Shown: in pieces, positions 1-64,000 of the stretch
Layout: each line of letters starts with the position of its first letter
Position numbering within the stretch: position 1 is the first letter of the stretch
Assembly (NCBI RefSeq): GCF_964204645.1
Contig: NC_134029.1
Coordinates: forward strand, 124,001 to 188,000
DNA from: Tubulanus polymorphus
Lineage: Eukaryota; Animalia; Nemertea
Reading direction: 5' to 3'
Length of the DNA stretch: 64,000 nucleotides
Translations under genes and position numbers: made by a program
Notes under the pieces: generated by a model
Database searches by the model: none
Seen by the model: only the letters and a program-made list of their open reading frames with translations
Told to the model about the DNA's origin: nothing

Positions 1-654
1 ACATATTGTTAACAGTTCTAAAAGTATTAAATCATTATCACATAAATGAATAGTAATAGTTATAGTATGATATATCGGGTGGGTAATCTGATATATCGGG
101 TGGGTAAAGTGAAACAGATGTTCGATATATTCTGAGATTAGCAGTTATAACTATTCTTCAGTCTACAGCCTCCAGACTGAAGTGAGGGGCGTCCAGATGG
201 TCTCGACACTGTCGAGAGAGAACGGCTCCAGATGGTACAACTACAGCACACATACACACGACTCCCCAATCAGAACGATCCCATTGTTTCTAGCATTTAC
301 ATTGATTAACCTACAATTTACGTGATTTTAGGATAAAGGTCTCGCGCAGAAGGGCGCGAAATAGTTTTAAGAAAAACTAATGATAACTCGTGCGAACGAT
401 TTTCTACCAAATATGGAAAATGTTGGCAAAGAAAGAGACGAAACCTTAGGTGATATCAGAGAATCATCCACGAGAGATTACCACGTCCATCGGATGTCTG
501 GCGGGTCCAGACCTGGTGAATTATTGGAGATTAGTCAATGTTATTGTTACATGGACAGCGGGGCTAGGGTTTACAACGAGTAGTGAGATAGTGACAGATG
601 AAGGCAGAATTCTAGCACCAGCATTTCACCGAAAATGATTAATTGAAATATTAC

Positions 655-1062
655 TTGTTCATAAAATGGCACAATGTTGAGTTTAACATCTTTATCCGGT
701 TCAACTTTATCCGGTTCAACTTTAACTGGAGCAACTGTAACTTTCTCATCTCCATCTCGGCTGCTGCTGATGTTGTGAACATTTTTCGGTATAAATTTCA
801 GAGCTGCGTTACTGTCAATATTAATAATATTATCGCCCACACGGGGGCGCTGTTTAGGCGAACTATTGTTTTTCAATAATCTCTCGTTTATATTAAAAAT
901 CCAGAAATCTTTTTTACTGCTTGAAATCATTTTCTGGTCCATTAAAATCAACAAAGCGATATCCGCTAAAAGCCAGAACAATGACGTCATAGTGACAATC
1001 GTGATTACTTTAGTGCGAGACATTGATCCAAACATCTTTCCTGAATTATTCGTTTGAGCCAT
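655..1062 (-). CDS. First coding exon of a polypeptide N-acetylgalactosaminyltransferase-like type II Golgi glycosyltransferase; gene continues off the left edge
   Basis: N-terminus RTKVITIVTMTSLFWLLADIALLIL resembles the GALNT signal anchor (KVVLATSLxWxLxDxxLL), followed by a stem region. Donor CAA|GTAATA at 654. No catalytic domain in the window; start could be 1062, 1035 or 1023. Confidence 0.65.
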
Positions 1063-1082
1063 TATAGAAATATCAATCCAAT

Positions 1083-1111
1083 TCCGGAAGTGGAGTTTAC
1101 AACACTTCCTG
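1083..1111. promoter_or_regulatory. Paired ETS-like motifs (CCGGAAGT / ACTTCCTG) just upstream of the GALNT-like start
   Basis: ttccggaagtg at 1082-1092 and acttcctg at about 1104-1111. Motif match only. Confidence 0.35.
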
Positions 1112-2716
1112 CACAGAGATCGGTGTAACAGCTGATGTTAATAACGCGAGATTAAGAATTAAAACCTTGTTTTGAAGGGATTAAAACCCATGCGCCGCTG
1201 GGATAACAACAGTTCACTCAGTGAATGTGATCGATTTTGATTATGTGGCAGTCAAACAGTAACGACACCCGGTGCCTCAGCAGCGCCAATCGGCTCGCTC
1301 GTTAGCTCGGCGTCTGTCACACATGTCACACTTCCTTTCTCTCTCTGTGCAATAATCAGTAGTTTCAATCACATATTGTGGTGGATTGATTCCTGTCAAA
1401 AGATACGAAATCACTGCTGAGGGTGGGGGTCTGATGTACTCTCCCGGGACATCAGACCCCCTACCTCAGCCGTTTCCAGTCCCCACATGGATAATGTATC
1501 TCTTGCTCCGAGCTGATCCAACGCGAGCACGACATCCCCCCCTCCCCACCAACCCGGTACCTCCAGTCCCCTCCCGTCAGCTTGCGGGGTTGGGCATCAA
1601 ACCCGAGTCGCGTGCGTGGACTCCCGTCCCCTGTACCCTGGTGGACCCCAGCCACTCCCACCCAAGTACGTGCGGGACTTGCGGCTTCGGTACATTTGTC
1701 TTAGTTGATGTGGCATCAGCGGGCAACACCTCAAAGGCCGTCCCCGTCGTGAGGTTAAATGAATAATCCAATAGGTTTAGTCTTGGGATTGGAACCAAGA
1801 TCCAATTGCGACTAAATTTAGTCTCAATAAAGCCTAAACACATTTCCCGAAATTTGAGTTCAAATGACGCGCGTTAAACAATACAGAGCGTAACCTATCG
1901 GTGAATCTAGGAACTAATCTAATGCTGGGTAGAATAGAAATCTGATCGACGAATGGATTTGGAATTAGGGATGTAATTAGCTATCTATAATGAGTATTTC
2001 TAGTGAAGCATTGAATTGAATAACTATGAAGATCTTATTTTGTGAAGGTGATAATTTGAAACAGTGTAAAAGTTGTTTTTATACTTTACAAAAAACACCG
2101 TTTATAAACGGCGGGTAGATTTGTATGTTATAAGTACAGCAGTGAGCGCTCGTTTCGATCAGAAGGTCCGGTGCCATTGGAATTTGATCGTTTACCTGAT
2201 TTACTACCTATGTTCACATAGTTGTATATTGTATGCTGATGGCGTCCTTTGACTTTCTTTTATTTATTTGACCAATTCCATCCTCTGTATCGCCACCCCC
2301 CGAGTCGGGATCGAAGTTAACACGCTTCATTTCATCTTTAGTCAAATAAACAATGAATAATTCCTCTTCCTTCCATGTTGCGCATTCATTAATCGAACAA
2401 TTATTTGAAGCACATCTAGAATATCATTTATTCAATCAATCGTTACAATATATCATCTATAATACAATGTAATATATTTCATACATTGAATGTACATATT
2501 ACATAAATACAATGTATCATAAAATATTATTTTACAAATTATTTGCAACTTTAGATAGAACTATAACGTTACAGGTGACATTTGGTTAATCCAAACATGA
2601 TGATAATACAATAACTGATTATAGAGGGGGCTGCAGCTGCTCAAGACTAGGTTAAAGTCAGTTTAATAGCTAGTGAGGTCAAACATTATCTTTACAATTC
2701 ATCAAGCAGAATCCGA

Positions 2717-4759
2717 TTAATTTCTCGAATGTTTCAGTTTTTTCAGTAATGTATGTTTTAAAGCTAGTTGTTTATCTCTAAATGATCGTTTTTGTTTACG
2801 TAATACTTTATGTTTAACCATCATGAAAGGTTTTGATTTACGTTTTTCAGAATTAGTCGTACTCGCGTGTTCGTTCATACGTTGTACTTTATAAGCGTAT
2901 TGTTGTCGGTCGTTGCGCCCGGCGATAACAGTCTCTAAACGTGAATCTTTATCGTGTGATTTTTTCTTATGAACGAGTTCGATGTCGTCTAATTTCACGA
3001 ATTCTCCGCGATCGATCGACTCATCCAATTTACGCTTTTTACCTTTACCCGACGTCGCCGACGTTTCTTTTTGAATTTGTAAAATTCGTAATTTTTCGAA
3101 TTCGTCCTGGGATAAAATGCGACCGGCTGAAACGACTTTAGCTCGTTCGATTCTTTCCTCCTTCGTTAGTTTCTCCACCTCCTCATTCTCCTCTAACTCC
3201 TCATCGGATGAGTGAACGACGTCTACCCACGATCCATCGCTGTCATCTTCATTTTCATCTTCGCACGATTCCCATCCATCCTCCTCGTTTTCCTCTACCT
3301 CATCGGGAGTCTGCAGCGTTTCGGCTCCGGGAATGAAATCTTTAGCGGTCGATGCGGCGTATTCCGAGACCTCGACTTCTCGCGAGGCGTCCGTGGGTTT
3401 TCCCCGATCTCGTTTATGTAATAATTCCGGATTCGTTTTACGGAATAGTTGTATAAGAGACCGAGCGGCCATTATTACACTCTTATCTCGATGCGTTTTA
3501 TACTCGGCTAAATCTCGTAATAGATCGGTATTCATCGCCAGCGGACACCGAGCGCAGATTTCTCGTACAGCGTTTAAACCGACCGCCATCACCTCACCGC
3601 TGTTACGTTCCGTGATGAAATTATTAGCGATCGTCATGACGATTGATTCGATAGTATCGGGCGGGACTAACTCGTGACTGGACTGCGCCGCGTACTGCAG
3701 TAGTTTGGTCACTTCGCGTTGATGCGGTTGAAGAAAACGTTGAATAAACGGATAGAAATTAAGAAGGAATAATTGATGAACTCCGATTAACCTCGACACG
3801 AAATTAATCATCATTAATTTCACCTCAAATCGCTCGTTAGTATTCTCTAACTGACGGAACATCCTTTCGGCGAAATCCTGAGGATCGTGAAGGTGATGCA
3901 GAGCCGTGTTGTCAAATACTTCTTTCTTCTGTTTCTTTTTATGTTTTTTCAAGGCGTTAAGAGCGCGATCGAGACGTTTCTGTCGTTTACGCGATTTCTT
4001 ACCGACGCGATGTTGTAGTTTCAATTCCGTAGCCGTTTTCTCATCTTCGTCGTCCGAATTATCGCTATCAGCGCCACCTTCCTCTTCCTGTCCGATAAAA
4101 AACTGTATAGAAGCAACGAGTAATTTAGTGATTTTAGAGAAACACGCCGTGCTGATCACGTTTACAGTTTTAGGATCTTTCCACACATTTCTACGATAAA
4201 GTTCGATCATCACATCCAGCGATTGTTTAGCCGCGATCGCGTTATTATCTTTTAACATTTTATACATAAAATTCTGTAAATTCGAGTTTAATTTCATGTT
4301 TTTATGTTTTGAATTGACGTTTTTGACGTCTTGAACGATGTAATTATAAAGAGTTTTACGCAGCAATTTATCGGAACATCGAAACAGTTCGAAGAATAAC
4401 TCGAGCACAGAGGGCGCCGGTATCAATCCTTTATTACGCAATAGAATCAACGCTTTACAGAAACTGAGCCTCATTTCCGGATCGAGAACTGTTGCGTGTT
4501 GATGTAATAAATCTCTCAATTGTTGCGGGAAATGTTTCAAATCGTCGCTGTAGCAACCTGAAATCTGCGCAAGGAACGTCACGAGTTCGATAAGAGTTTT
4601 CGAATGTTTTGACGGAGTCAACATAAAAATATCGAGGTTTGATTTATAATGATTGAATTGTTGAATGAATTCATCGCGATATGAACCCGGGTCGCGCTTT
4701 ATTAGATTCTGTAACTGTGGTAGGTTGCTGGGCAACTTGTTACCGCGACTGTTACTCAT
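2717..4759 (-). CDS. SDAD1: Protein SDA1 homolog (60S ribosome biogenesis), single coding exon, 680 aa
   Basis: [44 protein letters not shown], an acidic central region and a basic C-terminus match SDA1. True ATG at 4759; an acceptor (TTTACAG) near 4788 suggests a 5'UTR intron. Confidence 0.95.
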
Positions 4760-5689
4760 TGTTGTCACACGCCTCGTAACAAATAAACTGTAAATAACAA
4801 TAGAAATATAAGTTATATATAGAAAATTACACATAGCGGAAAAAGGTTGGCTCCTGAAGACGACTAATTAGGATAGTCTGGTTAAATAAATTTACAGCTA
4901 ATAGGAAACTTTTCTGCTGTTTTCTTGAGTTATATCAGTGTTGGAATGTTGGATTCTATCGATACAACGTCTCAGTTTCACCAAGCCAAGGCCCGGGGTG
5001 AAATATACATCATTGATTGCGGATTGAAGGAATATGAACCCGCAGACAGCAGCTCCAGTTGAGTGAGGAGATACTGACTGAGGCATGTGTGAGAGAGAGA
5101 GAGGAGATAGAATCCCCAACCTTACAGTGATACAGCACAGCAGTCACACACTCCGACAGGTCCAGGAGGGAGGTCGAGAGGAGGAGGGAGGTAACTACAG
5201 ACTGACTGTGATGTCGATGATGACTGGTGTGGTGGAGTGAGGATGGGGCGTGTGGATGGAGTTGAGAGAGAGGTGTCGAAGCCTTGACACTGAGGGGTCC
5301 ACTACAGCTGTACTCTACCGGACCTATAACATACAATACATCTAACAATTACAGAAAACTAACCAGATAAATCTCAATAATCGCGCAACACCAGAACCCG
5401 GAAATAAAAACACGTGGCTGTGTGTATTCTATCACATGCAGTAGGAGTAGGTTCAAAATGAATACGGGTTCGAATCCTGAATATGTCGTAATCAGTGGCG
5501 TAAAGTTCAGTCCTGATTTATCAGTCTGAGTTTGTTCAGAAATATTTCTATCGAAAAAAAACATATATTGACTGGAAATCCTTTTTGTTTATGTTAACAT
5601 ATTCAACTAAGTTACGTTTCTGGTACTATTTAAAGAATTTCTCGATTTTTCTTCTCCTTAGCTGTCGAGTCCGGCCCGGATTCAAAGAA

Positions 5690-5860
5690 TTTATTCTTAA
5701 TATGAAAACCACGCGCTTTACCAATCTAATCCGTCGTTTCGCGGTTCCTGAATTTTCAAAGGTTAAAGATTACTACTTTAGTTCACAGAAATTCCGCTAT
5801 TGCAATTCATAGGGGCAGCACTGAACGGTTGTAATCTGATGCAGTCTTGCTATTTTACTG
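5690..5860. repeat. Left part of a segmental copy of the UFM1 3' flank (matches about 20824-20992)
   Basis: Near-identical run atgaaaaccacgc...ttcacagaaattccgctat...gatgcagtcttgc(t/c)attttactg at both sites. Confidence 0.85.
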
Positions 5861-6821
5861 CGCAGCGCCTTCAGTGGAGACCTTCCAAGCGAGGCTCCGA
5901 TGTTGCTTGCCTTGTACACTAATCCTCTCTCATCCGCCGACCACACACTGGTCAGACTGGTTGGGACTATCTTGTTCCTGGCTGATGGTCGTGTCCGCCG
6001 GGCCAGAATCCTACGTAGTTCCTCAGTAAGGCCCAAATTCAGTTCTCGTATCTAGTCGACTAGTGGTCGGAACTAATAACCGAATGCGCTTTATTTCCGA
6101 ACTATTTCCAGACTATGGTTCCGACTAACTGATATTCGGTTTCACTTAGTTCGATTATAGTCGCGACTAACTCCGATAACCAAAGTTCGCCCAGCGTACG
6201 TGGGCCACCAGTCAATTTCAGTCTCCTCGTGATGGAATGAAAATGTTCCGGAATTTTCTGCAAATTTTTCAATTTCGAAACAACTGATTCCAGACAGCTC
6301 GGTGTAGGTTAGCTGTGTTTGTTTCAATACTCTAAATTTCGGCACAATTTTTCCTATTACTCGTCGTAATAGTTACCGATATGAAATTGATTTATTTTCC
6401 TCTAGAGAAAAAATGAAGCTTTCGCAGAAAATTCCAAAACAGGTTCATTCCACAAGTTCGAATTGTGAGTATTGTCCCACTGAAGTTCTCTTCGTCGAAG
6501 AAGGCTGAAAATCTAATCTTAGTCTTAGAAGTTTTCCTCAATGTCCAAGAGAAATGTGTCTGCTGCTTTCAAGGGTTCGAATCCAGCCCGAGTTGTCATG
6601 TGTCCACTGACGAAGGCTGCGACAGTGGGTCCGAATCAGGAATTAAAACACGATGTTCCCTTATTCCGTAGAGGTATAAACCGGGTCTAGAATAATTATA
6701 ACGAGACAAGTATAAGTATACAATATAGGTTTATTTGACGCACAAGCTTTCGCTACTAATCAGTATTTATAGGCAGACTGACACTAATTAGAGAGAACCG
6801 AGTGAGAAGAGTAATTACAAA

Positions 6822-6980
6822 TACATAATACAATACATAATACAATACATGGTACAATACATATCATATTACAATATATGGTACAATACATAATACAATA
6901 CATAATATAATATATGGTACAATACATAATACAATACATATTACAATACATATTACAATACATATATCACAATACATAAC
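6822..6980. repeat. About 12-bp AT-rich tandem repeat (tacaatacataa)
   Basis: Directly visible. Confidence 0.85.
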
Positions 6981-7055
6981 TGAGTGAGTTGATATAATAT
7001 GATTAATTACAGAACCGCAAAATAAGTGATGTATCTTGGATGCGCAAAAAGACAA

Positions 7056-7230
7056 ATAAAATGGCACGAGATTACATCAAAATAAAATGGCGCGAGATTA
7101 CATCCAAATAGAAATGCGCGAGATAACCTCCAAATAAAATGGCGCGAGATGAGACTTCGAAATAAAATGGTGCGAGATGAGACTTCGAAATAAAATGGTG
7201 CGAGATGAGACTTCGAAATAAAATGGCGCG
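7056..7230. repeat. About 26-27-bp tandem repeat, 6-7 copies, carrying AAAATGGCG
   Basis: Units aaataaaatggcgcgagatgagacttcg. Confidence 0.85.
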
Positions 7231-8992
7231 TGAAAAATTTAATTCTATCATTTTAATGTGTAATATTGTATAACTGTATATTTGTCTATTGTTTTATATT
7301 TGTATCACTGTTATCTGTATGTGTTTTGGGGGGTTAATAGTCCAACCCTCCTAACTCTACATGTGTTAACGTTTATATAGTTTCTAGAAAAAAAGTTGTC
7401 AAGTCCAAATCGTCAATTCCTCATCCTACCAATGTCAAGCTTAACCCACAAAATCGTGGAAGCTTCGTTTTAAGGGGAGGGGTGAGGGTGGGGGGCGTTG
7501 GATAATTGTGAAATATATTCAAAATGCCTAAGATTTAACGGTTGAAATTATGTTTTAATTGGGGGGTCAAATAAATAGTTAAAACTAACATAAATTCTAT
7601 CAATTCTATTTATCTACAAGAACTATTAGACATGTCATACAAGTCGCACCTGAATTTTTTCAAGCCACTCTGTCATCATCATTCAACTTCGGGTTCGATC
7701 TTCTGTGGCCCGGGGGGTCTTTTTCTTCTCACTGAAATCATGGACGTATCAACTCTAGTTGACAAGTCCACGCTGAAATATGTCCTACCTTATTCAATTC
7801 GGACCGCTCTTTTCTTTCATCAGTCTGTTGTATCTTCCATGAAGCTGTAACACTGGGTACCGGTACCTGTTAATTAAACCTAATCTAACCCTAACCTAAA
7901 GTGCAACTATTTTTTCCTAAATCTAAACCTATAAAACATAATTTCGACCGCTAATGTTAAATAAATGTTCCACCTACCTTACAGCAACCTTGTTACGCGG
8001 ATGAAGCAGCAATTTGAAAATTTAATCCTTTTATTTAAGAGTCAATTTCAAAGTCAATTTTAAATTCCGTGTCCTGTTGCCAAAATCCAGTTGTATTAAT
8101 AACAAATAGTTTATCAGCTCAGCTGCGTTTGTTACAATTCTCTTTTTCTAAAACGTGTCCTATCTGAGCAATATCCAGCGACAGAGACTTCTTCGCCGTG
8201 TAGAATTTCCAAGTGTAATGACAACTTGTATGAGCGCCCACTAGTTTTTAACTGACCCCCTTAAAATTCGTAGCCGGTGATTGGTTGCATCACCGATAAC
8301 AAAAGCTTCGGGGAATGATTTCAAAAGGTATTGCAGGTAGGTCACTGGCCATTCTTGAATTGCGGTCAATGGCATCTTTTCTTTTGAAGTTTGAAAATGC
8401 TTCGAAGTTTGAAAACGCTGAGGTTATGTGGCGCTAATCGGCGATTATCCGGCCGGTTGCGTTGGTCTAGGCGTCGACATGAAGCCAGCCTTAGACGTCA
8501 CTTCGCGGAAGGAAGTTTAGAAAGTGTGAAGAAAAAAGTGTATTGAGTGTCAGAATATTAATACTTTCACCCTCACGCAAGCCTCATGGTTAGCGGAGCG
8601 CATGATCGGTTAAAAATATGCACGCCAAATTCAGACAAATTATGACAAATCTGTTACCCCGTATATAGATACTGAAATAATCATTTAAGTCTCACTCTTC
8701 ATAACTGCTGTATTATCAAAATATATAAAAATATCTACTTCAGTATAAATTATAATTAATGAAATTGAGCATATTATTCCCCAATTTTATTAACATTATA
8801 ATTAAGGATTATATTCTAGACTCCAATTCTCGTTTTGTTACTGAGTGGATTTCGTTATTCAACTTATTCCTGTTTTATAAGGAACACGTGTTTTATGTAT
8901 ACCGGTAGTTATTGCGTTTACATGTTGAGATCACGTGATAGCATGTCACATGTAGAAACAAAATGGCGGACCTGGTGTGAAAAAAAATTCGC

Positions 8993-9770
<778 letters not shown>

Positions 9771-9897
9771 TTACGAGTTACACGGTTTTACGAAATTTTA
9801 CGAGTTATTATAAAGATTTCTAACGTGATCGCCATATATTGGAATTTGGCTGAACCGACTAGACAGCTCTTATGTGTCTCACTGACTCTTCTTCAAT

Positions 9898-10172
9898 GCG
9901 CTGCGTTTATTAAAGAGGACAACACTAGGGTTTCTGGGTTTATTTACTAGGCCAACACTAGGGTTTCAACATTTATTCAGAAAACCAACACTAAGGTAAT
10001 TGCGTTTATTCAGTAGGCCAACACTAGGGTTTCTGCGTTTATTAAACAGGGCCAACAGTAGGGTTTCCGCATTTATTCACCAGGCCAACACCAGGGTTTC
10101 TGCGTTTATTAAACAGGCCAACACTAGGAATTCTACGTTTATTTACCAGGCCAACACTAGAGTTACTGCGTT
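9898..10172. repeat. About 32-bp minisatellite (gccaacactagggtttctgcgtttattaaacag)
   Basis: 8-9 degenerate copies visible. Confidence 0.85.
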
Positions 10173-11314
10173 TGTTTTTCGAAAAATGTTTAAATATCGC
10201 ACACAAAACTTACAGCATCATTTGTCCATTTATTCCGCATTGTTTTCCAAATTTGTTAACAATTGCTCATTTATTTCAGGAAGGCATTTCTATTCAAAAC
10301 GTAAATACAACGTTAGTGGTGTGGTAAAGTATCGAATTGAAACCCTCGCATACCAGGGTAAGAATGATAACTTCGCATGCCAGGGTATGAATCCTCACAT
10401 GAGGACTACATGTGCCGAACACCAGGGGTCGCAGTTTCACAAACACGATCAATTTTTTGAAGAAATAAATGTTAAGCGACAACTAGGGGTCAAGTCTCAC
10501 AAAAGGCCAAGTAGATTAATTTCGTCATTATGTCATGATTAACAACTAAAAAGGAACAACAAAAACTGAAATAATGAAGAAATTAATCATATCTGTGAAA
10601 CCGTACCCTGGTAGGATTTGGTTCAAGGTGCGAAAGGGTTTCAATCAGGTTTAGAAGCTGTAGTTTCACACACTAAAATAGCGAGTATGGTATCTAATTT
10701 AGTTCGAGTCCAGTTTCACTAAGTATGAATTTTAGAGTAAAACTATGTTCAGGAAACTGGGTCCACGTGATCAGTTTAACATAACCGTTACATAGGGTCA
10801 ACTGCAATTCGTCGAATGGACCCCGTGGCAAATCTCATAACACACTTCACTTTGATTCAAACTTTTTCCAAAATAAAACATGTTTGAATACAATTGGTTT
10901 GTGAAACTGGACCATTGGCTCAATTTCTTAAAAAATTTAACTTAGAAATAATTTACTCAATTCGAGTTTGAACGAATACTTTTTGAGTAAATTAATAGAG
11001 TAAGTTATTTCTATGAAACTGAACCCGTGGGATTTACGTGTGACGCACTGAGTGTGTGTGAAACTGCTGGCGTCTGTAATCACAACTAAAACAACACAGA
11101 AAATTCATCTTTATTTCAAATAAAACAGAACAACAGTTCACACGAAATATTATAGTCACATAATAAAGAAAACCTGTCGATATTTCAACTTCTTGGTTTC
11201 ATTGATTGTGAGACTAAAGTCGTACAAAATATGTCCATTTAACAAAATATATCACACAAGTTTACATTACACATTATACATGAGTATCATACATATTTAT
11301 ACAAAACCAGACCA

Positions 11315-11659
11315 ATGAAACCGGGTCCCGAGGTACAAACAATTACAAACTAATGAAACCGGGTCCCGAGGTACAAACAATTACAAACCAATGAAAACGG
11401 GTTCCGAGGTACAAACAATTACAAACTAATGAAACCGGGTACCGAGGTACAAACAATTACAAACTAATGAAACCGGGTCCCGAGGTACAAACAATTACAA
11501 ACTAATGAAACCGGGTCCCGAGGTACAAACAATTACAAACTAATGAAACCGGGTCCCGAGGTACAAACAATTACAAACTAATGAAACCGGGTCCCGAGGT
11601 ACAAACAATTACAAACTAATGAAACCGGGTCCCGAGGTACAAACAATTGCAAACTAATG
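11315..11659. repeat. 38-bp minisatellite (atgaaaccgggtcccgaggtacaaacaattacaaacta), about 9 copies
   Basis: Directly visible. Confidence 0.95.
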
Positions 11660-14222
11660 CAGTTACATGGAGTGCGTAAATTATCTCATGCCCTTGATCC
11701 ATCTCAGAAAGCCCATCATTAGGGTTTTCTCTAATTCCCTCAATTGTGATTAGCTTAGCGAGGCAGAAAACCCATTATCGCTGCTATATTTAATAGAAAA
11801 TTACATCAATTAATTTTCACTAAAAAATTAAAACCCACTTCACACAAATTTAAAGGGATTTGAAGACACAACATTTATGAGTCTCTCTAGAGACATCGTC
11901 AAGTCTGAAGAAATAACTAAAAACAGGGAAAAATAGTGAGGGAAAAACAAGTTAATTGAGAAAAGTAAAGCTAGAGGTTGTTAAGTGTTTAGGTCGAGAG
12001 GTTTTGTTATTTTGTGCATAGGCTGTTCTAGTTATTTCTTCATTTACTTTTATCATTTTGATTCTGATTCTTGATAAATAAATTACGCCTTTTAAATTTG
12101 CATATAGCAGGGTTTAAATCCTATATTCTATGCCCGAGTCAGGCTATTATTCTATTAGCAAAAATGATACCACAGCTTTGAGAGACGAATCAGGGGATGA
12201 CTCCATTGTTTTTATGGATATGTGATTACGCAGTCTATGAAACTATCACAAACAGAACAACAGTCGCCTGCCCGTGTCGGCCAACACAATATAATACCAG
12301 TAATATATTTGACTTTAAACTTTACAATTGCAGATCTGGGAAATAAGTGGCAGCAAATCAATCTCCGGGTAGATAGCTGGTCCTTGTCCTTGTCACATGG
12401 CATATTGGTCCCCACTTCATCCTAGAATTAGAGAGAAAAACGTCTGCAAATATTACATTGAAAATGTTCAATTGAATAAACAGTCATCAGCATCAGCAGC
12501 AGCAGCAGCCGCAGCCGCAGCAGCCGCAGCAGCAGCAGCAGCCGCACTTCTTTCCGGAGAATCACTCAAGTTTTTTCTTCTCATAATATTACGCTTATAA
12601 CTCGTATTTTCACGTAAATATCAATTTTAGAAGCCAAATCTTCTGATCCATTCTAAATACCTCGCGTAGCCCGAAATGCCGGCAGCAGATAAAAATACGC
12701 CACAATATTGTCTGTGTCAGTGTTTAAACTTTCTTATGAAATTGTCTGCATGGTGCACGTGGCTGAGGGTAGATTTCAGATCTGCAGCTCAGGATACGAC
12801 CGGGAATATGACGAACCGAGCTGGAATCTGAGCGTTGTATATATTGTATTTTTACAGGTTATTCGTGGAATTCGTATAAAACCACGACTTATAGATAACT
12901 CGTAAAAATACGACTTACACGTGACTCGTACATCACGTAAGTCGTAGAAAAAGCGGCAGTCAGTCTCGAGGGCTACGACTTATGCGGGGTTGACTGTATT
13001 AGAGCACAGTGGAGTGATGAAATACTCACCATTTCTAAACTCATATCAGATAAGTTCAGTGCCATCTAGCAGGATTTCACTTCCAACAGTCATAATGTCA
13101 TGAAGTTAAGAGAACTGATGATTTTCTGAGAAAATAAATACATAAATAATTGAACTGTTAAGTTTTGTAACAAGCGAGAACCAGGTTGAATTGTATCGAG
13201 GATATTACTTACCGGTAGTTTCTTAAAACAGCTTCAGCAACTAGATCACAGCTTCTTGTGAATATTTTCAATTTCTCCAGCTCCAATAAGTGTTGGGCGT
13301 ATTGCATTCTGGAAAGAGAAAATTATGCCAGAAAATGGTTAATGAAATAAATAGAAACTGCAACTTGTTTGTGTTCGATTGACAGAAGACCTACCACGTT
13401 AATGAGTAGTTAATCACAATGTGTCGAGTATATGCAGATTTCTGAGGTGTTTGATGGTAGCTTTAGACTGCATCCTATAGTAAAGACCGATCAAAAACTG
13501 AAATTGAAGATCACCACAAATTACTGCAATAAATCGATATAAAACATTTCTGACTTGTTTGATTTGTGGAGCGCAATGTTAACTGCAAGTTCAGCTTTAT
13601 TTTAGACCCTAGAATACAACAGTTGTATAATTTTGATGATTCGAACTTTGACCAGAATAGAAGTGATTGAAAATTCGCCTTCACTGATTAATGTAGCTTC
13701 TAATCAGGAAATGAGTTTATAAATGTACAGTCAAACAGAGACTAGAATCTGTAGAGATATTTACCGGTACCGTATTGGTTTTGAGGATCTAAAGCGATGT
13801 CCATCTTAAACAAATGTGAAGTGAATTCCCAATGTTTACTGTTCACAGATTCTATCAAGGGTTCCAGTTATTTCAGCTCCTAAAAACAAATTTTTTTAGA
13901 AATTGTCAGTTAAGTTGTTATGAAATAAGAGCAGTTTCACACCAAATCAAAGACTTACCATTTTCGTCAATGTTTTCAAGCCAGCGGTATTTGAGGTTGA
14001 CTGCGTTGGGTACCAAAACCTCCATTGCTCTGTTAACTGAAAATATGTATGGAAAATATTAAGATGTTGATAATTCCAACTTCAGGACATAGATGAGTTC
14101 TAACAATTGAAAACTCACTTCAAACTAAGCAGTGATCTTTGAGTGATTGAATGCTGGAAACAGATAGAATAATTTATATAGACCAGTTCTCTAAAAATAA
14201 TGAATTTCCAAACAGGTTTTAC

Positions 14223-14223
14223 C

Positions 14224-14255
<32 letters not shown>

Positions 14256-14569
14256 TTGCTGCTACTGCTGCTACTAGTGCTGCTGCTGCTACTGGTGGTG
14301 GTGCTGCTGCTGCTACTGGTGCTGTTGCTACTGGTGCTGCTGCTGCTACTGGTGCTGCTGCTACTGGTGCTGCTGGTACTGCTGCTGCTACTGGTGCTGC
14401 TGCTGCTACTGCTGCTGTTGCTGTTGCTGCTGCTGCCGCCGCCGCTGCTGCTGCTACTGGTGCTGATGCTACTGGTGCTGCTGCTGCTGCTGCTACTGGT
14501 GCTGCTGCTGCTACTAGTGCTGCTACTGGTGCTGCTGCTGCTACTGGTGCTGCTGCTACTGGTGCTGCA
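14223..14569. repeat. Imperfect (CTG)n/(CAG)n-derived trinucleotide tract
   Basis: Directly visible; source of the poly-Leu and poly-Ala ORFs. Confidence 0.95.
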
Positions 14570-14796
14570 GTATGTATCTCATCCTGTAAATGAGAGTAAA
14601 ACAATAACAGAGACTGTGAAGAATTGTGTAGAGAAATTCATTACCAGTTTTGTACTTACCTTTAAATGAGCCTGTTTAGATAGTAAATTCTATTGCATTC
14701 ATTTCATTCTGAAAAGAAAAAGAAACAATAATCAGTGACAAAAGAGCAGAATGTAACATCTCAAATTATCAATCAATCAGACAGAAACAGTACAGG

Positions 14797-14994
14797 ATTT
14801 CTGTAGATTAAACTGCTGTACTTATTTCATACTGATTGAACAGTTACAGATACATGTAACATTGTGTACAGATACAGAGTACAGATCACTGCATTACTTC
14901 ATCCTGTGATTGAACAGTGATTTAATGTTCTCTCATCTTCATTAGATTCCCATCCATCTAACTAAAACATCAGAACAATTCAACTCATCTAACC
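14797..14994. repeat. Left arm of an about 200-bp inverted repeat (partner 19016-19213)
   Basis: Reverse complement matches 19016-19213 with only a few mismatches. Confidence 0.9.
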
Positions 14995-15502
14995 TCCCGA
15001 CCCGACCCTCCCGGACCCCTTCCCTCCCGCCCTCCCTCACCCCTTCCCTCCCGCCCTCCCTCACCCCTTCCCTCCCGCCCTCCCTCGCCCCTTCCCTCCC
15101 GCCCACCCTCGCCCCTTCCCTCCCGCCCTCCCTAGCCCCTTCCCTCCCGCCCTCCCTCGCCCCTTCCCTCCCGCCCTCCTTCGCCCCTTCCCTCCCGCCC
15201 ACCCTCACCCCTTCCCTCCCGCCCACCCTCACCCCTTCCCTCCCGCCCACCCTCACCCCTTCCCTCGCCCTTCCCTCCTGCCCCTCTCGCCCTTCCCTCC
15301 CATCCTCCCTTACCCCTTCCCTCCCTCAATGCCCTCCCACCTAGTCCTCCCTCAATGCCCTCCCACCTGGCCCACCCTCAATGCCCTCCCACCTAGCCCT
15401 CCCTCAATGCCCTCCCACCTAGCCCTCCCTCAATGCCCTCCCACCTAGTCCTCCCTAAATGCCCTCCCACCTAGCCCTCCCTCAATGCCCTCCCACCTAG
15501 CC
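14995..15502. repeat. C-rich 24-bp and 27-bp minisatellites
   Basis: ccccttccctcccgccctccctcg units, then ccctccctcaatgccctcccacctag units. Confidence 0.9.
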
Positions 15503-16368
15503 TTCAAAACGATTTGCCATTTTTCACAATCATATCAATTTCATACATCAATTGCATCATTGACGGGACTCACAGATACTTTTCTACAATTTTGTAGGCA
15601 TTCAAATGATTATATGTCTAGTGCGGTCTTGAAAATCACATGACTTGAATTTTAGATGATTTCTTTATCAATTTCATCGAATTCATTCAAATTATTCCTA
15701 TTATTTCTACTCCCTCTAATAAGTATTCACAATACATCTCAGTTTCACGACAAGTTGCAGCAGTCGTCTGTAAACAGATTTCATTTCATCAAATGATGCG
15801 AGTTTGAGTTGTAGAGGTTTCATCTACAAAACATCAAACCAAACCCGAGGAACTTAATTTAAAATGTTGTAAGGGAGGGGGAAAAATGTTGTAAGGGAGG
15901 GGGAGGTATACGGAGGGTTCACCCGAACCGAGGAAATAAGCCCGAACCAAACCTCCACTCACAAAATGTCGTGAGAAAGGCAAACACAAACCAAGGACAA
16001 GAATGATGGCTGAGATCAAAACAATTAATGCTATTTATGTTGCTTCACGAATTCAACGTTGTCACTCTTATTATGAAACCGTTGTGGACTAATGACAGTT
16101 AGATGAGATATTTCTACTCTCTACTAGAGGTTTTATATAAGCAAGTTGTTTAATGGAAACTTACTCATAAGATTTATTAATTATTGATTATGAACTGCTG
16201 ATGTTTACAAAATATATACGTCAAACGGATTATTAATAATCCATTTGATTGTAAATCTGATTGTCTTTTCAAGTTAACACTTGAACCCAGTGGAACAAAT
16301 CAAACTCCAGCCATTTTCCTTCGTTTGCCATTTTTCATTTTTACTCTTTTCTCTGATTTTTAGCACAT

Positions 16369-16560
16369 GAGTTGAGGTAGGAATAGACCGCTGCTCGCTC
16401 GCTAAGCGTGCAGGACACTAAACCTTCGAATTGCTCTCAGACCCCACTCTTTATATTTCATCTTTTTTTGAGTCGAGGTAGGAATAGACCCCTGCCCGCC
16501 CTCTAAGCGTGCAGGACACTAAACCTTCGAATTGCTCTCGGACCCCACTCTTTTTATCAG
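16369..16560. repeat. Direct duplication of about 95-100 bp
   Basis: gaggtaggaatagacc...taagcgtgcaggacactaaaccttcgaattgctctc...accccactc occurs twice. Confidence 0.85.
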
Positions 16561-16730
16561 CATTTCATGCTGTTTTATCTTGTTGTTAGAAGCTCACGCG
16601 TTCGCTTTATTTTTTTCTTTTCATATGGCTTTTCCTTATTTTGTCGTGTCACTAGAACTCTCATCAGTTCCGACTGGGATCAAGTTTAATCTTTTAGAGA
16701 CAAACAACAAAAGTTTGTGTTAGTCGCACT

Positions 16731-16762
<32 letters not shown>

Positions 16763-16903
16763 CAGCACCAGCAGCATCAGCACCAGCAGCAACACTGATA
16801 CAGATGAATCTTTCATTAACTACGTCATTAGTTCCACATAAATCATTTCATTCTCAAACACTGAGTCGTGAAGGCAACAGAAATAACTTGTACAACTTTT
16901 CAT

Positions 16904-17445
16904 TCATGGCCCTGTTTTGGTGCCCAAGGAGTCAAAGATTGGTCCATGGCCCTGTTTTGGTGACCAAAGAGTCAAAGATTGGTCCATGGCCCCGTTTTGG
17001 TGACCAAAGAGTCAAAGTTTGGTCCATGGCCCTGATTTGGTGACCAAAGAGTCAAAGATTGGTCCAAGGCCCTGTTTTGGTGACCAAAGAGTCAAAGTTT
17101 GGTCCATGGCCCTGTTTTGGTGACCAAAGAGTCAAAGATTGGTCCATGGCCCCGTTTTGGTGACCAAAGAGTCAAAGTTTGGTCCATGGCCCTGATTTGG
17201 TGACCAAAGAGTCAAAGTTTGGTCCATGGCCCCGTTTTGGTGACCAAAGAGTCAAAGATTGGTCCAAGGCCCTGTTTTGGTGACCAAAGAGTCAAAGTTT
17301 GGTCCATGGCCCTGTTTTGGTGACCAAAGAGTCAAAGATTGTTCCATGGCCCTGTTTTGGTGACCAAAGAGTCGAAGATTGGTCCATGGGCCTGGTTTGG
17401 TGACCGAAGAGTTAAAGTTTGATCTATGGTTCTGATTTGGTGACC
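16904..17445. repeat. 40-bp minisatellite (catggccctgttttggtgaccaaagagtcaaagattggtc), about 13 copies
   Basis: Directly visible. Confidence 0.95.
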
Positions 17446-19015
17446 ACGCGGGGTAAATATAGCCCACGGCTTTGGTTTGATAACATGAGAATAAATTTGG
17501 CTCATGGCCTTCATTAAAGGTTAAGTCAGTTTTATGGCCCTGGTTTGATAAACTAAGTGTAGTTCAGTAACTGTATATAAAGGTTGCACTAGAGATGAAT
17601 TTTCATACGTGGAGCAGTTTATAATATGAGAAAACATGAGAAATTGAGAGTTGCATATTTTGAGTAGGAGAATCATCACTCATCACTAAGTTAAGACTTA
17701 CATACACACTGAATGTGATAATTCACTAATTTGAGTCTACTGTCAAATAATACATTGATCGAAGTCTAAAAACAATTATAAACTGACAAATTGATCGAGC
17801 ACTGATAGAATCTTAAATAACAGCGGAGGATGAAATGACTTTCATAAACTAATATGATCGTGAAAAATGGCAAAATACACTAGATATCCCCTATAATTTG
17901 TAAAGTTTATTCTCAGAAAATATGTCCCAACTTTTTGAAAAGGAGATAACTAATTATTAAGGATATCTATGAATAGTGATATACTGTGCCATGAAGGCAA
18001 ATGAAGAAGTGTGTCAATAAAAGTGATTACAAAACCTATCACTTATTCTAATGAGTTCTATACTCTTCTTCCAAAAATGAAGAGTAGGTCTCTGTCTAAG
18101 AATCTGCAGAAAAAAGAGGAAGCAGCGATGAATGTGAACTGCATCTCGACTCTCGTCAACAATTTTCTAAGTCGTCCTATACAGTTCTCAGTATTTACAG
18201 CCGATTTTAAAATAGCACAGAAGAAAATACATCTTTCAGCTGGAAATGTATCAGTAAACCGCCAGATATCAACAGTAATTATTACGTATGATTGTTGTTT
18301 CATTGAATTATTAATGAAACCGTTTTTTGATCGGAGCCAAGGAGCAGTTTGTGATCATTCAAAAAATATCTCTCATTCCTGACAACATTAAATAATGGCC
18401 CTAAAAATTGAAACGTCCCAATTCAGAAATCTGGGGGCAATTATCTCATAACGATTGAGAGAAGTGACGGTGAAATAACGTGCGCACTCACCGGGGATCA
18501 AACCCGGGTCTCATAGAAATAACAACTAGTAAAATAGAACGAGTCCAATTGGCCGATGGTTATACAGCTTACTGTAACATGACATGTTGCGGCCACATGA
18601 CGTGTTTCATAATGATTAATCCTTTCTTAGAATAATAAAAAGATGGGACACATTTTCTGAAATATCCTGAACTTCAAGACTAAAACAAGCTACGACCAAA
18701 CCTGTACCTAAACCCTAAAGCCCCACCCTATATCCCTCCCTCCAAAGTCCTACCACCACCCCTATATCCCTCCCACCCTCCCTCACCCCATCCCTCCCGC
18801 CCTCCCATACTCCTTCCCTCCCACCCTCCCTCACCCCTTCCCTCCCACCCGCCCGGACCCCATCCCTCCCGCCCTCCCTCGTCCCATCGCTCCCACCCTC
18901 CCTCATCCCATCCCTCCCACCCTCCCTCACCCCATCCCTCCCTCTACCCCTTCCCTCCCACCCTCCCTCTACCCCTTCCCTCCCCCCAACCATACCCACC
19001 CTCCCCGAACCCCAC

Positions 19016-19213
19016 GGTTAGATGAGTTGAAATGTTCTGATGTTTTAGTTAGACGGATGAGAATCTAATGAAGATGAAAGAACATTAAATCACTGTTCAA
19101 TCACAGGATGAAGTAATGCAGTGATCTGTACTCTGTATCTGTACACAATGTTACATGTATCTGTAACTGTACAATCAGTATGAAATAAGTACAGCAGTTT
19201 AATCTACAGAAAT
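19016..19213. repeat. Right arm of the inverted repeat (partner 14797-14994)
   Basis: See left arm. Confidence 0.9.
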
Positions 19214-21628
19214 TCTAACTCTTAAGATACACATGATCTGATTGTCACGAAGGAACATGATTGATAACAGTTGTATTATTGACATCAGGAACCAGTTTCA
19301 TATTGATTAGAAATAACATTTGAGTTGATCACAATTTAGAAAACCTGTAAACCCGCTTACAGAAATAACAATTCCAACCATGAACTGATTATAGCCAAAT
19401 ATTCACCAAAAGAAATTTGAAATGCAACAGGTTTCTGAGATTTCATTTCAAAACATGGTTTATAACAAACAATATAAAATTGGTCCCTTAAAATTAATTC
19501 AACACCCGATAAATAAAGAAGATTAATGTAACTTATCTTGAATTTCCACATAGGCTATAGTGATTCCTGATGTCATGCTGAATCCAAGAGTGATTCCCGA
19601 TGTTCTGTGCTAAATCAAAAAAAGTCTGGTAGTAAAACACTTCCTTGTTGTCCTGTGCTGAATCCAAGAATGATTCCCGATGTCCGGCGCGAAACCAAAA
19701 AAGTCTGATTGTGAAACACTGATTCCTTGATATCCTGTGCAGAATCTAAGAGTGATTCCTTGTTTTCCTGTGCTGAATCAAAATTCCCATTGAACATGTT
19801 GAAGTGATACCTATAATAGACAAATCTAAGATTGTTTTCTTTCCTTAGAAATAACTGCAGATATATCAAATTCAAAATTCAAACTTACAAATTAAATTGT
19901 TCGCTCCAATCTGCAGTTGGATTTACGGGGTTTTTCTATCCACAGTTTAGGTTTTGTATCTAGAGTTCAACATGAAATATAAACAAGAAAGTAATGAAGA
20001 AATGAACAGTTTAAATATCAGTGGTGTTGGAAGTGCAGCGACTGCAGCAGTGAAAGCCACGGCAATAATTTACTGAATGACGTTTTTTTTTCTTTGAATA
20101 TCACATTTTGGAAGAAATTAAGTAAATTCGCCGCGGCAATATTTAGAACCTGTCAAAAATTGCATTTGGCCGCAGCAATCAAAAATTGCTTCTAACGCGC
20201 GTGAATATTATCTGTTACTGAAACCGATGAAGATCATCATCGATATCATGGATGAACGGAGGCCTGTAGAGGCCTATTGCCATTGGTGTCCGTCCGGCAG
20301 GTTTGTTTGGTGAGGCGACTGATGAAATAAACTTACACTGTTCGATGTAATCAGTCGATGGAATCATTTTAGAACAAATTCCCATCACAAAACAGCGAGG
20401 TGAAGCCCATCGTGGTCTAGATATATCAGGATGGAATGACGTCGATATGCTCGACTGAGCGCCACCATGTGCACCGCCGTTTGTAGGATGTGACTCTGAA
20501 ATAATATGATTTTCCACAATATCTGAGATGGAATATTTTTCGCCATTTAAACCAATGTTACAAACACTTACCAAATATTGAAATACTGATTTCAGGGGTC
20601 GGGAAGGAGGGTGGCAATGTTTGTATTAGGTGAGGTTTTTGCTTAATTTCGTGTTATGGTAAAGCACGCCATTTTGATATTGCGTCATAGTGTACCTCAG
20701 ATTGGGATTCCCGCCGCTAGACTGGTCACCGTCACCTGCATTCGCAGTTTGGAACCGGCAACCAGTCTATTACAGGTCTCGGCTTCTTTTCGATTAGATT
20801 GGGTTTCTATATTCTACACAATATTTATTCTAATGAAAACCACGCTCTTTACCAATCTAATCATTCGTTTCGAGGTTCCTGAATTTTCAAAGGCCCGTGG
20901 ATTACTACTTTAGTTCACAGAAATTCCGCTATCGTAATTCATAGGGGCAGCACTGAACGGTTGTAATCTGATGCAGTCTTGCCATTTTACTGTGGCATGT
21001 GAGGAATACAGATCTTTTCTTAAGTCAAATTTCATTCATCACTCAACGCTAGTTTGTTTGAAATTAATAACTGTACCAACTTTAGAGCTTTATAAAAGGA
21101 AAGTCTGCTTTTGAAATATATATTTGAGCCATTATTAATAGAACTATTTGGTTTCAGCGAATGTATTAACACGCGGTAAAGCGGCATAGTTATATGCCAC
21201 AGGAAGAATTCAACGCAAATTAAACTATATTCTCCAAGATTGTCAGACCATGTTCTACTAACCCAGTAGTTTTTACTTTCCTCGGATCTCAATAGTTTCA
21301 ATAAGTTTTATTCATATCCCACCCTCCCTGTTCCTCTCTCCTGCTGGCCTCTAACCATCAGTCCCTGTTGCTCTCCACCCCGGGCCCTGTTCCTCTCTCC
21401 TGCTGGCCTCTAACCATCAGTCCCTGTTGCTCTCCACCCCGGGCCCTGTTCCTCTCTCCTGCTGGCCTCTAACCATCAGTCCCGCAACAATTCACAAACT
21501 GAACGCACAATTCACATCAGTTCACATGATTTTATTTGATTGACAGCACAATTATATATTTTTTTCTTCATTGTATAAATAAAAACATCCTTGACAAATA
21601 AATATAATTAACTATGAGAGGAAGAGTT

Positions 21629-23225
<1,597 letters not shown>

Positions 23226-24460
23226 TTTTAACACTTTACACGGTGGATCTATCAATCAGCAGACATGGCATGACGGAGTGTAGGGTCGCTAAACGGCACG
23301 GATCGGAAACCTGTGATGTGATATCACCGGGGCCGTATAAAACAAAAACTGTGCTAACCGTACAGAGGAACGACGATGGAATTCTTGCGTCAAGACTTTT
23401 ATAAAACTGCCCTTATTTCTGGCCTACAATAAACAATGATGAGACCAGGGAGACCCACCTCCCTGATCAGACACACTTCTAACCTGAATCAGTCACTACA
23501 ACGTCGATTCAAGCGAGGGTCGAATTAATTCTAGGAAAAAGATCGTTAAATCATTCTTCACCTAGGAATCGCACGGTGAATGTCCAGGATTCCAATCCCC
23601 AACGCGGTGATGAGTTAACTTATGAAAAGTTAGAAGTATAAAATCTAATTTAATCAACGTTTGCTGGAATTGCAGGCAATCGAAAATAATAACTGAGGTG
23701 ATTGATTCAGTGTTTTTGGTCCAGCACTCGGGATGTCCCGTGATAAAACCGACTCCCCAGACAATGAGTGGGCTTATAGCTGAAAACAAACTTGATGATG
23801 CAACCAACACAAACTATTATAATATTGTGTAGTTTACTGATGACTTATAAGTTAGATCCAAAAAAGTAAAACGAAATGGAAAAGACTTTATTGCTTGTTT
23901 GTTTGAAGAACGAATTACATCAACCGCACTATATTCGCAGTCCTCTTCAACAACCTGGGTGTTGTTTGGTTGTATCAAATTTCACTAAAATTCTACTGCA
24001 GATGTTCATGCTGAAATATTCACGAATTTTTCGTCCTCGCAAAAGATGTAAAAATTGACCACTTCGCACATGTATCAAACTTGGTTATTTTACTAAATTT
24101 CTACAGCGGATTTTCATACAGAAATATTTATATATCAAATAAGCATTCATTTACAGGGGCCCGCTATATAAGGGGACATGGTCTTCCTTCACATTAAGGT
24201 ACCGGTGCCTTTTCTTCAAGACAGGTATAAACCTACAAATCTACTGATCCTCTGGAAATTGTAATCGTTATGACCTTGAGTCTCAGTAGAGCGGACCGAG
24301 AGGGCCGGAACGTGCAGCTAGCCCAGGTCCGGTCACTCTAAATATCATCATAGTTTCATGTAACTTGGCAACAGTTGCATAAAAATGGCGTCCACTTGGA
24401 TAGCGATGTAAATATTGTCAGCTCACTTCATATTCAATCTGAATCTAATCAATTCAAGAG

Positions 24461-24511
24461 ATGGGAAACAAAGTGACGAAATTCTTTGGCAAATTGTCTT
24501 GTTGTAAAAAG
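24461..24511 (+). CDS. Alternative (duplicated) first coding exon of the VTD-like protease: MGNKVTKFFGKLSCCKK
   Basis: Identical to 25456-25506 and ends in the same phase-0 donor AAG|GTAAGA. The 24358-24517 segment duplicates 25360-25512. Confidence 0.7.
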
Positions 24512-25455
24512 GTAAGAATTCGGGTGGTTTTGGATGTTAGACAGAAAAAAAGCCCGAGAGCCAAGAATAAGATCCCCGACCCGCACGCGATCAGCCGTTT
24601 CTTCTCACGACTCAAGACACTTCAACCTGGCAAACTGGCATCCCACACCGGATCAACCATCATGATCTGATCAAGGCTATGTGTGACCATCGTGTGCGGT
24701 GAAAGTGAGGATCTGGCCAGAGTTTTATGGTCTGTGGCTCCAGCGCCAGGGCAGAGCCCATGATCCGTCAGCTGTACTCATGATGGATAACATCGCGCAA
24801 CACGTGCCTCAGTCGAACAGTTGCGACACTCTTCTCTCTCAAAACCCATGGACTTCATTTTTATCACTAAAATACATCGTGCATGTGTAACTTAAAAGAT
24901 AAAAGCCCGGGTGAAGTTAGATTTGAATTTGCAGTAGAATTGGAGTTCAAGAAAAATAGATGATAAAAACTTTTACCAATACGATCGACAAGTTAGAAAA
25001 TCAATTCTTAATATACATTCATAGAACTGGCTCTGTGGTGTCGTGTTAATAATAGAGGACAGCAGGGCGCTGTTTACTTCATACAATAATGACTTCTCTC
25101 TTCTCCCCGAGAAAGATTGGCGCACCGTCCCGGTCCTAGGTAGGTATAGGCTCTGGGCTGGTGAAAGAGAGAGAGAGAAATGTCGCATGGTTCAGGATTT
25201 TATCGCAACGGAGAACTTTTTATATGTAGTCTCTCATCTCAAGGGGTTTTGGTGCGATCTTTGGCAGAGCTGACCATTTAAAGGAGACGGGGAGAGTCGC
25301 TTGGGGAGTGTGGGGCCCGGTCGTATCTAACGACCGTATCTAAGGTTGTGACATCATAGATGTAACTTGGCAACAGTTGCATAAAAATGGCGTCCATTTG
25401 GATAGCGATGTAAATACTGCCAGCTCACTCAATCTGAATCTAATCAATTCAAGAG

Positions 25456-27961
25456 ATGGGAAACAAAGTGACGAAATTCTTTGGCAAATTGTCTTGTTGT
25501 AAAAAGGTAAGAGTTTGAATGCGCAGCAGCAGCAGCAGCAGCAGGAGCAGCTATAATAGTCGTCTTGAGCAAGACTCATCCCTTAGCTTTAATTAACATC
25601 ACACTGTATCCTGACTTGTGGGGGGTGTGGGGGAAGGCTCTTTATATGGCTTTCCCTCTGGCATGACGGTTACCTCAAGGCAAGGATCCATCAAATAAAA
25701 CTTTCAGATGAAGACAGCTTTTTTATTTATGATGAACATAGATTTTCTTCAAAACTTTATTTTGCAATTAAAAATATAATCTATCATATACATTGACCTA
25801 AATATACAAAATACTGATTTATAATCAAATCAATTTGGAAATGAATTAAAATAATTTCGTGACTTTTTAAGTAATTCCTCCAATGTTTAAACTGATACCA
25901 CTCTTATTAAATAGAAATCCTCTAGCCTACTAGTAGCGTATATACGGTTCAGTGGTTCTCATTTTCTTTTTGTAGTTCAGTCACCTCAAACACACATTAA
26001 TTAATTGTTCAATTAATTCTTTCGTCAATTAAACAGTCACAGAGACAATAAGTAGGCCTATAGGTAGGAGTCGAGGGAAGGGGTTTAGAGGGGTTGATAG
26101 GGTACTGAAACTAGATTCATCATCAGATTAAAACCAGGGCCCAATAACACATCATCACTTCAGTACATTCATTCTAAGGCTAACTTGTCCTAGACCTAAC
26201 ATTGTCTAAATCATGACTGTCCAAACCGGCCAAGGGAATATTCATCAATCAAGGGAATATTCATCAATTCCTTTAAAACTTTTAGCAATATATTCTTAAA
26301 TATTATACATGTAATTCTGTATTTATATTCAATCAATCTAAAATATCATTCCTTTAATTATCTTATTCTATTTTTTTATTGAAGCCTCGAAAGAATAAAC
26401 ACGACGAGGAAGTCATAAAGAAATTAGCGGCAGAGAGAAAAACTTCGAGAAAGAGTTCCTCTTCGTTAACCGATGAGTTCTGTACTCCTCCTACGCAATC
26501 CTCATCACACGCTACCCTCACTTCCGTTACTCAGTTACCCGGCAACACCGGCAACAATAATACAGGGTTACCGGGGTTACTAACAGTAGACAGTATCGAA
26601 GCGATGAAAGAATCGAGTGATAATACTCTAACATCGATCTCATCAATCCGTACCGAGGACGGCATTCCGTTACCATCGGTTACAGATATCACAGCTGTCG
26701 CTATAGATACCAACAACAATGATATCGTGATCGAAGAGGATATAAGAAAGTTCTCGCCGTCATCGTCATTTTCCTCTTCATCGATACTGCTTCGATCAGA
26801 CGTCATTCAAACATTCATCGCTCCTCATTCTCCTCATCATTTACAACTCGATTTATCATCTTCATCTTTATCTAACGAGCAGCGGATAGAGCAGCGGGTA
26901 GAGCAGCAGGTAGAGCTGATCGAGTTTACTAATCGATCGCACGGTATTCTCAGGGTTGTACAAGCTCATTATCATCAGGTCAGTTTAACTAACAATCAGT
27001 AAACTATGTATTACTAATATTAACCATTGAATCATCACCAGTGATCACTTAAACACTAATTTATGTAATGACACATCCCTGCAGCAGCTGCTGTTACTCA
27101 ACAATTCGATTATAAATTAAACTGGTTGATAGTGACAATTGAAACTGTTTTGTCACTAGGCTAACTTACCACCAGTTACCGGTTAAACTGAAACTAACTA
27201 CAGTCCCTGATTCTCAAGTGGCGCCAACACTTAGCGCCATAGTATAAATACTTTCTAATTCTCGTTTAAAATGATGAATATTTAATGATAAAGTGATGTA
27301 TTTACAGATGACCATTGAGTCGGGTCCGGTATCGGGAACACAGTGTACATCGATGGCTGTAACAGCTATCTATGCTGCGTATTACGGTAACCCGTTACTG
27401 ATGAACAGCAATCGTCTCGATGATATCCTTAAAGTAGGGAATGCCATTCACGTGTCGGCCGTTAAACATCTACTTCACGTTAACCAGTGCCGCAGTTTAT
27501 TCATTCATCCGTCCGAATACAGACCGGATATTCTCACGGACTCCGGCATGGATCGGTTAACAATAATCGCCGGACCGAGTATCAGCGGGAATCTGAACGA
27601 CGTCGAGATAGACGAGGAAGTATCGGAATTCGCTCTGCCGATACGCGAGGCAATCCTCCGCACGACCGCTCTACCCTACACCGGCGCCATCTTAACTATC
27701 AACTCGGAATCATTCGCAGTTATACCGTCACGTGGTCGCCGTGGTAACAGCGACGAGGAGAATGACGATACGATATTTGTATTCGACAGTCATTCACGAG
27801 ACCCGGACGGACGATCCGACCCAGAAGGCGCCGCTGGGTTATACCAGTATAAGAACGTTGATTGTCTGGTAGAATTCCTGCGAGACGTTCGGAAGAGAGA
27901 TGACGCAGACGGTGCATTGTTTGAAATGACTGGGATTCAGTTTGAAGAGCCACCTGATTGA
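25456..27961 (+). CDS. Viral-tegument-like deubiquitinase (VTD / herpes tegument peptidase C76-like) cysteine protease, about 432 aa; exons 25456-25506, 26385-26978, 27308-27961
   Basis: Two phase-0 GT-AG introns join the three exons in frame. Motifs: VVQAHYHQ...GTQCTSMA (Cys codon 27344), LDDILKVGNAIH, GAILTI..SFAV, IFVFDSHSRDPDG (Asp 27785, His 27791), FEMTGI. This follows the family pattern gsfhQ..G.QC..LD.IL..G..FDSHSR. Confidence 0.8.
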
Positions 27962-27973
27962 AGGTAAAACATG

Positions 27974-28195
27974 GTCAGATCCAGTCCAGTCAGACCTAGT
28001 CTAGTCAGACCCAGTCCGGTCAGACCCAGTCCGGTCAGACCTAGTCCAGTCAGACCTAGTCCAGTCAGACCCAGTCTAGTCAGACCTAGTCCGGTCAGAC
28101 CTAGTCTAGTCAGACCTAGTCTAGTCAGATCCAGTCCGGTCAGACCCAGTCCAGTCAGACCCAGTCCAGTCAGACCCAGTCCGGTCAGATCCAGT
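27974..28195. repeat. 15-bp minisatellite (gtcagacccagtccg), about 15 copies
   Basis: Directly visible; lies just after a donor at about 27964. Confidence 0.95.
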
Positions 28196-28287
28196 GTGTG
28201 CTGACACATTGACTACACTTATCTATAGCGTTTACATTAATACATCTTTTGTATATTTTAGCGATCAAAGGATTGTCGGAGGAGAAA

Positions 28288-29160
28288 GGAGTAGAGGTGG
28301 CGGAGTGGAAGGTGGAGTAGAGGTGGCGGAGTGGAAGGTGGAGGTGGAGTAGAGGTGGCGGAGTGGAAGGTGGAGCAGAGGTTGAGGCGTGGAAGGTGGA
28401 GTAGAGGTGGCGGAGTGGAAGGTGGAGGTGGAGTAGAGGTGGAGATGTGGAGGTGGAGTAGAGGTGGCGGAGTGGAAGGTGGAGTAGAGGTGGCGGAGTG
28501 GAAGGTGGAGGTGGAGTAGAGGTGGAGATGTGGAGGTGGAGTAGAGGTGGCGGAGTGGAAGGTGGAGTAGAGGTGGCGGAGTGGAAGGTGGAGGTGGAGT
28601 AGAGGTGGAGATGTGGAGGTGGAGTAGAGGTGGCGGAGTGGAAGGTGGAGTAGAGGTGGCGGAGTGGAAGGTGGAGGTGGAGTAGAGGTGGAGATGTGGA
28701 GGTGGAGTAGAGGTGGCGGAGTGGAAGGTGGAGTAGAGGTGGCGGAGTGGAAGGTGGAGCAGAGGTTGAGGCATGGAAGGTGGAGGATGAGTAGAGGTGG
28801 AGTAGAGGTGGCGGAGTGGAAGGTGGAGCAGAGGTTGAGGCATGGAAGGTGGAGGATGAGTAGAGGTGGAGTAGAGGTGGCGGAGTGGAAGGTGGAGCAG
28901 AGGTTGAGGCATGGAAGGTGGAGGATGAGTAGAGGTGGAGTAGAGGTGGCGGAGTGGAACGTGGAGGTGGAGTAGAGGTGGAGATGTGGAGGTGGAGTAG
29001 AGGTGGCGGAGTGGAAGGTAGAGCAGAGGTTGAGGCGTGGAAGGTGGAGGATGAGTAGAGGTGGAGTAGAGGTGGAGATGTGGAGGTGGAGTAGAGGTGG
29101 CGGAGTGGAAGGTAGAGCAGAGGTGGCGGAGTGGAAGGTGGAGGATGAGTAGAGGATGAG
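28288..29160. repeat. G/A-rich compound minisatellite (ggagtagaggtggcggagtggaaggt)
   Basis: Directly visible. Confidence 0.95.
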
Positions 29161-30007
29161 GAATTAGTGTTAGAGTACCACTGAACTACAGGTAAGATTT
29201 CCCCCAACCACTCAACTGTGTTTTACAATTCAAACAAATAATCACCTCATCACTTCTCTAACGCAGTTACCAGCAGACTGCTGACCAGTGTCCAGTGACC
29301 AGCAGACTGCTGACCAGTGTCCAGTGACCAGCAGGCTGTTGACCAGTGACCAGTGTCCAGTAGGCTGTTGACCAGTGACCAGTGTCCAGTAGGCTGTTGA
29401 CCAGTGATTCATCTTACTGACTTCATCAATACAGGTAAGTATTGTAGGAGATGAGAGACACACAGATGGCGCTGACTGACAGACAGGAATAGTTCAATGA
29501 TGATTAATATTTAAGTATCGGTAATATTAATTCATTAACATTCCTAAAACCCTTATAACCCTAACCTTCTGACCCCTCCAACCCGTCCAAACCATTCATC
29601 TACTACATGTCAAAACATTAACAGTGGAATGAAATTCTAATTAGCAGATTTCCATGAACAAATGAATCTGTGTCCTGGCACCTCGGTTAATGACACATAT
29701 TTCTGTGTAAGTCAGTTATTTGTTGAAAGTGGTATTCATAATTGGTAAGTATTTTATATATTACAATTCTCTATTGAAATCTGGATTTGATCAGGAGAAT
29801 ATATTACGATTCATTCATTTAATATTTACAGATAAATAAATGAGCACTGGATTAAATAAAACTGGAATGTGACGATAACACTTCATACTACTGATCACAT
29901 CAACATTCATGAAGTTGATGAGTCAGAGTGAAGAGATCTGGATATCAACCACAGTTTAATGGTCTCAACTGGTTGAACCAGGAATGAAGAGACCAACTGA
30001 AACCAAG

Positions 30008-30808
30008 TGACCACTGATCAAATCAACGACTGGCAAAGTGACCACTGATCAAATCAACGACTGGCAAATCGACCACAGGTCAGACCTAGGACTGGCAAAT
30101 CGACCACAGGTCAGACCTAGGACTGGCAAAGCGACCACAGGTCAGACCTAGGACTGGCAAAGCGACCACAGGTCAGACCTAGGACTGGCAAAGCGACCAC
30201 AGGTCAGACCTAGGACTGGCAAAGCGACCACAGGTCGGACCTAGGACTGGCAAAATGACCACAGGTCGGACCTAGGACTGGCAAAATGACCACACGTCGG
30301 ACCTAGGACTGGCAAAGGGACCACAGGTCAGACCTAGGACTGGCAAAGTGACCACAGGTCAGACCTAGGACCGGCAAAGTGACCACAGGTCAGACCTAGG
30401 ACTGGCAAAGCGACCACAGGTTAGACCTAGGACTGGCAAAGCGACCACAGGTCAGACCTAGGACTGGCAAAGCGACCACAGGTCAGACCTAGGACTGGCA
30501 AAGCGACCACAGGTCAGACCTAGGACTGGCAAAGCGACCACAGGTCAGACCTAGGACTGGCAAAGCGACCACAGGTCAGACCTAGGACTTGCAAAATGAC
30601 CACAGGTCAGACCTAGGACTGGCAAAGCGACCACAGGTCAGACCTAGGACTGGCAAAGCGACCACAGGTCAGACCTAGGACTGGCAAAGCGACCACAGGT
30701 CAGACCTAGGACTGGCAAAGCGACCACAGGTCAGACCTAGGACTGGCAAAGCGACCACAGGTCAGACCTAGGACTGGCAAAGCGACCACAGGTCAGACCT
30801 AGGACTGG
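30008..30808. repeat. 31-bp minisatellite (gaccacaggtcagacctaggactggcaaagc), about 24 copies
   Basis: Directly visible. Confidence 0.95.
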
Positions 30809-31046
30809 TCAGTGAATACAAGTATATGTTGTGTACACTAGTGTGGTATTTGTGCTGTATGTTTATGTATAAACTGTTTGTAACTTCTGTTTGATTTGAT
30901 CAATACAATCGATCTCAGTTTAGATGTAGTTATTTATTCTAACTGAAATATTGAATTTGATCAGATACGTTTAAACAGAAAGCATAAATTGTATCTGTAA
31001 CACATACAACACCATACCTGTATCAGCCAGCCCTCTATCTCAAATA

Positions 31047-31335
31047 CAGTCAGTACCAGAATGACATGTAGTCGCACCAGCCAGTACCAGAATGACATGT
31101 GGTTGCACCAGTCAGTACCAGAATGACATGTGGTTGCTAGCACCAGTCAGTACCAGAATGACATGTGGTCGCACCAGCCAGTACCAGAATGACATGTGGT
31201 CGCACCAGCCAGTACCAGACTAACATGTGGTCGCACCAGCCAGTACCAGAATGACATGTGGTCGCTAGCACCAGTCAGTACCAGAATGACATGTGGTTGC
31301 ACCAGCCAGTACCAGAATGACATGTGGTTGCACCA
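31047..31335. repeat. 31-bp minisatellite (cagtaccagaatgacatgtggtcgcaccagc), about 9 copies
   Basis: Directly visible; expanded paralogous array at 37118-37976. Confidence 0.95.
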
Positions 31336-31647
31336 GGAGCCAGTAGTAGGATTGTACCGGTACCGGTGTGAAGAGCGTCACCTCTCTGATATTACAATGT
31401 TAATATCTTAAACACTTTAATGAAATTACAGTTTTATGTCCAATAATTATCATCACTTTTTACATTAAAACTAATTGTTACGTTGTTCATTTGTATTTTC
31501 AAAATTTTTAGAGGTTAAAGATTTCATACAATGATCATAAATAATCACTTACTTTATAGCACCAGTTATTGCATAGTAATACATGAAATCATCTTAATTT
31601 ATCGAGGCCAAGAATTAAGCGCAGTTTTGGAAAATACAGCCATGTTT

Positions 31648-33661
31648 TTAGGAAGGAATTAGTTGGTACATTGGGTCAATAACCGGAATAATACCGAGTA
31701 TCGAAGACACAACTCCACAAAGACCTTGAATCCCGGAATTCGGCGCTATATAACCTAATGAACTCAGAGGTAAAATGATATCACATGAATTCTTTACACT
31801 ATCCAATAAAATCACTTTGTTTTCGATTAAACATTTAACGATTATTTGCGACCAGGTGTGAGTTTTAGGTTTCACACGGTTTCCAGATTGTTTCCCAACA
31901 ATCTTATTCCTCTTCTTGTAAACAATCTCTCTCATTATCGATACGTAAATCTCATTGATATCTCGAGTCAGATTTAGAATCAGCATCATCAGCCAAAACT
32001 CATATGATAATTGTGACCACGATTGAAGATCGATATGAACCAGTTTTAAACGATTCAATAGAATGATATTATCCGCTATGAAGTAAAGAGCATGCGATAT
32101 TTTTGAGAGCGTCACCAATAATCTCAAAGTAAAATCATCCAATCGAACAGTCCTCAAAGCTGACACGAGAATATCGAAACTTTTAGCAAATCTCAGAACT
32201 GAAAATTAGAAATATCAGTTCTTAAGTAAACACAAACAGTAGTACAGGAGAGTGACACAAAGAATACTGAGTCAGTCACTAATACAATAGAGGATGAATT
32301 GATAAATACCTTTTCTAGTTGTACTGATAGAATATTCGAGGTGTTTAAATTTCTTCACGAATTCTTCATTATTCGGTTTTGATTGTAAATACCACCAGAT
32401 AAATTTACTGCCATATTGTACAATTCTACAAATATAAATTACAAGAAGAATTTCAGCTACAATCTCTACATCATCCCTCTGTATACATAGTTATAGAAGG
32501 GTATAATTCAAGGGGGTTTAGGGGGACATGGTATAAACAGGTATCATTACCACAGCATACACTGTTATAGAGGGAAAGAAGGAACAGACAGATAATGTCG
32601 AGTCGCATCTTTCTGATATTTGGCATTTGCCAGCATTACAGTTCAATGTGGTATAAACAGTTACTGTTTAAACAAATTAAGTGACATTATAAAATTATTG
32701 CTTGTTAACAAATTCTTCGAGTATTTCTCTATATTTCTTAGTATCTCACAATTTCATGTATTTACGATATTTCTATGAGGAATCAATCATTTATTACGTA
32801 CGCATGAAATCTGACTTTTTTTTCACTTCAATAATCAGGGACTCATTATGGGAAAACCTTTTTTTTATATTTTCATACCAACGCGATTGATGACTGACTA
32901 ATTACACAAATTGTAATCAATATTGAATCGTATTCTATCAAGGACTCTTTCATTATATTGAATTATTATTATTAGTATTATAATTATTAGTATTACTGGT
33001 ATTATATATTTCGAGCACAGCTCGTGTGAGTTCAGCTTGTTCTCGAACCTTTTTAACCGTGTTATGTAATTAATTAAAGTATTGATTGTGTATGTATTTA
33101 TGGTTTATGAAAATAAATGTATGATTCCAGGGATTCCAGGAATCGTTTCTTCAGATTTATAGACCAGTTTAAAATTAAACTGGTCAATTTAAGACCAGTG
33201 GTCAACAGATGGTATCATAGCCTAAACTAACATTTCACAACCTTGGATTTTAGAATAACTATCCCTAGCTTCTGATTGGACCAATTGTGGTCACATGATG
33301 TAAACAAACTGACCATACCTACTGGGATAGCATGGACTCGCCCATCAGTTACTGGGTACCATACCGGTACCCCGGCACGAGCCCCCCCCCCCCGGGCACA
33401 GGGCTGCCCGGGAGTCCATTGATCTCTCATTAATAGTACAGATTCAACACATCTATCGTTCAATCACCAACATCTTCCTCTACATCATCACGTACATCAT
33501 TATGTGCACTGCACATCTGAGATAGTAGAACCACCATCCAAATGTACACCCCTCAGATTTTGATGCCCAGCTGAATAAAGAATCATGTCTCCCTACCTGC
33601 ACAGTTTATCCCTGCCAATAGTTTGGGAACTTATTTTTACAACTGTCTCAGCAATATCCAT
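31648..33661 (-). CDS. PEX11: Peroxisomal membrane protein PEX11 (alpha/beta type), copy 1, 243 aa; exons 33597-33661, 32310-32425, 31648-32198
   Basis: MDIAETVVKISSQTIGRDKLCRIVQYGSK...STTRKVLRFAK...LNLTRD...LLDSVKNSCD..LP...GLCGVVSS; phases consistent and frame open. Confidence 0.92.
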
Positions 33662-34379
33662 TTAATTATTGAGAAACTGCAAAATCAACGGGTTTTAATA
33701 CATTCACTGCCGGCCTAGTACCGTACTTCCCGGCGGTTCTGTCAACAGTACCACTTTGAATAGTACTCCCTGTGATTCTATCACCAGTGACACATTTGAA
33801 TATACTCTTAGCTGGTTCTAACTACGGTATTCACTGTTAGATATTTGCACTTCGCCACACTGAAGAATGACACAGTTCCCTGATTGGCTGACATGTGAAC
33901 AAATGCAGTTTCATTCTCAATCCTCATTGGTCAATTCCGAGGAGCGAAGGTTGACTATGTAACAGCTCCAGTGGCAACTTACGAGTACGTTTATGTGGCA
34001 CTTGGGGGCAGCACATGTCTATTACCAGCAAACACGTTTAAGACAGTAGTTTTAGCAGTCACCATCAGTAATAGTTCTGTAGTTCACCCGTAAACCTATC
34101 TTTATTCTGATTGAAATCGATTTTTAGTTCAACAGTTCATTTGAATCTCTATTTAAGTGTCATGGTTAAGATGTAACATGATTTTCAAGCTGTCTCAACA
34201 TGACCCCTCACTCGTCCCCCCCCCAACTCTTTAATTAAACTGTATTGTGGTAATCACTGCTGATGAAATATATGCTGACCCAGCCCTAAAAAACTCTTTA
34301 TTCCACCTGTTTAGTTTACTGCCTTGGCTCCCCCTCCTTGAGAGCGTTAGCCCCCTCCCCTGACTCAGCAGTGATTACC

Positions 34380-34712
34380 ACATTTGACGGTGAATCATGC
34401 TCTGTACGTTTTCTCATTTCATAGGTGAACGTCGAGGTTCTAGAAACGTATAAAAGATGGCGTTACTGGAGAGAAACTCATAAGATAACAGCGAGACGTA
34501 ACAGGATCTGATAGATACTACAATGAAAACTAGCGCTGATAACAGCAAGAGGTTACAGGATCTGATAGATACTACAATGAAAACTAGCGCTGATAACAGC
34601 AAGAGGTATCGGGATCTGATAGATACAGCAATGAGAACTAGCGCTGATAACAGCAAGAGGTATCGGGATCTGATAGATACAGCAATGAGAACTAGCGCTG
34701 ATAACGTAGTGT
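34380..34712 (+). pseudogene. Truncated duplicate of the COG1 5' end; exon-3 sequence amplified into a about 54-bp tandem repeat (4 copies)
   Basis: 34380-34462 matches 40952-41040. Repeats translate as RYRDLIDTAMRTSADN versus COG1 RYRDLIDAADTITSMKTSADN. The ATG at 34457 hits a stop after 8 codons. Confidence 0.85.
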
Positions 34713-34737
34713 TAATACTGTAGCCTACCTGATTGAC

Positions 34738-37075
34738 ACCTCCTCTTCATCATCAGCATCCAAAACTTTGATCTATCATCTTCATCTTTATCTAACGAGC
34801 AGCAGCAGCAGGTAGAGCTCAGTCTGATAGAGTTCACTAGTTCATCGTACGGTATTCTTCTCAGAATTGTAAGTCCCAGTCCGGTCAGATCTACTCCAAT
34901 CAGACCTAGTCCGGTCAGATCTAGTCCAGTCAGATCCAGTCCGGTCAGATCTACTCCAATCAGACCTAGTCCGGTCAGACCTAGTCCGGTCAGACCTAGT
35001 CCAGTCAGATCCAGTCCGGTCAGATCTACTCCAATCAAACCTAGTCCGGTCAGATCTACTCCAATCAGACCTAGTCCGGTCAGACCTAGTCCGGTCAGAT
35101 CCAGTCCGGTCAGACCCAGTCCGGTCAGATCCAGTCCGGTCAGACCCAGTCCGGTCAGATCTAGTCTAGTCAGATCCAGTCCGGTCAGACCCAGTCCGGT
35201 CAGATCCAGTCCGGTCAGATCCAGTCCGGTCAGATCCAGTCCGGTCAGATCCAGTCCGGTCAGACCCAGTCCGGTCAGATCCAGTCCGGTCAGATCCAGT
35301 CCGGTCAGATCCAGTCCGGTCAGATCCAGTCCGGTCAGACCCAGTCCGGTCAGATCAAGTCCGGTCAGATCCAGTCCGGTCAGATCCAGTCCGGTCAGAC
35401 CCAGTCCGGTCAGATCCAGTCCGGTCAGACCCAGTCCGGTCAGATCCAGTCCGGTCAGATCCAGTCCGGTCAGATCCACTCCGGTCAGATCCAGTCCGGT
35501 TAGACCCAGTCCGGTCAGACCCAGTCCGGTCAGACCCAGTCCGGTCAGACCCAGTCCGGTCAGATCCAGTCCGGTCAGATCCAGTCCGGTCAGATCCAGT
35601 CCGGTCAGATCCAGTCCGGTCAGATCCAGTCCGGTCAGACCCAGTCCGGTCAGATCCAGTCCGGTCAGACCCAGTCCGGTCAGATCCAGTCTGGTCAGAC
35701 CCAGTCCGGTCAGACCCAGTCCGGTCAGATCCAGTCCGGTCAGATCCAGTCCGGTCAGATCCAGTCTGGTCAGACCCAGTCCGGTCAGATCCAGTCCGGT
35801 CAGATCCAGTCCAGTCAGATCCAGTCCAGTCAGACCCAGTCCGGTCAGACCCAGTCCGGTCAGATCCAGTCCGGTCAGATCCAGTCCAGTCAGATCCAGT
35901 CCGGTCAGATCCAGTCCGGTCAGATCCAGTCCGGTCAGACCCAGTCCAGTCAGACCCAGTCCAGTCAGACCCAGTCCGGTCAGATCCAGTGTGTGCTGAC
36001 ACATTGACTACACTTATCTATAGCGTTTACATTAATACATCTTTTGTATATTTTAGCGATCAAAGGATTGTCGGAGGAGAAAGGAGTAGAGGTGGCGGAG
36101 TGGAAGGTGGAGTAGAGGTGGCGGAGTGGAAGGTGGAGTAGAGGTGGCGGAGTGGAAGGTGGAGCAGAGGTTGAGGCGTGGAAGGTGGAGTAGAGGTGGC
36201 GGAGTGGAAGGTGGAGTAGAGGTGGCGGAGTGGAAGGTGGAGGTGGAGTAGAGGTGGCGGAGTGGAAGGTGGAGTAGAGGTGGCGGAGTGGAAGGTGGAG
36301 TAGAGGTGGCGGAGTGGAAGGTGGAGTAGAGGTGGCGGAGTGGAAGGTGGAGTAGAGGTGGCGGAGTGGAAGGTAGAAGGAGAAGTGGCGGAGTGGAAGG
36401 TGGAGCAGAGGTGGCGGAGTGGAAGGTGGAGGTGGAGTAGAGGTGGCGGAGTGGAAGGTGGAGTAGAGGTGGCGGAGTGGAAGGTGGAGTAGAGGTGGCG
36501 GAGTGGAAGGTGGAGTAGAGGTGGCGGAGTGGAAGGTGGAGTAGAGGTGGCGGAGTGGAAGGTGGAGGTGGAGTAGAGGTGGCGGAGTGGAAGGTGGAGT
36601 AGAGGTGGCGGAGTGGAAGGTGGAGTAGAGGTGGCGGAGTGGAAGGTGGAGTAGAGGTGGCGGAGTGGAAGGTGGAGTAGAGGTGGCGGAGTGGAAGGTA
36701 GAAGGAGAAGTGGCAGAGGAGTCGAAGGTCGAGTTGAGAGTGGACTAGGAGGAAGTAGAGCAGGCTGTTGATCAGTGTTCAGTGTCCAGTGACCAGCAGG
36801 CTGTTTACCAGTGACCAGTAGACTGCTGACCAGTGTCCAGTGACCAGTAGACTGCTGACCAGTGTCCAGTGACCAGCAGACTGCTGACCAGTGTCCAGTG
36901 ACCAGCAGACTGCTGACCAGTGTCCAGTGACCAGCAGGCTGTTGACCAGTGTCCAGTGTCCAGTAGGCTGTTGACCAGTGATTCATCTTACTGACTTCAT
37001 CAATACAGGTAAGTATTGTAGGAGATGAGAGACACACAGATGGCGCTGACAGACAGGAATAGTTCCGCAATTTTA
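34738..37075 (+). pseudogene. Partial duplicate of the VTD-like gene lacking the catalytic exon
   Basis: 34738-34870 is homologous to the end of exon 2 (26820-26960) and joins directly to the 15-bp repeat. 35990-36085 matches 28195-28290; 36960-37065 matches 29385-29495. Confidence 0.85.
34874..35990. repeat. 15-bp minisatellite, about 74 copies
   Basis: Directly visible; source of the LTGLD and TGSDR ORFs. Confidence 0.95.
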
Positions 37076-37117
37076 ATTATTTTAGCATTCCTAAAACCCT
37101 TAAACCCCTAACCCTCC

Positions 37118-37976
37118 CAGCCAGTAACACACTGACATGTGGTCGCACCAGCCAGTAACACACTGACATGTGGTCGCACCTGCCAGTAACACACTGACAT
37201 GTGGTCGCACCTGCCAGTAACACACTGACATGTGGTCGCACCTGCCAGTACCAGAATGACATGTGGTCGCACCAGCCAGTACCAGAATGACATGTGGTCG
37301 CACCAGCCAGTACCAGAATGACATGTGGTCGCACCAGCCAGTACCAGAATGACATGTGGTCGCACCAGTCAGTACCAGAATGACATGTGGTCGCTAGCAC
37401 CAGTCAGTACCAGAATGACATGTGGTCGCACCAGCCAGTACCAGAATGACATGTGGTCGCACCAGCCAGTACCAGAATGACATGTGGTCGCACCAGCCAG
37501 TACCAGGAGACTGACGTGTGGTCGCACCAGCCAGTACCAGAATGACATGTGGTCACACCAGCCAGTACCAGAATGACATGTGGTCGCACCAGTCAGTACC
37601 AGAATGACATGTGGTCGCACCAGCCAGTACCAGAATGACATGTGGTCGCACCAGCCAGTACCAGAATGACATGTGGTTGCACCAGTCAGTACCAGAATGA
37701 CATGTGGTCGCACCAGTCAGTACCAGAATGACATGTGGTCGCTAGCACCAGTCAGTACCAGAATGACATGTGGTCGCACCAGCCAGTACCAGAATGACAT
37801 GTGGTCGCACCAGCCAGTACCAGAATGACATGTGGTCGCACCAGCCAGTACCAGGAGACTGACGTGTGGTCGCACCAGCCAGTACCAGAATGACATGTGG
37901 TCACACCAGCCAGTACCAGAATGACATGTGGTTGCACCAGTCAGTACCAGAATGACATGTGGTCACACCAGCCAGT
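37118..37976. repeat. 31-bp minisatellite, about 27 copies
   Basis: Directly visible. Confidence 0.95.
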
Positions 37977-38262
37977 TTGACACCAGTGAGGGAGCGTCAC
38001 CTCTCCGATTTTACTTTTATGCTTCATGAAATTACAGTTTCATGTCCAATAATTGTCACCTATTCTAACATTAAAACTAATTGTTACGTTTTTCATTTGT
38101 ATTTTCACATTTTTAGAGGTTAAAGATTTCATACAATAATCATAAATAATCACTTACTTTATAGCACCAGTTATTGCATAGTAATACATGAAATCATTTG
38201 ACTAAACCTTAGTCTTTTAAGGCCTAGAAATACGAACAGTTCGTGAAAATACAGCCATGTTT

Positions 38263-40386
38263 TTAGGAAGGAATTAGTTTGAACATTGGGTCAATAACCG
38301 GAATAATACCGAGTATCGAAGACACAACTCCACAAAGACCTTGAATCCCAGAATTCGGCGCTATATAACCTAATGAACTCAGAGGTAAAACGATATCACA
38401 TGAATTCTTTACACTATCCAATAAAATCACTTTGTTTTCGATTAAACATTTAACGATTATTTGCGACCAGGTGTGAGTTTTAGGTTTCACACGGTTCCCG
38501 GAATGTTTCCCCACAATCTCGTTCTTCTTCTCCTCGTAAACAATCTCTCTCATTATCGATACGTAAATCTCATTGATATCTCGAGTCAGATTTAGAATCA
38601 GCATCATCAGCCAATACTTATTCGATAACTGTGACCACGATTGAAGATCGATAGGAACCAGTTTTAAACGATTCAATAGAATGATATTATCAACTATGAG
38701 ATAAAGAGCTTGCGATATTTTTGAGAGCGTCACCAATAATCTCAAAGTAAAATCATCCAATCGAACAGTCCTCAAAGCTGACAGGAGAATATCAAAACTT
38801 TTAGCAAATCTCAGAACTGAAAATTAGAAATATCAGTTCTTAAGTAATCACAAACAGTAGTACAGGAGAGTGACACAAAGAATACTGAGTCAGTCACTAA
38901 TACAATAGAGGATGAATTGATAAATACCTTTTCTAGTTGTACTGATAGAATATTCGAGGTGTTTAAATTTCTTCACGAATTCTTCATTATTCGGTTTTGA
39001 TTGTAAATACCACCAGATAAATTTACTGCCATATTGTACAATTCTACAAATATAAATTACAAGAAGAATTTCAGCTACAATCTCTACATCATCCCTCTGT
39101 ATACATAGTTATAGAAGGGTATAATTCAAGGGGGTTTAGGGGGACATGGTATAAACAGGTATCATTACCACAGCATACACTGTTATGAAGGGAAAATAAG
39201 TAAAGAAGGTACAGAGAATATTGCCGGTAGCCGGTATACAATGTCAGGTCACGCCCTGCTGATATTTGGCTTTGACAATGAGCCCTAACTAAGACCAAGG
39301 GGCTAGGGCTTTCATCTTTTGGGAGGGAGGATATCAATCAGTACAATTTGGAGTAAAACTGTTACTGTTAGTGACATGATTCAATGGGTTCTCATATCTA
39401 TTTATTCCTTAGCATCCCCAGATGGATCAGATCAATAGACAATTTTAGAATTAATTAAACTGGCCAATTTAAGACCAGTGGTCAACAGATGGTATCATAT
39501 CCTAAACTAACATTTCACAACCTTGGATTTTAGAATAACTATCCCCAGCTTCTGATTGGACCAATTGTGGTCACATGATGTAAACAAACTGACCATACCT
39601 ACTGGGGTAGAATGGACTCGCCCATCAGTTACCATCCCTCTAACATTGGATTGAACTAACCCTAGGGTTAGGGTTACCATACCTCTAAGGTTAGAATGGA
39701 CTAAACCTAGGGTTAGGGCTAGCATCCCTCTTGGATTGAAATGGACTAACCCTAGGGTTAGGGTTATCATCCCTCTACTAGGATTAAAATGGACTAACCC
39801 TAGGGTTAGGGTTACCATCCCTCTAAGATTAGAATGGACAAACCCTAGGGCTCTGATTGGTCTACTAGACCTGGTTGCTTGACTGACCACATTCTGGACT
39901 GGTCACTCGGTGGATCCAGATTCACTTAGGCCTAGCTCCTCGATCCTCATATTAAGAACATACAGCATTTCAAGAACAGATTCTAAACTCCAGAAACCGA
40001 GACAGAAATTACTGGCATTGGTTCATAATAATGCCCTAGAGATAAAACACCAGCACTGATAGCGGTCCACTAATCTGGAGTACCCCCCCCCCCCAGCAGC
40101 AGGAGCCCCAGCCCTGCTGCGGTTACAGGGCTGCACATGAGACCACTTTAGCCTATCAGTTGTTTGCAAATTCTACACAGCTAGCATTCAACCAACATCT
40201 TCCTCTACATCATCATGTACATCATTATATGCACTGCACATCTGAGATAGTAGAACCACCATCCAAATGTACACCCCTCAGATTTTGATGCCCAGCTGAA
40301 TAAAGAATCATGTCTCCCTACCTGCACAGTTTATCCCTGCCAGTGGTTTGGGAGTTTATTTTCACAACTGTTCCGGCGATATCCAT
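38263..40386 (-). CDS. PEX11: PEX11 copy 2, 244 aa; exons 40322-40386, 38928-39043, 38263-38816
   Basis: Same exon structure as copy 1, open frame, begins MDIAGTVVKINSQTTGRDKLCR. Confidence 0.92.
39628..39850. repeat. About 45-bp minisatellite containing CCCTAGGG palindrome and GGGTTAGGGTTA
   Basis: About 5 copies, present in intron 1 of PEX11 copy 2 only. Confidence 0.85.
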
Positions 40387-41034
40387 CTAAATGTTGAGAG
40401 CTGACACAGTGTAATTAACGGGTTTTAAAGACAATAGTTTTAGAAGAAGTCGGTGTCACTTGATTGCGATAAGAATGAGTTCAGAAAGCCGGCGCTAGAT
40501 GTCGCCAGCTGACGGTGTATTTACACGTATTGACAGTTCAGCGACTCGGGGGCAAGTTACAGCAAACCCTCTACTTACCTCTTACTTGTAAACCTATCTG
40601 TAACCCTATAGAGGTGAGTGATCACCGTCCCCGCACTGCCCGGTGTTTGGATCCATCACTTGTTGCTGATATGGCGCTGAATTCTCTGAACATATTTAGT
40701 GAATAGTCTGTGTGTACCACTCCCGGTCCCTGACCCATATATTCAACCCCTCACTCCGAACCCCTCACTCACCCCTGGCCAACCTCCCTTGCTTCATCCA
40801 CTGCAGCTCTTGAGAGGGTCCGACCTTTAAAAAAACTTAATTCGACCTGCAAAGTTCAGATTACTGCCTCTCAGTCGAGTTGGCTTCTGTCCCCGCGCGC
40901 CATGGCGTAACTTACCTCCCCCTCCCCAGATTCAGCAGTGATGATATTACCACATTTAACGATGAATCAGGCTGTGTATGTTTTCTTTTCCTGTAGGTGA
41001 ACGTCAAGGTTAAAGGAACGTAAAGGAATAAAAG

Positions 41035-44000
41035 ATGGCGTCACCGGATATGGACATCAATATGATATTTGATAAATTCACAATCGAAGAAATTCGTAAC
41101 ATTGAGAAAAAAACAAGGTTTGAATAAATATCAATCAATTTGTAAATAATCACTGATTATAGTTAAATTATATAAACCGATATTTATCTCAGGTTGGACA
41201 TAGAACGGAAGAAAGAAGATTTAAGACAGATGGTCGGGTATGTATTAGTGTATATATCAGTTACTAGGGGGCGCTGTCACAGTGATTAGTGTATATATGA
41301 CTCACTAGGGGGCGATGTATATTTACAGCGAGAGGTATCGGGATCTGATAGATGCGGCAGATACAATAACATCGATGAAAACTAGCGCTGATAACGCAAG
41401 TATTGATAATCAACCTGATCAACTGATAGTTTGATACGGTAGGTTTCAGTGTGTCGGTTTTTACTGTATTTACAGGTGATGAAATCAGTGAATAAAATAC
41501 AGGAATATTGTCAAACATTGAAACAGAATCAGATGATTAAAGGAGTTTCAGTTAGTTATAAAACATCTACTAATACCAACAAGTAAGATATACCTTCCTC
41601 AATAACTCATCAGTGTGAGTTCCTCAATAACTCATGTGTGAGTTCCTCAATAACTCATGTGTGAGTTCCTCAATAACTCATCAGTGTGAGTTCCTCAATA
41701 ACTCATGTGTGAGTTCCTCAATAACTCATCTGTGAGTTCCTCAATAACTCATCTGTGAGTTCCTCAATAACTCATGTGTGAGTTCCTCAATAACTCATCA
41801 GTGTGAGTTCCTCAATAACTCATCTGTGAGATCCTCAAACTCTTTCTGTATTCTGATTATTCTGTAGGAAGAGAACTGAATGTCGATTCCTGTCGATTGC
41901 TGCACAGATTAAACTGTTGTTGGACACACCAGAGAGGATATGGACAGAACTGGACAGCAGTGAATATTTAAAGGCTACTCAATTATATCTAGTAGCGAGA
42001 CACGTTCATACTTCATTACAACTAGATACACAACAATCAACAGCTATACACACGTGGTTTCCTGTCCTCACTCGCCAGTGGACGGCTATAAGTCACTTCA
42101 GAGCTAGTATACTACAGGTAAACTGTCCCCTCACTCGCCAGTGCAGGACTGCCTCATTCATTAATCCCTCACTCACCAGTGACTGATTTTGTAGGAATGT
42201 CGCCAAGTGCTGAAAGATTCATCTAAACCTGTGAAAGTGATCACAAACAGTTTATGTTCGATAATACTGTTAGAAGATTCGAATCCTAGACAAGTTTTCT
42301 ATGAATTCCTGCTCGCTAGGTCTGTAAGTATAAAACCTAGATCAGTTCGGTTAAAACATTGCTTTATGGTGAAACACTATGAGTTTGAGAAACCCACACT
42401 ACAATCTGAATAGTTTCCTTCAAGCTTATCATTTATTGATTTGATGTTTTGACTATAACCTAACATCAGTATTCCTGGACCCAGTTCCACAGTTGTGAGT
42501 TAGAGTTAACTCTGAGTTAAAGTTAGTTCATTTTCGATGAGTAAACTTGGAGTTAAATCTTAACTCGGAACTGTGGAACTGGACCCTGAAGATGACTATC
42601 AGATTATAGTCGAAACGTCAATTGAATAGATAATTAGTTTAAAGGAAACTTCTCAGATTCTAGTGTGGGATTCTTTATATAAACATTGCTTCCATTTCAT
42701 CTAATCTCAGTTCAACATTTCCTCTAATCCCAGTTCCACATTTCCTCTAATCCCAGTTCCACATTTCCTCTAATCTCAGTTCCACATTTCCTCTAATCTC
42801 AGTTCAACATTGATTTCTTGTCTGTATCTATTTTTCACAGAATTCGATTCTACAATTGTTTAAATTGGATCAACAATCAAACTCGATTAAATCACAAATC
42901 TGTTCAGTAGTGAATATACTGTGTACGACCATACAACAGATATATCAGATATTTCATAGCGACGACGAAGAGGAAACCACTGCTGTGAATGAGGAGATGA
43001 AGGAGGAGACAGAGGAGGTACACAACAACGGCAACATAAAAAATACTAATCTACTCGTGAAAACATTACAGGAAATATCTGAGAAACATAAAGCAGGTGA
43101 GTACACGATGAACCACTAGAGGGCGCTGGTTTAAATACTCTCTCAATATTGTGGCTTTTTGTCGAACTGTGGAATTGTTATCTATTTCAGAACAACTGTT
43201 ACAGAAAGATCATGTTGGAACTAGTATTCTAAAGTCTGTAGCTGGTAAGTATAGTTCTGGAGGCAGTTCCTCAATTATACAGTTAAAGTTAGCTACTGGA
43301 TAGATGCCTTAGTGACAATTAAAATTACATTGTAAACATGATGTTTGTCTCCACCAGTGTTAACTGTATCCTAGTTTAAGGTAACTGTAGTCACTAGTCT
43401 AGGTGTTTGTTTAGTTTAACTATTTCTAATTAAAACTTGATCGAAATAGATTTTCAGTTTATCGTACAAACTCCTATAACGGGAATATCGACCAATCAGC
43501 TTCGAGAGAAATCTCATCAGTGGTTAGAGACGTGTTTAAGAGACGTAACTGACGGTGTTTGTAAATTATTGAGTTACATCACGAGTATCCGGGCGATGAC
43601 CTCAATACGAGACGACATCTGGAATCAATTATCAAACTCTGAAATATCTCACGACTGGAATTCAATTTGTGAACGCGTTCTAAACAGAGATATCTCAATC
43701 TGGGACGATTTCCTGAGAAAACTGTTCATACAACGAGTCAATGTAAGTAAAATCGTCTATCCCTGAATATTGAGTACTACCTGAAACAGTCCCTGGCAAG
43801 TGTGTATTTTGTATTTATAGGAAATTCTCGAAGGCCAGTTTGACAACGCGTTACTGACTACAAATCAACATCTGGAGAAAATTCTCAATGAAATCATTGG
43901 TTCAGAGAGGTAAATAGCACTCTTCCATTCTCTCTCTCTCCCCTCTCCTCCCTTCTCTCTCTTCCCTTCTCTCGGTCTCTCTCTCCTCTCCCTCTCTCTC

Positions 44001-47000
44001 TCTCTCCCTCTCTCTTCTCTCCTCTCCCTCTCTCTCCCTCTCCTCTCTCCTCCCTTCTCTCGGTCTCTCTCTCCTCTCCCTCTCTCCCTCTCCTCCTCTC
44101 TCCTCCCTTCTCTCGGTCTCTCTCTCCTCTCCCTCTCTCCCTCTCTTCTTCTCTCCCTCTCTCTCTCCTCTCCCTCTCTCTCCCTCTCCTCCCTTCTCTC
44201 TCTCTCTCCCTCGCCACTCTCTTCTCTCTCCTCTCCCTCTCTCTCCTCTTTCCCTCTCTCTCTCCTCTCTTCTCTAAATCTCACGTCTATGTTGTATTTC
44301 AGAACTGTATCGTTGGATAGTGATTTAACCACTTACGTTTGGAAGGAACATATCTCAGATATAGCGAGTGGAGCTGCGTGGACGCCATCTATCTCTAAAT
44401 CACTAGCAGACGCTGCTGGATTAACTATGAAATCAAAGATGTATACGCCTAATTTACAAACGTAAGACTGACCCCCCTCAAAGTTTCCTCATTCTACGTC
44501 CTCCGATTCAGGAATCTGTGATCAGATTCTCTTTGATTTTTTTGTAGTTTGTGTAAAAATTTGGACAATAAACTGAAATCATTGTTGGAAGATATGAGTT
44601 ATTATACGACAGCGCCACCTGGTGAGACTCATCGTGATGCAGCAACTGCAGCTACAGGTGGAGTGTTTGACAGAACTGCTGATAATTTATCAATTCATTC
44701 ATTCTTACAAAACACTTGTGAACTCTGCATTAAGAGGTAGCGAAGTCATTCCATAAAATTCAACCAGTATTTTAACAATCCACCTTGAATATAAAGATGA
44801 TTTATTCAATTAATTATAGGTTGCTGGGTAATATAAACTCACTAGTAACGCAGTATAAATCATTGTTGTCATCGTCGAGGCAACAGGCATTGATAGATGG
44901 TATATTATTCTGCGGTAGATTGTGTCAGGCTATCGGAGATCTCTGTCCAAACATACAACAATGTATCATCGGTTTGAACAAACAATCGGACACAGTGAAG
45001 TAAGTAAACTAGCCTGGGTACCCTTACTCTTACTGGGAGTTACCCTTCTCTTACTGGGAGTTACCCTTACTCTTACTGGGAGTTACCCTTACTCTTACTC
45101 TATTTCTTACCAGAAGTTATCGGTATTGTTGTTATTGTGTTATAGGTCGAATCGTAGACATTCTAGTTTAACAACATCAAAGAGTAAAACAGCAGCAGCA
45201 GCAGACGACCCAAAATGGACAACAATTAAACAGTTACTGTCAGACGAGTCTTTATCAGCTTACAAGTGAGTGAAAATACGGAGGGAGGGGTAGGGGTAGA
45301 CATGGGGGAGGGGGAGGGTAGACTGACAGAGGGAGGGATAGGGGTAGACAAAGGGAGGGGGATGGGTAGACTGACAGAGAGGGAGAGGTAGACTGGTCCA
45401 TCTGATTCTAAAATGAAGTATGACAACGCTTATAGGTTTTGGAGTCACTGTTTTTAGGGCTTGTTTTGTGTTTTTAGGGTTTGGAGATGTTTCACATCAG
45501 ATTCAATGATAACGCAACTTAAACAGTGTTTACTGGATACAAGTTTACAAGGTTTACTACACAACTCTACTGTAAGTTAATCAGACTGATTACTCCAAGG
45601 TTACATACACAACTCCTACTCCTGCTGCTCCTACCGTTGCCGCTGCCGCTGCTGCTGCTGCTACTTGCGAGGTGTTTATATTGATTATTATATTATTTAG
45701 AAATGGGATGAAGTATCAATAGAAGAGGAATCAGAATCAGGACGAGTGATTCGTTCTAGTATTCATATTCCGATGCAGGTGTCGCCGTATATACAAACAT
45801 TTCTATACAATCTGTGCACAGAAATCAACAGGATCGGAGGCCATACTGTTAATAGGTAAGACTCATAATTCAGGCACTGATGCTTAGGCTTAAACTGCTA
45901 TGGGCTGAGACGTAAAGGAGTGGCTAAAAATTATGACCCCAGTCCGTAGATAGTAACAGTCCATCTGTGTAACCTCAATGTTTCTGTAATTGATCCGTGT
46001 AACCTCAATGTTTCTGTAATTGATCCGTGTAACCTCAATGTTTCTGTAATTGATCCGTGTAACCTCAATGTTTCTGTAATTGATCCGTGTAACCTCAATG
46101 TTTCTGTAATTGATCTGTGTAACCTCAATGTTTCTGTAATTGATCCGTGTAACCTCAATGTTTCTGTAATTGATCCGTGTAACCTCAATGTTTCTGTAAT
46201 TGATCCGTGTAACCTCAATGTTTCTGTAATTGATCCGTGTAACCTCAATGTTTCTGTAATTGATCCGTGTAACCTCAATGTTTCTGTAATTGATCCGTGT
46301 AACCTCAATGTTTCTGTAATTGATCTGTGTAACCTCAATGTTTCTGTAATTGATCTGTGTAACCTCAATGTTTCTGTAATTGATCCGTGTAACCTCAATG
46401 TTTCTGTAATTGATCCGTGTAACCTCAATGTTTCTGTAATTGATCCGTGTAACCTCAATGTTTCTGTAATTGATCTGTGTAACCTCAATGTTTCTGTAAT
46501 TGATCTGTGTAACCTCAATGTTTCTGTAATTGATCTGTGTAACCTCAATGTTTCTGTAATTGATCCGTGTAACCTCAATGTTTCTGTAATTGATCTGTGT
46601 AACCTCAATGTTTCTGTAATTGATCCGTGTAACCTCAATGTTTCTGTAATTGATCCGTGTAACCTCAATGTTTCTGTAATTGATCTGTGTAACCTCAATG
46701 TTTCTGTAATTGATCCGTGTAACCTCAATGTTTCTGTAATTGATCTGTGTAACCTCAATGTTTCTGTAATTGATCTGTGTAACCTCAATGTTTCTGTAAT
46801 TTATAGGAAAGTTTTATGTGAATTGATTGAACAAACAACTGATGAACTGGTGAATGTATACAGCGAGTGCATAAAACCACCCATAGATGGCGTGGCAGTC
46901 GTACCATTTACTCAGAATCGAGCGTTACAAATGCTGTTCGATATTAGATTCATTTCATACATGTTTCCACGAAAAGACGATTCTGCGGTAAGTGAAATCA

Positions 47001-48165
47001 GCGAAATCTGTGAAACCAGTCAAATCTGTAAAACTAGCGAATTCAGTGAAATCAGTCAAATCTGTGAAACCAGCGAAAACAGTCAAATCTGTAAAACCAG
47101 CGAAATCAGTAAAATCTGTTGAATCAGTGAAATCAGTAAAATCTGTAGAATCAGTGAAACCTCTATGTTGTGAATTTTTAATTGTTATTTCAGACGAATA
47201 AACTCTACCAGAAGAAACTGTTGGGAATTATTGAGGATTTAGAGAATCACATCGATCCGTTCGATTTAGACGTATTTATGCCTTACGTTCAATCGCACCT
47301 GACTAAACTGACCCAACGCTGCTCCGTAAATATCCATCATTCATCTATATCAATATAATTATTGATTGAATTGTTAATAAATTGATTGTTATTTGATTGA
47401 TTGTAGATGTTGTATGGCTCAATAGCCGGTTTAGACAAACCCGTTTCAATAACCAGTCGCAGCACGCCATCATCTACAACTACCAGTAACCAAGAACAAC
47501 ACAGCATTATTCAACTAACCAACAATCAAACACGGTTTTCATTGTTACCGTTGAGTACGACTAATTTAAATAAATCACATATTACTATTCCGAAGGTAAG
47601 ACTAAAACGAGGAAGTTCAACCAGGGGGACTTTTAGATATCGATATTGAATAATATTTTTACTGTTTTAAGGAAATTGAATCTAAAGATAAGGTACAGTA
47701 TATCGAATATATCCATGCCTCTTTCTGATTGGTCGTAGTTCACCACGCCCCCCTATCAATCAATCTATCAATCAAACAGATTCTGTCAATCAATCAAACA
47801 GGTTCTACCGGTGGTTGTGGGTTGTGTGATTAGTAGAGACCTTTCTCTCTTGCACTCTGTTTAATCTGACCCTTCCTCGCTCCCTTCATAGAGCACAGAC
47901 GATCAGTTGAATCTGACTCCATGAACCTTGTTATCCCTCCGCTGTTCGTCAAGTCTTTGGACTGCGGAACTGGATTCAGAATTCTACCCATACATGTATT
48001 TACAGTGATATGTTTATTTTTCAGTTGAATCAACCGACAGTAAATCAGAGTATGACGGATCTCAGCGATTTCCCTCCAGAATTCCAGAATTTACCCCCAA
48101 AACGAAATGAGTCGTTTTATAATCGATTGGGTACAATTTGGTTCTCGAACATTGGTGGAAAATAG
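41035..48165 (+). CDS. COG1: Conserved oligomeric Golgi complex subunit 1, multi-exon
   Basis: Exons give FTIEEIRNIEKKTR|LDIERKKEDLRQMVG|ERYRDLIDAADTI, IKLLLDTPERIW, FPVLTRQWTAISHFR, WDEVSIEEESESG, QNRALQMLFDIRF, IDPFDLDVFMP; stop TAG at 48163-48165. Confidence 0.95.
42478..42586. mobile_element. Short palindromic MITE-like element (ccagttccacagtt...aactgtggaactgg)
   Basis: Terminal inverted repeats of about 15 bp; related pieces at about 48832-48873, 59044-59078 and 10710-10764. Confidence 0.6.
45961..46800. repeat. 30-bp minisatellite (tgatccgtgtaacctcaatgtttctgtaat), about 28 copies, in a COG1 intron
   Basis: Directly visible; the last unit runs into the acceptor ttatag at 46806. Confidence 0.97.
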
Positions 48166-49344
48166 TCTTCAGTCTCCTCAACATTTCTCCTTTCTATCTG
48201 TGGTTTTAAGGGGCTATAATTTATTGCCGTTTCATATGATTGTAAAAATAATAAATAAATAATAAATAAATAATATATTTATCTCTTAATGAAGATCACA
48301 GTTATTTTTATTGGAAATATATAGTGTGTATACATAACATTATTATAATATTAATAATTATATTTATCTGTTTACTACAAAATGTCACTCAGTGAAAACA
48401 TGCGTACAATGGATTAATGTGGGAAAAATAAAAAAAACCAGTTTTGAAATTACAACAGTTTTTTGTTGTTTTTGTTTAATTCTCGATGAAATTTCGACGT
48501 TTAAAAAGATGGAGAACAGACATGGCTGGTAAGCCACGCCCATTGTGAAGATGGATGACGCATACAAACACCACGAATAATTTAAACTCAACAATATCGT
48601 AACCAATAGCGATGATGATATGTTAATTAGTAACTGATCACATTGTTACGCAATTTTGTTGCACAGATTTTATTAAAAACTTAACAGAAAATCAACTTCA
48701 TTCATTCAAACATTCACAACACAAGACGTCAGTTATATTTCGAATGTCGATCCATTCATCAATAAAAGTCTCTTAGTTCTGATCTATTTACAGAAATACT
48801 GAGTAGATATTGATTAGCGATCGATCAGGATCCAGTTCCACGTATGACTCGAGTTCGTTCATGTGTGGAACTGAGTGCTGTTCATTTACAGTTTTTATCT
48901 ATTGAGACCATTTTCATTCGTAATCTCGTCTTTATCTGACTAGATATTAGCTGTGTTTGTAGCCAATAGGGGCTGAAATATTTCAACAACCACTGGAGTA
49001 AAATAACAGCAATAAAATAGCGATGATGAGTGAATTGAATTTGTTCTAGATTTGAGCATTAATAAACTACGCGATGAATGATGATTATCTGTTTATAAAA
49101 TGATTGGTTAAAATAATTATCTAAAAATGCAAATTGAAGCAATAACTAAAAAAGCATTTTGAATCGGGGGGACTGGCTCCCTGATTTCAGGGAAGGAGGG
49201 CCCCACTTCCTCCCTGGTTACATCAAGCTCTATCGGTTTGAATTATTTACACTGGGATTGGATGAAAACAAACAGCTTGATCGTCCCAGGGATCTGGCTA
49301 AGTCGAACACAATGTAGGTGTAAGTAGCCTGCAGTAGGTGTAAG

Positions 49345-49523
49345 CCCACTGTAGGAGGGAGGCCCAGAGTGGGAGGGAGCCCACTGTAGGAGGGAGGCCC
49401 AGAGTGGGAGGGAGCCCACTGTAGGAGGGAGGCCCAGAGTGGGAGGGAGCCCACTGTAGGAGAGAGGCCAGAGTGGGAGGAAGCCCACTGTAGGAGGGTG
49501 GCTCAGAGTGGGAGGGAGGCCCA
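49345..49523. repeat. 35-bp G-rich minisatellite in the convertase 3' region
   Basis: cccactgtaggagggaggcccagagtgggagggag, 5 copies. Confidence 0.9.
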
Positions 49524-49812
49524 GGAGTCAGCCGGAGTTCATTCTTGTTTTCATTAAGAACAGATACTTTGGTGGAAAATGTTATTATTTGAAGTAAAAG
49601 AACTTTGTTTAATCCCGGCTACAGACAGACCTGGTCCAATTACCCAATCGAGGCTTGGATTTAAGATCAGTCTCAGTTCTATTCAGAGCCGGTCGGTCTG
49701 ACAGTTAAACCGTGTAAGTTTTAAACGCGCGCGTAGCCTGTAAGTAAGAGCTAACAGTAGTTTATACTGAGCAGTAAATATAAAAACATCTTATACTAAA
49801 ATCATCGTATTA

Positions 49813-52800
49813 TCAATCAATAATAACATCCTCATCACCAGGATACAGCTCCATTTCCTCTTCATTATCCCCCTCCTCATCATCGTTATAGTCATCTTTA
49901 GTTAATAATATTTTATCTGTGTGATGGTTGTATTTGGTTGGTAAAGCCTGATATCGGACTTCGGGTTTGAAACATAATAAACCATTTGAATACAACTGTA
50001 ACGCGCCGAATACAACGAAATATAAACACACTATAACGATACAACTCATTACCGCGACAACGCCAAAATAATGACTCGATAAGAGAACGTCGCTCCCGGT
50101 GATCGGAGACTGGCGATTCTCAATCCCGACCTCGAGCGGGGACAATTCTTTAATATTACGATCTTCTAAACAAATACCTGAAAATGACATCAGGTTTATA
50201 GATTAGTGATCCTCAACCACGTTTTACTGTTAACTGATTATAGCGTAAACCACCTACCTGAATCCGGATGACAATTACAGCAGTTATCTCTAACGGTATC
50301 CGAGCAACAGAGGACGCATTCACGACTCTGTTCGTTATAAACACGCGTAGGGTAACAGGAAGTACAATTACTAGATCCACGACCTTGACACGTACGACAT
50401 AGCGGGTCACATGACTTACATTCCTGTAATAATAGTGAGAATGTCGCGAGGATTTCTCCAATAAATTACCGTCTAACTTTAAAAACAATGTTTATACCTT
50501 CGATGAAATGCTGTAGTATTTATCTAATGGACAGGAAGGAACTCGTTGACATATTCCATTTATCAGCATGTAACCATGGTTACAACTTCTACAACTACGA
50601 GGACCTTCATCTGAATAGAGAGAGAGAGAGGAACACATTGAATAACAGCAGCGGCAGCAGACGGACAGATGGAGGGGCAGACGGGCAGATAGACAGCTTC
50701 AGAGAGATGAATCTTACCTGAACATGACCTACAGGTCCGGTGACATTTAAGGCACTGAGTTTTCAAAGATTTGTAATATCCGGCTGGACAATTATTTAAA
50801 CATCTACCGGATAATAAAACCTTCCCAGTCGCGCACACGGTACACTCATTAGAACTCAGTCCAGTACACTCTATACATAACTTACTACATCGTTTACAAA
50901 CACTAGATACATCTGGGTAAAACCTAGAAAACAGTTATAACAGAAACTATTTAAAGTATCTTCAAAATAGAGATTTTGTTATTATAATCATCGAGTTCTA
51001 TAACTGTGAAGTCCGGTAACAGATCCACTTTTATACATACCCCGAATTACATTTTGTTTGACATTCTCCATTTGATAAAACGAGACCATGTTCACATTTC
51101 GTGCATTCGTTTATTCGACCACCGGAACACCTGCGACAATTCATGTGACACTCGCGACACTCTGACACCTGCGATGCGTCCTGGCCGCGGTCCGTATGGA
51201 TATAATAACCTCTACCACAATGACTGACACATTCACCCTGATCTAAATACCTGCAAACAGATTAACCCTTTAGTCATTAATCCATTAATCTCCTTAAATC
51301 CATCTGACACAAAATCAACAAACATAGGTTTTAGGGCCATTTATATAAAGCATGTTTGCATCAATAGAAGAGTGAGAAGGGGGACTTGACATTTCTCCCT
51401 TCAAACTACTTCATGTATGACCCCTAAATCTAGGTGAAAGACTGGAGAAATTGGGTGAGATTTTGATATTTCTTACATGTTTTGTTTGCAGGATAAACAA
51501 TCAAATCTCGTTTCACTGCTGCATGTTTTACATTTGTTGTGACATCGATGACAAATTCCTGATTCATCTTTATATTCATCTAAAATACAATGACAATACA
51601 ATTCATTACTAATAACATCAAAGAGGATCAGTTTGATACGACCACAGTGAAAGGAGAGTAGTTTGAGGTGACCACAGTGAAAGGAGAGTAGTTTGATAAG
51701 ACCACAGTGAAAGGAGAGTAGTTTGATATGACCACAGTGAAAGGAGAGTAGTTTGATACGACCACAGTGAAAGGAGAGTAGTTTGAGGTGACCACAGTGA
51801 AAGGAGAGTAGTTTGAGGTGACCACAGTGAAAGGAGAGTAGTTTGATAAGACCACAGTGAAAGGAGAGTAGTTTGATATGACCACAGTGAAAGGAGAGTA
51901 GTTTGATACGACCACAGTGAAAGGAGAGTAGTTTGAGGTGACCACAGTGAAAGGAGAGTAGTTTGAGGTGACCACAGTGAAAGGAGAGTAGTTTGATAAG
52001 ACCACAGTGAAAGGAGAGTAGTTTGATATGACCACAGTGAAAGGAGAGTAGTTTGATACGACCACAGTGAAAGGAGAGTAGTTTGAGGTGACCACAGTGA
52101 AAGGAGAGTAGTTTGAGGTGACCACAGTGAAAGGAGAGTAGTTTGATACGACCACAGTGAAAGGAGAGTAGTTTGAGGTGACCACAGTGAAAGGAGAGTA
52201 GTTTGAGGTGACCACAGTGAAAGGAGAGTAGTTTGAGGTGACCACAGTGAAAGGAGAGTAGTTTGAGGTGACCACAGTGAAAGGAGAGTAGTTTGATAAG
52301 ACCACAGTGAAAGGAGAGTAGTTTGATATGACCACAGTGAAAGGAGAGTAGTTTGATACGACCACAGTGAAAGGAGAGTAGTTTGAGGTGACCACAGTGA
52401 AAGGAGAGTAGTTTGAGGTGACCACAGTGAAAGGAGAGTAGTTTGATACGACCACAGTGAAAGGAGAGTAGTTTGAGGTGACCACAGTGAAAGGAGAGTA
52501 GTTTGAGGTGACCACAGTGAAAGGAGTGTAGTTTGATGTGACCACAGTGAAAGGAGAGTAGTTTGAGGTGACCACAGTGAAAGCAGTGTAGTTTGAGGTG
52601 ACCACAGTGAAAGGAGAGTAGTTTGAGGTGACCACAGTGAAAGGAGAGTAGTTTGAGGTGACCACAGTGAAAGGAGAGTAGTTTGAGGTGACCACAGTGA
52701 AAGGAGAGTAGTTTGAGGTGACCACAGTGAAAGGAGAGTAGTTTGAGGTGACCACAGTGAAAGGAGAGTAGTTTGAGGTGACCACAGTGAAAGGAGAGTA

Positions 52801-55800
52801 GTTTGAGGTGACCACAGTGAAAGGAGAGTAGTTTGAGGTGACCACAGTGAAAGGAGAGTAGTTTGAGGTGACCACAGTGAAAGGAGAGTAGTTTGAGGTG
52901 ACCACAGTGAAAGGAGAGTAGTTTGAGGTGACCACAGTGAAAGGAGAGTAGTTTGATACGACCACAGTGAAAGGAGAGTAGTTTGAGGTGACCACAGTGA
53001 AAGGAGAGTAGTTTGATACGACCAAAGTGAAAGGAGAGTAGTTTGATGTGACCACAGTGAAAGGAGAGTAGTTTGAGGTGACCACAGTGAAAGCAGTGTA
53101 GTTTGAGGTGACCACAGTGAAAGGAGAGTAGTTTGAGGTGACCACAGTGAAAGGAGAGTAGTTTGAGGTGACCACAGTGAAAGGAGAGTAGTTTGAGGTG
53201 ACCACAGTGAAAGGAGAGTAGTTTGAGGTGACCACAGTGAAAGGAGAGTAGTTTGAGGTGACCACAGTGAAAGGAGAGTAGTTTGAGGTGACCACAGTGA
53301 AAGGAGAGTAGTTTGAGGTGACCACAGTGAAAGGAGAGTAGTTTGAGGTGACCACAGTGAAAGGAGAGTAGTTTGAGGTGACCACAGTGAAAGGAGAGTA
53401 GTTTGATACGACCACAGTGAAAGGAGAGTAGTTTGAGGTGACCACAGTGAAAGGAGAGTAGTTTGATACGACCAAAGTGAAAGGAGAGTAGTTTGATACG
53501 ACCAAAGTGAAAGGAGAGTAGTTTGAGGTGACCACAGTGAAAGGAGAGTAGTTTGAGGTGACCACAGTGAAAGGAGAGTAGTTTGATACGACCACAGTGA
53601 AAGGAGAGTAGTTTGAGGTGACCACAGTGAAAGGAGAGTAGTTTGAGGTGACCACAGTGAAAGGAGAGTAGTTTGAGGTGACCACAGTGAAAGGAGAGTA
53701 GTTTGAGGTGACCACAGTGAAAGGAGAGTAGTTTGATATGACCACAGTGAAAGGAGAGTAGTTTGAGGTGACCACAGTGAAAGGAGAGTAGTTTGAGGTG
53801 ACCACAGTGAAAGGAGAGTAGTTTGATGATGTGACCACAGTGAAAGGAGAGTTTACCTGGTTTACACGCTACCGATCGAATACAAACTGCATTGTTTAAC
53901 TGTAAATTAGGTTTACACGATAAACACTGATTATATTCGGGTCCAGAACACGTTTTACAGCGACCATCACAACTAAATACAAAAATACAAATACAAATCA
54001 ATATTACAAACCCCCTTCTCAACGCTGTCCTCAATACTGTAAGGTTTTGTTGATTACAAACCTGAGACATTCAGCTGCTAGTTTATTGCCGTAGAAACCA
54101 GGCGGACAGACAGACACGCAGGTACCGTTAATAAAAAATGCACCTGTCAGACAAGAGATGCAGTTACGATCAGTCGATCCGGTACATTCTTTACATTTAC
54201 TGCTGCACGTGTAACAACTAGATCAATAAACAACAATATAAACAATCACAGTTAGATTGATTACAGCGCCACCTGTGAGGAGAATATAGAACTACACAGC
54301 GCCACCTGTGTGTAGAATATAGAACAACACAGCGCCACCTGTGAGTAGAATATAGAACTACACAGTGCCACCTGTGAATAGAATATAGAACTACACAGCG
54401 CCACCTGTGAGTAGAATATAGAACCACACAGCGCCACCTGTGAGTAGAATATAGAACTACACAGCGCCACCTGTGTGTAGAATATAGAACTATGTACGTA
54501 CCCTCCATTAGCTCCACGGAACTGATTCATTCTACACCGCGTAACACATCTATTCTGATCGAGTGAAGCGCCACCTGGACAACTAGTACATTTATCAGCA
54601 CGATGTCGACACGTCTGGCATGTCGGGTCACACTGTTTACACGTCATAGCAGAGACATCTATCAACAATACATTATACTAAATTATCATCTGAGATTCTC
54701 ATATCTATCTGAGATTCTCTCATATTTATCTGAGATTCTCATATCTACGCGAGATTGACACATCTATCTGAGATTCTCCCATATTTATCTGAGATTCTCA
54801 TATCTACGTGAGATTGACACATCTATCTGAGATTCTCAAATCTATCTGAGATTCTCGAATCTATCTGAGATTCTCATGTTTTCAGTTAATTTCGAGGTTT
54901 AACACGTAATGTTGTTACCTGCGTAATATTCATCAGGACAGGTGGCAGCACATGTACCGAGTTGATCGATGAAATAGAATCCGTCTGCGCACGATGAACA
55001 CTGAGTGCGATCTGGTCCGATACACGTCCAACACGACTGATCACACTGGATACATGACCTCTGTTCCGGGTTACTATAGTAACCAGTATCCGGACACTGT
55101 GACACGCATCGACTATATAAACAATCAAATATCAATCAATAATCTAATCACTAAACTGCGGCAGCGGATTACGGATTGCGGATCAGTTTTTTACCCGTTT
55201 GTTCGAATTCTAAAATGTCTACAATCAACGCACTCATCAGCTGAGGGACCATGGCAACCACTTAAACATTCTACATTACATTTCTACAACAATCAAAACA
55301 GTTTTAAACAATAAACCATCGGTCGTTAATCCTGTCGGTCAGTCAGTACGCCAGCCAGCGCACCGGTCACTCAGTCCGCCAGTCAGCCGACCGGTCAGTC
55401 AGTACGCCAGTCAGCCCACTGGTCAGTCAGTACGCCAGCCAGCCGACCGGTCAGTCAGTACGCCAGCCAGCGCACCAAACACTCAGTCCGCCAGCCAGCG
55501 CACCGGACACTCAGTGCGCCAGCCAGCCGACCGGTCAGTCAGTCCGCCAGCCAGCCGACCGGTCAGTCAGTCCGCCAGCCAGCCCACCAGACAGTCAGTA
55601 CGCCAGCCAGCGCACCGGTCACTCAGTCCGCCAGTCAGCCGACCGGTCAGTCAGTACGCCAGCCAACCCACCAGACAGTAAGTCCGCCAGCCAGCCGACC
55701 GGTCAGTCAGTGCGCCAGCCAGCCCACTGGTCAGTCAGTACGCCAGCCAGCCCACCGGTCAGTCAGTCCGCCAGCCAGCCCACCAGACAGTCAGTACGCC

Positions 55801-58800
55801 AGCCAGCGCACCGGTCACTCAGTCCGCCAGCCAGCCGACCGGTCAGTCAGTGCGCCAGCCAGCCGACCGGTCAGTCAGTGCGCCAGCCAGCCCACCGGTC
55901 AGTCAGTCCGCCAGCCAGCCGACCGGTCAGTCAGTCTGTCTGATACTTACCAGTTGATCGTTTCCATAGTAATCAGGATCAGTAGTTTGATCGAAGTAAT
56001 CAGAATCGTATTGTGTTGTTGGATTCATCTCCGTTCGTTCAGTAACTCGACTATTTTTAGAGCGGCCATTTTTATGATGCATGCTGGTATGTTTAGTAAC
56101 TGGATTATGCTCTGTTCCGTACATGATGATCTGCCATTCTAACAATTCACCTAGAAATACAATCAAAACTTCTCTGAATTAAAATCTGAAAACAGCTGCG
56201 CCACCTATAATCAGTGATACGTACCGTTATTACTCATACTGCCAGTATTCTGTATAGTAAGCGTCCACTTGCCGCTCGGGTTTTCCCCCCAATATTGCAC
56301 GGACATCAGCGGCCATCTATCGAATTCTCCAGCCTGCGTGTCGTGTTTCCGTGGTACCAATAGCGTCGATTCAGTTCCGTTCGGTGACAACAATAGAATC
56401 TTTAACGCTCCCCGGCGACTGTATCTTAGCGACAGCTTCAACTGAACGTGTTCTAAAAAGCGCACCGTACTATCGGCTCGATCGTGACAACCATTCGTTT
56501 CTATAGATACAGCTATTCCTCCACCCTCTATTAGTCTATTAATTACAGAAAATTACTCTCAATACTTTTAAATCTAATGGTTTTAATTGTTGTGAAAACG
56601 ATAGTAACTATAGTAACGGACAAACCTGTGAGTATTATCGGTGACGGATGAACAGACGTGTTGAGGAGGGACAGTCGACCAAACCTCAGCGAGGTCTACC
56701 ATAGCGCTAGCATCCATTAAACCATAACCATACTTTAAACTCACTAAACGACAATTCACAATCAGTTTGAATTCACAGTGAATGAAATTCAGTAGTTTTA
56801 ATAGTTTATAATAAATGTACCTTTTCTACCGACTCCATTTATAATCCATTCGCCATCGATCATAGGAGCAGGATTAGCAGTTAGTACGACTATATGCTGT
56901 AAATCTCTCCATGTTAAAGAAGGACTGAAATGATAACATGGAATAAACACCGCGATGAATCTCACAATGAATCTCACAATGAATCTCACACTGAATCTCA
57001 CAATGAATCTCACAATGAATCTCACAATGAATCTCACAATGAATCTCACAATGAATCTCACAATGAATCTCACAATGATTCAGCTGATTCTCTATGTTAC
57101 AGTTTATACAAACTTACTTTGCCTCTAAAGCTAAAGCACAAATTCCCGCAGCAAGAGGAGCTGAAGCCGAGGTTCCTGTATGACTCTCTGTACACTGATT
57201 ACGTAAATCTGTCGTCACCTAAATATACATGATTACAGGAGTAACAGGGGACCTGATTATAGGAGTAACAGGGGACCTGATTACAGGAGTAACAGGGGAC
57301 CTGATTATAGGAGTAACAGGGGACCTGATTACAGGAGTAACAGGGGACCTGATTACAGGAGTAACAGGGGACCTGATTACAGGAGTAACAGGGGACCTGA
57401 TTACAGGAGTAACAGGGGACCTGATTATAGGAGTAACAGGGGACCTGATTACAGGAGTAACAGGGGACCTGATTACAGGAGTAACAGGGGACCTGATTAT
57501 AGGAGTAACAGGGGACCTGATTACAGGAGTAACAGGGGACCTGATTATAGGAGTAACAGGGGACCTGATTACAGGAGTAACAGGGGACCTGATTACAGGA
57601 GTAACAGGGGACCTGATTACAGGAGTAACAGGGGACCTGATTACAGGAGTAACAGGGGACCTGATTACAGGAGTAACAGGGGACCTGATTATAGGAGTAA
57701 CAGGGGACCTGATTACAGGAGTAACAGGGGACCTGATTATAGGAGTAACAGGGGACCTGATTACAGGAGTAACAGGGGACCTGATTACAGGAGTAACAGG
57801 GGACCTGATTACAGGAGTAACAGGGGACCTGATTATAGGAGTAACAGGGGACCTGATTACAGGAGTAACAGGGGACCTGATTACAGGAGTAACAGGGCAC
57901 CTGATTACAGGAGTAACAGGGCACCTGATTACAGGAGTAACAGGGGACCTGATTATAGGAGTAACAGGGGACCTGATTACAGGAGTAACAGGGGACCTGA
58001 TTATAGGAGTAACAGGGGACCTGATTACAGGAGTAACAGGGGACCTGATTACAGGAGTAACAGGGGACCTGATTACAGGAGTAACAGGGGACCTGATTAC
58101 AGGAGTAACAGGGGACCTGATTACAGGAGTAACAGGGGACCTGATTACAGGGTATCTACCTGAGGTACAGCACAGGCACACAGTAACAGGGTATCTACCT
58201 CAGGTATGGCACAGGCACACAGTAACAGGGGACCTGATTATAGGGTATCTACCTCAGGTATGGCACAGGCACACAGTAACAGGGGACCTGGGGCGCAGAT
58301 GCTCAAAATTTGGTCACAGTTAAGAAGTGACATAGTGACTACTGAGATTGTTGGTCCAGCTAGTAGGTAACTTTAACCAACCCAACTGATGAGCCAATGG
58401 CTCTACTAGCAGGTATTGTGATAACTGGCTCTTCTAGCAGGTATTGTGATAAAATCATCTAAATGAACCTTTACTGTTCTAATGTGAAGTTTAGACTGTG
58501 ATATAGAGATCATCTTATTCCCTTATTTTACAAACTGAATAAATCACGAATTGAAACATGAAATCTTACAATTTGTCGTTCCTTGATGGGTAGATTTTCT
58601 CCACTACTGTAAGTTGTCGCTAGTGTTGATGAACACTCTTCGAGATACCAGGGTTTTTTATTATTTTCCGATACGCTACTGATCGATAGGGTATACACAC
58701 TATTAGTGTATCCATCACAGTTACATGAATCATCGTTATTACCACCATTACCTGACGCCCAAACAAATATAGATCCTTTACCGTTACGACCCTACAACAA

Positions 58801-61800
58801 CAACAAGATAACAACAACACGCTGTTTGTATCACATCATATCAATAGATGTATCTCTCTGCTGGACTGGATATGTATCTCATAATCTCGTTACAACATTA
58901 GTATTTCTGAAGATGACTCTGAAGGACTCAGAGTGTTTCATCAATGGTTATTGTGTACTGTATTTAAAGCAGGAGGATCAATTTTTCCAACATTTTTACG
59001 GTTGTTCATTTAACTTGTTCAACTATAAGAAGAGGTTAAGACTCCAGTTCCACAGTTGTGAATTAAGAGTTAACTCAATCAGGGGTGGATCCTAGCACTA
59101 TTCCACTGTATTCCAGAATATAGCCAGAAAAATATGAATAACAACATATTTTCTACAAGTACCTAATCTACCAGGTCCAGAATGCCTTTAAATACAAGGG
59201 AAAAGAGTGAATTTTTTCTTGGGGAGGAACCCAAACCCCCCTTTAATGAGCTCCGCCGCCGGCATATCATCGTGCAATAATTTGTAGGAATATAGTTATA
59301 TTGAATACAGAATTGTGTAATTGGATCGCGAACATTCGCAATCTTCAGTAAACATATCATACCTTCTTAGCTCCTTCCTGAAAAGCTTTTTTAGCGAGTG
59401 CAGCTGGACCATCTACAACTTTCCCATTATCATCCGGTCCCCAACTAGCTGAATATATATCTATATGTTGTCTGTTTAAACTGAGAGATGAAGCTTCTAC
59501 GACGTCACTGACATCACCATCTAACATACGAACTCCTGGAAATATTATTCATCATCGGTTTTATTATTATTGTTCTGTTCATGACGTTTACTATCAAAAC
59601 TTAAACTCATTTATCAGAGTCAAAACTAACCAAATTTATCCGTCAAAACTGCATAATACACCAGATTTAATCTGATCATAGATATATATTGTCAAATCTA
59701 AATATTCATCATGTAGTTTTGACTGTACACCCACACCCTATAGTCTGACATTTGACTTCATCCCCCCTGATGAAGTTCTCTAACTTCTAGTATTAGACAC
59801 TAGTCAGGTGTAGACACTAAGAGTGTGTAAATAAAACCTGTTTAATCAAATACTTCGATCCAAATGACTTCATCAAATACAGAATGCGTAACCGTGATAT
59901 TTCATCGAGAGATTTTTGCGTGGTTTTTATTTTTAAGGATGTGAACATCTTAGAACGGTAAGTAGAGTCTGAGGGCAGTAAGAGAGGGGAGGGGAGAGGG
60001 GGAGAGGGGGAGAGGAGAGGGGAGAGAGAGGGGGAGAGGGGGAGGGGAGAGGGGGAGAGGAGAGGGGGAGGGGAGAGGGGGAGAGGAAAGCAGGTTTGAT
60101 ATAATATTTATGGAATATGGATTATGGAATAAACCCAGGTACAGACTGAGAGTAAATAATAAATATCTAATGGAGATTGATTGAGATTATAGGAGTAATG
60201 GTACAAGGAATGATAGTAACTACGACTCCCGGAGTAACGCTATGGGTGACACTAACTACTGACGGGTAGTTACTACTCCCGGAGTAATACTATGGGTGAC
60301 ACTAACTACTGACAGGTCATCTTCAAATGTCAGAGATATTTCATTGTACAATACGTGATGCTTAATTCAGATTTATAGCAGCAGAAAGAGACAGTCAGCC
60401 CTCCCCCTCCTCTCCCCTCCCCCTCCCCCCTCCCTCCAGCCGTTATCACAATACCCCTGGGTCAGAGATATTTCACTGTCATACATCATATTTCAGATGT
60501 TGTGTCCTTGTAAAACAAACTGCCCCCAGCATACAATATATACATAAATAAATAACAGAGAAAGTGAGACAGAGAGAAAAGAGGAGACATTTTGACGGTT
60601 CAGTGCCCCCCCCTCAAACCGCGTACCTCCTATTCTAGCGTTATACGCTACACCTACACCACATTTATTGTTATTAGCGATAGCGGAAACTTCTCCAGCG
60701 CAACGAGTTCCATGTCTGAAATAAATATACAGTTTAATCAATTCATTGTCATTCTATATACAAGGCCGGATCATAGGCTATAGATCACTGTAAGATTATC
60801 TCTCACCATTTCTATTTTCTGAATATAATTTTGAAATGTTTAAACTGCTGTTGGATGACGTAGGGTTTTACTGGATTCATTGATTCTATTTCTGATAAAT
60901 ATTTCATCTATTTGAAAAGGTCTTAGTTTTATTCTTAAATTTGTTTTTCTCCAAAAAATAAATCGATTGTTTTTGTAACTCACGAAGCCGAATTGAAATA
61001 GTTTAAAAGCGTCGAGTATAAATAATTCACAACTAATTAAACGGCACCGATAATTAGACAATACTGAAAACGGCACTGATAATTAGTCAATATTGAAAAC
61101 GGCATTGATAATTAGACAATACTGAAAACGGCATTGATAATTAGACAATATTGAAAACGGCACTGATAACTAGACAATATTGAAAATGGCACTGATAATT
61201 AAAGAATATCCGATAGTAATTAATGACCGTCACCAGACAGACCCCCCATCAGCCATTACCGGTATTCTAGTGAGACCTACGAATAATTGAATTTAGTTTC
61301 ATTTATAAGAGATGAAAGTACAAGCCTTAAAGGTACCATTAACCGAGTCAGTATCAGTCTGCAGGTGAAGCATTAAAACTGCCGACAGCGGCATCCATTT
61401 ACCAGCGGCCGGCTTTTAGCTATTCATTCTATTATTTCGTATCGAATTTGTAACGCAGTATAAACACTATATATTCTATATAACAAACAAAAAAACACCT
61501 GAAAACCATAAAAAAATGTCGAGGTTTATATCATATTGTATTTATATAAAATAATCAGATTCATCCTTAACCAGAAACTAAAACCGAGCAGCAGGGAGAG
61601 AGAATTCATACCACAATCAGTTACTGAAAACATCAAAAACATTAATGTGATTAGTGAGTGGACACTGAGTGGATGAGTGGAAGAAGTGGATGGAGTGGGA
61701 ACTCGTGTGATTAATGTTTTATCATATAAAGCACTGAGTAGGATTTATAGCTCACTATCACACACATAGTTAAATAGACCGGTAACATTTATACCATACT

Positions 61801-63733
61801 AGGAGAGTATGTAGGGTGTATAAACCAGGAATTATTTTTACGAAGAAAACCTTCTCATTTTCACTTTCTACAAAGTTATAAACCGGTTATTCGTTCCTGG
61901 ACATTTATTGTCTGTTTCGAGATTTATGTTAGTTTGAAATGGAAAGTGAAATCGTAAATATTTTTTCAACAACTGATTTTAATGGTCTCCGTGGCTGCAC
62001 ACACACACATCGTAGTCAGCCGTGTTTTAAATTAAAACACGCTGAAATTTTCAACCAGAAAAACGTGACACGTAAAACATTTGAACGTCAGAAAAAATAT
62101 TCTTAAAAGAGTGAACAACATAAAGGCATAGACAATGAGTGTGGAGCTGGTGATTGTCCCGACAGCTCGCCGGTGATTGTCCCGACAGCTCGACGGTGAT
62201 TGTCCCGACAGCTCGCCGGTGATTGTCCCGACAGCTCACAGATACACAAACACACGTAACATTGTATTTTAATATCAAATATAAATTTTACCGGTTTTCG
62301 TTTTTATCGTCGTATCTTGGCATCGGATCATTATCATTATCATTGATATCATAACTCGCCTCAGGGTCCTACAAATATATATACAACACATGTATTAACA
62401 CCTGTACACCTAAACCACACTTACTAAACACCCACACTTACTAAACACCCACACTTACTAAACACCCACACTTACTGAACACCCACACTTACTAAACACC
62501 CACACTTACTGAACACCCACACTTTACGCTCAAGCGGTGGATGTTTGTAAGCTGGTGATTGCAGGCTGAAAGGGGGTGCTGGTTACAGGCTGCAGGTTCA
62601 TACAGACATAGTCTGGGCCCACGGACGCATAATCAAGATATAATCTACAGTACTGGATGGGCTGGTGATGGGCTGGTGATGGACACGTGATGGGCTGATG
62701 GGCTGGTGATGGGTTAGCGACAGGTTTTAATTAGTGTCAGATTGGTTTTTGGAATTGAAGAATATGTTTTGAGTTCAGTCTCTTCATCGCGACACCAGAT
62801 ACCGGTATCAGATATTATCAGTAATGAAATATCTAAAGCTTGACATTTTAAAACAAGAAATGACTTTGTTGTTGTTGTGTGGGTTTTTGTATTGTGTGTC
62901 ACTTAAGAATGATAGCAAAAAAGATCCCTGAATAATTTCAGCTCAAATTTCTTCATGCAGAACATGAGAAACCTGATACACGTTTCCGCAATAGAGTCTG
63001 TTATTAAATACCACAATCAAAACAACCACAGAGAGGAAAGATTGTCATAGCGGAAATAGGTGAAAACCTGATGTGTACTCATTAGAATTCCCACACCTCT
63101 CCCCCTCTCTACCCCCTCTCTACCCCCTCTCTACCCCCTCTCCCTCCCCCTCTCCCTCCCCTCTCTACCCCCTCTCTCTCTTCCACCCCCTCTCCCTCCC
63201 CTCTCTACCCCCTCTCTACCCCCTCTCGCTCTCTCCTCCCCCTCTCCCTCTCCCCTCTCCCTCTTCCCCCCTCTCCCTCTCTCTACCCCCTCTCCCTCTC
63301 CCTCCCCCTCTCCCTCCCCTCTCTACCCCCTCTCTCTCTCTTCCACCCCCTCTCCCTCCCCTCTCTACCCCCTCTCGCTCTCTCCTCCCCCTCTCCCTCT
63401 CCCTCTTCCTCCCCCTCTCCCTCTCTCTACCCCCTCTCCCTCTCCCTCCCCCTCTCCCTCCCCCTCTCCCTCCCCTCTCTACCCCCTCTCGCTCTCTCCT
63501 CCCCCTCTCCCTCTCCCCTCTCCCTCTTCCTCCCCCTCTCTCTACCCCCTCTCCCTCTCTCTCCCCTCTCTCTTCCTACCCTCTCTACACTACTCACATA
63601 ATTAATGTATAGATCTGTGTGATTGTGCTCGAGTCCATCGTCTAATAGAGTTACTACGACTCCCTTGCCAGTGTAGCCTTTAGCCCAGGCAGGTTTAACG
63701 TTCATATCATAACCACTGTTACCACCACCGTGC
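49813..63733 (-). CDS. PCSK5: Furin-2 / PCSK5-like proprotein convertase with long Cys-rich domain, transmembrane helix and acidic tail; 5' end outside the window
   Basis: Subtilase triad motifs VVTLLDDG (63597-63733), [10 protein letters not shown] (60626-60714), HTGTSASAP (about 57117-57217); oxyanion WASGNGG; LTWRDLQH; P-domain [16 protein letters not shown]; many furin-like CxxCxxxCxxC exons; TM helix then YQAL and an acidic cluster. Exact orthology (Fur2, PCSK5 or PCSK6) is uncertain. Confidence 0.88.
51630..53854. repeat. 30-bp minisatellite (gtttgaggtgaccacagtgaaaggagagta), about 74 copies, filling one convertase intron
   Basis: Directly visible. Confidence 0.97.
54263..54491. repeat. 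33-bp minisatellite (cacagcgccacctgtgagtagaatatagaacta), about 7 copies
   Basis: Directly visible; fills a convertase intron. Confidence 0.9.
55336..55935. repeat. About 27-28-bp minisatellite (cagtcagtacgccagccagccgaccggt)
   Basis: Directly visible. Confidence 0.9.
56955..57078. repeat. 12-bp tandem repeat (gaatctcacaat)
   Basis: Directly visible. Confidence 0.95.
57230..58290. repeat. 24-bp minisatellite (gattacaggagtaacaggggacct), about 38 copies plus a degenerate tail
   Basis: Directly visible. Confidence 0.97.
63094..63587. repeat. CT-rich low-complexity tract (similar tract at 43920-44275)
   Basis: Directly visible. Confidence 0.9.
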
Positions 63734-64000
63734 TAGAATTATAATCAAATACATCATCAACTTCAACTTCAACATCACACAATATACAATTTATACAATG
63801 TTTTCCAAGTAAACCATCGTGGATCTGTGTTCTAAAATCCTACAATAAGATGAAGGAGTTTAAATGAAACACTATCTACGTTTCCTTGAGTTTATCAAAT
63901 ATCGATATCATTAAAACATTGAATAAATGAGATGATATTTCATGGTATGAGATGAATTCTCATGTAAATTATCTAATTATCATCATTTATTATCAAATTA

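What the first reader, a model, noticed from the sequence alone, without database searches (positions are those of the whole stretch)
24461..27961. Stand-alone, spliced viral-tegument-like (VTD) protease gene with an intact active site
Seen: three exons splice in frame into a protein of about 432 aa. The C-terminal part of about 220 aa carries HQ(215)...GTQC(228)...LDDILKVG...FVFD(375)SH(377)SR. Known: this Gln/Cys/Asp-x-His layout is that of herpesvirus large-tegument deubiquitinases and their cellular VTD relatives, papain-fold proteases akin to ATG4 and UFSP, which in animals are often Helitron cargo. Seen: no Rep or helicase ORF in the window, and the domain is fused to a Ser/Thr-rich low-complexity linker with host-style introns. 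Inference: a domesticated, lineage-specific ubiquitin/UBL protease.
Basis: partly seen in the sequence, partly recalled or inferred. Interest (0 to 1): 0.85.

Follow-up and report, generated by a model that had tools for sequence, protein, structure and literature searches.

The report
Lipid-anchored transposon-type deubiquitinase beside UFM1
This single-copy, predicted three-exon gene encodes a herpesvirus-tegument-type (VTD) protease domain with all active-site residues present; it was likely tamed from a transposon, is predicted to be lipid-anchored to membranes by a short first exon, likely removes ubiquitin, and sits head-to-head with the gene for the protein tag UFM1.

Summary
Three exons join in frame to 432 aa with Q215, C228, D375 and H377. 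Exon 3 passes Pfam Herpes_teg_N, and its model matches the zebrafish Helitron VTD 8ADD best (Foldseek E 3e-10, Z 17.9). The gene is single-copy in two samples, has no Rep/helicase nearby, and shows modest signs of purifying selection (6 synonymous and 5 non-synonymous variants, no coding indels).

(1) The 17-codon first exon is a full N-myristoylation motif followed by a Cys pair and a basic patch, so the enzyme is predicted to be membrane-anchored. (2) That exon and its promoter-like block exist twice (24461, 25456). (3) The gene lies head-to-head with UFM1, 1.2 kb away.

Best reading: a Helitron-type VTD, domesticated beside a host promoter, acting as a lipid-anchored ubiquitin (perhaps NEDD8) protease. 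Splicing, expression, acylation and activity are untested: no RNA run, genome or orthologue was available. Domesticated stand-alone VTDs are already published, so 0.85 is too high. The new elements are the acylation anchor on an apparently active Helitron-type VTD and the UFM1 neighbourhood, which raises a low-odds but testable UFM1-protease hypothesis.

The parts
21629..23225 (-). UFM1 gene, five coding exons (23225-23218, 23120-23064, 22317-22260, 22167-22095, 21720-21629), 95 aa precursor; head-to-head neighbour, 1236 bp ATG to ATG
   Evidence: Pfam Ufm1 E 1e-9 on one exon; exon map with GT/AG ends; 77 of 82 residues identical to an intronless UFM1
24346..24460 (+). Promoter-like block, copy a: X-box-like site at 24360, YY1-like site at 24382, 8-codon upstream ORF
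   Evidence: Motif scan with recalled consensus patterns; duplicated at 25352-25455 with 3 substitutions and 2 indels; function untested
24461..24511 (+). Coding exon 1, copy a (17 codons): N-myristoylation motif, Cys14-Cys15, start of basic patch
25352..25455 (+). Promoter-like block, copy b
25456..25506 (+). Coding exon 1, copy b, identical to copy a in all 51 nt
   Evidence: collapsed contig at about double depth in run X1
26385..26978 (+). Exon 2: basic patch, Ser/Thr-rich linker (S 19%, T 11% of residues 41-200), first strand of the VTD domain ending in Gln215 (26976-26978)
   Evidence: no Pfam family
27308..27961 (+). Exon 3: VTD catalytic domain; Cys228 at 27344-27346, Glu285, Asp375 at 27785-27787, His377 at 27791-27793
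31648..33661 (-). PEX11 copy a, convergent neighbour, part of a local tandem duplication
34740..34871 (+). Remnant of the 3' end of VTD exon 2 in the second unit of the duplication; the catalytic exon is absent
   Evidence: the six-frame HMM scan finds only one VTD domain in the window
38263..40386 (-). PEX11 copy b

Best explanation
The locus holds a single-copy VTD-family cysteine protease gene with an intact Gln/Cys/Asp-x-His site, likely domesticated from a Helitron-type transposon, predicted to be spliced from three exons and to be held at a membrane by N-terminal myristoylation plus palmitoylation, where it likely removes ubiquitin. Shown: the open three-exon frame, the VTD sequence and fold match, the catalytic residues, the NMT motif with Cys pair and basic patch, single copy, no Rep/helicase nearby, and the head-to-head position to UFM1. 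Inferred: a transposon fragment settled beside the UFM1 promoter and gained a new upstream exon and intron. NMT acylates Gly2, a palmitoyl transferase acylates Cys14/15, and the flexible linker of about 160 residues lets the protease reach ubiquitinated membrane proteins. The substrate is inferred from the Helitron VTDs: K48/K63/K11 chains, perhaps NEDD8. The UFM1 adjacency is most likely a borrowed promoter, not a substrate link.
For: Family and fold: PF04843 E 1.1e-6. 8ADD is the top match by sequence, Foldseek (E 3.3e-10, TM 0.67) and VIA (Z 17.9, rmsd 3.8, 190 aligned), ahead of M48 and the Waddlia VTD. The model ends in a strand, without the C-terminal helix that marks K6-specific VTDs (PMC9741609 Discussion). 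Glu285 aligns with Glu377 of DrT1-VTD2, the more important ubiquitin-tail contact. Anchor: the N-terminus fits the published NMT motif at all positions. Only 2 of 730 open ATG frames in the window fit it, and they are the two exon-1 copies; random N-termini fit with a Cys 2 times in 10,000. Net charge is +10 over residues 1-40. Domestication: one contig at flank-level depth in X1 and flat raw-read depth in X5, at 80% likeness. There are 6 synonymous and 5 non-synonymous variants, pN/pS 0.26, P 0.03; exon 3 alone 3 to 1. No coding indels occur against 8 listed in the upstream non-coding 1.8 kb (P about 0.01). The frame survived a period in which about 5.7 frameshifts would be expected. Precedent for transposon genes domesticated head-to-head with host genes, with a new upstream exon: PMC2777200 (mammals only).
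Against: No spliced read, protein or activity has been seen. No orthologue was found: best whole-domain identity is 26%, on a long unplaced branch, so conservation across species, the usual proof of domestication, is missing and the donor element is unidentified. The selection tests rest on 11 variants from 2-3 samples, equal-rate site counts and hand-picked segments whose divergence ranges from 1 to 12%. Intron 2 also had no indel. The Asp376 partner is Ser here, and the ubiquitin-contacting loop is longer, acidic and poorly predicted. None of the related VTD proteins checked carries the NMT motif. An AG lies just before the ATG and the intron-2 acceptor is pyrimidine-poor, so other 5' ends are possible. 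Only 64 kb could be inspected for transposon ends.
Confidence: 0.57

Rival explanations
1. The gene is stranded transposon cargo (a non-autonomous Helentron derivative or a relic) that still has an open frame but does no work for the host.
For: Helitron VTDs keep their catalytic residues (PMC9741609). Several nearest hits carry Helitron_like_N, DUF6570, OTU or Mutator domains. The region is rich in minisatellites and local duplications. No orthologue was found.
Against: Single copy at 80% likeness; excess of synonymous variants and no coding indels; frame kept through the duplication interval. No Rep/helicase. No convincing termini: 4 scattered exact 12-mer inverted pairs and no flanking CTRR hairpin. 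In HLE2 elements the domain usually shares the RepHel frame (PMC11417382), unlike this acylated small protein.
Confidence: 0.17
2. The protease is a real host VTD but soluble, or has another N-terminus: exon 1 is not its first coding exon or is not joined to exon 2.
For: No RNA evidence. An AG and a branch-point-like CTAAT lie directly upstream of the ATG (sequence). An internal Met exists at residue 91.
Against: Exon 2 starts at a pyrimidine-rich acceptor and needs a phase-0 upstream exon. The exon-1 donors score 7.2 against 0.6 for the next ATG-started candidate. An in-frame stop lies five codons before the ATG. The coding 51 nt are identical in both copies while their flanks differ.
Confidence: 0.13
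3. The enzyme has shifted to UFM1 (processing the precursor or removing it from membrane targets) and is co-regulated with the UFM1 gene through the shared intergenic region.
For: Head-to-head with UFM1 at 1236 bp. VTDs share the Asp-x-His layout with UFSP2 and lack the aromatic gatekeeper (PMC9741609). UFM1, like ubiquitin, has an R-x-R before its C-terminal Gly. UFMylation acts at ER membranes (recalled). The word UFM1 is absent from the main text and three supplements of that paper, so no test is reported there.
Against: All characterised VTDs cleave ubiquitin. UFSP folds score only Z 6 against 17.9. Val instead of Gly at P2 would need a remodelled channel. Animal gene neighbours are rarely functional partners (own knowledge), and 36.5% of human domesticated TE genes sit in bidirectional pairs with unrelated hosts. 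The other neighbours, PEX11 and SDA1, are unrelated.
Confidence: 0.07
4. The domain came from a virus (an endogenised tegument protease) rather than from a transposon.
For: Herpesvirus tegument proteases are in the same family.
Against: Closer to the Helitron structure (22% identity) than to M48 (16%). No relative confirmed among 22 pattern matches in IMG/VR contigs. No viral genes were found nearby.
Confidence: 0.04

Closest known systems
Helitron (Helentron/HLE2) VTD domains, e.g. zebrafish DrT1-VTD2, PDB 8ADD (Erven et al. 2022, PMC9741609)
   Same: Fold, Gln...Cys and Asp-x-His site, conserved Glu for the ubiquitin tail, no C-terminal K6 helix; best structural match.
   Different: Here stand-alone, single-copy and intron-split, with no RepHel, and fused to a predicted acylation exon and linker; 22% identity; Asp376 replaced by Ser; acidic insertion before the Asp-x-His strand.
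Domesticated stand-alone VTDs: Drosophila Ms(3)76Ca and five C. elegans genes; insect inactive iVTDs (PMC9741609)
   Same: Host genes outside transposons; the first group is catalytically intact.
   Different: Ms(3)76Ca-type proteins are a divergent subfamily limited to the bare domain, and the Helitron-like insect genes are inactive. This one is Helitron-like, apparently active, and has a predicted lipid anchor. Conservation across species and germline expression are untested here.
Herpesvirus large-tegument deubiquitinases (M48 2J7Q, UL36, BPLF1; Pfam PF04843)
   Same: Same family and fold (Z 15.9).
   Different: 16% identity; those are N-terminal domains of very large virion proteins.
Plant DUC deubiquitinases (bioRxiv 10.64898/2025.12.04.692294)
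   Same: VTD-like fold tethered to a membrane, stabilising membrane cargo: the nearest functional analogue.
   Different: C2 domain instead of acylation, YopT-like catalytic order, a separate family.
Haliotis rubra XP_046544285.1 (P0009)
   Same: Single C-terminal VTD behind a basic, Cys-containing N-terminal extension starting Met-Gly.
   Different: Does not fit the NMT motif; no similarity to exon 2; about 26% identity in the domain.

Membership tests
VTD / peptidase C76 (PF04843) | Sequence match to the family profile above the curated cut-off | tested here: met
   28.9 bits against a cut-off of 25, E 1.1e-6
VTD / peptidase C76 (PF04843) | Catalytic Cys with upstream Gln and an invariant Asp-x-His | tested here: met
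   Q215, C228, D375, H377 align with invariant columns; Q215 depends on the predicted splice
VTD / peptidase C76 (PF04843) | VTD papain-like fold | tested here: met
   Model of exon 3 (pLDDT 77.6, pTM 0.81): top hits 8ADD, 2J7Q, 8ADB/8ADC
VTD / peptidase C76 (PF04843) | Cleaves ubiquitin | not testable with these tools
   Needs probe or di-ubiquitin assays
K6-specific VTD subfamily | C-terminal alpha-9 helix | tested here: not met
   The model ends in strand 204-213 of exon 3, followed by the stop (feature)
Helitron/Helentron (HLE2) element | RepHel in the same or a nearby frame | tested here: not met
   No such domain in 62 ORFs or by tblastn, within 64 kb
Helitron/Helentron (HLE2) element | Multiple dispersed copies | tested here: not met
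   Single-copy depth at 80% likeness in X1 and X5; more diverged copies would be missed
Helitron/Helentron (HLE2) element | [quoted passage not shown] | tested here: inconclusive
   No convincing pair; ends cannot be defined without other copies
Domesticated transposon gene | Purifying selection | tested here: inconclusive
   pN/pS 0.26 on 11 variants, P 0.03; no coding indels: suggestive, small sample
Domesticated transposon gene | Syntenic orthologues in related species | not testable with these tools
   No eukaryotic genome collection and no own genome; protein searches gave no close relative
Domesticated transposon gene | Spliced transcript | not testable with these tools
   No RNA holder listed
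Dually acylated (myristoyl + palmitoyl) peripheral membrane proteins | NMT motif at the true N-terminus, nearby Cys, basic patch | tested here: met
   Motif matched at all positions; Cys14/15; charge +10. Sequence level only; the true start is inferred
UFSP / ATG4 UBL proteases | Closest fold and sequence match to UFSP1/2 or ATG4 | tested here: not met
   UfSP2 Z 6.3 (rmsd 5.7, 153 aligned) and ATG4A Z 5.1 (rmsd 5.6, 166 aligned), against 8ADD Z 17.9

The most novel reading that the evidence does not exclude
A transposon-derived VTD has been domesticated into a lipid-anchored UFM1 protease (or dual ubiquitin/UFM1 protease) that is co-transcribed head-to-head with UFM1: a non-UFSP de-UFMylase and the first VTD with a switched modifier specificity.
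Probability: 0.07. Interest if true: 0.8.

Novelty: new variant of a known kind. Interest (0 to 1): 0.48.

Why it matters
VTDs are the most recently defined animal deubiquitinase class and their host roles are open. The published domesticated animal members are either bare divergent domains or inactive Helitron-like copies. An apparently active Helitron-type VTD that gained a lipid anchor would show a transposon enzyme being re-aimed at membrane substrates by one 17-codon exon. The locus also keeps the likely steps of domestication in view: a head-to-head host promoter, a new and duplicated first exon, and a decayed duplicate. The UFM1 neighbour makes one cheap, apparently unasked question worth testing: can a VTD cut UFM1? 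As a one-lineage gene without expression data, its general reach is limited.

Tried and rejected
No genome is held for this window, so copy number rests on sequencing runs. No RNA holder was listed; the one run guessed to be RNA had nothing laid, which is no evidence on expression. No joints at the predicted introns were seen in the laid runs, which are DNA or of unknown kind. Word-index protein searches with exon 3 found nothing among 739 longer and 313 similar-length candidates; the profile search returned 3 of 4806, two of them its own rows. Viral contigs: 22 pattern matches, none confirmed. Rfam: 0 matches in 20000-42000. The tree of 21 domains left the window row unplaced on a long branch. 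Complex prediction of exon 3 with a stand-in mature UFM1 (77 of 82 identical) gave no verdict (scores 0.00, 0.33, 0.00; mark 0.34; alignments not used); it is not evidence either way, and no ubiquitin comparison was run. The ESM Atlas could not take the window protein; the homologue P0009 showed that short VTD-only clusters of 218-328 aa are common in animals, which lowers the novelty of 'stand-alone'. PIP and dileucine motifs were not found in the linker, and weak SIM-like matches were dismissed. Dropped before the variant count: 13 of 24 rows (10 intronic; 3 exon-2 rows from reads that fit only 26750-26783 with loose ends on both sides). P0003 was dropped as a repeat-driven false hit. An assembly artefact for the double exon 1 was rejected, because the spacer is covered in X1, X4 and X5 and the block collapses at about double depth in X1. 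Earlier-finding look-ups by place, by sequence and by the words for VTD with UFM1 or with acylation found no finding holding all terms.
Full report
Observation. The three-exon model is in the sequence. Exon 1 (51 nt), exon 2 (26385-26978) and exon 3 (27308-27961) have GT/AG ends, are all phase 0 and give 432 open codons; Q215, C228, D375 and H377 are numbered correctly. The spacer between them is covered in three runs and the block collapses at about double depth in X1, so the duplication is real. The host is inferred to be an animal from its spliced UFM1, PEX11 and proprotein-convertase genes; I did not determine the taxon.

Family. Exon 3 passes Pfam Herpes_teg_N (E 1.1e-6, 28.9 bits, cut-off 25), and its only PDB sequence match is 8ADD. 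An AlphaFold2 model of exon 3 from 15 sequences (pLDDT 77.6, pTM 0.81) matches 8ADD first by Foldseek (E 3.3e-10) and by VIA among 48,161 chains (Z 17.9, rmsd 3.8, 190 aligned). M48 follows (15.9), then the Waddlia VTD (13.3); UfSP2 and ATG4A score 6.3 and 5.1. Of 18 phmmer hits among 1.84 billion representatives, 17 are VTD-like; some carry Helitron, OTU or Mutator domains, and the named ones come from a wasp, an oyster, an abalone, a parasitoid wasp and a fish. None is close: 26% at best over the domain, on a long unplaced branch. The model lacks the C-terminal helix of K6-specific VTDs, which points to the K48/K63/K11 group. Glu285 matches Glu377 of DrT1-VTD2, while the Asp376 position is Ser.

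Splice model. Intron 2 falls right after the Gln codon. On an HMM built from 15 homologous domains without the window protein, 26978/27308 scores best of 14 open in-frame pairs (113.2 bits, against 109.0 for exon 3 alone) and adds model positions 3-20. The margin is small, but the homologues were found with exon 3 only, so the gain on exon 2 is independent. The exon-1 donors are the two best of 257 GT sites in 21000-26300 on a matrix of recalled frequencies. No RNA run was available, so splicing remains predicted.

The missed anchor. The N-terminus fits the NMT recognition motif quoted in bioRxiv 10.1101/2020.08.25.266692 at every position (passages). Cys14-Cys15 and a basic patch follow (net +10 over 40 residues). 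Only 2 of 730 open ATG frames in the window fit the motif, and these are the two exon-1 copies. Random N-termini fit it with a Cys 2 times in 10,000; predicted myristoylated proteins make up 0.5-0.8% of proteomes (PMC1885993, passages). The 51 coding nt are identical in both copies, while the 104 aligned nt upstream differ by 3 substitutions and 2 indels. The myristoyl, palmitoyl and basic arrangement as a stable membrane anchor is established knowledge. None of the related VTD proteins inspected fits the motif.

Domestication. At 80% likeness the gene is one contig at depth 25 in X1 (flank 28-31) with flat raw-read depth in X5, whereas nearby repeats reach many times that depth. Of 24 variant rows, 11 are coding and credible: 6 synonymous and 5 non-synonymous, pN/pS 0.26, P 0.03; exon 3 has 3 to 1, the one change lying in an inserted loop. 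No coding indel was listed, against 8 in the upstream non-coding 1.8 kb (12 of 19 indel rows shown; P about 0.01; intron 2 also had none). A tandem duplication that includes PEX11 carries a remnant of the end of exon 2 at 34740-34871 without the catalytic exon, so the gene predates it. Non-coding parts of the two units differ by 58 substitutions and 13 indels in 980 nt, which would predict about 5.7 frameshifts in a neutral 1248-nt frame (P of none 0.003). The segments were hand-picked and vary from 1 to 12%, so this is rough. No transposon domain appeared in 62 ORFs or by tblastn, and no termini were recognised. Orthologues could not be examined.

The UFM1 neighbour. A complete five-exon UFM1 gene lies on the minus strand, 1236 bp from the first ATG. 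The plain reading is promoter borrowing. In PMC2777200 (abstract and section 6), 23 of 63 human domesticated TE genes are in bidirectional pairs, and one model has the element gaining a new upstream exon and intron, as here; that study covers mammals only. The bolder reading is a substrate link. VTDs share the Asp-x-His layout with UFSP2 and lack the aromatic gatekeeper, and UFM1 is not mentioned in the main text or three readable supplements of PMC9741609 (the source-data zip could not be read). Against it, all characterised VTDs cleave ubiquitin and animal gene neighbours are seldom partners. I give it 0.07.

Mechanism. Most likely: transcription from either first exon (inferred), Gly2 myristoylation and Cys14/15 palmitoylation (predicted), a flexible Ser/Thr-rich tether (composition shown), and a Cys-Asp-His protease (residues and fold shown) that trims K48/K63/K11 ubiquitin, perhaps NEDD8, from membrane-near proteins (inferred from DrT1 enzymes). 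X-box-like and YY1-like motifs lie in both promoter blocks; germline expression, as reported for other domesticated VTDs, is only a guess.

Comparison and novelty. The VTD family, its Helitron source and repeated domestication are published (PMC9741609: abstract, introduction, first result sections, whole Discussion and passages read). HLE2 carriage of the domain is in PMC11417382 (passages and section 22). Short VTD-only clusters are common in animals. Membrane-tethered enzymes of related fold exist in plants (DUC preprint, passages; its supplements are closed), and an unchecked note from this scan describes a cnidarian SERINC-VTD fusion. I found no acylated VTD and no VTD-UFM1 link in print: 0 papers for VTD + deubiquitinase + myristoylat, 1 review listed but not read for UFM1 + VTD + tegument, 12 listings seen for VTD papers since 2023; the library lacks most subscription papers. 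Verdict: a genuine VTD member in a new architecture, a new variant of a known kind, interest 0.48.

Noticed in passing
window 8992-9679 (minus strand): Stray copy of the last UFM1 exon and about 700 nt of its 3' flank (81% overall, 94% over the exon part), lacking the splice acceptor; no other UFM1 exon is near it.
   Followed up: partly
window 31648-33661 and 38263-40386: Two apparently intact three-exon PEX11 copies in tandem; the last exons differ at 25 of 558 nt (9 synonymous, 16 non-synonymous), while exon 2 and its flanks are nearly identical, suggesting gene conversion or relaxed selection on one copy.
   Followed up: partly
window 34788-34871: Within this part of the exon-2 remnant the reading frame is kept by net indels in multiples of three and several differences are synonymous (read by eye), so a second functional paralogue may once have existed.
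   Followed up: partly
window 25786-28033, run X2: Unspliced contigs cover the gene body at depth 60-140 but not the exon-1 region; the run type is not on record, so this is unexplained.
   Followed up: no
window 2717-4759 (minus strand): SDA1 is encoded in one uninterrupted frame with high CpG content (observed/expected 1.95).
   Followed up: no
window 24385-24411 and 25387-25413: An 8-codon upstream ORF starts within the YY1-like motif of both promoter blocks (sequence).
   Followed up: no
window 23980-24130: A high-copy dispersed repeat (contig depth up to about 5000 in X1) sits between UFM1 and the protease gene.
   Followed up: no
window 5689-5860 / 20823-20992 and 14794-14994 / 19016-19216: Further local duplications, one direct and one inverted; 103 tandem-repeat rows in the window.
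   Followed up: no
window 20215-20625 (minus strand): A 136-codon open frame downstream of two YY1-like motifs, with no Pfam match.
   Followed up: partly
proteins P0012 and P0024: VTD domains fused to a Mutator-like transposase domain, so Helitrons are not the only possible donor.
   Followed up: no
window 41857-47122 (+) and 49813-63732 (-): Exons resembling COG1 (name recalled, no tool match) and a furin-like proprotein convertase (P domain).
   Followed up: no
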